From: Candidatus Melainabacteria bacterium | GTDB taxonomy: Bacteria; Cyanobacteriota; Vampirovibrionia; Vampirovibrionales; Vampirovibrionaceae | Assembly: GCA_050247195.1 (NCBI GenBank) | Contig: JBFWUP010000007.1 | Span: 56,836-120,835, forward strand | Length of the DNA stretch: 64,000 nt | Direction of reading: 5' to 3' | Shown: positions 1 to 64,000 of the stretch, one piece after another | Position numbering within the stretch: the stretch's first letter is position 1 | How the letters are laid out: the number at the start of each line of letters is the position of its first letter | Notes under the pieces: model-generated | Seen by the model: only the letters and a program-made list of their open reading frames with translations | Databases searched by the model: none | What the model was told of the DNA's origin: nothing | Program-made: the position numbers and the translations under genes

Positions 1-257
1 TGCAATAACCAGCCTGAAACAATCAATTCCGGGTCTATAATTTCGTTTATTCAATTGGATGGAAGAAGGAATAACGCTGCTCTCAAGGCGGCAACCCAGT
101 GTTCATCACGGCCCCGGCCGTTCGTTTTCTCAGTCGTCACGGAATAGCAATCGGGATAGAGGAGGTTACGGTTATGGTCAGGAAGACCCTCATGCTCTGA
201 CGCACGGCTTCCGGAGGATCCGGACGGCCCTCTCCTGGCACGTGCCGGGCGATTCAG

Positions 258-265
258 TGTAGAAT
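258..265 (+). promoter_or_regulatory. extended -10 (TGTAGAAT) candidate promoter upstream of the sigma factor gene
   Basis: TGn-10 motif about 22 nt upstream of the ATG at 287; no strong -35. Confidence 0.3.
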
Positions 266-286
266 GATAACCAGTGGAGTTCTAAC

Positions 287-1123
287 ATGGCTGCACCCAA
301 TATTTTTGTTTCCCCGGATGGTCTGCCCAAAAAACGCAAGCGGACTGCCCAGAAAGAGGACGCCAACAAACCGTCCTCTCCAGGCCGGAAGCAATCAAAA
401 CCCACGTCAGGCAGGAATGCACACGATAATCCGATGTCACCCAACGCGACGAATCCGGGAAAACGCCCCCAACGCACCGTCAACGATTACGTAGAACTGA
501 TTGAAACGGTCGCCCGGGTGGAATACAGTCGTTTGCCCAATCACCTGATTGATTTCAGTGAAATCGTCAATATTGGGGCCATTGCCGTACACGTGCTGCT
601 CACCTCCAACCCGGACCGTGAGTTCAACGTGACCTACCTCTCCACCGCTATCAAGTGGGCCATCCGCAATGAACTGCGGTACCGCTACAAGTGGTATTCC
701 CTGAAACAGACCACCGAGGTGGTGGCCGATCCGGAAACCGCCCAGGATATGGACGGCGACGGCATTGAGGCCAACAAAGGGAAAGTCCGCGAGGCGGTGT
801 ACGAAACCATCCTCTCCGTGGACGGGATGATGGAGGCGGAAAACCCGCACGAACTCCGCGATGACTCTTACACGCCGGAGGAGGACTCCGAGCTGCGTGA
901 GCTTTCCAAGCTCATCAAGGAGTGTATGACCCGCCTGCCGGAGCGCGACCGGGAAATCATCGAAGCCCGCTTCTTCAAAAACATGAAGATGCGTGAAATC
1001 GGGGAAAAGTTCAACATCTCGCCGTCGCGCACCTCACGCGTCGTCCAGTCCGCGCTGGATAAAATCAAGGTGGAACTGCAGCGCCGGGGGTATTCTCCCA
1101 AGCACTTCGGCGAAGTCTGGTAG
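287..1123 (+). CDS. sigma-70 family RNA polymerase sigma factor (group 3 / FliA-like) with a Lys/Pro-rich ~70-aa N-terminal extension
   Basis: Region 2 and region 4 HTH signatures (…ERDREIIEARFFKNMKMREIGEKFNISPSRTSRVVQSALDKIK…); basic N-terminus. Confidence 0.8.
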   Translation: MAAPNIFVSPDGLPKKRKRTAQKEDANKPSSPGRKQSKPTSGRNAHDNPMSPNATNPGKRPQRTVNDYVELIETVARVEYSRLPNHLIDFSEIVNIGAIAVHVLLTSNPDREFNVTYLSTAIKWAIRNELRYRYKWYSLKQTTEVVADPETAQDMDGDGIEANKGKVREAVYETILSVDGMMEAENPHELRDDSYTPEEDSELRELSKLIKECMTRLPERDREIIEARFFKNMKMREIGEKFNISPSRTSRVVQSALDKIKVELQRRGYSPKHFGEVW

Positions 1124-1189
1124 CCGGAGGTCTGACCGATGCCGCATCGCTTCGCCAACCCGGCGTATCAGCTGCTGTGTGAAAAATCG

Positions 1190-1954
1190 CTACTGATTCG
1201 AATAATCGTTGTAGCCGAAGAATTCACGTTGCGAGTCGCCGGAGTAAACCTTCCAGAACCGATCCAGGCCCAGATAGCCCAGACCTAGCAGCGGCAGCGT
1301 TACTGCCCAGCGGCCATTGGAAACAGACTTCGCGGCGAAGTCCAGTATTTTACCGACGCTTTTGCCGAGACCATCAGCGAGGTGTCGGCCGACACCCCAG
1401 TTCCGCAATCCCTGTCGTGCCGAATTCAGCGGCGCCCCGAAGGCACGACGACTCTCACGGGCGACAGCCCTGAAGGGTGCGTGAACGGCCCTGGCCCCAA
1501 AACCGCCGTACAGGCCTGCAAAACCCAATCCAATAAAGGGCAGGTTGGGTAAAAGAATTTCATTGATGAATCCCTCCGTATACGCTTTGATACGATAACC
1601 ACTGGCACGCAGTTTAAACGGTCCGTACAGCACGACGCGTTTCAACCGGACAGCAAGGCTGTCAAATCCGGGATGGCCTGAATAGAAACCAGCATTGAAT
1701 CTGAACTGGTCCATGGACAGTTCATTCTGGTAAGCCTGATAACGTTGTTCCCAGAGATCACGTGATCCACGAACAGAATCGCGCATCATCAGGTAAGCCA
1801 CGGCAATGGCGCCAAGTCCAAGCGCCTTCCGGCTGGCGGAGCCCGCCACACGGCTGACGCCGTTGCCGGCGACGCTGGTGGCGCGCGATGCGCCCTGACG
1901 GACGTTGCCGGGCAGGTGAATGTTATGCGGAATGTTGGGCGGCACGCTGCTCAT
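1190..1954 (-). CDS. hypothetical protein, Gly-rich C-terminal half
   Basis: 254-aa ORF; 4-nt ATGA overlap with the upstream gene suggests translational coupling. Confidence 0.5.
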   Translation of the reverse strand: MSSVPPNIPHNIHLPGNVRQGASRATSVAGNGVSRVAGSASRKALGLGAIAVAYLMMRDSVRGSRDLWEQRYQAYQNELSMDQFRFNAGFYSGHPGFDSLAVRLKRVVLYGPFKLRASGYRIKAYTEGFINEILLPNLPFIGLGFAGLYGGFGARAVHAPFRAVARESRRAFGAPLNSARQGLRNWGVGRHLADGLGKSVGKILDFAAKSVSNGRWAVTLPLLGLGYLGLDRFWKVYSGDSQREFFGYNDYSNQ

Positions 1955-2898
1955 GCCTGTCCTCCTTGCGGATTGCCGGAACTGGCCGGCGCTTCTTGTG
2001 GTGACGTTTGTGTGTTACCCGCAGGTTGCCCCTGCGGCGGCTCTGGCTGAGGTGGTAGCGGATTGTTACCGGCCGCCAGGCGGCCGAGAATCTGCTTGGC
2101 GGCTTCCGACTCAATATCCATCAGCGAATGATTGGCCGTCATGGCGTTCAGCAGGTCCTGCACCCCCTGAGACGGATTTGTCACGCCACCGAGATCCATG
2201 GCCAGAAAAGCGGGCTGGTGCACCACCGGGCTGGTGTCCCGGAGCATTTTCTCCAGAAAGGCATCTACAAACGGCTTGGTGTCCGGCTGGTTGGCCAGCG
2301 TGGGGTTGGCTTTCAGAATTTTGAAGAGATCCATGCCGGCTTTAGCGCGGGTCATCTCATCCGGATCGTTCATCCGGTCATTCAGGCTTTTCACCGTCTG
2401 GGCGTCCAGCGTGGCGCCGGGCTTCTGCAGATCCGGTTTGGGCGGCTCGGGCGCTTTTGGCTGCGCGGGTGGCTGCGGTTGCTGAGCCGGGGGGGGTTGC
2501 GCAGCGGGCGCTGGCGGCGGCGCCTGAGGCGCTGGCTGGCCGTTGGGCTGCGCACCGGGTGCGGCGTTGTAAATGTTGTTCTGCTGATTGGGCGACAGCC
2601 ACGGCATGCCTGGCACCGCGCCGGACTGATGCTGATACAGCATGGGCGCCACCAGGTAGGGCGGGGGTATTTCCGCCAACGGTGGGCCGGGGTTGGGGGC
2701 AGGCATTGCAGCCCCACTCACGCCATACCCACCACCGGGCGTCTCGCCGGTGGGCGCGCCGAATCCCCCGGCGGCCATCATTCCTGGCGGTGGCGGCAGC
2801 GGTGGCAGTGGATTGAGTATGCTGGTATTCCCCATTGAGACCCTATCTCCGTCCGAACGGCCCTGGCCGCCCGGTTGCCCTGTCGTGTCCGGCGTCAT
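1951..2898 (-). CDS. proline-rich hypothetical protein
   Basis: 315-aa ORF with a long P/Q/A-rich low-complexity N-terminal half and a structured C-terminal domain. Confidence 0.5.
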   Translation of the reverse strand: MTPDTTGQPGGQGRSDGDRVSMGNTSILNPLPPLPPPPGMMAAGGFGAPTGETPGGGYGVSGAAMPAPNPGPPLAEIPPPYLVAPMLYQHQSGAVPGMPWLSPNQQNNIYNAAPGAQPNGQPAPQAPPPAPAAQPPPAQQPQPPAQPKAPEPPKPDLQKPGATLDAQTVKSLNDRMNDPDEMTRAKAGMDLFKILKANPTLANQPDTKPFVDAFLEKMLRDTSPVVHQPAFLAMDLGGVTNPSQGVQDLLNAMTANHSLMDIESEAAKQILGRLAAGNNPLPPQPEPPQGQPAGNTQTSPQEAPASSGNPQGGQA

Positions 2899-3045
2899 GC
2901 AGGCTATCCGGTGGATATCATGGATATCACAGAAACCCTCGCGCCTGGCGGGCGCAATGACACCTTACTCGTATAAAACCAATTCAGGGGATTTTGGTGC
3001 TACCAGGGAGGGGGGTTGAGGGGTGGAGCGCCCCTCACAACCGGG

Positions 3046-3411
3046 TCAGGGTGAGACCAGATCAGGACGCAGAATCATGGCCCTGCCCTGATAAACCGAC
3101 TGCACGTCTGCCTGGGGACGGGTGGTCTCAAACTGAATGAGGATACGGATACAGCGCTCGGGCAGACCCTGGATATCCGGCTCCTGAAAGCACATCAGCG
3201 GCACATGCGTCCAGTCCAGCAGCTCGCGGGCCACTTTGGCGGGAGATATCGCGTGGATATCATGAGTGACGGTAAAAAAGACACTGCTGATATCAACAGT
3301 CCGGATCTTATTGCGGCTGATGATCTCACTGAGCAGCTGCTGAAGCGCATCGCGCATCAGGGCGGGATCATCCGCGTCAATCGTTGTGGCGCCGCGTACA
3401 CCGCGAATCAT
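3046..3411 (-). CDS. aroH: monofunctional chorismate mutase, AroH class
   Basis: MIRGVRGATT… N-terminus and …ILRPDL C-terminus match Bacillus-type AroH; start trimmed to the MIRG methionine. Confidence 0.8.
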   Translation of the reverse strand: MIRGVRGATTIDADDPALMRDALQQLLSEIISRNKIRTVDISSVFFTVTHDIHAISPAKVARELLDWTHVPLMCFQEPDIQGLPERCIRILIQFETTRPQADVQSVYQGRAMILRPDLVSP

Positions 3412-3570
3412 GGTAATGTCTCCGTGGGTTGATGACGCCGGTCCGCAAACGCAACTGGCCAACCGGCAGCAGCATCAGTATAGGGGAAACCAGAATCGGG
3501 TTAAAATAGAGATAGGACAATGACTTGCCCTGCTTGTAGTAGAATATCGGCAATCCGGAGATTTTCCCCC

Positions 3571-4302
3571 ATGGTCAGCATTCTCGTTGTTGATGACGAC
3601 CCCGAAATTATCGATCTGCTGAAGCTGGACCTTGAGCTGATGGGTTTTGACGTGGATTCCGCCACGGACGGGCTGACCGGCCTGAAAAAGGCGGAGGCCC
3701 GCACGTTTGACCTGATTGTGCTGGACGTGATGATGCCGAAAATGGACGGCTTTGAGGTCACCAAAAAAATACGCGCCAACCGCGCCTCGGTCTCCGTGCC
3801 CATTATTCTGCTAACCGCCAAAGGAACGATTGAGGATAAAATCCGCGGTTTTAATGCCGGGGCGGACGACTACCTGGTGAAGCCCTTTGAATTCCAGGAG
3901 CTGATGGTCCGGATGCGCGCCCTGTTTCGCCGTACGGGGGCCATGAACAAAGTGGGCGCCCCGACCAAGAAGGATGAAATGCTGAGCAGCGGCGACATCA
4001 AACTGCTGCCCTCATCCCTGGAGGTGATTCTGCGCGGGCAGATGGTGAAACTGACGCCCACCGAATTCGAGATTCTTTATTGCCTGATGCAGCACGTGAA
4101 TGAAGCCGTGCCGCTGGCCACCATTCTGCAGGAGGTCTGGGGGTATGAGGCCGATGAGGACGTGCGGATGCTGCGCGTGCATATTGGCGGACTGCGCCAG
4201 AAGATTGAAACGGATCACAAGCGGCCGCAATACCTGCAAACCGTCACCAATGTGGGCTACCGGCTCAGCCCCACACCGGCCGACGTGCTGGCGGGCGCGT
4301 AA
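3571..4302 (+). CDS. two-component response regulator, OmpR/PhoB family
   Basis: CheY-like receiver (ILVVDDD…DLIVLDVMMPKMDG…LLTAKG) plus winged-helix C-terminus (…VHIGGLRQKIE…GYRL); SD GGAG upstream of the ATG at 3571. Confidence 0.85.
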   Translation: MVSILVVDDDPEIIDLLKLDLELMGFDVDSATDGLTGLKKAEARTFDLIVLDVMMPKMDGFEVTKKIRANRASVSVPIILLTAKGTIEDKIRGFNAGADDYLVKPFEFQELMVRMRALFRRTGAMNKVGAPTKKDEMLSSGDIKLLPSSLEVILRGQMVKLTPTEFEILYCLMQHVNEAVPLATILQEVWGYEADEDVRMLRVHIGGLRQKIETDHKRPQYLQTVTNVGYRLSPTPADVLAGA

Positions 4303-4317
4303 GGGAGCAGGGACCCG

Positions 4318-6255
4318 ATGGCCAGCAAAACCAGTCATCTCGTGGTGCCCAAGCTGAAACTTTATCAGCAGGTCATCATCACGTTTGTGGTGGTCGTCAT
4401 GCTGCCGCTCCTGGGCATCAGTTTCACCATCTACAGCATCAACCAGAAGGCGCTGAAGAAAGAAATCGCCCTGTTCACCGAACATACGACCGAGGGGATT
4501 TTCAAGGACTTTCAGACCGAAATGACCTGGCAGAGCGCGCAGAGCCGCCTGATGCGCACCTATCTGCTGGAGCGCTTTGACCAGAGCAGCCGCTTTCAGC
4601 TGGCTGCCGACGGCCTGTTTCAGCAGGATGACCGGTACGCAGCCGTTGCCATTTATGACGCTGCGGGCCAGCGGCTGAACACGGCCTACAACCCCAAAAA
4701 CCCCCTGCCCAAGGACCTGAGGCTTCCCGAACGTCTGACTGAACCGGCGCAGGAAGAACACTACCAGGTTCTGTTTGCTGCGGCTGCCGGCAAGGACCAG
4801 ACCCCCTACTATCTGCAGTCGCTTCTGCCGGTCCCCGCAAGCGATCTGGCGAAACGCCGTCATGCCGCCTATTATCTGGAACTGAAGCGTTTTAACTACC
4901 TCAGTACGCTCATCCGCACCAACCAGGATTTATACGACGGCCTCTACATCGTGGATGCCGACGGCAAAATCATCGCCGGACCCGACGCCGTGATACCAGG
5001 ACAGCAGGTGCTGAATGAAAAAGACCGTCAGTTTCTGCTGAACCTGCCGGACGGCGTGCTGCGGGAATTCTCCACTGAAGCCCAAACGCCCACGGGCGAC
5101 GACGATGATGAAAATCAACCCCTGCAGAAAGTCTATGTCAAAATGCCTGACATTCACTGGGGCATTATTCTCGAATCGCCCTACCACGTCCGGCAGAAAT
5201 ATATCCGCCGGGCCCGCGTTCAAACCCTGTTTCTCATCGCCGGGTGTCTTGTGCTGGTGGCCATTGGCGGCCTGGTCTACTCGCTGGGCATCAGCCGTAA
5301 CTTCCGCCAGCTGATTAAAGGTATAAAAGCCATGGCCGGCGGCAACTACACCCGCCGCATCCGCCTGATCACCAACTTTTTCACGCCCTACGAGATTGTT
5401 TACCTGGCCGGTGAGTTTAACCGGATGGCCCGCAAAACGGCGGACGCCTGGCAAACGATTCAGGAAAAGAACGCCGAACTGGCGAAGCTGGACGAACTGA
5501 AATCCAACTTGATGGACACGGTGAGCCACGAACTGCGCACGCCGCTGACCAACATTAAAGGCTACACCTCCCGCCTGATCCGCTACGACAAAACCCTGGA
5601 TGCACCCACCCGGATGAAAAGCCTGAAAGTCGTGAAAAACCAGGCCGACCGCCTGGGACGGCTGGTGGAGGATCTGCTGGTGATCCCCGATCTCGACAAC
5701 GCCAAGCTGCGGGTCTTTCCGGATCGCGTCAGCCTCGGCGCCGTGATGGAAAACGTGCTGCACCTGATGGAAGCGCGCGACCGACGTGAAATTCTTCTGG
5801 ACATGGCCTCAGAAGTCGATGTACTGGCCGATCCGGATCGCCTGGAACAGATTCTCCTGAACCTGCTGGACAATGCCGCAAAATACTCTCTGCCGGACAC
5901 CCCCATTACCGTGCGTGTGGAAGCCGATGAACGGCTGGTACTCATTGCCGTGCGCAACCAGTGCGAGCCCATTCCAGAGGAAAAACAACCGGAAGTGGGC
6001 CGTTTGTTTGAGAAATTCACGCGACTGGATGAAAGTTTAGTGCGCACCACGCGCGGCAGCGGACTGGGCCTGTTTATCGCCAAAGGCCTGGTGGAAGCCA
6101 TGGGCGGCCACATTCACCTGAGTTACACCCCACATGCCCCAGCCGACACCCACGACTGGTTTGAGATTACCTTTACCCTGCCGCGCCTGCTCCCTGAACA
6201 GGTGGCTGAAACACGGGCGCCTGCAGTGTCTGAGGCATCGGCGGAGATACCGTAA
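4318..6255 (+). CDS. sensor histidine kinase (TM sensor, HAMP, HisKA, HATPase_c)
   Basis: H-box VSHELRTPLT, N/G boxes (LLDNAAKY…GSGLGLFIAKGLVEAMGG); directly downstream of the response regulator. Confidence 0.85.
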   Translation: MASKTSHLVVPKLKLYQQVIITFVVVVMLPLLGISFTIYSINQKALKKEIALFTEHTTEGIFKDFQTEMTWQSAQSRLMRTYLLERFDQSSRFQLAADGLFQQDDRYAAVAIYDAAGQRLNTAYNPKNPLPKDLRLPERLTEPAQEEHYQVLFAAAAGKDQTPYYLQSLLPVPASDLAKRRHAAYYLELKRFNYLSTLIRTNQDLYDGLYIVDADGKIIAGPDAVIPGQQVLNEKDRQFLLNLPDGVLREFSTEAQTPTGDDDDENQPLQKVYVKMPDIHWGIILESPYHVRQKYIRRARVQTLFLIAGCLVLVAIGGLVYSLGISRNFRQLIKGIKAMAGGNYTRRIRLITNFFTPYEIVYLAGEFNRMARKTADAWQTIQEKNAELAKLDELKSNLMDTVSHELRTPLTNIKGYTSRLIRYDKTLDAPTRMKSLKVVKNQADRLGRLVEDLLVIPDLDNAKLRVFPDRVSLGAVMENVLHLMEARDRREILLDMASEVDVLADPDRLEQILLNLLDNAAKYSLPDTPITVRVEADERLVLIAVRNQCEPIPEEKQPEVGRLFEKFTRLDESLVRTTRGSGLGLFIAKGLVEAMGGHIHLSYTPHAPADTHDWFEITFTLPRLLPEQVAETRAPAVSEASAEIP

Positions 6256-6973
6256 ACGGCGAAGCGGCAGGAACGGCTACTGATGTTGCGGCCGTCACCG
6301 GCTGGCCGGGACGCGCCAGCGGCACGCTGATGGGTTGAATCTGAGGCATCATGCCCACTTTCTGCAACGGGACGGGCTTTTGCGTCGCAGGGGCGGCAGC
6401 CGCGGCTTTCGCTTTGTCGTCCGCTTTCATCCGGTTGTAGATTTTTTCAAAAACAATGGAGCCAAACAGCGGGCGGAGAAAGGCAAAACCCAGCGCGCCA
6501 CCAATGTTGCCGGCCAGGGAACGGACAGGGCGCAGAAACTCCTCCAGCACCTCGGGGCGGTTTTTAAAGCGGCGGTTCATCAGCATAACGGCCAGCTGAG
6601 AAAGCCCGAAAAAGGCTGTACCCAGAGAGGTGATGCCGACAAGCTGAACAGTCGCCTCCTGGCCTACCTGCTGTTTGATGTCCTTGTTGGACATGCCGCC
6701 CAGCTTGTATTTCAGCGCCATAAACGGCGGATTAAAGATGGCGTTCACCAGCGGCGAACCGAAGCCCACAATGTAGAACATATCCACGGCGCGGTTGGTG
6801 GCTTTCCGCTGGATTGCCGGATCCGCACTGTTCATCATCGTGATGGTTTCTTTCAGCCAGGTTTTGCTGAAAGCAGGCAGCTGTTTTAACTGGGACGGCG
6901 CCAGACGACGCATCAGACCGGTTTTGGCAACGGTCTCAGCGGTATGCACCATGGCGGTCAATGGAACGCTCAT
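6173..6973 (-). CDS. hypothetical membrane protein, tandem paralog 2
   Basis: Shares motifs with the upstream gene (FG.P.V….NP..M…YK..GM); hydrophobic segments; start overlaps the upstream stop. Confidence 0.55.
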   Translation of the reverse strand: MSVPLTAMVHTAETVAKTGLMRRLAPSQLKQLPAFSKTWLKETITMMNSADPAIQRKATNRAVDMFYIVGFGSPLVNAIFNPPFMALKYKLGGMSNKDIKQQVGQEATVQLVGITSLGTAFFGLSQLAVMLMNRRFKNRPEVLEEFLRPVRSLAGNIGGALGFAFLRPLFGSIVFEKIYNRMKADDKAKAAAAAPATQKPVPLQKVGMMPQIQPISVPLARPGQPVTAATSVAVPAASPFTVSPPMPQTLQAPVFQPPVQGAGAAG

Positions 6974-7713
6974 GCCACACCTCCGGCGCCGGCGGTGGCG
7001 CGCTCAAACACCTGAAAGGCATTGGGACGGAGCATGCCGGATGCGGCGCTGCCGGCGGCGAAATAAGGCTGGTTGGCCGGCGTTTTCATCTCGCCGCTTT
7101 CTTTTTTCTTGTTCAGCAGGCTTTTAAAAATGGTTGCCGCCAGTATGGGGCGGATCACCGCAAAACCCACCGCGCTGCCAATGGTGCCGGCAATGTCGGA
7201 GAACAGAGTGCGCTGGGCGGCGCTGGAAATATTGCGGAAACCGAAGGCGGCCACAAACTTACCGGCCACAAAACTCACCACATGGATACCCACCGTCACG
7301 AACTGCGCCGTGGTTTCCTGGGAAATCAGCGACCAGCGGTCGTGGCGGTCCATGCCTTTGGATTTATAGCGGGCGTTCATCACCACGGGGTTCATCAGGC
7401 AGTCCACCACCGGGGCCATCAGGCCAAACACGCCCATGTAGGCTTTCAGTTTCTCAACATACTGCGCCCGGATGGCCGGATCGTGGCTGGCGGCGTCTTT
7501 CATGCGCAGCAGCAGTTCAACGGGCCGGGCAAAATAGCGGTAAGGCGCTTTGGCGATTTCAACCGCCGTGCTGCTGAGCACCTTACCCACGGTGGGGTGC
7601 GCCGTCACGGTCGGCACCACCTGCTGGGTAATTTCGGCCACCAGGCGTTCGCCAGCCTGAACCGCAGGACGGACGGCCTGATGCACAGCTTGCGTTGTGA
7701 CCGATGAAACCAT
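6970..7713 (-). CDS. hypothetical membrane protein, tandem paralog 1
   Basis: 247-aa ORF paralogous to 6173..6973; AT-rich divergent promoter region upstream (7714-7918). Confidence 0.55.
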   Translation of the reverse strand: MVSSVTTQAVHQAVRPAVQAGERLVAEITQQVVPTVTAHPTVGKVLSSTAVEIAKAPYRYFARPVELLLRMKDAASHDPAIRAQYVEKLKAYMGVFGLMAPVVDCLMNPVVMNARYKSKGMDRHDRWSLISQETTAQFVTVGIHVVSFVAGKFVAAFGFRNISSAAQRTLFSDIAGTIGSAVGFAVIRPILAATIFKSLLNKKKESGEMKTPANQPYFAAGSAASGMLRPNAFQVFERATAGAGGVA

Positions 7714-7918
7714 AGAAGACGATAAGACCCCTGTTGGAACCCAAGGCGTGACCGAAAAAACGTCTGTTGAAATAATTGAAATAATTAAGGCTGATTTGCC
7801 GGTATTGTATCAAAAACCCTGAAAAAAAGATATTGTCAGCTTTTGGCGGGATCTATGCTTCAATAATTGCTGCCAGTGGCCTTCTGCCGGGGTATCATTC
7901 ACCGAGGTTTTCCGTTCA

Positions 7919-8641
7919 ATGAGCATACAGATTCAATACCTGGGATATTATGGTTATCACCTGACCATGGGGAATGGGGACAGTGTTCTCATCGACCCCA
8001 ATATCAGCCACCATGACAGGTTGCTGACAGGCATACAGCCCACACAGATTCTGCTGACCCACGCCCACCCGGACTGGCGGGACAGCGTGGCTCTGGCAAA
8101 CGCAACGGGTGCAGTGCTTTACGCCCCTGAAGGGTGTCAGCTGGCCACGGTAAACACATTGCCAGCGACCCAGCGCCAGCCACTGTCAGCGGACCACAGC
8201 CTGGCCTTTCGCTGGGGGGAACTAGTGATTCTCGAAAGCCCTTCAGATCCCGACTCGGACGTGCCGGATACAGCCTGCGTCTCCCTGATGATTCAGTCGG
8301 AAGGCAACAACATCCTGTTCGCCGGGCAATCGCCGCCGGGGCCGCATATCCGTGCCTACGGACGTGATTTCAAACCCAATGCATCCTTTCTGCCGGCCCA
8401 GCGTTTCCCGGGCGAACGCGTGGTTCAGGCGGCCATGTGGCTGGGTTCGGATCTGGTTTTCCCGATGAATGTCGAGCCCGGGGATGATCCCGATACCAAC
8501 GATGCTTTCTTCAGCGAGATTTACGCCGCCCTGGACTATCACACCCCGGCGATCTGCCGTATTCTGCAACCCGGCGACACGTACACCCTGGTGCCGACAG
8601 AATCCACCGGACGGGTTGCCGGCCCGGAAGCAAGATATTAA
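7919..8641 (+). CDS. MBL-fold metallo-hydrolase
   Basis: His-rich motif ILLTHAHPDW characteristic of the metallo-beta-lactamase fold. Confidence 0.6.
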   Translation: MSIQIQYLGYYGYHLTMGNGDSVLIDPNISHHDRLLTGIQPTQILLTHAHPDWRDSVALANATGAVLYAPEGCQLATVNTLPATQRQPLSADHSLAFRWGELVILESPSDPDSDVPDTACVSLMIQSEGNNILFAGQSPPGPHIRAYGRDFKPNASFLPAQRFPGERVVQAAMWLGSDLVFPMNVEPGDDPDTNDAFFSEIYAALDYHTPAICRILQPGDTYTLVPTESTGRVAGPEARY

Positions 8642-8692
8642 TTCTGATTTAAGAGTTAATAAAACATCGTTCTAAAATATTCATAGTTTAAC

Positions 8693-8706
8693 TTATCGGA
8701 CGTTAA
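8693..8706. repeat. left arm of a 14-bp perfect inverted repeat TTATCGGACGTTAA
   Basis: Exact reverse complement found at 9798..9811; the two arms flank a single gene. Confidence 0.7.
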
Positions 8707-8736
8707 TTTTTAATCAGATAAGAATGCTCATATGAG

Positions 8737-9720
8737 TTATTCGAGGTATGTTTTTCGCGCTTCGTTCCCGGACATTCGTGATGAATGGGCCTGTTCCAGT
8801 CCGCGTTTTTTGACGATCTGTTCTCGGCTCAGGTTCAGCAGGGGATCCCGGTAGGGTATGCCGGCGCGGCTCTGCATAAACTGAACTTCGTTGACGGACA
8901 TCGGATATCCGGGTACCCGCGGTCTCGCATTCGGGTCTGCACTGACGGGGACTTTAACGCCCAGTGTGCCGGACTCCCGATCGCCCACGCCTGGCGAGCA
9001 GGTGACCACAAACCCTGCTTCGGACAATCCGCCACGCACGGCGCCGGCTGCACTGTAGGTGGCGACAATACCGTCCTCAACCAAAAGCTTGTAGTAACAG
9101 GCGAACAGATCCTGCGTCCAGAGCTCAGGCATGGCTTCCGGTGAGAATGCATCGTGGCAGATTAAATGGTACTGACCGGCATCCACGCGCACCATTGGCG
9201 GAATCACCTTGCGCAGATCGCCCATCACCAGACGGAACACGACATGGCAGCCTTTGTCACTATGGAGCTTCAGAGTATCCCGCGGGTTTTTCAGGTAATC
9301 AGCCAGGCGCGTTTCAATATCCGGGAAATGCTCAAACAGGGTGTCAAACCGGCGATCTGAGAAAATGGCCCGGGTGCCCTCGGCCACAAAAGCAACGAGT
9401 TCAGGGTCATTCTCAATAGCGGTAACTTCAATACAAACCGGGTGCGGCGCCTGGTCCAGTACGGTTGTAACAGCGACCCAGGCGTTGTACCCCAGGCCAT
9501 AGCACACATCCAGGATGCGCAGCGGCGTTGCCTGCTGGTTGGCCGGTATGCGCTTTGCAACAGCCACCGGATTGTTAAGCTGAACGTAGTGGGTGAATGC
9601 TTCAGTAAAAGCACCCGCCATATTGTGAAAATGCTGCCGGGTCTCCCGGTGATAACAGGTATAACTGCCATCCTTCGTCTGTATCAACTGATACGGTTGT
9701 CGTTGATTCTTGGGCGGCAT
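8737..9720 (-). CDS. MnmC-type tRNA (mnm5s2U34) methyltransferase domain protein (DUF752-like)
   Basis: …CHDAFSPEAMPELWTQDLF…YSAAGAVRGGLSEAGF… matches the MnmC N-terminal methyltransferase signature (DGF.P.KNP..W). Confidence 0.75.
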   Translation of the reverse strand: MPPKNQRQPYQLIQTKDGSYTCYHRETRQHFHNMAGAFTEAFTHYVQLNNPVAVAKRIPANQQATPLRILDVCYGLGYNAWVAVTTVLDQAPHPVCIEVTAIENDPELVAFVAEGTRAIFSDRRFDTLFEHFPDIETRLADYLKNPRDTLKLHSDKGCHVVFRLVMGDLRKVIPPMVRVDAGQYHLICHDAFSPEAMPELWTQDLFACYYKLLVEDGIVATYSAAGAVRGGLSEAGFVVTCSPGVGDRESGTLGVKVPVSADPNARPRVPGYPMSVNEVQFMQSRAGIPYRDPLLNLSREQIVKKRGLEQAHSSRMSGNEARKTYLE

Positions 9721-9797
9721 ATCGGATCCAACTGGCAGAATAATCCCTATTTTAAAGGAAAAAGGGGGTCATCAGGGTTCCTGAAAATTAAACAACC

Positions 9798-9811
9798 TTA
9801 ACGTCCGATAA
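9798..9811. repeat. right arm of the 14-bp inverted repeat (TTAACGTCCGATAA)
   Basis: Reverse complement of 8693..8706. Confidence 0.7.
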
Positions 9812-9862
9812 TAGACATTATGCTCTGGTGTCAATTTCACGATTTATGAGCCCTTTGGGTGA

Positions 9863-11257
9863 ATGGGCATCAAAGTTCCGGTCCAAAAGGCCGAAGTAGT
9901 CCTTATGAAGGACTTACTGACACGCTTTGAATCCTTCTTTAATGAGGATTTTCTTGGATTCAGCAAAGGGCTGCTCGCCCTGGCGGGCCTGGCCTTTGTC
10001 GGTTTTATCAGCGTGTGTCTCAGCATCATTCACTTTGTGTACATTGTACCCGAAGATGCCCTGGCTGAACTCTCGGCGCCACCCTGGCGGAGCCTGAATG
10101 TGTCCTCACACCTGGTGGAAACGCAGACGGACTTCAAGCGGATTCAGCAGACACTGTTTAATATGTCGCTCAACGCCGAGCACAAGGCCGACCCCATTCC
10201 ATTCTATCTGCTGGCCAAACTGAGTGAGCTGAAGGACGACGACAAAGAGGCGCTGTATTACTACGAGCAATCTCGCATGAAACTCGAAGCCTCCCCGCTG
10301 GATATGCATCGTTTAAAGTTTGTCCGCGATGATATTCTGCTTCATCTGGCCAGTTTTTACTACTTTAATAACAAGATGAAAGAGGCCCGTGTGGCGTTGG
10401 TGCATATTCAGGATGTGGACCGACTCACGGACCCGCGTCTTTATGTGTCGCTGGACAATGTACTGTATGAAAGCAGGCGGGCCGACTACCACTATGAAAT
10501 GGCGCAGGTGCTCAAGGACGATCTGGCGTTCCGCAAGGCGCGCGAAGAGCTGCATAAGGCCCTCTCGCTGTGCTCCGATGAGCGACTGAAAGAAACCATA
10601 CAGAATTACGAGAAAACCAACCTGCCGCTGATCGTCAATGATATTGCCCCGGAGCACCGGTATTATCTGCGGATGGGGATGCGCCTGGAAGACACCGGCA
10701 ATGTGGAAGTGGCCATCCGACTGTATAAAAAGGTACTTAAACAATACCCAAAACTGGAACTGGCATCGCATTTACTGGCGTCGGCTTACCTCAAAAATAA
10801 CAAAGTGACCGAGGCCATTCATCACAGCCAGAGCAGTCTGCAGGTAAACCCCGATTTTTACCTGGCCTACCTCACCTTGGGCGATATTGAGCTGGAGGCC
10901 GGTCAGATGGACCGGACGCTGAATCACTATCAGCAGGCGCTGAACATTGTCCGTCGGTTTTCTGATGAAGCGAACCTGGGCCTGGCCGCCAATATCGAGA
11001 ATCACATTGCCTACGTGTACGAGACCCTTCATGTTCCGGGTCTGGCGCGGCAGCACTATGCCGCCTCCGCAGCATTGTCGCGTCAGGTGCTGGCGATGGA
11101 GGAATCCTCGGATATCGCTCCCAACAGCGCCAACAGCGCCGAGGACCTCGAATATTCCGAAGAGGCGCTGAGGCGCCTGGGACCCGAGGGACAGTCGCGC
11201 GAAGAGGTGGCGACCGGGCAGAATCACGTCATAAAATCGAAGAACACGTCCAGATAA
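9863..11257 (+). CDS. TPR-repeat protein with an N-terminal TM segment
   Basis: Multiple 34-aa TPR-like repeats (…AIRLYKKVLKQYPK…, …YLAYLTLGDIELEAGQ…). Confidence 0.7.
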   Translation: MGIKVPVQKAEVVLMKDLLTRFESFFNEDFLGFSKGLLALAGLAFVGFISVCLSIIHFVYIVPEDALAELSAPPWRSLNVSSHLVETQTDFKRIQQTLFNMSLNAEHKADPIPFYLLAKLSELKDDDKEALYYYEQSRMKLEASPLDMHRLKFVRDDILLHLASFYYFNNKMKEARVALVHIQDVDRLTDPRLYVSLDNVLYESRRADYHYEMAQVLKDDLAFRKAREELHKALSLCSDERLKETIQNYEKTNLPLIVNDIAPEHRYYLRMGMRLEDTGNVEVAIRLYKKVLKQYPKLELASHLLASAYLKNNKVTEAIHHSQSSLQVNPDFYLAYLTLGDIELEAGQMDRTLNHYQQALNIVRRFSDEANLGLAANIENHIAYVYETLHVPGLARQHYAASAALSRQVLAMEESSDIAPNSANSAEDLEYSEEALRRLGPEGQSREEVATGQNHVIKSKNTSR

Positions 11258-11443
11258 CGTCGTTTGTCACGCTGTGATGTTCTTGTGCTGTTACGCGCCA
11301 CTACACAAGTTTAATACGTCATATTAACGTTAGACAGCGTGACTATCGCACATTATTCTGAAGTCAATTAATATCACGTCATTTTCACTTCATGTGTTAT
11401 GCTTTATGTGTGCTCGTCTTCATATTTTGAGAGAGGTGAACCC

Positions 11444-12118
11444 ATGGCGTCACGCACGAAAAAGGCTGATAAAGTCAAAAAGTCCGCTCAGGCCAAACCT
11501 CAGCAGGCATTGTCAAAACTCGCGCTGTTAACTCATATCAATAGCCTTGCGGATACAGACACCCTGAATGCCCTGCTTGAGGAGACCGAACGCGAGCTGG
11601 TGGCCCTGCAACCGGAAATTGAGAAACTGGAGGAGAAACTCCAGAAACTGAACGACCTGAGAAAAACAAAACAAAAGCTGATCACCCTCCGGTTAAGCCT
11701 GAAGTCCATTGTGCATAACTTTAACGATGACGTGACTGACACGCCAGAGACATCATCTGCCGTAAAACCCGAAAAAAACACCAACGCCAAGGCGCGTTCC
11801 TGGCAGACCATTGATCGGCCTGACGGGGTTTTCTATCCCGACCTGGCTCAGAGGCAGGTCGCTACAGTGCTGAGGCGTCCCGCCTCTCTGAACGCCGAAC
11901 TGTTCCGCGCTGTGGTGTTCGCCGGGGGCATCGCCACCACCGAACAAATCCGCGATTACCTGGTGGAGAACCGGATTACCTACCCGACAACCGGGCAGGG
12001 CTTTGATGCTGTCCCCCTCAGCGAAATATCATCGCGCATTAATTACCTGGTACGCAAAGGCATTCTCAGCGCCAACGGGCGCGGCAGTTTCGTCTCTCAG
12101 CTGGGCTGGCAGGCGTAA
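11444..12118 (+). CDS. hypothetical coiled-coil protein
   Basis: SD GAGAGG precedes the ATG at 11444; Lys-rich N-terminus and a heptad-like LEETERELVALQPEIEKLEEKLQKL segment. Confidence 0.5.
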   Translation: MASRTKKADKVKKSAQAKPQQALSKLALLTHINSLADTDTLNALLEETERELVALQPEIEKLEEKLQKLNDLRKTKQKLITLRLSLKSIVHNFNDDVTDTPETSSAVKPEKNTNAKARSWQTIDRPDGVFYPDLAQRQVATVLRRPASLNAELFRAVVFAGGIATTEQIRDYLVENRITYPTTGQGFDAVPLSEISSRINYLVRKGILSANGRGSFVSQLGWQA

Positions 12119-12657
12119 ACCGGGGCGTCCGGCAGGCCTCGCTGACCCACCGGGCGGGCATTTCGGATGCGGTCCAGACACTCGCGGACGGCGCCGGCGC
12201 CACCGTTTGACTGTGCGATCATGCCGGACTTTTCTGCGACAAGCGTAACGACCTCTGGGGCGGCATCCGCCGGGCACAGGGGCAGTCCGCAGGCCGCCAG
12301 GGCCGGCATATCGGGCAAATCGTCCCCCATATAGGCGATGGCGTGCAGGGGTAGGCGGTAGCGTGCCGCCACGGCCGTCAGCGCCGCCAGTTTGTCTTTC
12401 GCGCCCTGGTAAACAGCCTCAATCTCCAGTTCTTCAGCACGGCGGGTCACGATGGCGGAGCAGCGCGCCGTGATAATGGCGGTCTGAATGCCCGCGCGGT
12501 GAGCCAGGGTGATTCCCAGGCCATCCTTGACATTGAATGACTTCAGTTCCTCGCCATGCGACGTATAGGTTATTTTACCGTCGGTCAGTACGCCGTCCAC
12601 GTCCATGGCAACCAGCTGTATGGCGGCAAGTCGTTCCTGATCCGGCCAAACCGTCAT
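12097..12657 (-). CDS. kdsC: 3-deoxy-D-manno-octulosonate 8-phosphate phosphatase (HAD family)
   Basis: …MDVDGVLTDGKI…GDDLPD… HAD motifs typical of KdsC; adjacent to kdsD. Confidence 0.85.
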   Translation of the reverse strand: MTVWPDQERLAAIQLVAMDVDGVLTDGKITYTSHGEELKSFNVKDGLGITLAHRAGIQTAIITARCSAIVTRRAEELEIEAVYQGAKDKLAALTAVAARYRLPLHAIAYMGDDLPDMPALAACGLPLCPADAAPEVVTLVAEKSGMIAQSNGGAGAVRECLDRIRNARPVGQRGLPDAPVYACQPS

Positions 12658-12659
12658 CC

Positions 12660-13679
12660 TCAGCGAATCCCCGCCTGAAGAATATCGTGCATGTGAATCA
12701 CGCCCACAGGGCGCTCCTGCTCATCCGTAATCAGCAGGGCGGTGATTTTGTGGGTTTCCATCAGGCGCAGCGCCTTTTCTGCCAGATCCTCGGCCGAAAC
12801 CTGCTTGGGATTACGTGTCATACAGTCGGTCAGGGGAATATGGCGCGGGTCTCCCTGCTGCATCAGCGCACGGCGCACATCCCCGTCGGTGAGCATGCCG
12901 ACCATCCGGCCGTCGGTATTCACCACCAGGGCCAACCCGAGTTTTTTAGCGCTCATTTCCACCAGGGCGTCCATAAACGGGGTCCGTTCACTCACCACCG
13001 GGAGTTGTTCGCCGGTGGTCATCAGGTCCTGCACATGCAGCAACAGCCTTCTGCCCAGGGCACCCGCCGGGTGGTACTGCGCAAAGTTGTCCGAGGTGAA
13101 CCCTTTCCGGTCCAGCAGCACCACCGCCAGGGCATCGCCCAGGGCCAGGGTGGCAGTGGTGCTGGTGGTGGGCGCCAGATTCAGCGGGCAGGCCTCTTTG
13201 GGCACCTGAATGCTCAGGGAGATATCGCTTTGCCGGGCCAGAGTGGACTCCGGTTTGCCGGTCATGCTGATCAGCGGCACGCCGAGGCGCTTGATCAGCG
13301 GCAGAATATTGCTGATTTCAGGGGACTCGCCGCTGTAGGAGATGGCGATCACCACATCCTGCGGGCCCAGCAGGCCCAGATCCCCATGGCTGCCCTCGGC
13401 GGGATGCAGAAAATAGGCCGGGGTGCCGGTACTGGAGAGCGTTGCGGCGATTTTTCGGGCCACATGACCGCTTTTACCCATCCCGGTAATAATCACACGC
13501 CCCTGGCAGTCTTCAATACAGGCAACGGCCTGTAAAAAAGTCTCGCCGAGGTTGTTTCTGACCGCTTCGAGGCCTTCAATCTCCACATCCAGCACGGCGC
13601 GCGCCTGCGACAGCACACAATCCAGCTCGCCAGCCTGTGTGGCGGTTTCTGTGGGAGCCTTCAACGGAGTGGTGGTCAT
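12660..13679 (-). CDS. kdsD: arabinose-5-phosphate isomerase (SIS plus tandem CBS domains)
   Basis: …GRVIITGMGKSGHVARKIAATLSSTGTPA… SIS motif plus CBS pair; KdsD/KpsF/GutQ family. Confidence 0.85.
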   Translation of the reverse strand: MTTTPLKAPTETATQAGELDCVLSQARAVLDVEIEGLEAVRNNLGETFLQAVACIEDCQGRVIITGMGKSGHVARKIAATLSSTGTPAYFLHPAEGSHGDLGLLGPQDVVIAISYSGESPEISNILPLIKRLGVPLISMTGKPESTLARQSDISLSIQVPKEACPLNLAPTTSTTATLALGDALAVVLLDRKGFTSDNFAQYHPAGALGRRLLLHVQDLMTTGEQLPVVSERTPFMDALVEMSAKKLGLALVVNTDGRMVGMLTDGDVRRALMQQGDPRHIPLTDCMTRNPKQVSAEDLAEKALRLMETHKITALLITDEQERPVGVIHMHDILQAGIR

Positions 13680-13697
13680 GGGTGGCTTGTCGGGCCG

Positions 13698-14318
13698 TTA
13701 TTCATCCAGCGGGCTGCCGGACTCCTTTTTGGCCTTTTCCTTGTCTTTGTTCTTGGCTTCCAGCACCAGCAGGCTGTCAATATCCATCCAGGGGTCTTTC
13801 AGCGCGGCGCTGAAGACTGTGCCCTGAATTTTGACCTTATCGCCGCTTTCAATGTCCATCACATCGTTGCTTTTAGTGCGCGGGAAAAACAGCTTGAGCT
13901 CCGACAACGGAATCTCATGATCTTTGACGTCGGGGCGAAGAATCAGCACGCTAACGTAATCCTTGGGATCGCGCATGGCCTTTTTGTAGTTAAGGCCGGT
14001 GTCGGCAAAACGGTTAAAAACCGCTTCGAATTCAACATTCTTTTCCAGGTACTCATCCGGCTTGGTCACCAGATCGATCGGAGACACGGCGCTGTAGACC
14101 TTGTTTTCAACCGCTTCCTTCGCCTCAGCGGCGGCTTCCGCTTCGCCAGCCGGTTTGGCTTCGTCGGTCTTCACCGGTGCGGCAGGCGTCTCCGCCTGCG
14201 CCAGGTTGAAATGGCGGGCAAGATCGATGGCCTGCGCCTGAGGGAGGGTCTTCAGACCAAAGCTCACCAGGGTGGCGCTGACAATGAGGCCGGAAACGAG
14301 GGTTTTCACAGTACGCAT
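13698..14318 (-). CDS. secreted hypothetical protein
   Basis: Signal-peptide-like N-terminus MRTVKTLVSGLIVSATLVSFG; SD AGAGGA upstream of the ATG at 14318. Confidence 0.5.
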   Translation of the reverse strand: MRTVKTLVSGLIVSATLVSFGLKTLPQAQAIDLARHFNLAQAETPAAPVKTDEAKPAGEAEAAAEAKEAVENKVYSAVSPIDLVTKPDEYLEKNVEFEAVFNRFADTGLNYKKAMRDPKDYVSVLILRPDVKDHEIPLSELKLFFPRTKSNDVMDIESGDKVKIQGTVFSAALKDPWMDIDSLLVLEAKNKDKEKAKKESGSPLDE

Positions 14319-14431
14319 GGGAATTCCTCTGAAGCACAAACGTCAATTATTGCGGGTGTCACCATTGTACAACCAAAAGCCGCTGTGGTTGGTAATTAAA
14401 ACCAAAAGCAGACCCCAGAATGCCCCGGCAG

Positions 14432-15265
14432 TTAGTGGGGGGTCAGCACCTCGGCCTGGACGTTTTTGCGGGTGTTAAACAGCTCATTCAGGCTCTCGCT
14501 GAGCTGGGCCGAGGTGTTGGCGGCCATGAACTTGCCTTTGGTGGCCAGGGCCACGCATTTCAGCTGCCGTTGCGCGCCATAATCCGCCAACCCGTAAGCA
14601 ACAGTGTGAATCTTAATATTGGCGTTCGAGCGCATCATCTCCACGGCCAGGTCGCACGGGTCTTTGGCGCAGGTTTCTTCGCCGTCACTGACCAGAATGA
14701 CCGTGTGAGGCCCGCCCACATTGCGGAAATCCTCCTGCAGCGCCCTCGTCAGCGCGTAACTGATGGGCGTGGTGCCCGTGGGCTTAATGCCCACCAGTTG
14801 GCTGGCGATGGACATCCGGTTCCCGGTGCCAATGGGCACCAGGGTCTGCGTGGCCCGGCAGGGGTCCCCGTAACCCCGGCCCAGATGGCCGTAAACCCTC
14901 AGGCCAACAGGCACATTGGGCGGCACTTTTTTGAGCACATCCAGGATTACCTGCTTGGCCCCGTCCATCTTGGTCTGGTTGCCCAGGCGTATCCCCATTG
15001 ATTCCGAGGCGTCCAGGATGATCAGAATGCTTTCAGGTCCGGCGGCCTGTTGCGCGCCCAGAGCGTTCTGGCTCGCGCCAGCCTGATAGGCAGGCACGGT
15101 CGACGTGGCCGGAATCTGCTGATAAGCCTGTGGAATGCCACTCTGGCTTTGCGCAGGAAGTCCCTGCAGGAGTGTTTCCATACCAGAGCAAACACCCAGA
15201 AGCAGCACCAGCAAAAGGTTCAGACGGGCGCTGTGCACAGAAAACAGTGAGGACCAGTTCTTCAT
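14432..15265 (-). CDS. secreted von Willebrand factor type A (vWA) domain protein
   Basis: MIDAS-like DASESMG…VILVSDGEETC; N-terminal signal peptide. Confidence 0.7.
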   Translation of the reverse strand: MKNWSSLFSVHSARLNLLLVLLLGVCSGMETLLQGLPAQSQSGIPQAYQQIPATSTVPAYQAGASQNALGAQQAAGPESILIILDASESMGIRLGNQTKMDGAKQVILDVLKKVPPNVPVGLRVYGHLGRGYGDPCRATQTLVPIGTGNRMSIASQLVGIKPTGTTPISYALTRALQEDFRNVGGPHTVILVSDGEETCAKDPCDLAVEMMRSNANIKIHTVAYGLADYGAQRQLKCVALATKGKFMAANTSAQLSESLNELFNTRKNVQAEVLTPH

Positions 15266-15345
15266 ACCCTCTCAGGACGGATAAACCGACGGTCGGGTTC
15301 CATCCTAACATCCCCACATGCGAGGAAAAAAGGGCAAAAAAAAAT

Positions 15346-15382
15346 CTCTTGCAAAAAGGGGGTTGAGAGCGCAAGAGATTAC
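15346..15382 (-). terminator. rho-independent terminator candidate for the cyclase gene
   Basis: 9-bp stem ATCTCTTGC/GCAAGAGAT followed by a T9 run on the minus strand. Confidence 0.4.
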
Positions 15383-15507
15383 GGATAGAGAGAGAGGCAG
15401 TATATAAGAGAGCAAATTGATTGATTTGATACTGTCTTAAATTCCCCTCAAGCCACCCGTGTGCGCTAATTTCTGTTTTTACTTCAAATGTTTTACATTT
15501 CTTAAAT

Positions 15508-18123
15508 TTAGTGAGAATAATCATCTTCAGGGGCGGTTGAAACCGCCTCCTGCTGCTGCGGCAGCAGCACCGGCAGCTCCACACCGTATATCTGCACCGG
15601 CTCCCGGATACCTTTGACAGGCACCTGCCCGAGATCCCGGAAATGGACATTCTCGCGGTCCTGCGGCCGGGTCAGCGTGTCATCCAGCACCTGCCGGCGG
15701 GTTTCATCGCTGACCACAATGCGCGAGCCCACTTTGCGCGTCAGCCCTTCCAGGCGGGAGCCCAGATTGACGGCCGCCCCCATGACCGTAAAACTTTTAA
15801 TATCTTCCGAGCCGAAGTTCCCCACAACCATATCCCCACTGCTCAGTCCCACGCCGATTTTGAGCGGGCTCAGCCCACGCGCCGCCCAGCTTTCGTTCAG
15901 TTCAGCCAGGTGGGCATGCATTTCCATGGCGGCCTGGCAGGCCCTGCGTGCATGGTCCGGAAAACCGACCGGAGCGCCGAAGAAGGCCATAATCGCATCG
16001 CCCATGTATTTGTCGTAGGTTCCCTGGTGTTTCAGTATCACGCGGGTCATGGCGGTAAAGAACTCATTGAGCTGGACCACCATGAGTTCGGGATCCACCG
16101 TCTCAAACTGGGCTGTAAAGCCCTGCAGATCGGCAAACAGCACCGTGAGGTTCTTCTTGGCGCCGGCCAGGTTTTGCATGCTGTTGGCCGGGCTGGCCAG
16201 TATCTGGTCCATCACCTGTGGGGACACGTATTTGGAGAACACCCGCGTCAGCTGATGCTTCTCACGGTCGTGGACATAATAGCGGTAAACGCCCCCACCG
16301 GCCGTCGCCGCCAGTAACAGCACACTCGGCGTGACAATGGGAATCCACCAGCCCTGCGCGGTGAACATCCACACATTGTAAAACCAGAAGCCCGCCAGCA
16401 GCAGGCCGGCCAGCGCAATACCCAGGTAAAACCGCCGGATACGGAGAACACCGAGCATCACAAAGCCCATCAGCAGGGCCACCACGCCGTAGACAATCCA
16501 GGTGGCTGCCGGCCGCACGAAGTTATGGTCGTTCAGCGTCATATCCAGCACCGTGGCGAGAATCTCCGGTCCGTAGACATTCCCGCCCATCGGTGTGCGG
16601 TGCATGTCGGTCATGGTGTCGCCGTAAATCACAATCTTGTCCCGGAAATCAATCGTTCCCTTGTCCGGGCGCCGGTAAACACGGTTGAGTGAGGAATTCA
16701 CCGGGTCGGGGTTCAGCCCTTCATCGGCCAGCAGCACATCCACGGCGGAAACAATGCGGTACAGATGCCCGTACCCCAGCCAGTCCGTTCCGGCTTCCAG
16801 GTCCACGCGCCGGAGTTCCGTCTCCGTGGCTGGCAAACCGGCTTTTTTGAGGATGGAAGCCACCAGCGCTCTGGGATGCCGCCAGTTGATCATCACCTCG
16901 CCATGGGCGTCCAGCGGCAGTGTTTTGCCGTTCAGGCTCACCTTCAGAGCGTCCCCGGCGTCATTCAGGCGCAGTGTGGCCTGGCTGCGTTCGTTCACCA
17001 GGGGGCGGATACCCAGATAGGGGTAAAACACGTCGCCATACGTCCGGTAAAACGGCGTGACGGTCCTCAGCTGGGAATCCCCCTCGTACTTCACGCTGGT
17101 CATCCCCACGCCGCGGGCAGCCTGAAAGAAAGGCATATGGACCGCCAGCGTGCTGCAGTAGGTGATGGGATCCAGCAGGGGGCTGGCGCTGAGCCGTTCC
17201 TGATCCCAGGTGAGAGGTGTACCGTGTGTGGCCAGCCAGTCCAGAAATTCCGGCTGGGCGGCAAAAGTCTGGCGGTAGATGTGGGTCAGGCAGTCCTCGG
17301 CATACAGGGCATCCATCGGGTTGCCAATCGCCGGCCGGCTGGCGAACACCTCACCCGGCTTCGGCTGGCGCCTCAGCCACCCTCTCCTGCGAGGAGAGGG
17401 TTTAGACGGGTTCAGCAGTTCGTAGTCCCAGGGGCCTCGGAACACGGCTGTGGGCAGGCCCAGCATGGCCGGGATATCAGACACTCCTTGCAGCCCAAGT
17501 GCGGGATAGTAGGCAGGAAGGCCCCAGCGGGCGCTCAGGGTCGCCTGGGCGCGCACATAGGGAAGCAGGCGGGTCATGAACAGGGCGCGGTTCAGCGCCG
17601 CTTGGTATGCCTGTGGTGTGGGGTTCTGGCGGGCCTTGTACTCAGCCAGGTTCAGCTCCGCGGATTCGGCAATATACACGTTCCCCGCCCGGCGGATAGC
17701 GTCTTCCAGCACAGCGTCCTCCTCCGGGGTGGACTCCCCGTTGAAGCTGATGTCCAGAATGACGGCGCGGGGGTGCTGGGCGCTGATGTGGTTGAGAATC
17801 TGAGCGACACGGCCGCGGGGCATCATGCGGCGGGGCAGCTGGTACTCCGGATGGTTGACCCCGTAGTCGAAGCTCTTGCGGTCAATGCCGACGATGACGA
17901 TGTCATCTGAGGGGATGAAGCGCTCGGAGCGCAGGAGCAGGCGGACATCCAGCATGCTCAGCTCCAGCCGGTGAAGGATGCCCGGGGCGTTCAGGGCGTA
18001 AAAGCACGCCATTACCAGCACAAGAACCACCCCCCAGAGGCAGATCACCAGGGGGGGGACGGAAACCGCGTGATCCGTCGCAGAGGTTGGTGTGGGCTTG
18101 GGTTGCGCCTGCCGGGAGGCCAT
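15508..18123 (-). CDS. CHASE2-sensor, membrane-anchored class III adenylate/guanylate cyclase
   Basis: C-terminal cyclase catalytic motifs (…FADLQGFT…YMGDAIMAFFGAP…); long periplasmic CHASE2-like region followed by TM helices. Confidence 0.85.
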   Translation of the reverse strand: MASRQAQPKPTPTSATDHAVSVPPLVICLWGVVLVLVMACFYALNAPGILHRLELSMLDVRLLLRSERFIPSDDIVIVGIDRKSFDYGVNHPEYQLPRRMMPRGRVAQILNHISAQHPRAVILDISFNGESTPEEDAVLEDAIRRAGNVYIAESAELNLAEYKARQNPTPQAYQAALNRALFMTRLLPYVRAQATLSARWGLPAYYPALGLQGVSDIPAMLGLPTAVFRGPWDYELLNPSKPSPRRRGWLRRQPKPGEVFASRPAIGNPMDALYAEDCLTHIYRQTFAAQPEFLDWLATHGTPLTWDQERLSASPLLDPITYCSTLAVHMPFFQAARGVGMTSVKYEGDSQLRTVTPFYRTYGDVFYPYLGIRPLVNERSQATLRLNDAGDALKVSLNGKTLPLDAHGEVMINWRHPRALVASILKKAGLPATETELRRVDLEAGTDWLGYGHLYRIVSAVDVLLADEGLNPDPVNSSLNRVYRRPDKGTIDFRDKIVIYGDTMTDMHRTPMGGNVYGPEILATVLDMTLNDHNFVRPAATWIVYGVVALLMGFVMLGVLRIRRFYLGIALAGLLLAGFWFYNVWMFTAQGWWIPIVTPSVLLLAATAGGGVYRYYVHDREKHQLTRVFSKYVSPQVMDQILASPANSMQNLAGAKKNLTVLFADLQGFTAQFETVDPELMVVQLNEFFTAMTRVILKHQGTYDKYMGDAIMAFFGAPVGFPDHARRACQAAMEMHAHLAELNESWAARGLSPLKIGVGLSSGDMVVGNFGSEDIKSFTVMGAAVNLGSRLEGLTRKVGSRIVVSDETRRQVLDDTLTRPQDRENVHFRDLGQVPVKGIREPVQIYGVELPVLLPQQQEAVSTAPEDDYSH
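17380..17400. repeat. REP-like perfect palindrome CCCTCTCC-TGCGA-GGAGAGGG embedded in the cyclase CDS
   Basis: Same arm sequence as the intergenic palindromes at 41.9 kb and 59.28 kb; encodes a low-complexity RRRGWLRR linker. Confidence 0.4.
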
Positions 18124-18203
18124 CAGCGTCTTCCTGGCGGTTGTGCTCTCTCCTCAGTATGGCGCGGGCGGCGGGGTTCCGGATCCCCTGGCGATGGGAG
18201 TTA

Positions 18204-18665
18204 TTACCCGTCCGACTTGAGGAGCTTACTGACGCCGCTGGCCATGAGCGTGCCGAGGGCGAAACCGCCGAGTGGGATGTAACTGCCGGCAAAGCGCCCG
18301 AAAGGCTTGCCGAGGTGAAAGCCAGGCAGCAGTTTGCGACCCAGAGCAAACCCGGCGCCGGCCACCTCCCAGATGACGATGTTTTTGGCGCCCTGGCCGG
18401 CGGTGGCTTTGGTGGCGGCGATTAGTGGACTGTTACCCTCCAGTTCCGCCTGACGATAAGCGCTGACGCCCGCGCGGGCGGTATCCAGACCCATGAGGCT
18501 GAGGCCGAAGAGCTGACCGAGGCCCATGCCGCTGACTTTGCCGAGCCCTTTTGCGTTGGGATCCCAAATGGTTTTCAGCGGCTCCACATTCTGGCGCCAC
18601 ACGGTCTCTTTCAGGTACTCCCGCCAGCCATGGTTGAATATCGTTTCGCCATTTCGTAGTGTTTT
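18204..18665. repeat. left arm of a ~460-bp inverted repeat (3' half of paralog A)
   Basis: About 95% nucleotide identity to the reverse complement of 22866..23324. Confidence 0.75.
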
Positions 18666-19109
18666 GAGAATATTAGAAGGTTTGAGTTCCCTTGTTATAG
18701 TTGCAAAATTCCATCTGACAAGCCTTCCGTAGTGTGTTGGGTTTCTCAATTGAGAAAAGCTTAAATCGCGTTTGTGTCTTAGTCCGAAAAGCCCTGTGTA
18801 ACTGTATGGATGAAAATTCATAGCACGTGCTCTTAATGAGGGGGAATCCCCCAAGCGAGGGTTATGGACTTGATCGAAGGCGCTAATAAACTGATTTCTC
18901 TTATTTAGTTCAACGGCGCTCCGTCCTGTTGCCCCATCGATGAATTTTCCGGCTGCCACTCGGCTCGTCCAAATGGCGAAGCGTTTCTCGAAAACGTCCT
19001 TCAATGTTTTATTGGGGCTAAACGGCACAATCTCCCGCACTGGCGGAAGCTTTACAGACCTCTGATCTGCAAACGTATGCAGTTGAATTGGAGTGCCCTG
19101 AATGCTCAA
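18204..19109 (-). CDS. hypothetical protein, paralog A of an inverted pair (variable N-terminal half, conserved Gly-rich C-terminal half)
   Basis: 301 aa; TTG start supported by protein-level conservation with paralog B from residue 3; C-terminal ~150 aa about 97% identical to 22419..23324. Confidence 0.65.
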   Translation of the reverse strand: MSIQGTPIQLHTFADQRSVKLPPVREIVPFSPNKTLKDVFEKRFAIWTSRVAAGKFIDGATGRSAVELNKRNQFISAFDQVHNPRLGDSPSLRARAMNFHPYSYTGLFGLRHKRDLSFSQLRNPTHYGRLVRWNFATITRELKPSNILKTLRNGETIFNHGWREYLKETVWRQNVEPLKTIWDPNAKGLGKVSGMGLGQLFGLSLMGLDTARAGVSAYRQAELEGNSPLIAATKATAGQGAKNIVIWEVAGAGFALGRKLLPGFHLGKPFGRFAGSYIPLGGFALGTLMASGVSKLLKSDG

Positions 19110-19265
19110 TGTTTACCCTTTGGAATAGCCTCCCCTGTGTGCTTAAAAACAATATTTTTGTCGTAAAGGTGCTCATGTAACGTTTCTGTAACGACATTGC
19201 ACAATTACTCATTTGGTGACTATATTTGGGTTTGAGAATGACACCCCCAACCAGGATATGGAATC

Positions 19266-19547
19266 ATGCTATCCGCTCTACAGACAGGTCTATACAGCTT
19301 CTTGAGAGGAATCAGAGAAGGTGAAGACGGTGAGGAACCAAAGCCATCAACACCAAGGCCAAAATTGAGCTTCGCAGGTGAAGGTGATAACGGACTACCT
19401 CCGGTGCGTCCTGTTAAACCAGAACCCAATTACAAGTTGACATTTTCTGGCCCAGAGGGTGACGACGATGATGGTCCTGAACCCAAGCTGATGTTCGCCG
19501 GCAGCCTGCCCGCCGACGCCGGACGCCGGCTGAGCGTGCTGGGCTAA
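19266..19547 (+). CDS. small acidic repeat protein with three P-x-(K/Y)-KL-(S/T/M)-F-(A/S)-G repeats
   Basis: 93 aa; repeats PKLSFAGEGD / YKLTFSGPEGD / PKLMFAGSLPAD; SD AGGA 9 nt upstream. Confidence 0.55.
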   Translation: MLSALQTGLYSFLRGIREGEDGEEPKPSTPRPKLSFAGEGDNGLPPVRPVKPEPNYKLTFSGPEGDDDDGPEPKLMFAGSLPADAGRRLSVLG

Positions 19548-19565
19548 GCCCGCATGGCCAAAAAA

Positions 19566-19588
19566 GAAGCGCCCTTCGGGGCGCTTCC
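19566..19588. terminator. bidirectional rho-independent terminator
   Basis: GAAGCGCCC-TTCG-GGGCGCTTC perfect 9-bp stem; A5 upstream on the plus strand gives T5 after the minus-strand gene. Confidence 0.6.
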
Positions 19589-19592
19589 TAAA

Positions 19593-19871
19593 TTACTGGT
19601 TACCTGGTAGACCAGGAAGGTCCCCACCGCCGGAGGTGCCACCGGAATAGATGGGAACGCGTTGGCCGAGGATGAATTCGGAGCGGGTGTCAAAAAAGCT
19701 GGCCAGTCCGTTCATGCCGTTGGATTCAAACCGATCCGATAGGGCGCTGAAGCGATTGGCGCGGGTGGTCAGGCGGTTGGAAATAGCTGTATTCTGATCC
19801 GTGGTGTTGCTGGCGGCGCGCTGGGTATCCAGCGCCAGAATGAACGCGTTAAAGCGACTGAAATTGATCAT
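19593..19871 (-). CDS. small peptide gene, member 1 of the FG / C-terminal GLPGLPGNQ family
   Basis: 92 aa ending …GGGDLPGLPGNQ-stop; own SD and terminator. Confidence 0.65.
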   Translation of the reverse strand: MINFSRFNAFILALDTQRAASNTTDQNTAISNRLTTRANRFSALSDRFESNGMNGLASFFDTRSEFILGQRVPIYSGGTSGGGDLPGLPGNQ

Positions 19872-19967
19872 CTCAGGATGTCCTCTCTCTCTATTGTCGT
19901 GCTCTCTTCGATAGCGTATAGAGATATAAAAACAATCCGAAGGGATATCTTGATCGTTTATGACAAA

Positions 19968-19990
19968 AAATAAAGCGCCCTTTCGAGCGC
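19968..19990 (-). terminator. rho-independent terminator candidate
   Basis: AAAGCGC…GCGCTTT stem followed by a T-run on the minus strand, just past the stop of 20001..20171. Confidence 0.5.
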
Positions 19991-20000
19991 TTTATCTTAT

Positions 20001-20171
20001 TTATTGATTTCCTGGTAAACCAGGCAAGCCACCACCAGACCCGCCACCGGAGTTTCCACAATTACCATGTCCGGCGTATACGGGCCTACCACCATTCTGT
20101 TTGTTACGCGCCTGATTGGCCCGGTTCTGACCAAAACTTGCAGCCGAAGAATATCCAATGCTCATTGACAT
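20001..20171 (-). CDS. small peptide gene, member 2 of the FG / C-terminal GLPGLPGNQ family (not in the ORF track)
   Basis: Hand-translated 56 aa MSMSIGYSSAASFGQNRANQARNKQNGGRPVYAGHGNCGNSGGGSGGGLPGLPGNQ; SD GGAGAT 7 nt upstream; terminator downstream. Confidence 0.6.
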   Translation of the reverse strand: MSMSIGYSSAASFGQNRANQARNKQNGGRPVYAGHGNCGNSGGGSGGGLPGLPGNQ

Positions 20172-20282
20172 ACCAATATCTCCTCATTTCGTGTGTTCTA
20201 ACAACCAACCTTGATGGTTATATAAAAACAAGCAAATAAATTTCGGTGTTACTTCATTTACATAAATATAAAAAAACGGCAC

Positions 20283-20306
20283 CGATATACGATGCCGTTT
20301 AAACAA
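20283..20306 (-). terminator. rho-independent terminator candidate
   Basis: AACGGCA…TGCCGTT stem; T-run on the minus strand (A7 at 20272-20278 on the plus strand). Confidence 0.45.
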
Positions 20307-20318
20307 ACTGAACTTTGA

Positions 20319-20564
20319 CTATTGGCAACCAGGAAGACCTGGGAGGCAAGGTTGTGTTGTTGTCGTCACAACAGTCGTCGCGGGTGGCTTGCCATGGTGT
20401 CTTGGGGGTCTGTTTCCACGGCCAGGTCTGTTGCAGGCTTCAGCTACACCCGCTCCTAAAGTACCCACTGTCAACAATGCTCCCACCCCGGCTGCTGCCA
20501 TTTTAGAACGAGCACTGCGAAAAGCACCAAACTCAATGGAAGGGGTGTTCATCCCTACGTTCAT
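20319..20564 (-). CDS. small peptide gene, member 3 of the family (C-terminal LPGLPGCQ)
   Basis: 81 aa with a hydrophobic AAAGVGALLTVGTLGAGVAEA segment, a poly-Thr stretch, and …QPCLPGLPGCQ-stop; SD AGGAG 8 nt upstream. Confidence 0.6.
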   Translation of the reverse strand: MNVGMNTPSIEFGAFRSARSKMAAAGVGALLTVGTLGAGVAEACNRPGRGNRPPRHHGKPPATTVVTTTTQPCLPGLPGCQ

Positions 20565-20983
20565 AGGTCAACTCCTGTCTATATTTTCGTGTAACTACAA
20601 TATGGATCGTGAAGACCCACGCTGCTGCTTCTCTGAAGAACCACTTAAGTATGAAAACCACCACGGCAGCGCCATTGTATCTAACGGGAAAAGCCCGGGT
20701 CGGTCAAGGGTAAAACAGCCAACCGGTGCGTATTGAAAGGTAATGCACCCTATATTGCCATATGTCATCAGGGTTAATCATGCCCGATGCCGCTGAAACC
20801 CCCGTATTCTTTCGGTTTTGCCCGGTTGTGGCTTCATAATGCTTAACAAACCTATATATTCCGTGTGTCCCCGCCGAAAACCCATGGTGAACGGATATGG
20901 CCATGGTTAGGCTGGGCGCCCCGTGATAGGCGGGGGCCACCCTTCAGGAAGAAGCACTCAACGTCCAGAGAGGAAAGACGACG

Positions 20984-22030
20984 ATGCGCTGGAATGATTT
21001 GATGATGACGACCCGCATGGGCGCGCGCCCGCTGCTGAGACCCGGTGTACAGGCCGGGGTGACCGCCATGGAGTACGCCCTGCCCATTGGCCTGGTGGTG
21101 GTGCTCACCATTCCCGCGCTGGGCGCCCTGGGCGATATGACCAACGGGATGTTTGGCGGCATGCTGGGCATCAGCCAGCCTGCCCCGGCGCAGGAGATTG
21201 CCAGCGCCGAAGAAGTGATTGGCGCGCCGTCTCAGGCCGTTGACTCCGGCGATGTGTCCACCGAAACGCCCAGTGACCCGGCCGATGTGGGTGCAACCCC
21301 GGCCGACCCCACCCCCGCACCAGCCACCTCACCCCCGCAGTCGGTCCCCAGTAATGTGACGGTGTCCTTTGACCCGGCGACCGGGATGATTAAATACACC
21401 GGCTATGACGCCGCCGGCAACAAGATCGAAACCACCGACGCCAGCGGCACCGAACTCACGCTCTACATGGCGCAGATGTTGGAAAACCTAGCGGCCACAG
21501 CAACAAAAGACAACGGCCAACCGCTGCCGCCAGCGATTATTGGTTATATTAAAGACTTGGCTAATAAGGGCTATGATTTAAGCTCAAAAGAAAAAACTGT
21601 TGTTGATAATAATACGCTTGAAATTAGAAATACAATCGATTTAGATGCTCTCTATGGTCCAGCGGCCCAAAGAACTGCTGAACAAAAAGCTGAGATAAAT
21701 GCTCAATTTCAAGATATAACCGATTTCACTTATTCGCTTTATTACATGAAACAAAGCTATGACGCATTGATGAGTTATGTTGGGAATAAAAATGGTTATA
21801 CTGAATTAAAATCCCAGATAAGTTTGTATTCTGGAGTAATTAGCAGTGTAGGAATTCAGAATTTTCATATGCAGCAAACTGCTAACCAAACGACAGGGTC
21901 ATCCACTTTTTATAATTCATATGGTTTTGGAAGCACTGTTAACACCTCAGCCGTGAGCTTAGATATGTCCCCCATCGTCACCCACATTGAGTCCGGGAAT
22001 ATCGAACAAACGGCCAACCAGGTGCCGTAA
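20984..22030 (+). CDS. protein with a Flp/Fap-pilin-like class III signal-peptide N-terminus and a low-GC-encoded C-terminal domain
   Basis: N-terminus …RPGVQAG|VTAMEYALPIGLVVVLTIPALGALG matches the Flp prepilin G/xxxxEY plus hydrophobic-stretch motif; SD GAGAGGA; the 3' half (21.5-22.0 kb) is about 35% GC. Confidence 0.6.
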   Translation: MRWNDLMMTTRMGARPLLRPGVQAGVTAMEYALPIGLVVVLTIPALGALGDMTNGMFGGMLGISQPAPAQEIASAEEVIGAPSQAVDSGDVSTETPSDPADVGATPADPTPAPATSPPQSVPSNVTVSFDPATGMIKYTGYDAAGNKIETTDASGTELTLYMAQMLENLAATATKDNGQPLPPAIIGYIKDLANKGYDLSSKEKTVVDNNTLEIRNTIDLDALYGPAAQRTAEQKAEINAQFQDITDFTYSLYYMKQSYDALMSYVGNKNGYTELKSQISLYSGVISSVGIQNFHMQQTANQTTGSSTFYNSYGFGSTVNTSAVSLDMSPIVTHIESGNIEQTANQVP

Positions 22031-22051
22031 GGCCGGGTAAAGCAATACCAC

Positions 22052-22082
22052 AGAGCGCTCCGGTTCCGCCGGGGCGCTTTGG
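22052..22082 (+). terminator. terminator candidate after the Flp-like gene
   Basis: GCGCTCCGG-TTCCG-CCGGGGCGC imperfect stem followed by TTTGG. Confidence 0.4.
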
Positions 22083-22418
22083 TCGTTGGGGGGCAGCTCG
22101 CAGCGTCAGGCCAGGGCGTTCAGGCGTCGGCCTGCGTCGACGGGCGGGTTGGCGGTAAATTGGAGGCTGGGTTCAGGTCCATCTTTTCCTTCATCCCCCT
22201 CACCACCTGAAAAAAAAGGAGGTGCAAGCATTAAAGAGATATTATTGAGACTTGTCATAAGATCACCTTCAGTGTTGGGGGGGAACTGTCCTAAACCACA
22301 ATATAGAACTGACTTGACTTTTAGTCGCAGAGTGTTAATAACTCGTTACATGAACGGTGATAATGGTCTGCATGCGTTTTCATGCGGTTAATGGGGGTAC
22401 CATCTCAGGAGAGTTCAT

Positions 22419-23324
22419 TTGGGGGTTCAAGGAACAACCACCGTATTTACCTATGGTCAGCAAGGCAATCCTCATATGTTGCCGTCTGTCCGGGAGATTG
22501 TGCCGTTTAGTCCGAACAAAACTATCGAGGACGTTTTCGAGAAACGCTTCGCCATCTGGACAAGTCGAGTCGCCGCTGGGAAATTTGTGGATAATTTTAC
22601 AGGTAGGGGTTTGATTGATTTTGAAAAAAGGAATTCTTTCATAAAACAGTATGACAAGATTCACAATCCGACTTTGTCAAATTTCCCAGACCTTGCGGAA
22701 AAGGCTCTCGGCTTCAATCCTCACAGTTATTCTGGCCTTTTCAGTATTCGAAGCAAGCGAGATATGACCTTCTCTCACCTGAAAAGTCCGAAGTCCTATG
22801 TGAGAAAAGTACGGTGGAATTTTAAACCGCTTGGCCGACATTTATCTCCGAAGAATATTGTCAGTAACGTTCGATCTGGTCAGTCAATTTTTGCTTTCGG
22901 TTGGCGGGAGTACCTGAAAGAGACCGTGTGGCGCCAGAATGTGGAGCCACTGAAAACCATCTGGGATCCCAACGCAAAAGGGCTCGGCAAAGTCAGCGGC
23001 ATGGGCCTCGGTCAGCTCTTCGGCCTCAGCCTCATGGGTCTGGATACCGCCCGGGCGGGCGTCAGCGCTTATCGTCAGGCGGAGCTGGAAGGAAACAGTC
23101 CACTGGTGGCGGCCACCAAAGCCACCGCCAGCCAGGGCGCCAAAAACATCGTCATCTGGGAGGTCGCCGGCGCCGGATTTGCTCTGGGTCGCAAACTGCT
23201 GCCGGGCTTTCACCTCGGCAAGCCTTTCGGGCGCTTTGCAGGCAGTTACATCCCGCTTGGCGGCTTCGCCCTCGGCACACTCATGGCCAGCGGCGTCAGC
23301 AAGCTCCTCAAGCCGGACGACTGA
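22419..23324 (+). CDS. hypothetical protein, paralog B of the inverted pair
   Basis: 301 aa; TTG start with SD AGGAGA 5 nt upstream; C-terminal half near-identical to paralog A; the middle of the gene is AT-rich. Confidence 0.65.
   Translation: MGVQGTTTVFTYGQQGNPHMLPSVREIVPFSPNKTIEDVFEKRFAIWTSRVAAGKFVDNFTGRGLIDFEKRNSFIKQYDKIHNPTLSNFPDLAEKALGFNPHSYSGLFSIRSKRDMTFSHLKSPKSYVRKVRWNFKPLGRHLSPKNIVSNVRSGQSIFAFGWREYLKETVWRQNVEPLKTIWDPNAKGLGKVSGMGLGQLFGLSLMGLDTARAGVSAYRQAELEGNSPLVAATKATASQGAKNIVIWEVAGAGFALGRKLLPGFHLGKPFGRFAGSYIPLGGFALGTLMASGVSKLLKPDD
22866..23324. repeat. right arm of the ~460-bp inverted repeat (3' half of paralog B)
   Basis: Reverse complement is about 95% identical to 18204..18665. 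Confidence 0.75.
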
Positions 23325-23677
23325 GATTCAGGCAATGAGGTTCAGCGCCTGCGTGTTCAGGTCACTCGCAACGCCCATCAACCCGTTGCCCCCAAAGCCC
23401 ATCGCGCCGGCCGGAGCGGACGAACCCCCGCCAAACGTCCCGAAGGTGATGGCGATGTTCTGGCCAATCAGCTTGCGCAGCCCGCCCAGAGAGGCGGATG
23501 TGGCGTTGAGGCTGAGGCCATTGATCATGCGGAAGTGTTCTCTCTCATGCTCTGAGTGAATCAACACTTAGTCTACGGCCCGATTACCGGGTGCGCGCGA
23601 CCGGCGTGATAATTCTTAACAGACCGGCCTGCTTGGCTTACAATGGCGGGGCATCCTGAGAGAAAGGAACCAACACC

Positions 23678-25105
23678 GTGGCCGATCCGAAAACCATGTA
23701 CCAGAAGATCTGGGACGCCCATGTCGTCCGTGAGGAGCCCGGCCAGCCCACGCTGCTTTATATTGACCGCCACCTCATCCATGAAGTCACCTCACCCCAG
23801 GCGTTCCAGGGCCTGCGGGATCGCGGCATTTCCCTGCGACGCCCGGACCGCACGTTCGGCGTGGTGGACCACAGCATTCCCACCACGGACCGCAGCCTGC
23901 CGATTGCAGATGCCCAGGCCGCCGCGCAGATCAGCCAGTTTGAACAGAACTGCAAGGAATTTGGCGTGCATTACTTTGGCCCCACCAGCGACAAGCAGGG
24001 CATCGTCCACGTCGTTGGCCCGGAGCAGGGCCTCACGCTGCCAGGCATGACGATCGTCTGCGGGGACAGCCACACCGCCACCCACGGCGCCTTTGGCGCG
24101 CTGGCCTTTGGCATTGGCACCAGCGAGATTGAGCATGTGTTCGCCACGCAGTGTCTGCAGCAATCGCCCAGCAAAACCATGGCGGTTGTTGTGGAAGGCG
24201 AGGTCGGCCCCTTCGTCACCGCCAAGGACATCATCCTGGCCGTCATCGCCGAAATCGGCATGGATGGCGGCACGGGGCATGTGATGGAATACATGGGCTC
24301 AGCCATCCGCGCACTCAGCATGGAAGGCCGGATGACCCTGTGCAACATGAGCATTGAAGCGGGCGCCCGCGCCGGAATGGTCGCGCCGGATGCTGTGACC
24401 TACGAGTACCTGAAAGGCCGCCTGTACGCTCCCAATAAGCTGGAACGTTATATTGAGCACTGGGACACCCTGCGCTCCGATGAAGGCGCTGTGTATGACA
24501 CCACTGTCACGCTGCGCGCCGAAGACATTGAGCCGATGGTCACCTACGGCACCAACCCCGGCATGGCGGTCGGCATTTCCAGAACCGTCCCCACGGCGGA
24601 AACATTATCCAGCGCGGACGCCAGGGCGGACCTCAGTGATGCCCTGAGCTACATGCAACTGCAACCGGGCGCCCCGGTGGCCGGTACGCCCGTGGATGTG
24701 GTGTTTATCGGTAGCTGCACCAACAGTCGCATTGAAGACCTCATCGCCGCTGCAGACATCGCGAAAACCGGTAAAGTTAAAGCCGGGTTACGAGCGCTGG
24801 TGGTCCCCGGTTCTTACCCGGTTAAAGTCCATGCGGAATCGCTGGGGCTGGACAAAGTGTTTACCGATGCCGGTTTTGAATGGCGCGAACCCGGATGCAG
24901 CATGTGCATCGCCATGAACGGCGACCAGATTGCCCCGGGGCAGTTGTGCGCCAGCACCAGTAACCGGAACTTTAAAGGGCGTCAGGGCCCGGGTGGGCGG
25001 ACAGTCCTTGTCAGCCCGGCCATGGCGGCGGCGGCGGCGCTGGCAGGGGAACTGGTGGATGTGCGGACGTGGTCCGCCCGGAAGGAGGCTGTGTCTCATG
25101 CGTAA
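23678..25105 (+). CDS. leuC: 3-isopropylmalate dehydratase large subunit
   Basis: Aconitase-family motifs (…[10 protein letters not shown]…, Cys ligands …[10 protein letters not shown]…SMCIAMNG…); GTG start with SD AAAGGA. Confidence 0.9.
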
Positions 25106-25706
25106 ATTCACCACTCTGACGGCGCGTTGCGCGCCCATTAACCGCAGCAATATTGATACGGATCAGATTATTCCGGCGCGTTTTCTCAAAGGCACCACAA
25201 AAACCGGCCTGGGCAATGTGCTGTTTAACGACCTTCGGAACGGGAAGGACGGAAAGCCTGACCCCGCCTTCGTACTGAACAAACCGGCCTATCAGGGCGC
25301 ACAGATTCTGGTGGCGCCGTTCAACCTGGGCTGTGGCAGCTCGCGCGAGCACGCCCCATGGGCGCTGACGGATTATGGATTCCGCGCCATGATCGCCATT
25401 ACGTTTGCCGACATCTTCCGCAACAACAGCCTTAAAAATGGGTTGCTGCCGATCGCCCTGCCGGAAGCGGTGGTCACAAAACTGCTTGCGGATGCCGAAG
25501 CCGATCCGACGCTGGAAGTCAGTATTGATCTTGCTGCCCAGACGGTGAGCATACCCGGCCAGGGTGATTTCCCGTTTGAGGTGGATCCCTACCGGAAGAC
25601 CTGTCTAATGGAAGGGCTCGATGACATCGGCTATACCCTGCAGCACCTGCCCACCATTGAGGCCTATGAAGAGGAGCAGGACGCGTTCATCCGGACGCTG
25701 GCTTAA
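25098..25706 (+). CDS. leuD: 3-isopropylmalate dehydratase small subunit
   Basis: ATG at 25098 overlaps the leuC stop; SD GAAGGAGG; …[14 protein letters not shown]… LeuD signature. Confidence 0.9.
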
Positions 25707-25788
25707 AGCCGTTATCCCCACCGGGGGGTTGGCTATGCCGGAATGCTGTTTGATTTAAGCTGGGGATGTTGATTGAGGCTTTGCGCTA

Positions 25789-26003
25789 TGCAGGTCACAA
25801 CCTTTACAGGTCAACCACCAGTCTCATCTGGCTCTCAGCCCGGATTTGGATGCTGGATTCACTTACTCACTGGAACAGCACTGAGTGGTGGCGGTTATTT
25901 CGGTGCCTGGCGAAAGGGATTGGCCCCGTCCCCAAAACAACTCCCTTCCTTATTTATGCCCACCCCAAAATCTGAGAGACAAGGACGACGTCGTACACGC
26001 TGA
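25789..26003 (+). CDS. possible small ORF with an MQVTTFTGQ N-terminus
   Basis: 71 aa; the N-terminus resembles that of the 27507..27671 peptide (MQVSFGNN); weak SD; low confidence. Confidence 0.25.
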
Positions 26004-26050
26004 ACGCAGCCAATACATCGCTTCTGCCTCCCAATTACGGTGGGGCAGCA

Positions 26051-26815
26051 TTGTGGCGCACTCCTGTCCGGGAATCTGACCTGAGAGACGGAAACGGGAA
26101 AGTAATTGGGCCGGTGCCGGATTGGCGACGCCTCGGAGTGGCGGCTGGCTTATTCACGCTGGGCATGATGACCCACCAGCTCCCCGTCCGGGCCCGGCCT
26201 GGTAAGTCCCTGCTGCCCGCAGATTGGAAAGCGTTCTTCCGCATCGGCTCGGGGATTGTTGCCGTTAACCAGCTCAACAAAGCCATGGACTGGCATCCTT
26301 CCACCTGGCAGGGCGCATTGGAAGCGGTCACCGTCATCAACCCGCTGGCGCTGGGCATCAGTAACAAAAGCGTTGCACAGATGGTTGTAATGGCTCCGCT
26401 GGTGACCGGCGTGGTGCAGGCTGCGACTTTTCTGAATGAAAAGGTCACCGAACCACTCAAAGAAAAACTTCACATTCCCACACCCATCACCCGTCTGGCG
26501 CTTTCGCTTGGGTTTGCTGGAATCGGGATTATGGTCTATCCGCAGATTTTTAAGGTGGTGGCGCACAGTGGGTTGCTGGGCAGAGGAATCCGGGAGGAGG
26601 TCCTGGCTGGCGGGGCCGCCGCTGTGGCGGGGTCCGCCATGGTCACCTGTGCACGGGGATGTTCACCCGGCAGTGTGGTGTGTCTGAGCGAAACCGCCGA
26701 AATGATGGGCGGGATGGCCAACTGGTTTAAGTCACATTTTGGTCATGGCACATCTGGCAACAGCAACAACTCAGTATCACCCAGCTTAGCGGCGGGAGTC
26801 AGCGTGTATGCCTAA
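26051..26815 (+). CDS. hypothetical integral membrane protein
   Basis: 254-aa ORF with several hydrophobic segments; the true start may be the internal MMTHQ. Confidence 0.45.
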   Translation: MWRTPVRESDLRDGNGKVIGPVPDWRRLGVAAGLFTLGMMTHQLPVRARPGKSLLPADWKAFFRIGSGIVAVNQLNKAMDWHPSTWQGALEAVTVINPLALGISNKSVAQMVVMAPLVTGVVQAATFLNEKVTEPLKEKLHIPTPITRLALSLGFAGIGIMVYPQIFKVVAHSGLLGRGIREEVLAGGAAAVAGSAMVTCARGCSPGSVVCLSETAEMMGGMANWFKSHFGHGTSGNSNNSVSPSLAAGVSVYA

Positions 26816-27200
26816 CGCACTCTCTCAATCTATGACCGCAGGCCAATCCGTGGGCACATCAATCAGAACAACCCTGTCCTTTGGGCAGCAGGTGGAAATT
26901 CCACCCACACCGGAACACGTGCCGGAAAAATTCAAAACCGTCTGGGGGTCTCTGCCGCCCTGCTGCCGGAGCTTTTACCTCAACCCGGGCAGTGGCTGTT
27001 GCGCCGGCATGCCGGAGCCTAACGCTGCCATGATGGCGGTGCATAAAGCCAACGGCACAACCCCGCCGGCCGCTGAAACGCCAGCCTGCACACAACCCTC
27101 ACATGGCAGCTTATGGGCCGTAGGCGACTGGTTCCGGTATCTGGGCCGCGGCTTTGGCCAGGATATGAAGCGCATTTTCCTCGGCCGCAAGGAAGATTAA
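26808..27200 (+). CDS. hypothetical protein with paired-Cys motifs (PPCCRSF…GSGCCAG)
   Basis: 130-aa ORF; start overlaps the upstream stop. Confidence 0.4.
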   Translation: MPNALSQSMTAGQSVGTSIRTTLSFGQQVEIPPTPEHVPEKFKTVWGSLPPCCRSFYLNPGSGCCAGMPEPNAAMMAVHKANGTTPPAAETPACTQPSHGSLWAVGDWFRYLGRGFGQDMKRIFLGRKED

Positions 27201-27222
27201 AGTTAATTAAAGGTTAAACACC

Positions 27223-27453
27223 ATGTTTAGGAATATCTTTGCACCATTGAGAGCAATACATCTTGATCCGCGATTTAATGTGCCGGTTCATGAATTGCCC
27301 GGCCAACCGGATAGGTTGGTTAGTTTGGGCCTCGCCAACCGGCGTTCCGGATTCAAATCGGATACACACTGGGTTCCCGATCGTTTGCATCTGACCGGAC
27401 TCGGTCAGGCAGTAGTAAGAGCGCTGATGCCGAGAGCTCGCAGAAGAAGATAA
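27223..27453 (+). CDS. small basic hypothetical protein
   Basis: 76-aa ORF followed by a strong hairpin terminator. Confidence 0.3.
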   Translation: MFRNIFAPLRAIHLDPRFNVPVHELPGQPDRLVSLGLANRRSGFKSDTHWVPDRLHLTGLGQAVVRALMPRARRRR

Positions 27454-27462
27454 ACCAAAAAG

Positions 27463-27490
27463 CCCCGGTCAGTGACCGGGGCTTTCAATA
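27463..27490. terminator. bidirectional rho-independent terminator
   Basis: GCCCCGGTCAGTGACCGGGGC stem with T-runs on both strands. Confidence 0.5.
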
Positions 27491-27506
27491 AAAAGATGGG
27501 TTATGG

Positions 27507-27671
27507 CTAGCCGCAGCAGCCGCCGAATGTGACTTTATCAGCATTCAACACTTTGGGCAGTTTAATGCCAAACTGGGGAGATTGTGGTTGATGTACTTGA
27601 GGTGTAACAGCATTATTGGGCTGACCATTGTTAATGGGCAGAGTAGGATTGTTACCGAAAGAAACTTGCAT
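27507..27671 (-). CDS. small FG-motif peptide (54 aa) ending …KVTFGGCCG (not in the ORF track)
   Basis: Hand-translated MQVSFGNNPTLPINNGQPNNAVTPQVHQPQSPQFGIKLPKVLNADKVTFGGCCG; SD GGAGAGAGGA; its 5' UTR shares AGAGAGGACA with the 19593..19871 gene. Confidence 0.55.
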   Translation of the reverse strand: MQVSFGNNPTLPINNGQPNNAVTPQVHQPQSPQFGIKLPKVLNADKVTFGGCCG

Positions 27672-27703
27672 GAGACTTGTCCTCTCTCCGATAGAACTTC
27701 ATC

Positions 27704-27733
27704 ATTTTAGCCTCTGTACACGGAAATGTCCAA
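27704..27733 (-). promoter_or_regulatory. sigma-70-like promoter candidate for the 27507..27671 peptide gene
   Basis: -35 TTGGAC, 18-nt spacer, -10 TAAAAT, read on the minus strand; about 30 nt upstream of the ATG. Confidence 0.35.
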
Positions 27734-27953
27734 TGATTGTATGCAATCTGGCGCAATAAAAAAGGGCGCCCTGAAGACGCCCAATGTCATGGGTTTAGTG
27801 AGTGGGTACGTTTCGAGGTTCCAGAGTAATTGTTAACGCTGCGGGGCTTCCCCGCAGCAAACCATTCATTCCTGTCTCTGTGTGCTCTCTGGCATTCACG
27901 GTTGCCGCATAATGCTGATGACGGTTACCTCATGAAGAATGTTCCATGCCAAA

Positions 27954-27975
27954 AGGGATGCCCCCAAGGGCATCC
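27954..27975 (-). terminator. rho-independent terminator after the Asn-rich peptide gene
   Basis: GGGATGCC-CCCAA-GGGCATCCC perfect 8-bp stem followed by TTTTGG on the minus strand. Confidence 0.5.
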
Positions 27976-27998
27976 CTATGAAGCGGATTCACCGGGCC

Positions 27999-28196
27999 TC
28001 AGGCCAACCGGTTGACACGATTGGTGTCATGGTTTCGGTTGTTATCGTGGTTTCTGTTCCCGAAGGTGACGTTGGTATTGTTCTTGTCGTTCACAGGATT
28101 ATTATTTCGGGTGTTATTGTTACGGCCGAAATTCACATTATTGTGATTGCCGTTATTCCGATTCAACGGATTCCAGTTCATTGCGCCGGTCATCAT
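27999..28196 (-). CDS. Asn-rich small peptide (65 aa, about 35% Asn) with NFG/TFG motifs
   Basis: MMTGAMNWNPLNRNNGNHNNVNFGRNNNTRNNNPVNDKNNTNVTFGNRNHDNNRNHDTNRVNRLA; SD GGGAGG 8 nt upstream of the ATG at 28196; own terminator. Confidence 0.55.
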   Translation of the reverse strand: MMTGAMNWNPLNRNNGNHNNVNFGRNNNTRNNNPVNDKNNTNVTFGNRNHDNNRNHDTNRVNRLA

Positions 28197-37676: not shown

Positions 37677-38414
37677 CTAGTGTGAAGCCGCCATCTCATC
37701 GTGGAACAGGCGGATACTGGTCCCCGTCACGCCGGGCAGTTCATTGACGCGGTGAGAAATGGTGTGAATGCTCACCAGCTTGTTGTGTACGTCAATCAGG
37801 TAACTCAGCTGCGTGGGATGGTGGGCGTCTCCCTGCGTGGATTTGATGTCGACAATGTTGTCGCCGTATTCTTTTTCCAGCCAGTTTTTGGCTTCCGTCT
37901 GATGCTCCGTCGCCACATTGAGCTGGATACGCATTTTTGAAAACTTCTTAATGTGTTTTTCAAACACCGAGCGTTCAAACTTGCCGATAAAAAACAGCAC
38001 AAGAAACGCAAATACCGTGGCCATAATGGACAGGGCGTAATGGCCGATCCCCACCAGCATCCCCACACTGGCCATCATCCACAAGCTGGCCGCCGTGGTG
38101 AGACCCCGCACAGAGGCGCCATGACGCAGCACCGCCCCGCCACCGATAAAACCGATCCCGGTCACAATCTGCGCGGCAATCCGCGCCGGGTCGCGGGCGA
38201 TGTTAATCATATGCGTGGTGGCGTTCACGGCCATCAGCTCACTGCTCATATCCGAAATGGACACCAGCGTGAACACCGTGGCGCCGAGACACACCAGAAT
38301 ATGCGTGCGCAGACCAGCCGACTGCCGGTTGTATTCGCGTTCAAAACCCACAATGGAGCCCAGAATCAGCGACAGGGCGAGTCTCAGTGTGGCCTCAATC
38401 AGATGGGTTTCCAT
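37677..38414 (-). CDS. mgtC: MgtC/SapB family membrane protein
   Basis: N-terminus …LRLALSLILGSIVGFEREYNRQSAGLRTHILVCLGATVF… is the canonical MgtC signature. Confidence 0.8.
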   Translation of the reverse strand: METHLIEATLRLALSLILGSIVGFEREYNRQSAGLRTHILVCLGATVFTLVSISDMSSELMAVNATTHMINIARDPARIAAQIVTGIGFIGGGAVLRHGASVRGLTTAASLWMMASVGMLVGIGHYALSIMATVFAFLVLFFIGKFERSVFEKHIKKFSKMRIQLNVATEHQTEAKNWLEKEYGDNIVDIKSTQGDAHHPTQLSYLIDVHNKLVSIHTISHRVNELPGVTGTSIRLFHDEMAASH

Positions 38415-38452
38415 AGACTCATTGTATCAGTAGACGACACCGGGCAGTGCAA

Positions 38453-40147
38453 TCAGCCCTGAAAATACCCGTTGATCAGCTGATTCATCCGGTTGGCCAT
38501 CTGGCGGTTGCGCCTGGCGACCATACTGAAAACGGGATTGTCAAAATCGGCGGAGACAGCAGCAATCGGCTCAGGCGCCAGCGCCACGGGGGCGGGCGTC
38601 ATCGCCTGCGGGGCAGCCTCTGCAGCCGGAGCCGGCTGGCTGACGGGCGCTGACTTTACGGGCGCCACCCGGAATACCGTATCACCGGGGCGAATAAAGC
38701 CCTGAGACTGTGTCCTGATGATTTCAGGTTCAGGCGCAACCACTGCAGGTTGTGGGGTTGGCGGTTCAGTGGCGGCAGGCACCAGAGAAACCTGGGTGTA
38801 CGACTCGGAGGTCAGTTTCACGCCATCGTGCAGGCTTTCCAGACGCACCGGTTCAGCCTTGATTTTCAGGGCTTCACCTTTCATCAGTGCGGTCAGTTCT
38901 TCACGGATTTTCGGCTGAATCGCCTCAATGGCCTGTTGAATCTGCTGCTTCATCACCACCATGTCTGTGGCGATGGAAGACTTGATGGTGGACACGGTTT
39001 CGCGCAGGGCCGCGTGGTCACCCTGGTATTTGGCGATCACTTCATTGATCGCCTCGGACTGCTTGCGGAAGATTTCCAGCTGAAACTGTTGTTGTTCGCC
39101 TTTAAACTGTTCCAGGCGGTCTGCCTGTTTCTGCTGACGGGCGTCCATGTCGTCAATATTTTTGCGGATGCGTTGCATCACCAGCCGGTGACCGGGCTTC
39201 AGATCCCGGGATTCCGGCATGTCGGTGGCCGCTTCCTCCAGATACTGATCAAAATACTCAGCCACCACCGAATCAATCTGAGTCCGGATGGCGTGAATAT
39301 CCTGCTGAACAGTTTTCTGGCAGCGGTCAACCTGCTTCTGGGTGTCGCACTGTACGCGGAACACTTCATCCTGAAAGGTCTGCTGAACATTTTCCAGCAG
39401 ATCCTGCTGCTGTTCGCCCAGACGGCGGACATCCGTCCGCAGGGTGTCAATCTCATTGTGCAGCTGGTTCACAGCCCGCTGGGTGTGCGACTGCAGATCC
39501 GTGATCTGATCTTCAAGACGCTTGCGGAAACGATCCAGAATCCGGTCATAGGCCAGCGTGTCGGGACGGCCGGCGGTATCCAGACCGGCAACCGGGGTGA
39601 ACGCAGAGTCCTGCGAACCCTGATACTCCCAGCGGACGCGTTCGCGCGGGGGCATGGGCTTGCCGGAGGGTACCGACTGATCACGACGCACGGGGATACT
39701 CATAAAGCGTTCAACAGGCTTTCGTGGCGTTTTACGCCGCTGTGCCTCGGGGCGGGCGCTTTTAGCAGAAGGCGGCCGGTGCCAGGTATGTTTCAGGCGG
39801 TGCTTCACCTGCTCCAGCTGATCTTCGGCTTCCGTCAGCTGATGATCCAGCGCTTTCTGGTATTGGGTTGATCTGTCATCAAACAGACGCGACGCCGCTT
39901 CATCAATCACCTGGGTGACGCGGTTGGGACGCAGCATGCCCACCAGCCGGCTGAACGGCAGGTGATCCGTGGCGTCCTCCTGATAAAAAGACAGCGAAGG
40001 ACCCCGCACGGCATCCAGTATCGCTTCCGATTCGGCGTCATAGGAAGGCTTCACCGCGTAGAAATCATCCACACCCACCGTTGGCAGGGGGGCATGTCCT
40101 GGAGAAGTCTCATTGACCGGTGGGTTGGTATCAAACGGCATACCCAC
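38453..40147 (-). CDS. hypothetical coiled-coil protein with a Pro/Ala-rich C-terminus
   Basis: 564 aa; long Q/E/R-rich heptad regions; C-terminus …PAPAAEAAPQAMTPAPVALAPEP…. Confidence 0.6.
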   Translation of the reverse strand: MGMPFDTNPPVNETSPGHAPLPTVGVDDFYAVKPSYDAESEAILDAVRGPSLSFYQEDATDHLPFSRLVGMLRPNRVTQVIDEAASRLFDDRSTQYQKALDHQLTEAEDQLEQVKHRLKHTWHRPPSAKSARPEAQRRKTPRKPVERFMSIPVRRDQSVPSGKPMPPRERVRWEYQGSQDSAFTPVAGLDTAGRPDTLAYDRILDRFRKRLEDQITDLQSHTQRAVNQLHNEIDTLRTDVRRLGEQQQDLLENVQQTFQDEVFRVQCDTQKQVDRCQKTVQQDIHAIRTQIDSVVAEYFDQYLEEAATDMPESRDLKPGHRLVMQRIRKNIDDMDARQQKQADRLEQFKGEQQQFQLEIFRKQSEAINEVIAKYQGDHAALRETVSTIKSSIATDMVVMKQQIQQAIEAIQPKIREELTALMKGEALKIKAEPVRLESLHDGVKLTSESYTQVSLVPAATEPPTPQPAVVAPEPEIIRTQSQGFIRPGDTVFRVAPVKSAPVSQPAPAAEAAPQAMTPAPVALAPEPIAAVSADFDNPVFSMVARRNRQMANRMNQLINGYFQG

Positions 40148-40607
40148 AACCTACTCTCATTACTCAAACCTTTGGCTTCGACAGGACAATGGAGATTCCT
40201 GCTGAACCCACTCCGCTATTCTAGGTTTTGTGTGGGAGACCGTCCATCATCCATCCGCCCGATTCATGGGCCTGCCCCTCGGCAGTTTGGAGGAGCCTGA
40301 GGCGCAGGAAGCCCCCGAAATGGCTTTTCCGGGCGGGCACATCGGCCGTTTCACCGCCTCCGGCGCCACCCGCAGTCTCCATTGAGCGACGGAGGACGTA
40401 AAAATTATTTTTTTTCGTATTCAGGCTTATTCCCCTGGAGGTAATGGGCCCGCCACAGGCCCTATGCAAACAGAGACAGGTCATACAGCCCCATTCAGAG
40501 GGCGTTCACACCTGTTGTGATCGCTACAGAAGCCGGTATGCCTTGATTCTTGCCGGGGGTCAGCTCAGGGAAATCCAGGCCAGGCAAGGAAATTTTGAAA
40601 TTTCTTC

Positions 40608-40635
40608 TTGATCCCTGGGAACATTCCGGTAAAAT
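40608..40635 (+). promoter_or_regulatory. sigma-70-like promoter candidate upstream of speH
   Basis: -35 TTGATC, 16-nt spacer, -10 TAAAAT; about 145-nt leader to the speH start. Confidence 0.35.
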
Positions 40636-40779
40636 TTAGATTCATTTTAACTCACAGGCCTCTCCCCCGGACTTCTCAAAAGAATGACCTCGTGAAGAGA
40701 CAGACTCGTAAAGATGACCAAAGGATAGCTTGAGTGATTCCGTTTTACCGACTCGCAACATAGAAAGGGAACACCCGAA

Positions 40780-41304
40780 TTGAACGAACACGCACCTGTT
40801 TTCAACTTGGGTCGACATCTACTCGCCGAATTTTACGAGTGTAACGCGAATATCCTCAACAGCGTGGAACGCATTGAAGACGCCATGAAGGAAGCCGCCA
40901 TCGCATGCGGCGCCACCATCGTGGAGTCCAAATTCCACCACTTCAGCCCGTACGGGGTGAGTGGCGTGGTGATTATCTCTGAGAGTCACCTGGCCATCCA
41001 CACCTGGCCGGAGTACGAGTACGCCGCCGTGGATCTCTTTACCTGCGGCGAGTCGTGCGATCCGCATATCGCCTACGAGCACCTGCAGAAGAGCCTGCGT
41101 TCCGGCAACGGCTTCTACTCGGAGCTGACGCGCGGTCTGCTGAACAACCGTACGGGTGAGCTGGTTCACACGCCCTTTGTGGTGCAGGCGCACCACGAGT
41201 CGGACCGTTCCGGCTCGGTGCACCCAATCCGCTTTAACGAGCAGCCCGGCCAGCCCCACGTGGTCAAGGCCCTGAACGTCAAAGGAGGGAAAGCCCATGT
41301 CTAG
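40780..41304 (+). CDS. speH: S-adenosylmethionine decarboxylase proenzyme, class 1b (pyruvoyl-dependent)
   Basis: [12 protein letters not shown]…[35 protein letters not shown]…[10 protein letters not shown] closely matches Thermotoga/Bacillus SpeH; E-S self-cleavage site present; TTG start with SD AAAGGGA. Confidence 0.85.
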
Positions 41305-41746
41305 CCTGATGACTGCCGACGCCAACGCGATGAACGAGTTTGGCCCGCACCTGATGCTGGACTGCAAACAGTGCGATCCCGACAAGATCAGCGACGTGGA
41401 GTATGTCTTTAACTTCCTCAACGACCTGCCGGAAACCATTGGGATGACGAAAATCACCCAACCCTATGTGTTTCCCTACAGCGGGCTGGTGCCGGAGGAC
41501 AAAGGCATTACCGGCGTGGTGATTATTGCCGAGTCGCACCTGACCTTCCACTCTTTTACGGACAAGGACTACTTCTTCTTTGACCTGTTCAGCTGCAAGC
41601 CCTTTGATGTGGACCTGGTTGAACAGTACGTGGTGAAGAAGTTCAACGTGAAGAGCGTGGAACGGCACCAGGCGATGCGCGGCCGGGATTTCCCCCGCAG
41701 CGTGATTGCCACCCCGCCGGCCAAAAAGCTCGCGGTGGTCCACTAG
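41297..41746 (+). CDS. divergent SpeH-family pyruvoyl enzyme paralog (candidate arginine/ornithine decarboxylase)
   Basis: …[35 protein letters not shown]… retains the ESH pyruvoyl-forming site but the substrate region has diverged; ATG overlaps the speH stop; strong SD AAAGGAGGG. Confidence 0.65.
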
Positions 41747-41812
41747 CCCCGTTCATTCCCCGTTTCCAGGCCCCCTTGCCCCACCCGGTGAGGGGGTTTT
41801 GGTTTAGGAACT

Positions 41813-42075
41813 GCTCCCCCTCCCCTTGCAGGGGAGGGGGCTGGGGGGAGAGGTCAGCGCTCTCAGAGACGCTCGCAGTAAACCTCAACCGACCCACCTG
41901 CGGCGGGGCCACCCTCTCCTTCCCAGGAGAGGGATCGAAGAAACTCATACTCCCCCTCTCCTCTTGGAGGAGAGGGGGCCGGGGGGTGAGGTCAGCGCTC
42001 TCGAAGATGCTCGCAGTAAACCTCACCCGACCCCGCCTGCGGCGGGGCCACCCTCTCCTTCCCAGGAGAGGGATC
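41813..42075. repeat. two tandem ~125-bp composite REP-like elements (copies at 41813-41936 and 41951-42075)
   Basis: Each unit is a GC palindrome (CCCCCTCCCC..GGGGAGGGGG), a ~70-bp core (GGTCAGCGCTCTCAGAGACGCTCGCAGTAAACCTCA…CCTGCGGCGGGGCCAC) and the palindrome CCCTCTCCTTCCCAGGAGAGGG; the two copies are about 93% identical. Confidence 0.6.
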
Positions 42076-42398
42076 TGACCGTTCAGCTTATCGATCAGCC
42101 CGTTCTTCCTGATCACGGCGGGCCACATAAGCTCGGTGCGCTTTAGGGTCATTCCACCGGACACCCGGTATTACCCTTCTTCTAACAGCATCACCGTTGT
42201 GCAAAGCCGTGGAAAGTATCTGATGCGAAGTCAGCCCACAATACGTTCTCGGTAAATACTCAAATGACATCAATTATTAGCCTTGAAAATCAGACAAAAA
42301 ACCAATCTAAATCAAATTAAACTTCTGGACGAGCCTTTGTTACAACTGTTTTTCTGGTACCCTGTCTCCACTGTTGATCCACAAGGAGGCAGGCTGCG

Positions 42399-43253
42399 AT
42401 GGATTTGTGGCTGACCGAAACCCACCCGAAAAACTTCAGCATCGGCTTTAAGGTCAAAGAGACCCTGTATTCCGAGGCCTCCGAGTTTCAGCAGGTGGAC
42501 ATTGTGGACACCGAGTTTTACGGCCGCATGCTCCTGCTGGACGGCAAGGTGATGACCACTGAGAAGGACGAGTTCATCTACCACGAGATGATCAGCCACA
42601 TACCCATGCTGGCCCACCCCAACCCAAAACAGGTGCTGGTGGTCGGTGGTGGCGACGGCGGCACCGTCCGCGAAGTCCTGAAACACCCCAGCGTGGAGCG
42701 TGTGGTGCTGGCTGAAATTGACGGCCTGGTGATTGACTCCTGCCGCAAGTACCTGCCCAGCATTGCCGGCCAGCTCGGCGATCCGCGCGTGGATATTCAG
42801 GTGGGCGATGGCGCCGCCTTCATCCAGCAACACACGGATCACTTTGATGTGATCCTGATTGATTCCACTGACCCTGTGGGCCCGGGAGAACGCCTGTTCA
42901 ACACGGCGTTCTACCAGAACGTTTACAAAGCGCTGAAAGACAACGGCGTGATGGCCGCCCAATCGGAATCCCCCATCGCTTTCAGCGAGGAAGTCACCCA
43001 CCTTTACCGCATTCTTTCCGGCGTCTTCCCCATCGTATCGCCCTACACGGCCACCATTCCCACCTACCCGGGCGCCCAGTGGCTGTGGATGTTCGCCGCC
43101 AAAACCAAGGGCCCGCTGGAAGGTATTAATACGGAAGTGGCCGCCGAACTGGAGAAAACCACGCTGTATTACAACCAGCAGGTGCACCGCGCCGTGTTCG
43201 CCCTGCCCAACTACGCCCGTAAGCTCCTCACCAAGGAAGGCGTGCCATGCTGA
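42399..43253 (+). CDS. speE: spermidine synthase
   Basis: …VLVVGGGDGGTVREVLKH…ILIDSTDPVGPGE…; PABS family. Confidence 0.9.
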   Translation: MDLWLTETHPKNFSIGFKVKETLYSEASEFQQVDIVDTEFYGRMLLLDGKVMTTEKDEFIYHEMISHIPMLAHPNPKQVLVVGGGDGGTVREVLKHPSVERVVLAEIDGLVIDSCRKYLPSIAGQLGDPRVDIQVGDGAAFIQQHTDHFDVILIDSTDPVGPGERLFNTAFYQNVYKALKDNGVMAAQSESPIAFSEEVTHLYRILSGVFPIVSPYTATIPTYPGAQWLWMFAAKTKGPLEGINTEVAAELEKTTLYYNQQVHRAVFALPNYARKLLTKEGVPC

Positions 43254-44125
43254 GGGGCCCACTGAAACCGCTCACCTGGATGGGCGCCACGGATTCCTTC
43301 CACAGGGCGGACTGGGTCATTGTCGGCATCCCTTACGACGGCACCACGAGCTTCCGGCCCGGCACGCGCTTCGGCCCGCAGGCCATCCGCGCGATGAGCT
43401 GGGGCATTGAGACCTACTCGCCTTCTGCCGACGCCACCCTGGACAATGTGGCCTATTACGATGCCGGGGATCTGGAACTGCCGTTTGGCAACCGCAGTAA
43501 AACGCTGGATATCATCCGCCACAACGCCAAAGACTGCCTGCTGCAGGGCAAAAAATGGCTGGGCCTGGGCGGGGAGCACCTGGTAACCTACCCAGTGATA
43601 CAGAGCTATATTGAGCAGTACCCCGATCTGGGCATTCTGCATTTTGACGCCCATGCCGACCTGCGCGATGAATTTATGGACGAGAAATATTCCCACGCCA
43701 CCGTCATGCGGCGCGTCGTGGATCTGCTGGATGAAAAATCGGCCGGCAACGGGCACACGCGCCTCGTTCAGGTGGGCATCCGCAGCGGGACGGAAGACGA
43801 GTTTGACTGGATGCACAAGAACGGCACCCTGATCCGCAAAAAGGACGACCTGGCCACCGCGCTGCAGAAACTGAAGGGTCGCCCGGTTTTCCTCACCATT
43901 GATCTTGACGTGCTGGATCCGAGCGTGATGAGCGGCACCGGTACGCCGGAGCCGGGCGGCATGCGCTTTAAGTCCCTCATTCACTGGCTGCACGCTTTCA
44001 GCGAACTCAACTTTGTGGGCGCCGATGTGGTGGAGCTTGCCCCGGATTACGATCCAACCGGCGTGTCCACGATGGTCGCCGCCAAGGTCGTGCGGGAAAT
44101 CATGCTGCTGAACCCGGCCAGCTGA
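43247..44125 (+). CDS. speB: agmatinase (ureohydrolase family)
   Basis: Arginase-fold metal ligands (…HFDAHADL…, …DLDVLDPS…, SGTGTPEPGG); overlaps the speE stop. Confidence 0.85.
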   Translation: MLRGPLKPLTWMGATDSFHRADWVIVGIPYDGTTSFRPGTRFGPQAIRAMSWGIETYSPSADATLDNVAYYDAGDLELPFGNRSKTLDIIRHNAKDCLLQGKKWLGLGGEHLVTYPVIQSYIEQYPDLGILHFDAHADLRDEFMDEKYSHATVMRRVVDLLDEKSAGNGHTRLVQVGIRSGTEDEFDWMHKNGTLIRKKDDLATALQKLKGRPVFLTIDLDVLDPSVMSGTGTPEPGGMRFKSLIHWLHAFSELNFVGADVVELAPDYDPTGVSTMVAAKVVREIMLLNPAS

Positions 44126-44488
44126 TTACTCCCGCTGGGTGTAGGTGTCCATCACCTGTTCGGCGGTGCCATAGCGACGCAGCAGGAGCCAGTAAAACAG
44201 CTGCCGCTGAAACCGGTGGCAGTCTGCCACATCCAGCCAGGCAGCCTCGTCAATCAGGTCATCGTGGGGCTCTATCCGGCAGTCGGTAATGTCGTCCACC
44301 GCCAGCCAGACATCCAGGCTGCAGATAAACATGAGCTGATGCCATGCGATGCCCCGGGTGCCGGCACGCCGCCCCGGCCGGCTGGCGGAAGGCAGGGCAG
44401 GATAGGCAAAATCATCCGCCTTATCAAGCGGATCGGGCTGATCGGGCATGGAAGAATCCCCTGCACAGTGGCATGCAGCTGAGGGCAT
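44126..44488 (-). CDS. hypothetical protein
   Basis: 120-aa ORF convergent with speB; weak support. Confidence 0.35.
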   Translation of the reverse strand: MPSAACHCAGDSSMPDQPDPLDKADDFAYPALPSASRPGRRAGTRGIAWHQLMFICSLDVWLAVDDITDCRIEPHDDLIDEAAWLDVADCHRFQRQLFYWLLLRRYGTAEQVMDTYTQRE

Positions 44489-44593
44489 CGGTCAGAGAGG
44501 TTTTGAAATCAGCAGATTGCGGGTGGGGGACCTGCTGATAGTCTTATTGTGCCATTGTTCCCCCGGCCTCCGCCTCCTCCGGAATCAGCATGT

Positions 44594-45196
44594 TCAGTCC
44601 GGATCAGGAACATTATCCGCAGTATCCCGAACCGTACCCCACTTCGTCACCGCGTCACTCACCACACCCTCCCAGTCGCACCAGGCCGACGTGGCCTTGG
44701 TGAAATCCGCGCCACTGAGAATAGCGCCGGTAAACACGGCGTCGGTCAGGCTGGCCTGTTTAAACACGGCCCGGCTCAGGTCGGCATCCTCAAAACGGGT
44801 GGCATTCAGGGTCGCTCCGGTCAGTTGAGCCTCCTCCATGGAGGCGCTGCTGAAGTTGGTCTGCGTCAGGTCGCAGTACATCAGCTCGGCCTCATCCAGC
44901 TGGGCCATATAAAACTCCGTCTCCCGGCAGCTGGCGCGGTTCAGCTGCGCCATAATCAGGCAGGCTTCGGCCAGGTAGGCGAAATCAAACACGCAGTTGT
45001 GCAGGTTGCAATTGCTCAGGTTAATGCCGGTCATATCCTTGCCGGTAAAATCCAGGTCGCTCATGTCCAGTGGATCGTAGAACGTGGCGCGGCGGTACTC
45101 ATTAAAAGTCTCCACGCCCCCCGGGGCAATGATGGCCTCAAAGAGCTGTTCCTTCGTGGGGCGGGCGGGTTGTGTGGCGGCTGTCATAGGCGTCAT
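44594..45196 (-). CDS. pentapeptide-repeat protein
   Basis: Tandem A(D/N)LxX quintets (…CNLHNCVFDFAYLAEACLIMAQLNRASCRETEF…ADLSRAVFKQASLTDAVFTGAILSGADF…). Confidence 0.7.
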   Translation of the reverse strand: MTPMTAATQPARPTKEQLFEAIIAPGGVETFNEYRRATFYDPLDMSDLDFTGKDMTGINLSNCNLHNCVFDFAYLAEACLIMAQLNRASCRETEFYMAQLDEAELMYCDLTQTNFSSASMEEAQLTGATLNATRFEDADLSRAVFKQASLTDAVFTGAILSGADFTKATSAWCDWEGVVSDAVTKWGTVRDTADNVPDPD

Positions 45197-45266
45197 TCAA
45201 GCCAAAACGCACCGGCTTTGCAAGTCCGCGCGACCCTCATCGCCAAAAGAGACCTCTCCCCCCAAC

Positions 45267-45293
45267 CCTCCTCCCCTTGTCGGGAGGGGGAGG
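45267..45293. repeat. REP-like GC palindrome (CCCTCCTCCCC-TTGTC-GGGAGGGGGAGG)
   Basis: Intergenic hairpin of the same G/C-arm family. Confidence 0.4.
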
Positions 45294-45391
45294 CCGAATT
45301 CTTAAACCTTTGCTAAAGACCGGGTAGTAAGGGTCTGCCGGGGGTATAATGGGGCCAGAATCAGCGTGAACCCTATGAGGAGCACACCACC

Positions 45392-46150
45392 ATGCGCACC
45401 AGCAACCCCGCTCTCAGCGACAAAGCCTTCGCCCAGACCGATGTCATCCGACGCACGGGCGGCCCGATTACCGGCGATACCGGCGCCATGACCGTCAAGG
45501 GCACCGTCAACAAAACCGCGCTGATGCTGGGCATTCTCGTGCTGACCGCCGGATGGACCTGGATGCAGGCCATGGCCGGCGTGAATGTCTCCATGTGGCT
45601 GATGTTTGGCGCCATCGGGGGGTTTGTCGTCGCAATGTTCACCATTTTCAAAAAGGACATGGCGCCCATCACGGCGCCTTTGTACGCCGCGCTGGAAGGC
45701 CTCGTCCTTGGCGGCGTTTCGGCGGTGTTTGAGGTTCAGTACCACGGCATCGTCATTCAGGCGGTGGGGCTGACGTTTGGCGTGCTCGCCGCCCTGCTGC
45801 TGGTCTATCAGAGCGGGCTGATTAAAGTCACCGACAATTTCCGCATGGGCCTGCTGGCAGCCACTGGTGGCATTGCCCTGGTCTATCTGGCCTCGTTTGT
45901 AATGGGCTTTTTCGGCATTCACTTTAGTTTCCTCTACGATTCCAGCCCGATGAGCATCGGCATCAGCGTGTTTGTCGTCATCATCGCGGCGCTGAATCTG
46001 GTTCTCGATTTTGATTTTATTGAGCGCGGCGCCGCCCAGGGCGCACCCCGGTATATGGAATGGTACGGCGCCTTCGGTCTGATGGTCACCCTGGTGTGGC
46101 TGTATCTGGAAATCCTGCGGCTGCTGGCCAAAACGCAGCGCCGGAATTAA
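45392..46150 (+). CDS. Bax inhibitor-1 / YccA family inner-membrane protein
   Basis: Seven predicted TM helices; composition typical of the BI-1/YccA (FtsH modulator) family. Confidence 0.75.
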   Translation: MRTSNPALSDKAFAQTDVIRRTGGPITGDTGAMTVKGTVNKTALMLGILVLTAGWTWMQAMAGVNVSMWLMFGAIGGFVVAMFTIFKKDMAPITAPLYAALEGLVLGGVSAVFEVQYHGIVIQAVGLTFGVLAALLLVYQSGLIKVTDNFRMGLLAATGGIALVYLASFVMGFFGIHFSFLYDSSPMSIGISVFVVIIAALNLVLDFDFIERGAAQGAPRYMEWYGAFGLMVTLVWLYLEILRLLAKTQRRN

Positions 46151-46167
46151 GCCCCTCACCCCCCAGC

Positions 46168-46192
46168 CCCCTCCCCCAAGGGGCGAGGGGGA
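46168..46192. repeat. REP-like GC palindrome (CTCCCCC-AAGGGGCGA-GGGGGAG)
   Basis: Immediately after the BI-1 gene stop. Confidence 0.4.
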
Positions 46193-46299
46193 GAAGCCCC
46201 TCCCTGTTGTATCCCCTTTTGTTTGGCGGATAATACTTTCGTTGGGCGTCGCGGACAATAGGGCCGCGGCGGCAACCCCCACCGGAGCCCGTTGACGCA

Positions 46300-48645
46300 A
46301 TGGTTGCCACATTGAGCCAACCTCAGACCACCACCACCTTTCCATCGGCCAATGCCGATGTGCTGCAACAGACCCTCCGGCAGCTGAACATTCGCGAGAG
46401 CGAATACGCGCTGATCAACAAACTGTTGCAGCGCACCCCCAACATGACCGAACTGGCCATGTTCAGCGTGTTGTGGAGCGAGCACTGCTGCTATAAAAAC
46501 TCCCGCCACCTGCTGCGCAAACTGCCCAACCAGAGCCCCCGCGTGGTGGCCGGGCCGGGCGAAAACGCCGGCATTGTGGATGTGGGCGACGGCATCCAGA
46601 TCGCCTTCAAGATTGAGAGCCACAACCACCCCACGGCCGTGGAGCCCTTTCAAGGCGCCGCCACCGGGGTCGGCGGCATTCTGCGCGACATCTTCACGAT
46701 GAACGCCCGCCCCATCGCCAATCTGAACTCACTGCGGTTTGGGCCCCTCTCGGCCGGCCCCGGCGCCGCCCGTAACCATTATCTGTTCACCCACGCCGTG
46801 GCGGGTATCGGGCATTACGGCAACTGTGTGGGCGTACCCACCATTGCCGGCGAATGTTTCTTTGACGACAGCTATACCGGCAACCCGCTGGTCAACGCCA
46901 TGTCCATCGGCATTCTTTATAACAACAATATCACCTCCTCCAAGGCGGTCGGTGCGGGCAACCCGGTCCTTTACGTCGGTTCGGCCACCGGCAAGGACGG
47001 CATGGGCGGTGCGGCGTTCGCCAGCCGCGAACTGCACGAAGGCAGCCAGGACGACCGGCCCGCCGTGCAGGTGGGCGATCCGTTCTCGGAAAAGCTCCTG
47101 ATTGAAGCCTGCCTGGAAGCCTTCGCCACGGGTTGTGTGGTGGCCGCACAGGATATGGGCGCCGCCGGACTGACCAGCTCCAGTTGCGAAATGGCCGCCA
47201 AGGGCAACCTCGGCATGCGCATTGATCTGGATTTGGTGCCTGCCCGCGAAGCCGATATGCAGCCGCATGAATACCTGCTTTCGGAGTCCCAGGAGCGGAT
47301 GCTGTTTGTGCTGGAAAAAGGCAACGAACAACCCGTTCTGGATGTCTTCGCCAAATGGCGCGTACCGGCTGTGGTGGTGGGCGAAGTCACCGGCCTGGAT
47401 GCCGACGGCGAACCCCACATCACATTCACCCATCGCGGGCAGACGGTGGTCGATCTGCCGGTCCGGTCGCTGACCGACTGGGCGCCCGATTACGACCCGG
47501 GCTGGGAAAACGGCGTCGCACCGGGTTATCAGCCCCCCACAGCGGAGTCTCACCCTTTTCAGCTGCCGGCCGACCTCACTGCCGATGCGGTTGAAACAGC
47601 CCTTGAACGCATGATGGCCCGTGAAAACATTGCCCAGCCCCGCGGCGTGTTTACTCAGTACGACAGCCAGGTCCAGAACAACACCCTGCTCTACAGCGAA
47701 CAACTCGCCAGCGGCGTCATCCGCCTGCGCAACGAGGACAACACCACCAGCGGCAAAGCCATTGCCGCCACCACGGACTGTAACGCCCGGCATGTGTATC
47801 TCAACCCCCGCCGGGGCACCAAAGGCGCTGTGGCTGAAGCCGTGCGCAACCTGGCCTGTGTGGGCGCCGAACCCCTGGCCGTAACGGACAACCTGAATTT
47901 TGGCAATCCGGAGAAACCGGAAATTTATTATCAGCTGTACCAGTCGGTGGAAGGCATGCGCGAAGCCTGCCTGTCTTTCGAGATTCCGGTCATCAGCGGT
48001 AACGTCAGCCTCTACAATGAGCACTCCGGCTCCCCGATTCTGCCCGCCCCGGTGATCGGGATGGTGGGGCTCATTGAAAACGATCGGCAGATCTGTTCGC
48101 CGCGCTTTAAAGCGCCGGGCCATACGGTGGCGCTGGTCGGCCGTTTTGCCCCCAGCCTGGCCGGCAGCGAATACGCCGCCATGACCGGCTGCCCCCTGAC
48201 GGGCGAACCGCCGTCTGTGGATCTCAAGGCCGAACGGGCCATGGCGACGCTGATCCGTCGCTGGGTTGCGTCAGGCGCTCTGGCCTCGGTTCAGGATGTT
48301 TCCATGGGCGGCCTGCTGTCAACCCTGTGTGAATGCGCCTTTGGTGAAGAACTGGGCGTCACCGCCAATCTGTCGGCGCTCTGCCGGATTACCGGCCGCC
48401 TGGATGCCTGCTGCTTTGGGGAAACCCACGGCAGCTATCTCATCAGCTTTGATGCGGCGTCTGAACAGACCCTGAAGAACGATCTGGAAGCGCTCGGCAA
48501 CCCGGCGCTTCAGCTGACCCCCCTGGGGCAGACCACCTCCGATTTTAAGCTGCGGCTGACCCTGGACGGCCAGACCCGCCAGACCGACCTCACCCCCCTC
48601 CTCAACGCCTGGAGCCACACCCTTGATCTTGCCCCTGATTCCTGA
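46300..48645 (+). CDS. purL: phosphoribosylformylglycinamidine synthase subunit PurL (FGAM synthase II)
   Basis: …SHNHPTAVEPFQGAATGVGGILRD… and duplicated AIR-synthase-like domains; 781 aa is consistent with the small-type PurL. Confidence 0.9.
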   Translation: MVATLSQPQTTTTFPSANADVLQQTLRQLNIRESEYALINKLLQRTPNMTELAMFSVLWSEHCCYKNSRHLLRKLPNQSPRVVAGPGENAGIVDVGDGIQIAFKIESHNHPTAVEPFQGAATGVGGILRDIFTMNARPIANLNSLRFGPLSAGPGAARNHYLFTHAVAGIGHYGNCVGVPTIAGECFFDDSYTGNPLVNAMSIGILYNNNITSSKAVGAGNPVLYVGSATGKDGMGGAAFASRELHEGSQDDRPAVQVGDPFSEKLLIEACLEAFATGCVVAAQDMGAAGLTSSSCEMAAKGNLGMRIDLDLVPAREADMQPHEYLLSESQERMLFVLEKGNEQPVLDVFAKWRVPAVVVGEVTGLDADGEPHITFTHRGQTVVDLPVRSLTDWAPDYDPGWENGVAPGYQPPTAESHPFQLPADLTADAVETALERMMARENIAQPRGVFTQYDSQVQNNTLLYSEQLASGVIRLRNEDNTTSGKAIAATTDCNARHVYLNPRRGTKGAVAEAVRNLACVGAEPLAVTDNLNFGNPEKPEIYYQLYQSVEGMREACLSFEIPVISGNVSLYNEHSGSPILPAPVIGMVGLIENDRQICSPRFKAPGHTVALVGRFAPSLAGSEYAAMTGCPLTGEPPSVDLKAERAMATLIRRWVASGALASVQDVSMGGLLSTLCECAFGEELGVTANLSALCRITGRLDACCFGETHGSYLISFDAASEQTLKNDLEALGNPALQLTPLGQTTSDFKLRLTLDGQTRQTDLTPLLNAWSHTLDLAPDS

Positions 48646-50107
48646 CGGTATGCTCTACGAATCCGAGACCGTCGAAAGCCGGACCCATCTGCGTGGCCTG
48701 AATGAAGCCTGCGGCGTCTTCGGGATTCTGGATGCCAACAACCCCAAGATTGGCCAGTATATATACTATGGCCTGTACGCCCTGCAGCACCGCGGGCAGG
48801 AGAGTTGCGGCGTGGCGGTCTTTCAGGAGGGCACGCTGCGGGTCCACAAGGATATGGGTCTGGTCAATCAGGTGTTTACCGATGCCCTGGTGGCGCAACT
48901 GACCGGACAGATCGGCGTGGGGCATACCCGCTATTCCACCACGGGCGACAGCAGCCTGGACAATGCCCAGCCGGTGGTCACCAAAACCCCCCTCGGCCCG
49001 CTGACCGTGGCTCACAACGGCAACCTGATCAACACGGATGAGCTGCGCGACTTCCTGCAGGAGCGCGGGTATTACGGCTTCGGCAACAGCGATTCCCACC
49101 TGATCGCCCAGTACATTAACTTTCAGCTGAACCAGGGCGACACCCTGAAAGAGGCCGTATGTAAAGCTGTACAGGCTTCCCGTGGGGCTTTCTCTCTGGT
49201 GGTGGCCACTGCAGACACCCTGATCGCCGTACGCGACGCCAACGGACTCCGTCCCTTCTGTTTTGGCCGCATCACCCACACCAACGGCGATCTCGCCTTT
49301 GTGGTCGCCTCGGAAACCTGCGCGCTGGACATTGTGGGCGCCACCTATGAGCGCGACATCATGCCCGGCGAGATCTTCACCCTGCATCTGGATGGACGCC
49401 AGGAATCGGCGTTCTTCTCGGATCAGCCCAAAAACAACCTGTGCGTGTTTGAGCAGGTCTACTTCGCCCGACCGGACAGCCGCATCAACAACGCCTCGGT
49501 TTACAATTACCGCCTCAATCTCGGACGCCGTCTGGCCGAAATTTCGCCTCAGGATGTCGAGGCAGATATCGTCATCCCCGTGCCGGATTCCGGCAATGTG
49601 GCCGCCGTGGGCTACAGCCAGGCCTCGGGCGTACCTTACGCCGAAGGGCTCATCAAGAACCGCTATGTGGGCCGTACCTTCATCAACCCCACCCAGGACC
49701 TCCGTGAGCGCAGCATTCAGCTGAAGCTGAACCCGCTGACCGACATTCTGCGCGGCAAACGAGTCATTGTGGTGGACGATTCCATTGTGCGCGGCAATAC
49801 CAGCCGTAAAATCGTAAAAATGCTGAAAGAATCCGGTGTGACCGAGCTGCACCTGCGGATCAGTTCGGCCCAGGTCAAACACCCCTGCTTTTACGGCATT
49901 GACATGTCCAGCCCGGATCAGCTCATCGCCAACCAGATGGGCCTGGAGGAAATACGCCAGTGGCTGGGCGTGGACAGCCTGGTTTACCTCTCCCCGGAGG
50001 ACATGGTGGCCCTTTCGGGCAATCCGGCCAGCTGTGCCGCCTGTTTTAACGACGTTTACCCCGCCGGAACCCCTCTTTCGCCGGTTGAAATCCCCCAGCC
50101 CGCCTGA
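48623..50107 (+). CDS. purF: amidophosphoribosyltransferase (propeptide-containing type)
   Basis: …GLNEACGVFGILD… matches the Ntn Cys after a propeptide, as in B. subtilis PurF; PRTase motif VVDDSIVRGNT; C-terminal Cys cluster for the 4Fe-4S centre; the true start could be the ATG at 48650. Confidence 0.85.
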   Translation: MILPLIPDGMLYESETVESRTHLRGLNEACGVFGILDANNPKIGQYIYYGLYALQHRGQESCGVAVFQEGTLRVHKDMGLVNQVFTDALVAQLTGQIGVGHTRYSTTGDSSLDNAQPVVTKTPLGPLTVAHNGNLINTDELRDFLQERGYYGFGNSDSHLIAQYINFQLNQGDTLKEAVCKAVQASRGAFSLVVATADTLIAVRDANGLRPFCFGRITHTNGDLAFVVASETCALDIVGATYERDIMPGEIFTLHLDGRQESAFFSDQPKNNLCVFEQVYFARPDSRINNASVYNYRLNLGRRLAEISPQDVEADIVIPVPDSGNVAAVGYSQASGVPYAEGLIKNRYVGRTFINPTQDLRERSIQLKLNPLTDILRGKRVIVVDDSIVRGNTSRKIVKMLKESGVTELHLRISSAQVKHPCFYGIDMSSPDQLIANQMGLEEIRQWLGVDSLVYLSPEDMVALSGNPASCAACFNDVYPAGTPLSPVEIPQPA

Positions 50108-50217
50108 TTTTCAGGGGAACACAAACCTCATCAAATCCCGCATCTTTCCGGTTGTTTTGGTTTTATACTGGCAGAGGCCCGGAGCGTTAACCGGACCCGG
50201 CCAAGGGAATTCCCGAA

Positions 50218-51123
50218 GTGGGAAACACAAACCAACTGACCATCACAGCGAGCACACCGGCAGGGCCCTCAGCGGCTCCCATCCGGCAGATTCTCAGCGG
50301 GGGGGCGTTGCCGGCGGCAATGCCCGCCACAGAGAGCCCGTCCTCCGCATCCGACATCAATCCCCCGGACACCTTCCGTTATCTCAGAGATCAGGAACAC
50401 CCGGTAACCGGGGCCGCAGCTGAAGGCCTTACACAGCTTTCCCCCACCGCCCTTGAAGAAGCGTCTCAGGATAAAAAGGCGCTTCACCTCCTGACAGCCG
50501 CCAAGCTGGTTATGGGAGGCGGGGTCGTCGGGTTTTTCGGCAGCCGCCTGTTTGGCGTGAGTATGCCCAAGTTTGCCGCCATGGAAATGGGCATGGGTTT
50601 TCTTGAATCCATGCTGGTTGAAGGCGTTTACAAAGGAAAAATCCCCGGGACGCAGAAGCTCGTTGATTGGGCGAAAAAGAAATCACCCAAGGATATCAGC
50701 CAGAACAGCAACCCGGTCTCGCCGGACGTCGCCGCCAAAGCCGAGGAAAAGGCCAAGGAGCGCGCCGTCACCCGGCTGTCTGTCATTGTCACTGCAGTCA
50801 GCGGCATAACTTCCGGTCTGCTGGCCAAGTACCTGCTGCCGCGACTCGGACATGCCTCAGCACACCCGCATGTGGCGCCGCCGTTGTCGGAAGCCCTGAT
50901 TCAGCTGCGGGAAACCCGTGGGATAACAAACCGGCTGACCCCTGCCCTGCGCGTCACCGCCAGCTGGCTGAACGAGCAGGCTCCCGTCCGCCTCATCAAG
51001 AAAAACGTCTGGCTGGGGCTGGCGGCCAACACGGCCATGTTTATGGGCGTGGGCTGGCTGGAAGGCAAACTGGCCGAAGCCTTTGACAGCAAGCGAAAAT
51101 TTCCCTTCCGCCTGTTCAGCTGA
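50218..51123 (+). CDS. hypothetical protein with internal hydrophobic segments
   Basis: 301-aa ORF; no recognisable domain. Confidence 0.45.
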   Translation: MGNTNQLTITASTPAGPSAAPIRQILSGGALPAAMPATESPSSASDINPPDTFRYLRDQEHPVTGAAAEGLTQLSPTALEEASQDKKALHLLTAAKLVMGGGVVGFFGSRLFGVSMPKFAAMEMGMGFLESMLVEGVYKGKIPGTQKLVDWAKKKSPKDISQNSNPVSPDVAAKAEEKAKERAVTRLSVIVTAVSGITSGLLAKYLLPRLGHASAHPHVAPPLSEALIQLRETRGITNRLTPALRVTASWLNEQAPVRLIKKNVWLGLAANTAMFMGVGWLEGKLAEAFDSKRKFPFRLFS

Positions 51124-51134
51124 GCCCATTGGCG

Positions 51135-51443
51135 CTATTCGGAATGTTCCTGCAGCCAGGCGTAATAGCGGTAGATATTTTCGCTCGTGTGGTCGCCCTG
51201 ATCGCGGATATTCATAATGGGCGTGGGGCTTCCGCTGTACAGTTCCGTAATCAGATCCGCAGCGCCGCCGCTCATATTCAGCAGGCCGCCATAGCCGGAA
51301 CCACCCTGTCGGCCGGTCACAATGTGATGGTCCATCGTGTTTTCTTTGGAACTATAGGTGGCGGTAAAATCCCGGGTATCTGCAAACGCGCTGCCCATCA
51401 GCATCAGCAATAGGGCATTGGCCAGCATTAAACGGACGTGCAT
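51135..51443 (-). CDS. small secreted hypothetical protein
   Basis: Signal peptide MHVRLMLANALLLMLMGSAFA. Confidence 0.4.
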   Translation of the reverse strand: MHVRLMLANALLLMLMGSAFADTRDFTATYSSKENTMDHHIVTGRQGGSGYGGLLNMSGGAADLITELYSGSPTPIMNIRDQGDHTSENIYRYYAWLQEHSE

Positions 51444-51767
51444 AAACTTCCCCCTGTGGCGTCACGGTGGCTAAAAAGTATTGGCGGTTCCGGTCAGTTA
51501 TTGAAAAAGTCGTGGTTTGAAGAGAATGTCCAGCACTTCCGTGGAGGACATCTGGGCAAAATCATGGATCTCCGGCCGGCGGTTTTCAGGCAGTTCAAGG
51601 CCCACCGGTTCAAAGCTGAGTTCGTCAAACAGTTTAATCATTGGCAATCCCTCATCGGGGGCCCTTAAACAGGCCATACGCTCATTCTTTACCCGATATC
51701 GGTCAGAATGCCCGGAAACTTTATCCCCCAAACGGTGTAAGCGCCTATGATTACAAAGTATAAAGCC

Positions 51768-52019
51768 TCAGCGGGGCCCGGAAGGTTTGCCGGAACCGGC
51801 GATCAGCAGGTACCCAATGACCATGCCCCAGTACACAAGGCTCATGGATACAAAGCGATAAAGGGGGCCCTGGTTGGGATTGATCGGAAATATCAGTGAC
51901 GTGATGGGATTGGCGTATTCCCGGGCGGCATCGGTCCCCAGGAGCATCACAATCATAAAAATAACGTAAAAGACCCCAAAAAAGCCGAGTTTACGGACTA
52001 ATCTGGGGTCTTTCAGCAT
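51768..52019 (-). CDS. small membrane protein
   Basis: 83 aa with two hydrophobic helices. Confidence 0.35.
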   Translation of the reverse strand: MLKDPRLVRKLGFFGVFYVIFMIVMLLGTDAAREYANPITSLIFPINPNQGPLYRFVSMSLVYWGMVIGYLLIAGSGKPSGPR

Positions 52020-52063
52020 GGGTTTAGTTCCTGACAGAAACTAAGAACAAATGGTGTGAATGA

Positions 52064-52492
52064 CTAGAGGCGATCCCAGTAGGTACAGCCTTTGGAACCG
52101 AATTCAAACATGTTTTTCAGGCCTTCACCCACCATGTTCACCGGCACATACACTGCGGAAGCGGCAACGGCCGTCGGCAGGTACAGCACGCTGTGCATCA
52201 CGCGCATTGCTGTGTCATCGGTATCCTGGCCATTCATTTTGGCGGAGAAATCATTGGCGTCCTGAAGACCTGTGACAAAACCTTTGGCGGCCCCGCCAAC
52301 CAGACCAGCGCCGGCACCCACGCCGCCGGTAACAGCGCGCAGGGGTGCAGTCGCCAGACGGGCGCCCGTCGGGTTGCTGGAGGTGAACTCACCCATCTCG
52401 CCCGAAGAGGAGGAGGTGAGGGTATCTTCGGCCATCGCAACGCCTGCCATCATCGTGGCCAGCATCATGCCTGCAATCATCATCTTTTTCAT
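52064..52492 (-). CDS. secreted Gly/Ala-rich hypothetical protein
   Basis: Signal peptide MKKMMIAGMMLATMMAGVAMA; start trimmed to 52492. Confidence 0.45.
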   Translation of the reverse strand: MKKMMIAGMMLATMMAGVAMAEDTLTSSSSGEMGEFTSSNPTGARLATAPLRAVTGGVGAGAGLVGGAAKGFVTGLQDANDFSAKMNGQDTDDTAMRVMHSVLYLPTAVAASAVYVPVNMVGEGLKNMFEFGSKGCTYWDRL

Positions 52493-52699
52493 TGGAATGA
52501 CTCTCTCTTTCCATAACCAACTAACATAAAATCTCCGGTCCCGGCGCAATTCAAACACTCTCAACCACTACGCTGTTTGCAGGATCCGGTTGATATGCAC
52601 ATATTCTACACTAGAACGTGGAAAAGGGGGACCAGTGGCATCTGCGCATCCCGGCAACCCTCTTAAACACTTTCATAACGCAAAATCAGCGGGTGTCCC

Positions 52700-53086
52700 A
52701 TGTCATTACCCAACGCACACAACCCGCCGGAAGCAGACATTGCCCAGGCGCTCGCCGACGGTGAGACGGTTTGCGGGGAACAGGGCGCCGTGCCATGGTG
52801 GATGCCGCATTACCCCATGCCCGTGACCAGCAACCGCATCATCCTGGCCATCTGGATTGGGCGGAATCTCAGCTGGGGGATCGGCACCGTGCTGGCCAAA
52901 ACCATGCTGGCCGTCCGCGCTCATCCGTGGCGCAGTGTGGCCGCAACCACCGCGTTTTTATGCAGCCTGCCCGTTTGTAAATATATGGCGGGACTTTTTC
53001 TCGCGGGGTGTCTCATTGCCGTGGCGAGAAACGTAGAACTGCCGCCGGAAGAAGAAGACGGGGAAGCCGCACCGGAGCGCGTTTAG
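52700..53086 (+). CDS. hypothetical membrane protein
   Basis: 128-aa ORF with hydrophobic segments; weak RBS. Confidence 0.3.
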   Translation: MSLPNAHNPPEADIAQALADGETVCGEQGAVPWWMPHYPMPVTSNRIILAIWIGRNLSWGIGTVLAKTMLAVRAHPWRSVAATTAFLCSLPVCKYMAGLFLAGCLIAVARNVELPPEEEDGEAAPERV

Positions 53087-53105
53087 CGATTATCCAGGCG
53101 CCGCG

Positions 53106-55916
53106 TCAGGAGGTCACGCGCGAGCGCGCTTCGGCCAGTTTTTTGGAGGCCTGCGGGGTCTCCTCAGACACTCCCAACGTTTTACAGGTCAGCATCGTCA
53201 TGCCTGCTGCGGCCACTAAAGCCCCTGCCAGCCCGGCCATGGGAACCGGCACGGTGCCAAGCATGCTGTTCATGACCGGCAGATACACCGCCACACACTG
53301 CAAAGCGACAATCAGCAGCGTAACAATCCAGGTGATCGGCGCCTGGGCGGCCATGGCAATCACGCTGGCGGCATTGCGGCCCGAGTGCAGGTACTGCACG
53401 TTGATCCAGTGCAGGGCCTGACAGAAGGCCATGGTGGAGAAAGCCAGCGTGCCGGATTCGGCCACGGACAGGCCAAACACCTTCAGCGCCACAAACAGCA
53501 CCGCAAAAGAGGTCAGCATCATCGCCACGCCCCAGTAAACCATCAGCCAGACCTCCTCGCTGCTGAGCAGCACGTGGTTATCGCGGTTGGCCCCGTCGCG
53601 CGCAAAGCCATCATCCGGAGCCAGACCCAGAGCCAGGGTCGGGAAAACCGTCACCAGCAAAGTCAGCCAGAGAATCTGCAACACATTGACCGACAAACCG
53701 GTGGATTGTGCGCCGCCCAGTGTCAGGCTTAGCGCCACCACCGCCACCAGCAGCTCCAGACCAATGTTGCAGCTGAGCATATATTGCAGACAGGCCTGAA
53801 TTTTACGGCGGATCCGACGGCTTTCGGTCATGATGGACAGCACCCCCTGCAGTCGGTCGTTCAGCAGAATAATATCGGCGCTGTCCTTGGCGGCCTCGGA
53901 GCCCTTGTAGCCCATGGCAATGGCGACATCGCTTTTCTGAAGCGCCGGGGCATCGTTCACGCCGTCGCCCACCATGGCGACCACGTGGCCGCTGTTTTCC
54001 AGGGCTTCCACTATGTAGAGTTTCTCTTCCGGTTTGGTGCGGGCAAACACGCGCACCGCATCGGGAATGTTTCCGTTGCAGGTTTCCAGCTGCGCCCGCA
54101 GCCAGCTTTGTGAGCCATCACGGTCGCGGATAATGCCCAGATCCTTGGCCGTAATCTCAGCCGTGGATTTCTGATCGCCGGTCACCATCACCACGTTTAC
54201 GCCTTCGCGCTTCAGGCCGGCAATGGCTTCTTTCACGCCCGGTTTGGCCGGGTCCACCAGGCACACCCAGCCAATAAAAACAGCCTCGGTGTAAGGGTCT
54301 TCATTTTCGCCAATCAACGGCTTCTCTGCAAAGCCAATAATCCGGTAGTTGTTTTCGTAAGCCATTTCCCGGTTCTGTACAATCCAGTCGGCCTTCTGCA
54401 TCACGCTCATCGGCGCGACGGTCCCGTCGGGTTTCATGTAGAAGCCACATTCCTGCAGCACCATTTCCGGGGCGCCCTTAATCAGGCTCATCAGTTTACC
54501 GTCAGGCATCTCCACCACGGTGGCCATTCGCAGCGTTTCGGAATCAAATGGAATCTGACGTTTTTTGCGGCAACCCACCTCCACCGTGGCCGGCGCCGCA
54601 CGGTACAGGGCCACATCAATGGGGTCGCCCACCATGGTGCTGCGAATCCCGCTCAGTTCAATGCTGTTGTTCATCCGCGCAATCCGCATGAAGGCCTCAA
54701 CTATCGGATTCGGCAGGCGATCGCCCTGGCACCACATGGGGTTGTAGGTAATGGTCTGCATATCCGGCAGGAAGATTTTTTCCACGTTGAGATGGTTTTC
54801 CGTCAGCGTGCCGGTTTTATCAGAACACAGCACGGTGATATCACGGATGGATTCCAGGGCCTGCAGATTCTTGATCAGAATTTTTTCCTTTTTCAGACGA
54901 TCCAGCCCCATGGAGAGCAGCAGGTTGCACATGCCCGGCAGAATACCCGGCATGGCGGCAATGGCCAGCACCAGGCCCAGCTGCGCCAGCATCAGCGGCT
55001 CCGTCCCGCGCTTGAACTCAATGGCCAGCACCAGGGCGGTTACCAGAAAAGCGAACAGACACATGCGCCGGGTAATGACGCCGGCGGCCTGGGTGAACGG
55101 CGAATCCGCCTTCACCGTGCGGCTGGCCATATGCGTAATCTGACCCATCACCGTATGCTGACCGACAGTGGTGACAACAGCGATGGCGGAGCCGGTTTTC
55201 ACACGGGTTCCGGCAAACACCATGTTGCTGCGGTAAATCACTTCCTCGTCCGGCGCATGGTAGGCTTCCGCGTCCTTGGGCACCAGGGTGGATTCCCCGG
55301 TCAGTACCGCCTCATCCACTTTAAGACCATCCGATTCAATCAGGCGGGCATCCCCCGGCACAATCTGTCCGGCCGACAGCAGCAGAATATCGCCGGGCAA
55401 CACATCGCGCGAGGAAACCAGGGTCTTCACGCCGTTACGCCGGACATCACAATGGCTGTCCTCCACCGCGTCACTGCCCAGGTGCTCCGTCTGGTGCTGC
55501 TGGGTGCGCCACAGAATATACTGGTGCGTGGCCACATGGAGACAGAGCGCAATCAGAATGCCAATGCCGGTGGTGGCATGCAGGGTGGCGAACGCCAGGA
55601 GCGCAGAGACCCCGAGAATCGCCGAGATGGCGTTTTTAAAGCCGCCCAGCATCATCCAGGGGGCGGCTGCGGCGCCGGTACAAACAGTGGCGGCCAGCTG
55701 ATGCTGGCGTTCGGAGACCTCATGATCAATCAAGCCATCGCGGCGACTGCTGAGAAACCGGAGAACCTGCTCAACGGGCTGTGCGTGAAAATCCTGTGCG
55801 CCGGCATTGAGAAAAGCGCCGGATAACGGCATGCCGGACTGGACACCACCCATTGGGGACATGGGGGCGGTGCGTCCTTGTGAAAAATTGATCATGATTC
55901 GGGCTCCACACAACAT
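53106..55916 (-). CDS. cation-transporting P-type ATPase (P2/P3-type, Ca2+/Mg2+-like)
   Basis: Phosphorylation motif CSDKTGTLTEN, hinge MVGDGVNDAPAL, TGES-like (LTGES) motif; 936 aa with about 10 TM helices. Confidence 0.85.
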   Translation of the reverse strand: MLCGARIMINFSQGRTAPMSPMGGVQSGMPLSGAFLNAGAQDFHAQPVEQVLRFLSSRRDGLIDHEVSERQHQLAATVCTGAAAAPWMMLGGFKNAISAILGVSALLAFATLHATTGIGILIALCLHVATHQYILWRTQQHQTEHLGSDAVEDSHCDVRRNGVKTLVSSRDVLPGDILLLSAGQIVPGDARLIESDGLKVDEAVLTGESTLVPKDAEAYHAPDEEVIYRSNMVFAGTRVKTGSAIAVVTTVGQHTVMGQITHMASRTVKADSPFTQAAGVITRRMCLFAFLVTALVLAIEFKRGTEPLMLAQLGLVLAIAAMPGILPGMCNLLLSMGLDRLKKEKILIKNLQALESIRDITVLCSDKTGTLTENHLNVEKIFLPDMQTITYNPMWCQGDRLPNPIVEAFMRIARMNNSIELSGIRSTMVGDPIDVALYRAAPATVEVGCRKKRQIPFDSETLRMATVVEMPDGKLMSLIKGAPEMVLQECGFYMKPDGTVAPMSVMQKADWIVQNREMAYENNYRIIGFAEKPLIGENEDPYTEAVFIGWVCLVDPAKPGVKEAIAGLKREGVNVVMVTGDQKSTAEITAKDLGIIRDRDGSQSWLRAQLETCNGNIPDAVRVFARTKPEEKLYIVEALENSGHVVAMVGDGVNDAPALQKSDVAIAMGYKGSEAAKDSADIILLNDRLQGVLSIMTESRRIRRKIQACLQYMLSCNIGLELLVAVVALSLTLGGAQSTGLSVNVLQILWLTLLVTVFPTLALGLAPDDGFARDGANRDNHVLLSSEEVWLMVYWGVAMMLTSFAVLFVALKVFGLSVAESGTLAFSTMAFCQALHWINVQYLHSGRNAASVIAMAAQAPITWIVTLLIVALQCVAVYLPVMNSMLGTVPVPMAGLAGALVAAAGMTMLTCKTLGVSEETPQASKKLAEARSRVTS

Positions 55917-56074
55917 CAGTAGGGAATAACGGGGTAATCACCATGCCGACTCAGCCGACGCTTCCTGCATCCGGCCTGCCGACCGCACAACCACAGGCCC
56001 CTTCACAGACCTGTCATCCTGTTTACCCTATGCCCGATTCAAAGGAACCATAAACCCGATATGACAGAACCGTT

Positions 56075-56875
56075 TCAGAACACCGAACGCCGCCGGCCAC
56101 CGTCCACACACACTGTGGATCCCGTGATATAAGCGGCGCGCTCCGAACAGAGAAAAGCCGCCACATCGGCAAATTCTTCGGGCGTTCCAAAGCGTCCGGC
56201 GGGTATGTCGCCCAGCATACGCGCCCGGGCGTCAGCCTCGCTGACGGCCGTCTTTTCGGCCTGGTGGGCCAGCAGGGCGTCAATCCGCCCGGTGTGAATA
56301 ACTCCGGGGGCAATACAGTTCACCGTTACGCCATGGGCGGCGACATCCGTGGCCAGGGTCTTCAGCGCGGCCGTCACGGCGGAACGGATACCATTGGATA
56401 GCGCCAGCGTCTGTATCGGCTCCTGCGGACTGAGTGAGGTGACCGCCAGTATCCGGCCCCATCCCCGGGCTTTCATCCCGGGAAGAAACGCGCTGTTGAG
56501 CGCCATGAGCGTTAAAAACTGCGTCTGAAAAGCCGTCTCCCACTGCGCGGGCGTGGTCTCCTCAATACGCGTGGGTGGCGGCCCGCCACCGTTGTGCACC
56601 AGGATATCCGGTTCCCCGCAGGTCTCACGGAGCGTCTTTATCAAATTACCACGATCGGCGGCGACGCTGAGATCGGCCGGGACGGCCCACATCGGGGTGT
56701 CTGCATCCGGGGCAGCCTGCTTCATCAGCGCCAGCACCCCGGCCAGTTTCTCCTCAGAGCGGGCGGTAATGGCCACTGCGGCACCCTCGGTGGCGAACGC
56801 CAGAGCAATGGCGCGCCCGATACCCTGAGAGGCGCCGCATACCAAAGCCTTTTTACCGGTCAGTCCCAGATCCAT
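56075..56875 (-). CDS. SDR-family oxidoreductase
   Basis: N-terminal GASQGIGRAIA Rossmann motif and …NCIAPGVI…. Confidence 0.8.
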   Translation of the reverse strand: MDLGLTGKKALVCGASQGIGRAIALAFATEGAAVAITARSEEKLAGVLALMKQAAPDADTPMWAVPADLSVAADRGNLIKTLRETCGEPDILVHNGGGPPPTRIEETTPAQWETAFQTQFLTLMALNSAFLPGMKARGWGRILAVTSLSPQEPIQTLALSNGIRSAVTAALKTLATDVAAHGVTVNCIAPGVIHTGRIDALLAHQAEKTAVSEADARARMLGDIPAGRFGTPEEFADVAAFLCSERAAYITGSTVCVDGGRRRSVF

Positions 56876-56902
56876 GGCTACGCCCCCGGAAAAACGAAAT
56901 GC

Positions 56903-57313
56903 CTAAACGCCCGGCTTGCGCAGCAGATGGCGGATAGAAGCCCGGATGACCGCCAGTGAGTCCAGACCGGCGTACTGGTAATCTTTATAAAGTTCCGTCT
57001 GCCGGATCGCGCTGTGAACCGCTTCCACGTCCGTGGCCGGATCCATCATGCGCTTGCGGAACAGCTTGGAAAGTTCCATCATCACGGCATCGCACAAATC
57101 CTCTTTGGGGTCGTGCGCCGGGTTTTCGCGGTTCGTCTTCATCCGGTCATCCATCAGCTGCACAATTTCAATCGCCGTCAGCGTGCGTTCCCGGTTGGGC
57201 GTCAGGCCCAGGGTTTCGCGCGTGGCGCGCGACAAGCCGGACATCAGACGTGACGATGCGGTCATCGCACTTTCCGGTTGCTCGTGGTGATGATCGGTGG
57301 TGATGGACCCCAT
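56903..57313 (-). CDS. hypothetical protein
   Basis: 136-aa ORF. Confidence 0.4.
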   Translation of the reverse strand: MGSITTDHHHEQPESAMTASSRLMSGLSRATRETLGLTPNRERTLTAIEIVQLMDDRMKTNRENPAHDPKEDLCDAVMMELSKLFRKRMMDPATDVEAVHSAIRQTELYKDYQYAGLDSLAVIRASIRHLLRKPGV

Positions 57314-57536
57314 AAAATGTTCCCCGGTTCAATTGGCTGGCGGGTAAATATTACGATATTGTAATTAAACCAGAAACATGGACTTTGGCCACCCAAAAAG
57401 CCACAATTTTTTCATTCTATTACATTAATAATATTTAATGCGGCATCGGCGGTGGCTTTGCCCGGGTGTTTCCCCTACTATGGGCCCTACGCCCGGACTC
57501 CGGGCAAGCGATTGATTCCGCAGAAGGAGAGCCCCC

Positions 57537-64000: not shown

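What the first reader, a model, noticed from the sequence alone, without database searches (positions are those of the whole stretch)
18204..23324. Two divergent paralogs with near-identical 3' halves form a ~460-bp inverted repeat around a 3.3-kb low-GC cassette
The genes at 18204..19109 (minus) and 22419..23324 (plus) encode 301-aa proteins that share about 55% identity over their N-terminal ~150 aa. From GWREYLKETVWRQNVEPLK to the C-terminus they are almost identical. At the nucleotide level 18204-18665 and the reverse complement of 22866-23324 are about 95% identical. The diverged middle parts of both genes are AT-rich. The conserved C-terminal half is glycine-rich and amphipathic (GMGLGQLFGLSLMGL…AGAGFALGRKLLPGFHLGKPFGRFAGSYIPLGGFALGTLMASG) and matches no domain I recognise. 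Uniform 3' ends with variable 5' ends suggest recent gene conversion or cassette-type recombination. The inverted arms could also mediate inversion of the intervening 3.3 kb, which carries the small-peptide genes and the Flp-like gene. The 1190..1954 product, with a loosely similar Gly-rich C-terminal region, may be a distant third family member.
Basis: seen in the sequence. Interest (0 to 1): 0.75.

Follow-up and report, generated by a model that had tools for sequence, protein, structure and literature searches.

The report
Gene-converted inverted paralog pair, Melainabacteria
Two head-to-head copies of an uncharacterised Melainabacteria gene have had their 3' halves made nearly identical by gene conversion, a known process seen here in an unknown protein family, and nothing indicates a programmed DNA switch.

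Summary
Arms 18209-18629 and 22899-23319 form a 421-nt inverted repeat, 94.8% identical, covering the last 140 codons of two 301-aa genes, A (18204..19109, minus) and B (22419..23324, plus).

Synonymous divergence is 0.20 inside the arms and saturated upstream. The break is sharp, at codon 162 (Fisher p = 1e-19). The 3' identity therefore comes from gene conversion, not only from protein constraint.

The inverted duplication is larger than the arms. It covers a two-gene module made of the family gene, a 157-160-nt divergent control region with conserved motifs, and a small acidic ORF (p4/p5).

Inversion across the arms is physically possible. It would change nothing, because both promoters and both variable 5' halves lie inside the segment. 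I found no recombinase and saw only one orientation.

The window comes from one 'Candidatus Melainabacteria' MAG. That MAG holds at least five family paralogs plus one 3' fragment. Elsewhere the family is rare, with 51 cluster representatives in 1.84 billion. It has no Pfam, NCBIfam or PDB relative, although the all-helical model is confident.

The 1190..1954 product is not a member. The interior carries orphan genes, including three small genes that all end in LPGLPG(N/C)Q.

The parts
18204..19109 (-). Gene A, 301 aa with a TTG start. Member of an uncharacterised Melainabacteria helical protein family. NCBI called only its last 132 aa (AB7P76_09965).
   Evidence: ORF. Family HMM E = 6e-72. 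AF2 model has pLDDT 80.6 and pTM 0.72. In the N-terminal block dN is 0.08 against dS 1.19, which shows the full-length ORF is under purifying selection. NCBI annotation.
22419..23324 (+). Gene B, 301 aa with a TTG start behind an AGGAG Shine-Dalgarno sequence. Paralog of A (AB7P76_09950).
18209..18629 (.). Left arm of the inverted repeat. It is the gene-conversion tract, covering codons 162-300 of A.
   Evidence: 421 nt, 94.8% identical to the right arm, 22 differences (15 transitions), longest identical run 92 nt. dS 0.20 and dN 0.011.
22899..23319 (.). Right arm of the inverted repeat. It is the gene-conversion tract, covering codons 162-300 of B.
18936..19046 (.). Older, weaker inverted match (82%) with 22482-22592. 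It encodes the N-terminal motif VREIVPFSPNKT..FEKRFAIWTSRVAAGKF.
   Evidence: dN 0.08 and dS 1.19. 89% amino-acid identity.
22482..22592 (.). Partner of 18936-19046.
19110..19265 (.). Divergent control region between A and p4. It shares motifs AAACCnnAATATAG (-117) and CGTTACATGA (-72) with the region between B and p5.
22259..22418 (.). Divergent control region between B and p5, with the same two motifs at -119 and -74.
19266..19547 (+). p4, 93 aa. Acidic and Pro/Gly-rich, with three (K/Y)LxF(A/S)G repeats. Its C-terminal 25-30 aa are homologous to p5.
   Evidence: DNA match 19470-19545 / 22108-22183 at 72%. pS 0.42 against pN 0.23. Called as a gene in the Logan assembly.
22106..22258 (-). p5, 50 aa. 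Shorter homolog of p4, with an AAGGTGA Shine-Dalgarno sequence.
19593..19871 (-). p1, 92 aa. Ends in SGGTSGGGD-LPGLPGNQ and has its own terminator at 19554-19586.
   Evidence: (D3). NCBI AB7P76_09960.
20001..20171 (-). p2, 56 aa. Cationic and Gly/Asn-rich. Ends in GGGSGGG-LPGLPGNQ, with a terminator at 19970-19995.
20319..20564 (-). p3, 81 aa. Signal-peptide-like N-terminus, Pro/Thr-rich, three Cys. Ends in LPGLPGCQ, with a terminator at 20274-20300.
20984..22030 (+). Gene C, 348 aa, an orphan. It has a Flp-type prepilin-like N-terminus (AG/VTAMEYAL). GC3 is 0.8 at the N-terminus and 0.15-0.30 in the C-terminal domain.
   Evidence: Pfam Flp_Fap E = 0.0014, below the cut-off. NCBI name. No homolog among 5.8 billion proteins. 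GC3.

Best explanation
The locus is an old head-to-head (inverted) duplication of a two-gene module. Each module holds a family gene, a divergent control region and a small acidic ORF. The pair brackets about 2.5 kb of orphan genes.

Ordinary homologous recombination between the two copies has repeatedly copied the 3' half of one family gene onto the other. This is non-reciprocal gene conversion. As a result the last 140 codons evolve in concert while the first 160 codons keep diverging.

The tract has two limits:
- At the outer end it stops at the stop codon, where homology ends.
- At the inner end it stops at codon 162, where the copies are only about 50% identical. That is too diverged for heteroduplex formation, or conversions reaching further are selected against.

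A crossover in the arms could invert the 4.3-kb interior. It would be phenotypically silent, so this is not a switch.

The conserved C-terminal module consists of Gly/Ala-rich, weakly hydrophobic helices with invariant W247 and nearly invariant E248, G257, P262, G282 and G286. I infer that it is a shared membrane-association or oligomerisation unit, and that the variable N-terminal half gives each paralog its specificity.

Shown: the repeat, the dS contrast, the breakpoint, the module homology and the orphan family.

Inferred: the direction and number of conversion events, and the protein's role.
For: - Repeat: 421 nt at 94.8%.
- Codon analysis of A against B: the C-terminal 140 codons have dS 0.20 and dN 0.011. 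Codons 21-57 have dS 1.19 and dN 0.08. Codons 58-160 have saturated dS and dN 0.51.
- Third-position differences are 103/161 upstream and 19/140 downstream. Fisher p = 1e-19, the max-chi-square breakpoint is at codon 162, and 0 of 1000 permutations reach it.
- In the middle region B is as close to the unlinked paralog P0001 (50%) as to A (47%). In the C-terminal region A and B are 97% identical but only 56-57% identical to P0001. The copies are therefore old and only the 3' part is young.
- Identity varies within the arm: 3 differences in the inner 156 nt and 19 in the outer 265 nt. Sliding dS ranges from 0.05 to 0.37. This fits more than one event.
- Module-wide homology: the p4/p5 C-termini and conserved upstream motifs at matching positions.
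[quoted passage not shown] That matches the tract ending at the stop codons.
- Partial 3' duplication recurs in the same MAG: a start-less 74-aa C-terminal fragment lies 290 nt downstream of paralog P0014.
- Family and structure.
Against: - No outgroup genome carries the pair, so the non-reciprocal transfer is inferred from one genome rather than seen.
- The same pattern would arise from a younger duplication whose 5' parts were later replaced by foreign alleles.
- dS 0.20 is not very recent.
- The genome is a short-read MAG. Orientation across the arms rests on one assembly.
Confidence: 0.68

Rival explanations
1. Young inverted duplication plus replacement of the 5' parts. The whole module was duplicated about dS 0.2 ago. 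The 5' 160 codons, the control region and p4/p5 of one or both copies were later overwritten by recombination with diverged alleles from other strains or paralogs.
For: - The middle region of B is no closer to A than to the unlinked P0001.
- The middle regions use low-GC codons (AGA, TTA, ATA; GC3 0.37-0.40) that are foreign to this genome, which has GC3 0.75-0.8.
- Family members in 43-44% GC relatives have GC3 0.34-0.38.
Against: - It needs several independent replacements to explain the graded divergences: arms 0.05-0.37, p4/p5 pS 0.42, N-terminal block dS 1.19, middle saturated.
- The same GC3 trough occurs in the unlinked paralogs P0001 and P0014 and in P0062, a 266-aa family member in the same 90%-identity cluster as P0015, from another MAG (GCA_964387265.1). 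The trough is therefore a family trait, not a mark of recent import.
- A conversion template lies only 4 kb away.
Confidence: 0.17
2. Programmed invertible element or cassette switch. The arms would serve as recombination sites that flip the 4.3-kb interior to change which genes are expressed, as in Campylobacter fetus sap, shufflons or hin/fim switches.
For: - Inverted arms with identical runs of up to 92 nt could support RecA-type crossover.
- Short-read de Bruijn contigs break exactly at the arms, so the orientation is not independently fixed by those assemblies.
Against: - Geometry argues against it. Both genes point outward, and their promoters and variable 5' halves are inside the segment. 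Inversion only swaps nearly identical 3' ends, which differ at 4 amino acids.
- No recombinase, invertase or transposase domain was found in the 40 other window ORFs scanned against Pfam.
- The arms are 421-nt coding sequence with mostly synonymous differences, not short recombinase sites.
- Only one orientation is on record.
- No other family locus is paired in inverted orientation.
Confidence: 0.06
3. No recombination. An old duplication in which the C-terminal half is simply under much stronger purifying selection than the N-terminal half.
For: The C-terminal half is the most conserved part of the family, with invariant W247 and nearly invariant E248, G257, P262, G282 and G286 across 40 members.
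Against: - Protein constraint cannot hold synonymous sites. dS is 0.20 against more than 1, and third-position differences are 13.6% against 64%.
- The strongly constrained N-terminal block (dN 0.08) still has dS 1.19.
Confidence: 0.04
4. Assembly artefact. The inverted repeat or the join between interior and flanks is a mis-assembly of a metagenome bin.
For: The source is a short-read MAG, and repeats are classic sites of mis-joins.
Against: - An independent Logan assembly reproduces window 18597-22931 and 13275-18318 base for base. The flank contig carries A-type bases at 7 of 7 diagnostic arm positions.
- The two arms differ at 22 sites in a codon-consistent way, with 18 synonymous differences.
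- Both ORFs are intact.
Confidence: 0.03

Closest known systems
tufA/tufB concerted evolution in Salmonella and E. coli: RecA-dependent gene conversion between inverted duplicate genes (PMC5485169; earlier work recalled from memory)
   Same: - Two paralogs lie in inverted orientation on one chromosome.
- Non-reciprocal homologous recombination keeps the sequences alike.
- Tracts are bounded by the limits of homology.
- Crossovers between the copies can invert the interval.
   Different: - The tuf genes are homogenised over their full length, lie far apart and are essential.
- Here only the 3' 46% of each gene is homogenised, with a sharp internal breakpoint. The copies are 4.3 kb apart, and the family is of unknown function.
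Campylobacter fetus sap locus: RecA-dependent inversion between oppositely oriented S-layer gene homologs (recalled from memory; no paper found)
   Same: - Oppositely oriented paralogs share a conserved block and have variable remainders.
- They flank an invertible interval.
   Different: - In sap the conserved block is at the 5' ends, and the single promoter sits in the invertible segment, so inversion changes which gene is expressed.
- Here the conserved block is at the 3' ends facing outward, and each gene keeps its own promoter, so inversion changes nothing.
Neisseria pilE/pilS silent-cassette antigenic variation (recalled from memory)
   Same: - A multicopy family shows segmental, non-reciprocal sequence transfer.
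- One start-less partial 3' copy exists in the same MAG (L008 9429-9650).
   Different: - In pilE/pilS the variable part is transferred from many promoterless copies into one expression site.
- Here the conserved part is what is shared, both partners are complete genes with their own promoters, and no array of silent copies was seen.
Class IIb microcins: small Gly-rich peptides sharing a conserved C-terminal tail (recalled from memory). Compared with p1-p3 only.
   Same: Several small, Gly-rich, cationic peptide genes in one locus have different bodies and a shared C-terminal tail.
   Different: - p1-p3 have no double-glycine leader.
- No export or modification genes lie nearby.
- The tail LPGLPG(N/C)Q is unlike the Ser-rich microcin tail.
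- No sequence relatives were found.

Membership tests
Concerted evolution by intrachromosomal gene conversion | Two homologous sequences lie on the same replicon | tested here: met
   A and B lie 4.3 kb apart on one contig.
Concerted evolution by intrachromosomal gene conversion | A tract with much lower synonymous divergence than the adjoining homologous sequence | tested here: met
   dS is 0.20 in the tract, 1.19 in the N-terminal block and saturated in the middle. Third-position differences are 19/140 against 103/161, p = 1e-19.
Concerted evolution by intrachromosomal gene conversion | Abrupt breakpoint or phylogenetic incongruence between segments | tested here: met
   The max-chi-square breakpoint is at codon 162, reached by 0 of 1000 permutations. 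The middle region shows B-P0001 at 50% against A-B at 47%; the C-terminal region shows A-B at 97% against 56-57%.
Concerted evolution by intrachromosomal gene conversion | Within-genome clustering of paralogs relative to orthologs in sister genomes | not testable with these tools
   No other genome or metagenome contig with the pair was found.
Programmed invertible DNA switch (invertase type or sap type) | Inverted repeats bracket the segment | tested here: met
Programmed invertible DNA switch (invertase type or sap type) | A site-specific recombinase is encoded in or next to the element | tested here: not met
   No recombinase, invertase or transposase Pfam domain appears in the locus genes or in the 40 other window ORFs tested.
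Programmed invertible DNA switch (invertase type or sap type) | Inversion changes the promoter-gene or gene-segment linkage | tested here: not met
   The promoters and variable 5' halves of both genes are inside the segment. The arms differ at only 4 amino-acid positions.
Programmed invertible DNA switch (invertase type or sap type) | Both orientations are present in the population | not testable with these tools
   Logan contigs break inside the arms.
Flp/Fap type IVb pilin (for gene C, 20984..22030) | Match to Pfam PF04964 at or above its gathering score | tested here: not met
   18.8 bits against a cut-off of 32.2, E = 0.0014.
Flp/Fap type IVb pilin (for gene C, 20984..22030) | Prepilin processing motif G/xxxxEY followed by a hydrophobic helix | tested here: met
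   The translation contains QAG|VTAMEYALPIGLVVVLTIPALGAL.
Flp/Fap type IVb pilin (for gene C, 20984..22030) | Short mature pilin (about 50-80 aa) with tad/cpa assembly genes nearby | tested here: not met
   The protein is 348 aa. No tad/cpa domains appear in the window ORFs scanned.
Glycine-zipper membrane proteins or pore-forming toxins (for A and B) | Sequence or fold match to a known Gly-zipper, colicin-type or other pore-forming family | tested here: not met
Glycine-zipper membrane proteins or pore-forming toxins (for A and B) | Hydrophobic Gly/Ala-rich helices long enough to span a membrane | tested here: inconclusive
   There are three segments of about 15 residues with a 15-residue-window Kyte-Doolittle score of 1.0-1.7. 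They carry a conserved E248 and, in most members, an Arg.

The most novel reading that the evidence does not exclude
The conserved 3' modules may serve as recombination handles of a family-wide shuffling system. In this genome three paralog sets in one locus (A/B, p4/p5, p1/p2/p3) and a start-less 3' fragment next to P0014 all share 3' ends and differ in their 5' parts. If homologous exchange through these shared 3' ends, with or without inversion, reassorts variable N-terminal 'specificity' halves among five or more paralogs, this would be a recombinase-independent diversification mechanism. It would act on a new class of membrane-acting or secreted proteins in uncultured Melainabacteria. The LPGLPG(N/C)Q peptides and the long Flp-type protein could be co-evolving secreted partners. 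GC-biased gene conversion would then explain why GC3 in the converted tract (0.72-0.80) exceeds GC3 in the same domain of the unpaired paralogs (0.55-0.68).
Probability: 0.1. Interest if true: 0.7.

Novelty: new member of a known kind. Interest (0 to 1): 0.4.

Why it matters
The process itself, partial gene conversion between inverted paralogs, is textbook. This case is unusually clean. One codon-sharp breakpoint separates a homogenised functional module from freely diverging halves. It could serve as a natural example of how conversion tracts are limited by divergence.

The wider value lies in the content of the locus:
- An orphan, multi-copy, confidently folded helical family that looks confined to Melainabacteria-like genomes and has no known fold relative.
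- A trio of small translated genes with a conserved C-terminal octapeptide.

Both are leads into the almost unstudied cell biology of non-photosynthetic relatives of cyanobacteria. Neither answers a long-standing question by itself.

Tried and rejected
- Pfam, NCBIfam, PHROGs and PADLOC on A, B, C and p1-p5: nothing except a sub-threshold Flp_Fap hit for C.
- Pfam and NCBIfam on all 40 family members: only scattered chance hits.
- Word-indexed homolog searches found only a same-MAG paralog for A and nothing for C. The profile version found three proteins.
- Two scans of GTDB genome contigs, one with the family profile and one with the CHASE2 cyclase flank, found no relative. No sister genome was available to polarise the changes or test synteny.
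- A pattern scan for LPGLPGNQ-stop gave 7 hits that look like chance. They fall in non-coding frames or in an unrelated 189-aa ORF ending LPGFPGNQ, which I think is a chorismate lyase but did not test.
- Rfam: only sub-threshold hits on terminator hairpins. No tRNA gene is present as an integration mark.
- Exact look-ups of B failed to retrieve its contigs.
- I tested for a shared upstream motif among all five paralogs. Only A and B share one.
- I considered that small ORFs neighbouring the family gene, mostly convergent downstream, seen at several other family loci are a conserved partner such as a chaperone or immunity protein. They are only 15-19% identical, have no Pfam hit, and have no counterpart next to A or B.
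- I considered a FlgM-like N-terminal export signal (MSxDRxxP in several members) and the proximity of flagellar genes in 3 loci. These are suggestive only and were not tested.

Full report
**Source.** Exact-sequence look-ups place the window on a 122.5-kb contig of one metagenome-assembled genome, 'Candidatus Melainabacteria bacterium', locus tags AB7P76_. Paralog look-ups give the assembly as GCA_050182425.1. B is AB7P76_09950. A was annotated only as a 132-aa C-terminal fragment (09965). The 348-aa gene is named 'Flp family type IVb pilin', and p1 is 09960.

**Observation.**
- The repeat finder reports arms 18209-18629 and 22899-23319: 421 nt, 95% complementary, 4269 nt apart. blastn gives 94.77%.
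- There are 22 differences, 15 of them transitions. The longest identical run is 92 nt.
- Identity collapses to chance immediately inside 18630/22898 and just beyond the stop codons.
- The proteins (301 aa each) are 74% identical overall. By segment the figures are 97% for residues 161-301, 47% for 58-160 and 89% for the N-terminal motif block 21-57.
- An independent Logan assembly of run SRR27751815 reproduces window 18597-22931 and 13275-18318 without a single mismatch. The structure is not peculiar to one assembler.
- Those contigs end inside the arms, as expected for a de Bruijn graph meeting an inverted repeat. They cannot fix the orientation of the interior.

**What made the 3' halves alike.**
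- Codon-by-codon comparison (Nei-Gojobori) gives dS 0.20 and dN 0.011 for the last 140 codons. It gives dS 1.19 and dN 0.08 for codons 21-57. For codons 58-160 dS is saturated and dN is 0.51.
- Third-position differences are 103/161 upstream and 19/140 downstream (Fisher p = 1e-19). A max-chi-square scan puts the breakpoint at codon 162, and 0 of 1000 permutations reach the observed value.
- Protein-level constraint cannot protect synonymous sites. The constrained N-terminal block shows this, because it is conserved in protein yet nearly saturated at silent sites. The 3' halves therefore share a much more recent ancestor than the rest.
- In the middle region B is as similar to the unlinked paralog P0001 (50%) as to A (47%). 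In the C-terminal region A and B are 97% identical and only 56-57% identical to P0001. The two copies are old, and only their 3' parts are young.
- Within the arm, the inner 156 nt has 3 differences and the outer 265 nt has 19. Sliding dS runs from 0.05 to 0.37. This suggests more than one event.
- This is the signature of intrachromosomal gene conversion. In the Salmonella tuf model, conversion runs until 'the bounds of the gene', meaning the end of homology (PMC5485169). That matches the outer end of the tract at the stop codons.

**The duplicated unit is larger than the arms.**
- Just inside each family gene lies a divergently transcribed small ORF: p4 at 19266..19547 (plus) and p5 at 22106..22258 (minus).
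- Their C-terminal 25-30 residues are homologous: DGPEPxLxF....P.DAGRRLxxL. The DNA match is 72%, with pS 0.42 against pN 0.23.
- The 157-160-nt control regions between the family gene and the small ORF carry the same two motifs at the same distances: AAACCnnAATATAG at -117/-119 and CGTTACATGA at -72/-74. These motifs are absent upstream of the other paralogs.
- The locus is therefore an inverted duplication of a two-gene module, with divergence graded by segment.

**Would inversion matter?** Both family genes point outward. Their promoters, start codons and variable halves lie inside the interval bounded by the arms. A crossover within the arms would invert 4.3 kb and re-join each 5' half to a 3' end that differs at no more than 4 residues. 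No Pfam recombinase, invertase or transposase domain was found in the locus genes or in the 40 other window ORFs scanned. There is also no tRNA gene. Inversion is physically possible, given identical runs of 92 and 47 nt. It has no predicted consequence, and only one orientation is on record.

**The protein family.**
- A word-indexed search of 5.8 billion proteins found a single relative of A, and it is in the same MAG.
- A full HMMER scan of 1.84 billion cluster representatives found 51 proteins at E <= 1e-3 and 16 at E <= 1e-10, with lengths of 132-424 aa.
- Four of those proteins are encoded by the same MAG: the 132-aa annotated fragment of A, plus P0001 (contig 4), P0013 (contig 8) and P0014 (contig 3). 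With A and B, this genome has at least five full-length paralogs.
- It also has a start-less 74-aa C-terminal fragment 290 nt downstream of P0014. The fragment scores E = 9e-22 against the family HMM and is 76% identical in DNA to the 3' end of P0014.
- The other members come from metagenome contigs of flagellated, 43-56% GC organisms.
- Contexts are not conserved overall. The genes are monocistronic and scattered among housekeeping genes. Three loci share the order NUDIX / family gene / small convergent ORF / UDP-GlcNAc 2-epimerase, and one of these has a tandem pair. No inverted pair occurs elsewhere.
- Conserved features across 40 members: a start of the form MxxxG, W..W..R, SY..L..L, Y...V..NF and YLKETVW..N..PIK. 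These are followed by Gly/Ala-rich helices with invariant W247 and nearly invariant E248, G257, P262, G282 and G286.
- AlphaFold2 with this alignment gives an all-helical model with mean pLDDT 80.6 and pTM 0.72. pLDDT exceeds 90 over much of the C-terminal half.
- The three Gly-rich segments are only weakly hydrophobic. I infer with low confidence a membrane-association or oligomerisation module shared by all paralogs, joined to a paralog-specific N-terminal half.
- The 1190..1954 product is not a member.

**The interior.**
- Three small minus-strand genes (p1, p2, p3) each have a Shine-Dalgarno sequence, an ATG start and their own hairpin-plus-T-run terminator.
- All three end in LPGLPG(N/C)Q. 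The eight codons differ at many synonymous positions between the three genes and at only one amino acid. The tail is therefore conserved as a peptide, and the ORFs are translated.
- p2 and p3 are cationic and Gly/Pro-rich. p3 has a signal-peptide-like N-terminus.
- Gene C has a Flp-type processing motif, but it is 348 aa long, scores below the Pfam cut-off and has no homolog at all.
- A pattern scan of JGI metagenomes for the octapeptide tail found only chance-like matches.

**Composition.**
- Housekeeping genes here have GC3 of 0.75-0.8.
- The converted tract has 0.72-0.80. The same domain in the unpaired paralogs P0001 and P0014 has 0.55-0.68.
- The middle part of A, B, P0001, P0014 and P0062 has 0.23-0.47. 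P0062 is a 266-aa family member from another MAG, GCA_964387265.1, and belongs to the same 90%-identity cluster as P0015.
- The 'low-GC cassette' is therefore a mosaic, and the trough inside the family genes is a family trait. Similar intragenic troughs occur in gene C and in 30642..33380.
- GC-biased conversion could explain the excess GC3 of the tract. This is an inference and was not tested.

**Verdict.** The finding is a real and well-delimited partial gene-conversion tract between inverted, anciently duplicated two-gene modules. It is a known evolutionary process occurring in an unknown protein family. The switch or cassette reading is not supported.

Noticed in passing
window 19593-19871, 20001-20171, 20319-20564 (all minus strand): Three monocistronic small genes (92, 56 and 81 aa) with unrelated bodies all end in LPGLPG(N/C)Q. 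The tail is kept through many synonymous codon changes, so it is selected as a peptide. Each gene has its own terminator. p2 and p3 are cationic and Gly/Pro-rich, and p3 looks secreted. No relatives were found anywhere.
   Followed up: partly
L008 9429-9650 (same MAG, contig JBFXCH010000003.1), 290 nt downstream of paralog P0014: A start-less 74-aa fragment of the family's C-terminal module (HMM E = 9e-22), 76% identical in DNA to the 3' end of P0014. Partial 3' duplications of this family recur in the genome.
   Followed up: partly
window 18650-18950 and 22590-22890; 21500-22000; 32500-33500; also L001 and L008: Sharp intragenic troughs of third-codon-position GC (0.15-0.45, against 0.75-0.8 in housekeeping genes). 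They occur in the middle of the family genes (also in the unlinked paralogs P0001 and P0014 and in family member P0062 from another MAG), in the C-terminal 150 codons of the Flp-like gene, and in the C-terminal third of 30642..33380. The cause is unexplained.
   Followed up: partly
window 19266-19547 (+) and 22106-22258 (-): The small acidic Pro/Gly-rich ORFs p4 and p5 contain repeated (K/Y)LxF(A/S)G-x-E/P-x-D units and share a DAGRRLxxL C-terminus. Each is divergently paired with a family gene through a control region holding two conserved motifs.
   Followed up: partly
L006 4345-4812, L010 6066-6641 and 7914-8372, L011 3482-3817 (convergent downstream); L005 7283-7762 (upstream, divergent): In several other family loci a small ORF of 111-191 aa lies next to the family gene, in four cases convergent downstream of it. 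Those of L005, L006 and L010 have beta-strand-like motifs, and L006's is visibly acidic. Three of these loci (L006, L010, L011) share the order NUDIX / family gene / small ORF / epimerase. The four small ORFs aligned (L006, both L010, L005) are only 15-19% identical, so a partner role such as chaperone or immunity is unproven.
   Followed up: partly
L005 1-3004, L010 10336-13034, L007 16376-16801: Three of the seven other family loci have flagellar genes (FlgA/F/G, FlgB/C-FliE-FliF, FliR) within 8 kb. Several family members start with MSxDRxxP, which resembles the FlgM N-terminus as I recall it. This could be coincidence.
   Followed up: no
window 30642-46345: A run of large ORFs (912, 1015, 419, 564, 316, 260 and 347 aa) has no Pfam domain at E <= 1e-4. 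This MAG is rich in orphan genes.
   Followed up: no
window 18204-19109: NCBI's annotation calls only the last 132 codons of gene A. The full 301-codon ORF with a TTG start is intact, matches the family N-terminus (MxxxG), and shows purifying selection in its N-terminal block. This is probably an under-call caused by the TTG start and the low-GC 5' half.
   Followed up: yes

What the first reader, a model, noticed from the sequence alone, without database searches (positions are those of the whole stretch)
19593..20564. Three tandem monocistronic small genes with an invariant C-terminal GLPGLPG(N/C)Q and shared 5'-UTR elements
Three minus-strand genes (92, 56 and 81 aa) each have their own Shine-Dalgarno and their own rho-independent terminator. 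Their Gly/Asn/Ser/Thr-rich products have an FG-containing N-terminal motif (NFSRF / SFGQNRANQARNK / EFGAFRSARSK). Every one of them ends exactly with (G)LPGLPGNQ or LPGLPGCQ at the stop codon. The middle gene is absent from the ORF track. All three carry a CACGA(A/C)AAT-like element just 5' of the SD. The first two also share TTGTTTTTATATA about 50-55 nt upstream of the start, which suggests co-regulation. An invariant C-terminal tag on otherwise variable small peptides resembles a recognition signal for a dedicated processing, export or polymerisation machinery, but it fits no sorting signal I know. It is not LPXTG plus a TM anchor, not PEP-CTERM, and not a GG-leader. Such a peptide family is undescribed as far as I can tell.
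Basis: seen in the sequence. Interest (0 to 1): 0.8.

Follow-up and report, generated by a model that had tools for sequence, protein, structure and literature searches.

The report
Orphan small proteins sharing one tail
Three neighbouring mini-genes in an uncultured Melainabacteria genome encode otherwise different small proteins that all end in the same eight amino acids; selection clearly preserves this tail, but nothing like it turned up in any database searched here, so its partner and purpose are unknown.

Summary
Three minus-strand genes (92, 56 and 81 aa) each have a Shine-Dalgarno site and a strong intrinsic terminator. Each ends exactly in LPGLPGNQ or LPGLPGCQ.

The tail is conserved as protein, not as repeated DNA. 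ORF1 and ORF2 differ at 6 of its 24 bases, all synonymous (P about 1e-4). ORF2 and ORF3 differ at 10 of 24 with one residue change.

The host is a landfill Melainabacteria MAG. The genes lie in a low-GC 4.3-kb island bounded by inverted paralogous 301-aa genes.

No relative was found. The searches were Pfam, NCBIfam, PHROGs, PADLOC, PDB, a word-index search of 5.8 billion protein clusters, a profile search of 1.84 billion representatives, and exact-motif DNA scans of 185,579 species genomes and JGI metagenomes. No known sorting, ligation or precursor-peptide family fits. No export or processing gene is recognisable in the 64 kb.

My best reading (about 0.35) is a tethered C-terminal docking peptide on a flexible linker, bound by one common partner. 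The main rival is a released C-terminal signal peptide, as in cyanobacterial PatS/PatX.

The family is real and undescribed, but it is known from one organism and has no functional evidence. Interest is moderate.

The parts
19593..19871 (-). ORF1, 92 aa. Predicted long N-terminal helix (residues 4-51), then a disordered Gly/Ser-rich tail ending DLPGLPGNQ.
   Evidence: Searches give the ORF. One search is a single-sequence AlphaFold2 model: pLDDT is 77-93 over the helix and below 50 for residues 62-79 and 89-92. One search shows it is the only one of the three annotated at NCBI (MGE0201281.1, hypothetical protein).
20001..20171 (-). ORF2, 56 aa. Basic (pI 10.3), 27% Gly, Asn/Ser-rich, no hydrophobic segment. 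Ends GGGLPGLPGNQ.
   Evidence: One search shows it is a paralogue of ORF1 over about 40 aa upstream of the tail (3 of 1000 shuffles reach the score). One search shows 17 of the 24 identical residues use different codons.
20319..20564 (-). ORF3, 81 aa, pI 10.8. Residues 22-43 are hydrophobic and end AEA|C, which is signal-peptide-like. A Pro/Arg-rich stretch and then a Thr-rich stretch follow. Ends C-LPGLPG-C-Q, with Cys at -9 and -2 bracketing the hexapeptide.
   Evidence: One search gives the maximum Kyte-Doolittle window of 1.76 at residue 27. One search shows no significant similarity to ORF1 or ORF2 outside the tail. The signal peptide and the disulfide are inferred from the sequence, not predicted by a dedicated tool.
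19596..19619 (-). DNA encoding LPGLPGNQ of ORF1: CTT CCT GGT CTA CCA GGT AAC CAG.
20004..20027 (-). DNA encoding LPGLPGNQ of ORF2: TTG CCT GGT TTA CCA GGA AAT CAA.
   Evidence: It differs from ORF1 at 6 bases, all synonymous (P about 1e-4).
20322..20345 (-). DNA encoding LPGLPGCQ of ORF3: CTC CCA GGT CTT CCT GGT TGC CAA.
   Evidence: It differs from ORF2 at 10 of 24 bases with one residue change (0 of 200,000 simulations).
19558..19588 (-). Intrinsic terminator of ORF1: GAAGCGCCC-CGAA-GGGCGCTTC followed by T6.
   Evidence: 11-bp stem; z = -3.4 for the 71-nt 3' end.
19963..19995 (-). Intrinsic terminator of ORF2: ATAAAGCGCTC-GAAA-GGGCGCTTTAT followed by a T run. The stem closely resembles that of ORF1.
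   Evidence: z = -4.3.
20267..20300 (-). Intrinsic terminator of ORF3: AAACGGCATCG-TATAT-CGGTGCCGTTT followed by T7.
   Evidence: 11 pairs; z = -5.1.
19924..19935 (-). Promoter-like element TTGTTTTTATAT, 52 nt upstream of the ORF1 start.
   Evidence: One search shows the exact 12-mer occurs only twice in the window. Searches show the looser TTG.TTTTATA occurs 5 times against 0.04 expected.
20220..20231 (-). The same element TTGTTTTTATAT, 48 nt upstream of the ORF2 start.
19893..19901 (-). CACGACAAT element in the ORF1 leader, just 5' of the SD.
   Evidence: The position is shared by all three genes, but the 9-mer is not enriched in the window.
20185..20193 (-). CACGAAATG element in the ORF2 leader. 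It abuts the SD.
20583..20591 (-). CACGAAAAT element in the ORF3 leader.
18204..19109 (-). Context: left border gene of the island, an orphan 301-aa protein with a Gly-rich hydrophobic C-terminal third. It is a paralogue of the right border gene.
   Evidence: 74% identity to the right copy. (421-nt inverted repeat at 95%, 18209-18629 and 22899-23319). (only two further paralogues, both in the same MAG). (AlphaFold2 model unusable, pLDDT 38.7).
22419..23324 (+). Context: right border gene of the island, the inverted 301-aa paralogue.
20984..22030 (+). Context: 348-aa protein transcribed divergently from ORF3. It has an Flp-prepilin-like N-terminus (G/VTAMEY plus a hydrophobic stretch) and a long orphan C-terminal part.
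   Evidence: Flp_Fap 18.8 bits, below the 32.2 cut-off. (NCBI names it 'Flp family type IVb pilin').
19266..19547 (+). Context: 93-aa acidic Pro/Gly-rich ORF convergent with ORF1. It belongs to a second small-protein family (PEPxLxF[AS]G repeats, ending DAGRRLSVLG).
22106..22258 (-). Context: 50-aa ORF at the mirror position, ending DAGRRLNALA.

Best explanation
**What they are.** The three genes encode a lineage-restricted family of small, basic, largely disordered proteins. Each is made from its own promoter, SD and terminator.

**Proposed mechanism.** Their one common, strongly selected feature is the free C-terminal octapeptide LPGLPG[N/C]Q. It sits at the end of a flexible linker, Gly/Ser-rich in ORF1 and ORF2 and Thr/Pro-rich in ORF3. 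I propose that it is a tethered short linear docking motif. One common partner protein binds this tail, and so receives, positions or handles three different N-terminal payloads:
- a long helix (ORF1);
- a short basic disordered segment (ORF2);
- a Sec-exported or membrane-anchored Pro/Arg-rich segment (ORF3). In ORF3 the motif appears to be stapled into a loop by flanking cysteines.

In logic this is what encapsulin cargo-loading peptides or the SSB C-terminal tip do.

**Shown versus inferred.**
- Shown: gene structure, selection on the tail, and the absence of relatives.
- Inferred: that the tail is bound rather than cleaved or modified, the identity of the partner (possibly one of the orphan island proteins), the export of ORF3, and the disulfide.
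For: 1. All three proteins stop exactly two residues after LPGLPG, so the position relative to the free carboxyl end is conserved.
2. Selection acts on the amino acids. ORF1 and ORF2 show 6 base differences in 24 nt, all synonymous (P about 1e-4). ORF2 and ORF3 show 10 differences with one residue change (0 of 200,000 simulations). Across the ORF1/ORF2 alignment, 17 of 24 identical residues use different codons, so synonymous sites are near saturation and the duplication is old.
3. ORF3 shares nothing significant with the others except the tail. The tail is therefore the functional unit, and the N-terminal parts are exchangeable.
4. The residues directly before the tail are low-complexity linkers: SGGTSGGGD, GNSGGGSGGG and TTVVTTTTQPC. 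The ORF1 model is ordered only in residues 4-51 and disordered around the tail.
5. Precedents for a short terminal peptide in a disordered region used as a docking tag:
   - the SSB C-terminal tip behind its disordered linker (PMC10164576 and PMC7913777).
6. The island also encodes an Flp-prepilin-like protein and two membrane-protein-like paralogues. This fits an envelope-associated role.
Against: - No partner was identified.
- Nothing in the island or the 64 kb has a domain known to read C-termini, such as PDZ, S41 peptidase or an HK97 shell, and no TPR protein lies next to the trio.
- The payloads are tiny (about 15-65 aa), which is unusual for cargo.
- Two members appear cytoplasmic and one exported, so a single partner would have to meet them in different compartments or before export.
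- There is no expression or proteomic evidence.
- The family exists in one MAG only, so conservation across species cannot be shown.
- The data do not separate 'tail stays attached' from 'tail is released'.
Confidence: 0.35

Rival explanations
1. **Released C-terminal signal peptide.** The proteins are pro-peptides. The conserved octapeptide, or a slightly longer C-terminal fragment, is cut off and acts as a diffusible or intracellular signal that binds one receptor. This is how PatS, HetN and PatX of cyanobacteria all supply the same RG(S/T)GR peptide, and how Phr peptides work in Firmicutes.
For: - The active motif sits at the extreme C-terminus, as in PatS and PatX (PMC7761841; PMC12756182).
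- Several genes with unrelated N-terminal parts carry one identical motif.
- The mix of two members without a signal peptide and one with a Sec-type signal mirrors PatS/HetN (cytoplasmic processing) against PatX (exported, then cleaved by PatP), according to PMC12756182.
- The small genes are monocistronic with strong signals.
- Melainabacteria are the sister group of Cyanobacteria (own knowledge).
Against: - There is no conserved cleavage site before the tail. The preceding residues are D, G and C.
- Gly-rich linkers are poor protease sites.
- No receptor or peptidase gene is adjacent.
- The motif itself is unrelated to RG(S/T)GR.
- ORF1 and ORF2 keep about 40 aa of additional similarity upstream. 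A mere pro-region would not obviously need that.
Confidence: 0.22
2. **Bacteriocin- or microcin-like secreted peptides.** In this reading the common C-terminus is an uptake, recognition or export module, and the N-terminal parts carry different activities. The flanking 301-aa membrane-type proteins would act as immunity or export factors.
For: - The genes are tandem small cationic Gly-rich peptide genes (pI 10.3 and 10.8 for ORF2 and ORF3) in a low-GC accessory island.
- The island also holds genes for proteins with Gly-rich hydrophobic helices.
- ORF3 has a Gly/Ala-rich hydrophobic segment and a possible C-terminal disulfide loop, as class IIa microcins such as MccV have (own knowledge).
- Class IIb microcins are defined by a shared C-terminal motif that is modified after translation (PMC11634061).
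Against: The class IIb criteria listed in PMC11634061 are not met.
- There is no Ser-rich C-terminus ending in Ser.
- ORF1 and ORF2 have no GG/GA leader.
- No transmembrane ORF lies within 200 bp.

Further points against:
- No C39-peptidase ABC exporter or modification genes were found in 64 kb.
- ORF1 and ORF2 have no hydrophobic or amphipathic killing segment, and ORF1 is near neutral.
Confidence: 0.12
3. **C-terminal covalent chemistry.** The G-[N/C]-Q end would be the site of an enzymatic modification or ligation. The proteins would then be modifiers in the manner of Pup (C-terminal GGQ/GGE), or scaffold peptides or follower-type precursors of a ribosomally made natural product.
For: - The extreme C-terminus is invariant and ends in Gln.
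- The products are small and disordered.
- The only substitution in the tail is Asn to Cys at position -2. Both residues can take part in acyl-shift or cyclisation chemistry (inference).
- Precursor families with an invariant C-terminal core exist, for example mycofactocin MftA and PqqA (own knowledge).
Against: - There is no Pup Pfam match and the end is not GGQ/GGE.
- No PafA/Dop, proteasome, radical SAM, YcaO, ATP-grasp, lanthipeptide-type or peptidase genes were found in the island or the window.
- Precursor genes are normally clustered with their enzymes.
Confidence: 0.08
4. **Not functional proteins.** The ORFs would be chance or decaying reading frames. The conserved element would act as DNA or RNA, for example the CCWGG-N4-CCWGG inverted repeat together with the terminator.
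For: - The LPGLPG-coding DNA is an inverted repeat in all three genes, with the Pro codons swapped in ORF3. This looks like a compensatory change.
- NCBI's pipeline did not call ORF2 or ORF3.
- There are no homologues anywhere.
Against: - The pattern of substitutions is what protein-level selection gives, and is very unlikely otherwise (P about 1e-4 and below 1e-5).
- Leu, Gly, Asn and Gln codons outside the 5-bp arms also vary only synonymously.
- Each ORF has a correctly spaced SD and ATG, and a terminator placed just after its stop.
- The hairpin coincidence is weak on its own: 0.016 for any complementary pair, given the island's codon usage.
Confidence: 0.04

Closest known systems
Encapsulin cargo-loading (targeting) peptides
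   Same: A short conserved peptide at the very C-terminus, behind a flexible disordered linker, shared by otherwise unrelated proteins of one genome and read by a single partner. Family 2 cargo carries Gly/Pro-rich motifs (GPTGLGT) repeated at the extreme C-terminus (PMC8346489).
   Different: The tail does not resemble the family 1 consensus SDGSLGIGSLKRS or GPTGLGT. No HK97-fold shell gene is detectable nearby. The payloads are 15-65 aa peptides rather than enzymes. One member looks exported.
PatS / HetN / PatX peptides of heterocyst-forming cyanobacteria
   Same: Three different genes carry one identical short motif. In PatS and PatX it lies at the C-terminus. Some precursors lack a signal peptide and one has a Sec signal. 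The genes are small and monocistronic. The organisms belong to the sister phylum (PMC7761841, PMC12756182).
   Different: The motif is LPGLPG[NC]Q rather than RG(S/T)GR. No HetR-type receptor or PatP-type peptidase is linked. The three genes here are tandem paralogues in one island. Processing has not been shown.
SSB C-terminal tip (and the FtsZ C-terminal peptide)
   Same: A Gly/Asn/Gln-rich intrinsically disordered linker ends in an invariant peptide of 6-9 residues at the free C-terminus that docks partner proteins (PMC10164576, PMC7913777).
   Different: There is no OB fold or any other folded domain. The tail is uncharged and Pro/Gly-rich rather than acidic (DDDIPF). The family is confined to one lineage rather than universal.
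Class IIb (siderophore) microcins
   Same: Small Gly-rich ribosomal peptides whose common feature is a conserved C-terminal motif (PMC11634061).
   Different: The tail is not Ser-rich and does not end in Ser. ORF1 and ORF2 have no GG/GA leader. No adjacent immunity, modification or export genes were found.
Pup / ubiquitin-like small modifiers
   Same: Small disordered proteins whose conserved extreme C-terminus ends in Gln (own knowledge).
   Different: The end is G[NC]Q rather than GGQ/GGE. There is no Pup Pfam match. No PafA, Dop or proteasome genes are in the window.
C-terminal sorting signals (LPXTG, PEP-CTERM, GlyGly-CTERM and similar)
   Same: A short conserved motif near the C-terminus that begins with LPG/LPx.
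   Different: Those signals are tripartite: motif, transmembrane helix and basic tail. Here the protein ends two residues after the motif. No sortase, exosortase or rhombosortase was found in the window.

Membership tests
LPXTG sortase substrates | LPXTG-type pentapeptide | tested here: not met
   The sequence is L-P-G-L-P-G, with Leu rather than Thr at position 4.
LPXTG sortase substrates | Hydrophobic helix and basic tail after the motif, and an N-terminal signal peptide | tested here: not met
   Only two residues ([NC]Q) follow the motif before the stop. Only ORF3 has a hydrophobic N-terminal segment.
PEP-CTERM / GlyGly-CTERM / other exosortase- or rhombosortase-type signals | Motif plus transmembrane helix plus an Arg-rich cluster at the C-terminus | tested here: not met
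   No hydrophobic stretch follows or contains the tail. NCBIfam, which holds these CTERM models, gave no hit.
Encapsulin family 1 cargo | C-terminal targeting peptide matching the consensus SDGSLGIGSLKRS (GSL core) | tested here: not met
   The tail LPGLPG[NC]Q has no GSL core. The consensus is taken from PMC8346489.
Encapsulin family 1 cargo | HK97-fold shell gene within about 5 kb | tested here: inconclusive
   No Linocin_M18 or other Pfam hit for any island protein. The fold of the 301-aa neighbours could not be judged because the AlphaFold2 model has pLDDT 38.7. Their Gly-rich hydrophobic helices look membrane-like, not capsid-like.
PatS/PatX/HetN inhibitors | RG(S/T)GR motif | tested here: not met
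   The motif is absent from all three proteins.
PatS/PatX/HetN inhibitors | Co-occurrence with HetR and the peptidase PatP | not testable with these tools
   Only 64 kb plus two 21-kb loci of this MAG could be read. None of the ORFs of at least about 120 aa scanned there has a recognised peptidase domain.
Phr / RRNPP pheromone precursors | Sec signal peptide, and an adjacent TPR-type receptor gene (Rap, NprR, PlcR) | tested here: not met
   ORF1 and ORF2 lack a signal peptide. The nearest TPR proteins are 8-9 kb away, at 9863-11257 and 28794-30365.
Pup / UBact modifiers | Pup family profile and a C-terminal GGQ/GGE | tested here: not met
   No Pfam hit at E up to 1. The ends are GNQ and GCQ.
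Pup / UBact modifiers | Linked PafA/Dop ligase and proteasome genes | tested here: not met
   None found among the window's ORFs of at least about 120 aa scanned with Pfam. The rest of the genome was not searched.
Class IIb microcins (criteria of PMC11634061) | Ser-rich C-terminus ending in Ser; leader of up to 15 aa ending GG/GA; transmembrane immunity ORF within 200 bp | tested here: not met
   The tails end NQ or CQ. ORF1 and ORF2 have no GG/GA within 15 aa; ORF3 has GA at residues 13-14 but not the rest of a double-glycine leader. The neighbouring ORFs are not transmembrane proteins.
Flp / type IVb pilins | G/XXXXEY prepilin motif followed by a hydrophobic helix | tested here: not met
   No Flp_Fap hit for the three proteins, and no EY motif. 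Only the neighbouring 348-aa protein has a sub-threshold match.
Collagen-like proteins | A long run of Gly-X-Y triplets | tested here: not met
   At most three triplets (GLP-GLP-GNQ). No Collagen Pfam hit. In the literature LPGLPG is found only in animal collagens.
Type I secretion (RTX-type) substrates | GGxGxD nonapeptide repeats, and a linked ABC transporter and membrane-fusion protein | tested here: not met
   No nonapeptide repeat is present in the sequences. No ABC or HlyD genes are in the window.

The most novel reading that the evidence does not exclude
LPGLPG[N/C]Q-COOH would be a previously unknown kind of C-terminal recognition tag. It would be read by machinery built from orphan proteins, for instance the duplicated 301-aa membrane-type proteins or the Flp-like protein of the same island. 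That machinery would export, anchor, polymerise or ligate a set of small proteins in a deep-branching Melainabacteria lineage. The system would have no sequence relationship to sortase, exosortase, encapsulin, Pup or RRNPP systems.
Probability: 0.2. Interest if true: 0.6.

Novelty: new variant of a known kind. Interest (0 to 1): 0.38.

Why it matters
If the tail is a docking or signalling peptide, it would define a new short linear motif and an unknown reader protein. The setting is the non-photosynthetic sister group of Cyanobacteria, where almost nothing is known about small proteins.

It is also a clean example of real, selected small genes that standard annotation misses. Two of the three are absent from the NCBI record.

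The practical weight is limited. The family was seen in a single landfill MAG, so any mechanism would at present be a lineage-specific curiosity rather than a general principle.

Tried and rejected
**Searches for relatives of the three peptides**
- Word-index search of 5.8 billion protein clusters with the alignment of the three peptides at E up to 10: only the three query proteins themselves.
- HMMER profile against 1.84 billion representatives: the three query proteins plus one spurious repeat protein.
- Exact-motif DNA scans: genome contigs for LPGLPGNQ plus a stop gave 40 loci. Metagenome contigs for LPGLPG[NSYC]Q plus TAA/TAG gave 53 loci. Viral contigs gave 4.
  - All hits are single copies. 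Almost all sit in frames of 0-48 codons or frames without a start. The few longer frames are unrelated in sequence. None is a Gly/Asn/Ser-rich small gene.
  - The number found in the genome collection is of the order I estimate for chance.
- Pfam, NCBIfam, PHROGs, PADLOC and PDB sequence searches of the three peptides (PDB: ORF1 only) and of the island proteins: nothing. tblastn of ORF1 against plasmids: nothing.
- Rfam on the island: only sub-threshold hits on the terminator hairpins. No tRNA genes in the window.

**Searches through the neighbouring genes**
- Homologues of the flanking 301-aa protein, to find syntenic loci: only two further paralogues, both in the same MAG. No LPGLPG genes lie next to them. 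No relative in viral contigs.
- Synteny through the neighbouring CHASE2 cyclase: the closest orthologue is only 44% identical and is cut off at a contig end. The second could not be located.

**Structure prediction**
- The 301-aa family gave an unusable model with pLDDT 38.7. No fold search was run.

**Readings considered and rejected**
- Sortase or CTERM sorting signals, collagen, Flp pilin, RTX/T1SS substrate, Pup and class IIb microcin membership (see the membership tests).
- A resemblance of the ORF1 N-terminus to flagellin N-termini, recalled from memory, has no profile support.
- RPVY in ORF2 resembling apidaecin is a four-residue coincidence.
Full report
**1. What is in the sequence**

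On the minus strand between 19593 and 20564 lie three open reading frames.

| ORF | Coordinates | Length | C-terminal end |
|---|---|---|---|
| ORF1 | 19593-19871 | 92 aa | ...SGGTSGGGDLPGLPGNQ* |
| ORF2 | 20001-20171 | 56 aa | ...GNSGGGSGGGLPGLPGNQ* |
| ORF3 | 20319-20564 | 81 aa | ...TTVVTTTTQPCLPGLPGCQ* |

LPGLPG occurs nowhere else in any of the six frames of the 64-kb window.

Each ATG is preceded at 7-9 nt by a Shine-Dalgarno sequence: GAGAGGA, GAGGAG and AGGAG. Each stop is followed within about 5-30 nt by an 11-14 bp G+C-rich hairpin and a T run. The three 3' ends fold far better than shuffles, with z from -3.4 to -5.1 and 0 of 200 shuffles as stable.

I scanned the window for small ORFs that have both an SD and a stable hairpin followed by T residues. 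The three genes stand out. The other hits are shadow ORFs or parts of larger genes such as tsf.

An independent assembly of sequencing run SRR27751815 (Logan contig, L100) is identical to window 18597-22931. The arrangement is therefore not an assembly artefact.

**2. Shared upstream elements**

The 12-mer TTGTTTTTATAT occurs exactly twice in the window. One copy is 52 nt upstream of the ORF1 start and the other 48 nt upstream of the ORF2 start. ORF3 has only a degenerate version (TGGTTTTCATAC) about 85 nt upstream.

The looser pattern TTG.TTTTATA occurs five times in the window, against 0.04 expected. Each copy lies in an intergenic region about 30-60 nt upstream of a start codon. The other three genes it precedes are unrelated orphans: 1951-2898 (-), 50218-51123 (+) and 62864-63106 (+). 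It therefore looks like a promoter or regulon element of this organism that ORF1 and ORF2 use. It is not private to the trio.

CACGA[AC]A[AT] lies 25-33 nt before all three starts. The 9-mer is not enriched in the window, with 3 found against 3.6 expected, so only the shared position is notable. Rfam finds nothing above threshold in the island.

**3. The conserved thing is a peptide, not a DNA repeat**

The codons of the tail are as follows.

| ORF | Codons of the octapeptide |
|---|---|
| ORF1 | CTT CCT GGT CTA CCA GGT AAC CAG |
| ORF2 | TTG CCT GGT TTA CCA GGA AAT CAA |
| ORF3 | CTC CCA GGT CTT CCT GGT TGC CAA |

- ORF1 and ORF2 differ at 6 of 24 bases, and all six changes are synonymous. 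Random placement of six changes keeps the peptide in about 1 of 10,000 trials.
- ORF2 and ORF3 differ at 10 of 24 bases with a single residue change, Asn to Cys. None of 200,000 trials did as well.
- Over the whole ORF1/ORF2 alignment, 17 of 24 identical residues are encoded by different codons. Synonymous sites are therefore close to saturation and the duplication is old.

The motif is kept in frame by selection on the protein.

ORF1 and ORF2 are also significantly similar for about 40 residues upstream of the tail (ASF..R...P[IV]Y[SA]G...G.SGGG; 3 of 1000 shuffles reach the score). ORF3 shares nothing significant with them beyond the tail.

**4. Properties of the products**

| ORF | pI | Main features |
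|---|---|---|
| ORF1 | 8.5 | Long helix at residues 4-51 in a single-sequence AlphaFold2 model (pLDDT 77-93); low-confidence, disordered tail |
| ORF2 | 10.3 | 27% Gly, Asn/Ser-rich, no hydrophobic segment |
| ORF3 | 10.8 | The only hydrophobic stretch of the family (residues 22-43, ending AEA|C), then Pro/Arg-rich and Thr-rich segments |

I read the ORF3 hydrophobic stretch as a Sec-type signal peptide or an N-terminal anchor. This is inferred from the sequence, because no dedicated predictor was available.

In ORF3 the hexapeptide is bracketed by cysteines (C-LPGLPG-C-Q). This suggests a disulfide-stapled loop in the one member that leaves the cytoplasm (inference).

In every case the tail follows a low-complexity linker.

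**5. Organism and surroundings**

ORF1 and its neighbours carry NCBI names from a MAG labelled Candidatus Melainabacteria bacterium (assembly GCA_050182425.1). ORF2 and ORF3 are not annotated there and are called only in the Logan assemblies. The run SRR27751815 is cited in a landfill metagenome study.

The window is chromosomal, with leuCD, purL, purF, tsf, rpsB and other housekeeping genes.

The trio lies in a 45% G+C island (about 18.6-22.9 kb) inside 60-65% G+C flanks. The island is bounded by two inverted paralogous 301-aa genes. They are 74% identical overall, and a 421-nt inverted repeat within them is 95% identical.

The island also holds:
- a 348-aa protein with a sub-threshold Flp-prepilin-like N-terminus;
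- two small acidic Pro/Gly-rich ORFs with a shared C-terminus of their own...DAGRRLxxLx.

The 301-aa family has only two further members, both in the same MAG. The copy in L099 has other small Gly-rich genes next to it that also share a C-terminus (FNRFA), but neither further copy has an LPGLPG gene beside it.

**6. Search for relatives**

Nothing related was found.

- No Pfam, NCBIfam, PHROGs, PADLOC or PDB matches.
- A word-index search of 5.8 billion clusters returned only the three query proteins.
- An exhaustive profile search of 1.84 billion representatives returned the three query proteins plus one spurious repeat protein.
- Exact-motif DNA scans covered one genome for each of 185,579 species, the JGI metagenomes and IMG/VR. 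They returned only isolated matches, almost all in very short or start-less frames. None is a Gly/Asn/Ser-rich small gene and none is in tandem.
- The MAG itself was not among the genome hits, so it is not in that collection.
- The nearest orthologue of the neighbouring CHASE2 cyclase is only 44% identical and sits at a contig end. No syntenic locus could be examined.

Caveats: the DNA scans required the exact octapeptide, and the profile search sees only ORFs that someone called.

**7. What it is not**

- The tail fails the defining features of LPXTG and CTERM sorting signals. Nothing follows it.
- It has no RG(S/T)GR, so it is not PatS-like by membership.
- It is not Pup (no GGQ/GGE, no profile match).
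- It does not meet the class IIb microcin criteria of PMC11634061.
- The three proteins are not Flp pilins, collagen or RTX substrates.
- No ORF scanned in the 64 kb shows a recognisable exporter, peptidase, ligase, radical-SAM, YcaO or HK97 shell domain.
- The fold of the 301-aa neighbours could not be obtained (pLDDT 38.7).

**8. How it most likely works**

The facts to explain are these:
- the octapeptide is fixed at the free C-terminus;
- selection keeps it through saturated synonymous change;
- the N-terminal parts are exchangeable;
- a flexible linker lies immediately before it;
- each gene has its own strong expression signals.

The simplest reading is that the tail is a ligand for one common protein. 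I favour a tethered docking tag (confidence about 0.35). It is comparable in logic to encapsulin targeting peptides, including the Gly/Pro-rich motifs at the very C-terminus of family 2 cargo (PMC8346489). It is also comparable to the SSB C-terminal tip behind its disordered linker (PMC10164576, PMC7913777).

The main rival (about 0.22) is that the tail is released as a signal. Cyanobacteria provide a close precedent. PatS, HetN and PatX are three different genes that supply the same RG(S/T)GR peptide. Two are processed in the cytoplasm. One, PatX, is exported by a Sec signal and then cleaved by PatP (PMC12756182). This is the same mix of members without and with a signal peptide seen here.

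Less likely readings:
- a bacteriocin-like family with a common C-terminal module (about 0.12);
- C-terminal covalent chemistry (about 0.08);
- non-functional ORFs with a DNA or RNA element (about 0.04).

None of these readings has direct experimental support.

**9. Unexplained detail**

The DNA encoding LPGLPG is a CCWGG-N4-CCWGG inverted repeat in all three genes. The two Pro codons are always CCT and CCA, complementary at the third base, and they are swapped in ORF3. These are the only three such palindromic pairs in the window. Given the island's codon usage, the chance is 0.016 for any complementary pair. That is suggestive but not decisive.

**10. Verdict**

The family is real, under selection and undescribed. 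It rests on three paralogues in one uncultured organism, with no identified partner and no expression data.

I rate it as a new variant of a known kind of thing, a C-terminal short linear motif on small disordered proteins. Interest is moderate (0.38). I give a 0.2 chance that it marks a new tag-and-reader system.

Noticed in passing
window 2972-2982(-), 19925-19935(-), 20221-20231(-), 50157-50167(+), 62821-62831(+): TTGKTTTTATA(Y) occurs five times in the window, against 0.04 expected from shuffles. Each copy is intergenic and about 30-60 nt upstream of the start of an orphan gene: 1951-2898(-), ORF1, ORF2, 50218-51123(+) and 62864-63106(+). There are no copies in two other 21-kb loci of the same MAG. 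It looks like a promoter or regulator site that defines a small regulon.
   Followed up: partly
window 18204-19109(-) and 22419-23324(+); L098 10001-10867; L099 10001-10981: An orphan family of proteins of about 300 aa, with four copies in this MAG and none elsewhere in 5.8 billion clusters. The C-terminal third has Gly-rich hydrophobic helices. Two copies form the inverted borders of the island (421-nt inverted repeat at 95%), which suggests gene conversion or an invertible segment. NCBI annotates the left copy as only 132 aa.
   Followed up: partly
window 19266-19547(+), 22106-22258(-); L099 10965-11225(-), 11527-11736(-): A second set of small acidic Gly/Pro-rich ORFs lies next to the 300-aa family genes. 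They carry [KR][LI]xF[AS]G-type repeats and have their own shared C-termini...DAGRRLxxLx in the window and ...FNRFA in L099. Paralogous small proteins with a fixed C-terminal end seem to be a recurring theme in this genome.
   Followed up: partly
window 20984-22030(+): A 348-aa protein with an Flp-prepilin-like leader and G/VTAMEY motif (Pfam Flp_Fap 18.8 bits, below the 32.2 cut-off). A Pro/Thr-rich linker and a roughly 250-aa orphan low-GC domain follow. This is far longer than ordinary Flp pilins. No Tad genes are recognisable in the window.
   Followed up: partly
window 19603-19616, 20011-20024, 20329-20342: The LPGLPG-coding DNA is a CCWGG-N4-CCWGG inverted repeat in all three genes, with the CCT and CCA Pro codons swapped in ORF3. 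These are the only three such palindromic pairs in the 64 kb. CCWGG itself is not avoided in the window: 274 observed against 185 in shuffles.
   Followed up: partly
window 20322-20348(-): In ORF3, the only member with a signal-peptide-like segment, Cys residues sit at -9 and -2 and bracket the hexapeptide exactly (C-LPGLPG-C-Q). ORF1 has Asp and Asn at these positions, and ORF2 has Gly and Asn. This may be a disulfide staple of the motif in the exported member.
   Followed up: no
window 19593-19871(-); L099 10965-10985, 11527-11547: ORF1 contains three RF-centred motifs (SRFNA, NRFSA, DRFES). They resemble the FNRFA C-termini of the small proteins next to the 326-aa paralogue in L099. This may be a coincidence or a second short linear motif.
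   Followed up: no
window 30642-37662(+) and many other ORFs: Three consecutive large orphan genes (912, 1015 and 419 aa) have no Pfam match, and roughly half of the window's ORFs are orphans. The closest orthologue of the CHASE2 adenylate cyclase (15508-18123) is only 44% identical. The MAG therefore represents a poorly sampled lineage.
   Followed up: no
L018 5693-5719, L065 7145-7171, L083 2763-2789; L048 7811-7837, L088 3054-3080, L091 5566-5592: The motif scans picked up a recurrent 23-codon frame in several unrelated contigs, of which the one with an organism label is Lacibacter (Chitinophagaceae). It reads M(D/G)...WYVLPGLPGNQ* or ...HVLPGLPGYQ*. It is probably a conserved DNA segment read in a non-coding frame. 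Rfam is negative for L065 and L048. It is unrelated to the finding.
   Followed up: partly

What the first reader, a model, noticed from the sequence alone, without database searches (positions are those of the whole stretch)
20984..22030. Flp/Fap-pilin-like class III signal peptide on a 348-aa protein whose 3' half is strongly AT-rich
The N-terminus …LLRPGVQAG-VTAMEYALPIGLVVVLTIPALGALG fits the Flp prepilin processing motif: Gly, then xxxxEY, then a hydrophobic stretch. Flp pilins are 50-80 aa, but here the motif is followed by about 290 further residues, like a TadE/TadF-type minor pilin or an adhesin fused to a pilin anchor. No tad/cpa secretion genes are present in the window. The C-terminal coding region (about 21.5-22.0 kb) drops to about 33-38% GC against a ~60% background, which argues for horizontal acquisition or a diversifying cassette.
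Basis: partly seen in the sequence, partly recalled or inferred. Interest (0 to 1): 0.65.

Follow-up and report, generated by a model that had tools for sequence, protein, structure and literature searches.

The report
Long Flp-type pilin with AT-rich patch
The gene is real: it fuses a complete Tad/Flp-type pilus subunit, through a floppy linker, to a roughly 225-residue domain of unknown fold, belongs to a small uncharacterised family known only from non-photosynthetic cyanobacteria (Melainabacteria), and carries an internal 411-base patch with foreign codon usage.

Summary
ORF 20984..22030 (+) encodes 348 aa with G25|VTAMEY plus a hydrophobic helix. GC falls from 0.65-0.68 to 0.335-0.40.

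The drop is sharper than described. GC3 is 0.78 (codons 1-182), 0.25 (codons 183-319, window 21530-21940) and 0.73 again (codons 320-348).

A full HMMER scan found 22 homologs of 268-366 aa with the same architecture. Named ones come from Melainabacteria, Vampirovibrio or Cyanobacteria MAGs. The architecture is a Flp-type class III signal peptide, a variable S/T/P linker, and a conserved beta-hairpin plus helical bundle with no Pfam or PDB match. The Glu at +5 is invariant; Gly at -1 and Tyr at +6 are at least 90% conserved. The family profile hits the solved Caulobacter Tad pilin (E=6e-6).

Relatives occur in tandem arrays, next to CHASE2 cyclases in two contigs, and once next to a TadG-like gene. 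No tad machinery lies in this window.

The AT-rich patch encodes the family's own conserved domain, so it is not a foreign fusion. It most likely arose by recombination with a low-GC homolog; no donor was found.

The gene sits in a 5.3-kb mosaic-GC island bounded by a 421-nt, 95% inverted repeat.

Verdict: a modular Flp pilin, a new variant of a known kind, of moderate interest.

The parts
20984..22030 (+). p348 coding sequence (348 aa plus stop): a modular Flp-type prepilin
   Evidence: ORF list. 100% match to the NCBI MAG protein 'Flp family type IVb pilin [Candidatus Melainabacteria bacterium]'. 22 full-length homologs.
20968..20976 (+). Shine-Dalgarno-like GAGAGGAAA, about 10 nt before the ATG
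   Evidence: Read from the sequence; inference only.
20984..21058 (+). Leader peptide, codons 1-25, basic, ending in Gly25 (predicted prepilin-peptidase cleavage after G25)
   Evidence: Sequence. G25 is conserved in at least 90% of the family. Cleavage itself is inferred.
21059..21163 (+). Flp pilin module, codons 26-60 (VTAMEY plus a hydrophobic helix with the conserved IPAL..LG motif)
   Evidence: Pfam PF04964 at aa 23-58, E=0.0014, below threshold. Family profile vs 8u1k_A and 8u2b_A, E=6e-6 and 2.3e-5. AF2 helix 28-60.
21164..21343 (+). S/T/P/A-rich disordered linker, codons 61-120
   Evidence: AF2 pLDDT below 50 for residues 59-106. Length and sequence vary across the family alignment.
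21344..22027 (+). Family-specific C-terminal domain, codons 121-348: a 3-strand sheet carrying the YDPxTGxI-type motif (FDPATGMI in p348), then a helical bundle
   Evidence: Conserved columns in A1. AF2 strands 124-150, helices 155-298 with pLDDT 84-96. No Pfam/NCBIfam hit. No PDB or BFVD fold match.
21530..21940 (+). Internal AT-rich patch with foreign codon usage (codons 183-319, GC3 0.25)
   Evidence: Change-point analysis against 14 reference genes. GC profile. Identical in the independent Logan contig.
21522..21535 (.). GC-rich palindrome CGCTGCCGCCAGCG exactly at the 5' edge of the AT-rich patch
   Evidence: Picked up as a hairpin on both strands by the terminator scan. Significance unknown.
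22053..22082 (.). GC-rich hairpin between the convergent genes p348 and p50 (likely bidirectional terminator)
   Evidence: Read from the sequence; inference only.
18209..18629 (.). Left arm of the inverted repeat (3' half of p301L)
   Evidence: the repeat finder I1: 421 nt, 95% complementary to 22899-23319.
22899..23319 (.). Right arm of the inverted repeat (3' half of p301R)
   Evidence: the repeat finder I1. The Logan contig L001 ends 32 nt inside each arm.
18204..19109 (-). p301L, orphan 301-aa protein with a Gly/Ala-rich hydrophobic C-terminal half; paralog of p301R
   Evidence: ORF. 74% aa identity to p301R. Only two homologs, both in another Melainabacteria MAG. AT-rich centre.
22419..23324 (+). 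p301R, paralog of p301L
19266..19547 (+). p93, acidic G/P-rich small protein with KLxF(A/S)G repeats; C-terminus shared with p50
   Evidence: 62% identity over 34 aa with p50.
22106..22258 (-). p50, short paralog of p93, divergent from p301R
   Evidence: Called as a gene on the Logan contig.
19593..20564 (-). Three small orphan genes (92, 56 and 81 aa) ending in LPGLPGNQ/LPGLPGCQ, each with its own terminator hairpin
   Evidence: (D3, D4).
15508..18123 (-). CHASE2 adenylate/guanylate cyclase flanking the island; its orthologs lie directly downstream of p348-family genes in two relatives
   Evidence: Pfam CHASE2 plus Guanylate_cyc. Contexts of P0004 and P0019. 38% identity over 92 aa to the L010 CHASE2 N-terminus, E=1e-19.

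Best explanation
p348 is a functional gene for a modular Flp-type (Tad, type IVc) pilin.

Shown:
- It belongs to a conserved family of about 270-370-aa proteins. The members that carry an organism name come from Melainabacteria/Vampirovibrionia MAGs.
- Each member has three parts: (i) a basic leader ending in Gly, followed by xxxxEY and a roughly 35-residue helix homologous to the entire mature Tad pilin of Caulobacter; (ii) a variable, disordered S/T/P-rich linker; (iii) a conserved beta-hairpin plus helical-bundle domain with no known relative.
- Codons 183-319 have a codon usage foreign to this genome, although they encode the family's own conserved domain.

Inferred:
- The leader is removed after Gly25 by a TadV/CpaA-type (or PilD-type) prepilin peptidase.
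- The Flp helix anchors the protein in the inner membrane and is then inserted into a Tad-like filament, either along its body or at its tip.
- Because the C-terminus of a Tad pilin lies on the filament surface, the linker would let the roughly 225-residue domain hang outside the fibre as a displayed binding or sensing module.
- The recurrent neighbouring CHASE2 cyclase suggests a link to cyclic-nucleotide signalling, for example surface sensing.
- The AT-rich patch is best read as homologous replacement of the core of the display domain by DNA from a lower-GC family member, with breakpoints in conserved motifs. This makes p348 a mosaic gene inside a mosaic, inverted-repeat-bounded 5.3-kb island.
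For: Real gene: only the annotated frame is open through the AT-rich patch (P of no stop 1.3e-5). An independent assembly gives the identical sequence.

Family: 24 proteins at E<=1e-3 in 1.84 billion representatives, aligned end to end.

Class III motif: E30 invariant; G25 and Y31 at least 90% conserved.

Homology to real Tad pilins:
- The family profile hits 8u1k_A (E=6e-6) and 8u2b_A (E=2.3e-5) over chain residues 2-40 of 45.
- Pfam Flp_Fap is the only Pfam family hit, in 7 of 23 members.
- Short bona fide Flp pilins in classical tad loci of Chloroflexia share GQ[ST]LxEYAL..AIP.

C-terminus on the filament surface: PMC10710030.

Linker and domain: AF2 gives a helix at 28-60, disorder at 59-106, and a bundle at 155-298 with pLDDT 84-96.

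Pilin-like genomics:
- Tandem arrays of 2 to at least 5 paralogs.
- A TadG-like gene (PF13400 weak, PF09977) plus three small genes lie upstream of P0004.
- A CHASE2 cyclase lies directly downstream of P0004 and of P0019 and flanks the island here.

Mosaic patch:
- GC3 runs 0.78 / 0.25 / 0.73, against 0.67-0.77 in 14 reference genes.
- The nearest relatives of the flanks (P0004) differ from those of the patch (P0020, P0011, P0007).
- A Vampirovibrio homolog shows a GC3 drop at the homologous position.
- Low-GC lineages (33-43% GC) carry family genes.
Against: - No prepilin peptidase, CpaF/TadA, TadB/C, secretin, TadE/F or short Flp gene is present in the 64-kb window, nor in 3.6 kb beyond its right end. 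The rest of the genome could not be searched.
- p348 alone scores below Pfam's Flp threshold (18.8 vs 32.2 bits) and does not hit the solved pilins on its own.
- The helix carries two prolines, one of them (P34) unusual for Flp.
- No experiment shows cleavage or polymerisation for any family member.
- The long linker could equally serve a membrane-anchored, non-filament protein.
- For the patch, no donor was found. All family identities in the patch are only 22-32% (apart from one 36-residue local match at 44%), so the incongruence test is weak.
- The unrelated p301 genes keep an AT-rich centre in four copies from two genomes although the protein is conserved there. This hints at a local process other than one-off transfer.
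Confidence: 0.55

Rival explanations
1. p348 is a membrane-anchored or Sec-secreted envelope protein. The N-terminus would be only a signal anchor or an ordinary signal peptide that happens to resemble Flp. The protein would never enter a filament and might act as a periplasmic or surface partner of the CHASE2 cyclase.
For: No type IV filament machinery lies in the window. The Pfam score is sub-threshold. An A-L-G|D site after the hydrophobic stretch could serve signal peptidase I (sequence). A 60-residue linker is typical of tethered envelope proteins. CHASE2 cyclase synteny is seen in the window and two relatives, out of eight contexts examined.
Against: An ordinary signal peptide has no reason to keep Gly-1, Glu+5 and Tyr+6 (nearly) invariant across proteins that are otherwise 22-30% identical. 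The profile match covers almost the whole mature Tad pilin, not just a hydrophobic run. One relative sits beside a TadG-like gene.
Confidence: 0.2
2. p348 is a minor pilin or pseudopilin of the TadE/TadF/TadG (CpaJ/K/L) kind. It would prime or cap a Tad pilus at the tip rather than decorate its body.
For: The size (about 300 aa) and the 'pilin module plus extra domain' layout resemble CpaL/TadG (PMC12607857). P0004 lies about 1.5 kb downstream of a Tad/Tad_C gene and three small genes. The AF2 model has a three-strand sheet after the linker.
Against: There is no PF07811 (TadE) or PF13400 (Tad) hit at E<=1. The N-module aligns with major Flp pilins. Tandem arrays of up to five or more near-equal paralogs are unlike single-copy tip pilins. 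The sheet is separated from the helix by a disordered linker instead of packing on it.
Confidence: 0.2
3. The AT-rich patch is not a transfer. Local AT-richness would be maintained in place, by selection (slow translation, transcriptional silencing, an internal regulatory site) or by a regional mutational bias acting on this island.
For: All four known p301 genes, from two genomes, keep an AT-rich centre (GC 0.28-0.43) where the protein is conserved. P0019 drops in GC3 at the homologous codon. Family genes in L013 show a milder 5'-to-3' GC decline. The island as a whole alternates between high and low GC.
Against: The switch from GC3 0.78 to 0.25 and back happens within a few codons on each side, which is the signature of recombination breakpoints. 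Two family genes in L004 show no drop. No mechanism is known that would hold GC3 at 0.25 in part of one gene.
Confidence: 0.25
4. The locus is a programmed variation system: pilE/pilS-type cassettes, a diversity-generating retroelement, or an invertible segment that switches p348.
For: A 421-nt, 95% inverted repeat brackets the 4.3-kb segment that contains p348. The Logan assembly breaks inside both arms. Flipping the segment would restore the p348-to-cyclase co-orientation seen in relatives.
Against: The window holds no second copy of any part of p348, no template repeat and no recombinase or reverse transcriptase among the scanned ORFs. Inversion would leave all genes intact, because the arms are the near-identical 3' halves of the two p301 genes. 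An assembly break at a repeat is expected anyway.
Confidence: 0.08

Closest known systems
Flp/Fap major pilins of Tad (type IVc) pili, e.g. Caulobacter crescentus PilA (PDB 8U1K, 8U2B); Pfam PF04964
   Same: A basic leader ending in Gly, Glu at +5 and Tyr at +6, and a single hydrophobic helix with a polar C-terminal end. The family profile aligns with residues 2-40 of the 45-residue mature pilin.
   Different: Flp pilins stop there (40-70 aa, no globular domain; PMC10710030). p348 continues with a 60-residue linker and a roughly 225-residue domain. It scores below the Pfam threshold, and no tad locus is nearby.
Modular type IV pilins (Streptococcus sanguinis PilB/PilC; ETEC CofB), as defined by Raynaud et al. 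2021 (PMC8179133)
   Same: A functional module grafted through a linker onto an N-terminal pilin module. That paper notes that a flexible linker could allow a location in the filament body.
   Different: Those pilins use the IPR012902-type (T4a/T4b) module with its own globular head. Here the chassis is a head-less Flp helix, and the added module has no recognisable fold or function.
TadG / CpaL, TadE and TadF (CpaJ, CpaK) minor pilins of Tad systems (PMC12607857)
   Same: Large Tad-associated proteins with a G/A-x4-E/F cleavage consensus and an extra domain. A TadG-like gene neighbours the homolog P0004.
   Different: p348 has no TadE/Tad_N signature, no vWA domain and a different N-module. 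It occurs in multi-copy tandem arrays.
Mosaic pilin and surface-protein genes produced by homologous recombination between diverged alleles (general knowledge, e.g. neisserial pilE)
   Same: A constant N-terminal assembly module, and an exposed part that carries a sharply bounded segment of different ancestry.
   Different: No silent cassettes or repeats were found here. The evidence is compositional only.

Membership tests
Flp/Fap pilin (PF04964; Tad major pilin) | Class III signal peptide: Gly at -1, Glu at +5, Tyr at +6, then about 20 hydrophobic residues | tested here: met
   G25|VTAMEY31 plus ALPIGLVVVLTIPALGALG. E30 invariant; G25 and Y31 at least 90% conserved in 23 family members.
Flp/Fap pilin (PF04964; Tad major pilin) | Score above the curated Pfam gathering threshold | tested here: not met
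   18.8 bits vs 32.2, E=0.0014. 7 of 23 members reach E<=0.01; best 4.4e-4.
Flp/Fap pilin (PF04964; Tad major pilin) | Sequence homology of the mature module to experimentally solved Tad pilins | tested here: met
   Family profile vs 8u1k_A E=6e-6 and 8u2b_A E=2.3e-5, covering chain residues 2-40 (8u1k_A) and 2-41 (8u2b_A) of 45. The single sequence alone gives no hit.
Flp/Fap pilin (PF04964; Tad major pilin) | Short mature protein (about 40-70 aa) with no further domain | tested here: not met
   The predicted mature length is 323 aa, with a linker and a folded domain.
Flp/Fap pilin (PF04964; Tad major pilin) | Encoded with tad/cpa machinery (TadV/CpaA, TadA/CpaF, TadB/C, secretin) | tested here: not met
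   None among 40 scanned ORFs of the window. No second class III motif.
Flp/Fap pilin (PF04964; Tad major pilin) | Cleavage by an A24 prepilin peptidase and polymerisation into a filament | not testable with these tools
   Needs biochemistry or the complete genome.
TadE/TadF/TadG pseudopilins | TadE-like (PF07811) or Tad N-terminal (PF13400) signature | tested here: not met
   No such hit at E<=1 in p348, and none at E<=0.01 in any of the 23 members.
TadE/TadF/TadG pseudopilins | Position inside a tad locus next to other pseudopilin genes | tested here: inconclusive
   Not in this window. The homolog P0004 lies about 1.5 kb downstream of a PF13400 (weak)/PF09977 gene and three small genes. Other contexts lack them.
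Modular type IV pilins (Raynaud et al. 2021) | N-terminal pilin module with a class III signal peptide, joined by a linker to an extra module | tested here: met
   The module is Flp-type rather than IPR012902-type.
Modular type IV pilins (Raynaud et al. 2021) | The extra module is a recognisable functional domain | tested here: not met
   No Pfam, NCBIfam, PHROG or PADLOC family. Best Foldseek PDB E=0.24; BFVD TM<=0.26.
Cassette- or DGR-based variation loci | Silent partial copies or a template repeat of the variable segment nearby | tested here: not met
   No second copy of the patch or of the 5' half in the window.
Horizontally derived / recombinant segment | Codon usage departs sharply from the host genome, with discrete boundaries | tested here: met
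   GC3 0.25 vs 0.67-0.77 in reference genes; boundaries at 21530 and 21940.
Horizontally derived / recombinant segment | An identified donor lineage or clear phylogenetic incongruence | tested here: inconclusive
   Nearest relatives differ between patch and flanks, but identities are mostly 22-32%. No close homolog in 1.84 billion representatives. None in viral or JGI metagenome scans.

The most novel reading that the evidence does not exclude
The inverted-repeat-bounded 5.3-kb island would be a module-exchange hotspot. Exposed parts of envelope proteins (the display domain of a Tad-type pilin, the centres of the two p301 genes, the N-parts of p93/p50) would be repeatedly overwritten by DNA from lower-GC relatives, while assembly modules stay native. 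This would give Melainabacteria a recombination-driven way to vary a decorated Tad-like fibre that signals through the adjacent CHASE2 cyclase. Inversion across the 421-nt arms might couple or uncouple p348 from the cyclase operon.
Probability: 0.1. Interest if true: 0.7.

Novelty: new variant of a known kind. Interest (0 to 1): 0.45.

Why it matters
Tad/Flp pilins are known for being bare helices with no globular head, and it is unclear how such fibres gain binding specificity. A family in which a complete Flp module is tethered to a conserved roughly 225-residue domain would be a head-less pilin turned into a display scaffold.

This extends the 'modular pilin' idea to the Tad branch. It also gives a first handle on surface appendages of Melainabacteria, a largely uncultured sister group of photosynthetic cyanobacteria. 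The recurrent CHASE2 cyclase neighbour offers a testable link between such a fibre and cyclic-nucleotide signalling.

The sharply bounded codon-usage patch is a clean example of an intragenic mosaic. It could be used to study recombination between lineages of very different GC content.

None of this is shown experimentally. The N-terminal Flp resemblance is already in the public annotation.

Tried and rejected
- Word-index homolog searches found only the protein itself or two entries. The family appeared only with the full HMMER scan.
- The search for related loci with the family alignments failed for lack of a conserved 7-10-column stretch.
- A degenerate DNA pattern in genome contigs returned only two ordinary short Flp pilins from Chloroflexia.
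- Both metagenome scans found nothing. Two viral scans found nothing.
- The AF2 model of p301 was useless (pLDDT 38.6), so no fold search was made for it.
- Pfam, NCBIfam, PADLOC and PHROGs gave nothing for the eight other island ORFs. Rfam gave nothing above threshold.
- I considered that Gly-rich 'xFAG' or 'PG' small proteins next to family arrays elsewhere (L013) are homologs of p93 or p92. BLASTP does not support it.
- An assembly chimera was rejected. A phage or defence-island origin has no support.
- Extending the contig to look for tad genes gave only 3.6 kb beyond the window's right end, with none.
- Literature on Vampirovibrio mentions type IV pili genes but neither Tad nor Flp.
Full report
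**1.

ORF 20984..22030 (+) encodes 348 aa beginning MRWNDLMMTTRMGARPLLRPGVQAG|VTAMEYALPIGLVVVLTIPALGALG. A GAGG ribosome-binding-like site lies about 10 nt upstream, and a GC-rich hairpin lies downstream (sequence).

GC in 200-nt windows is 0.645-0.68 over 20.9-21.4 kb and 0.335-0.405 over 21.5-22.0 kb. The window mean is 0.573.

The effect is on codon choice, not amino-acid content. A two-change-point fit on third positions gives three segments (LLR 48.7):

| Codons | Window coordinates | GC3 |
|---|---|---|
| 1-182 | 20984-21529 | 0.78 |
| 183-319 | 21530-21940 | 0.25 |
| 320-348 | 21941-22027 | 0.73 |

Fourteen Pfam-supported genes of the window have GC3 0.67-0.77. None has a 120-codon stretch below 0.62.

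Only the annotated frame is open in the patch. The other frames carry 6-17 stops, and P(no stop) is 1.3e-5. An independently assembled Logan contig is base-for-base identical to window 18597-22931. The patch is therefore real and coding, not a chimera.

**2. What the protein is**

The public record names it 'MAG: Flp family type IVb pilin [Candidatus Melainabacteria bacterium]'. The word-index search found nothing else.

A full HMMER scan of 1.84 billion representatives found 23 further proteins at E<=1e-3. Twenty-two of them are 268-366 aa long; several align over nearly the whole length, most over at least the N-terminal half. The 23rd, P0021 (1500 aa), was left out of the alignment.

Named members come from 'Vampirovibrio sp.' and 'Cyanobacteria bacterium' MAGs. 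IMG calls two of them 'Flp pilus assembly pilin Flp'.

The alignment shows a fixed architecture:
- a short basic leader ending in Gly;
- xxxxEY and a hydrophobic helix with a conserved (A/T)IPAL..LG;
- a variable S/T/P/A/G-rich stretch;
- a conserved domain with the motifs YDPxTGxI, TS.EGT..LA..L..LA, DG.P.P, I..LAN.G..LA..E, Y..L, YSG.IS.I...NF and sP.VT.

Glu30 is invariant. Gly25 and Tyr31 are present in at least 90% of members.

Evidence that the N-terminal module is a Flp pilin:
- Pfam sees only Flp_Fap. For p348 this is aa 23-58, E=0.0014, 18.8 bits against a threshold of 32.2. Seven of 23 members hit at E<=0.01.
- The family profile hits the two solved Caulobacter Tad pilins, 8u1k_A (E=6e-6) and 8u2b_A (E=2.3e-5). 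The match covers residues 2-40 of the 45-residue mature pilin.
- p348 alone does not reach these pilins.
- Ordinary 67-68-aa Flp pilins in classical tad loci of two Chloroflexia MAGs share GQ[ST]LxEYAL...AIP.

AlphaFold2 with the family alignment gives mean pLDDT 68.8 and pTM 0.57:

| Residues | Predicted element | pLDDT |
|---|---|---|
| 28-60 | helix | 56-81 by 10-residue block (peak about 80 at residues 31-50) |
| 59-106 | disordered | below 50 |
| 124-150 | three-strand sheet | about 70 |
| 155-298 | helical bundle | 84-96 (one 10-residue block at 62) |

The domain has no Pfam or NCBIfam family and no fold match. Best Foldseek PDB E is 0.24; BFVD TM is at most 0.26.

**3. Context of the family**

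Relatives often sit in tandem arrays:

| Locus | Paralogs in array |
|---|---|
| L013 | at least 5 |
| L006 | 3 |
| L012 | 3 |
| L004 | 2 |

- P0004 is preceded by three small genes and a 379-aa Tad (weak)/Tad_C (TadG-like) gene. It is followed directly by a CHASE2 adenylate/guanylate cyclase.
- P0019 (Vampirovibrio sp.) is also followed by a CHASE2 gene. The N-terminus of that gene is 38% identical to the cyclase at window 15508..18123 (E=1e-19).
- Here the cyclase flanks the island but points away from p348.
- Three other contexts (L004, L007, L016) have no cyclase close by.
- In this window no type IV filament gene was found among 40 ORFs. There is no second class III motif, and 3.6 kb beyond the right end adds nothing.
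- Whether the genome has a TadV/CpaF set could not be tested.

**4. How it most likely works**

Shown: p348 contains a full Flp pilin module, a flexible linker and a conserved folded domain.

From the literature:
- In the Caulobacter Tad pilus the 45-residue pilin has no globular domain, and its polar C-terminus forms the filament surface (PMC10710030).
- Modular pilins carry grafted modules and could sit in the filament body if the linker is flexible (PMC8179133).
- TadG/CpaL is a Tad minor pilin fused to a vWA domain and implicated in surface sensing (PMC12607857).

Inferred:
- The leader is cleaved after Gly25.
- The helix enters a Tad-like fibre.
- The roughly 225-residue domain is displayed on a 60-residue tether.
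- A functional link to the CHASE2 cyclase is possible.

I put about 0.5 on the filament-display step and about 0.85 on 'real gene, member of a Flp-derived family'.

**5. The AT-rich patch**

The patch encodes the conserved core of the family domain, with pLDDT up to 96. It is therefore not a foreign fusion partner.

Its edges fall just after the conserved DG.P.P motif (21530) and just before the conserved C-terminal sP.VT motif (21940). The upstream edge coincides with the palindrome CGCTGCCGCCAGCG.

Evidence bearing on its origin:
- Flanks and patch have different nearest relatives: P0004 for the flanks, and P0020, P0011 and P0007 for the patch. Identities are low.
- A Vampirovibrio homolog drops from GC3 0.57 to 0.33 at the homologous codon.
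- Two homologs in L004 show no drop.
- Low-GC carriers of the family exist; L012 has 33-43% GC.
- No second copy, silent cassette or template repeat exists in the window.

Best reading: homologous replacement by a low-GC allele. A locally maintained AT bias is a serious rival, for the reason given in section 6.

**6. The surroundings**

p348 lies in a 5.3-kb island (18.2-23.6 kb) between the cyclase and leuC, in which high and low GC alternate.

- **Boundaries.** The island is bounded by two 301-aa orphan paralogs in inverted orientation. Their 3' halves form a 421-nt, 95% inverted repeat. Their 5' halves are only 50-60% identical over most of their length (about 80% at nt 61-150) and are AT-rich.
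- **p301 relatives.** The only relatives, two genes in another Melainabacteria MAG, show the same AT-rich centre although the protein is conserved there.
- **Other island genes.** These are a pair of acidic G/P-rich proteins (p93, p50), three small proteins ending in LPGLPG(N/C)Q, and a Gly-rich 66-aa ORF. None has any database family.
- **Possible inversion.** Flipping the repeat-bounded segment would restore the p348-to-cyclase co-orientation of relatives. There is no evidence that it flips.

**7. Verdict**

The finding is real. The Flp reading is right in substance and already reflected in the public annotation.

New here are the family and its architecture, the tandem arrays, the cyclase synteny, and the exact nature of the GC anomaly.

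It is a new variant of a known kind (a modular pilin on a Flp chassis). It is moderately interesting, has no experimental support, and leaves one open question: the AT-rich patches.

Noticed in passing
window 19593-19871, 20001-20171, 20319-20564 (all - strand): Three small orphan genes (92, 56 and 81 aa) end in LPGLPGNQ or LPGLPGCQ. The DNA encoding the motif is a 6+2+6 palindrome (CCTGGT-NN-ACCAGG). In the third gene the two halves are swapped but still palindromic. Each gene has its own terminator hairpin. The first two are a 405-nt tandem duplication that includes the terminator.
   Followed up: partly
window 18204-19109 (-) and 22419-23324 (+); L002 10001-10867; L003 10001-10981: The p301 family has four known members in two Melainabacteria MAGs. 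It has a conserved Gly/Ala-rich hydrophobic C-terminal half. In every copy the central third is AT-rich (GC 0.28-0.43) although the protein is conserved there. The AF2 model was unusable (pLDDT 38.6).
   Followed up: partly
window 19266-19547 (+) and 22106-22258 (-); L003 10965-11246 and 11527-11736; L002 10851-11054: Small acidic Gly/Pro-rich proteins with K(L/I)xF(A/S)G repeats accompany p301 genes in both genomes. p93 and p50 share the C-terminus P(A/V)DAGRRL.
   Followed up: partly
window 23328-23528 (-): A Gly-rich 66-aa ORF begins MINGLSLNATSASLGG, which vaguely resembles a double-glycine leader. It lies just outside the right repeat arm.
   Followed up: no
L003 11382-11543: A duplicated fragment of the p301 C-terminus (53 aa) lies about 400 nt downstream of the full gene, next to a second small G/D-rich ORF. 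This suggests recurrent local duplication of this module.
   Followed up: no
window 30642-37662: Three large consecutive orphan ORFs (912, 1015 and 419 aa) have no Pfam hit and show strong AT skew (0.18-0.28). The first contains another intragenic low-GC stretch at 32651-33450.
   Followed up: no
window 21371-21451 (p348 aa 130-156): There is a weak Pfam RHS_repeat hit (E=0.013, below threshold) on the conserved YDPxTGxI hairpin (FDPATGMI in p348). The family's beta-hairpin resembles a single YD repeat.
   Followed up: no
window 18597 and 22931 (ends of Logan contig L001): The public short-read assembly breaks 32 nt inside each inverted-repeat arm. The orientation of the 4.3-kb inner segment therefore rests on the MAG assembler alone.
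   Followed up: partly
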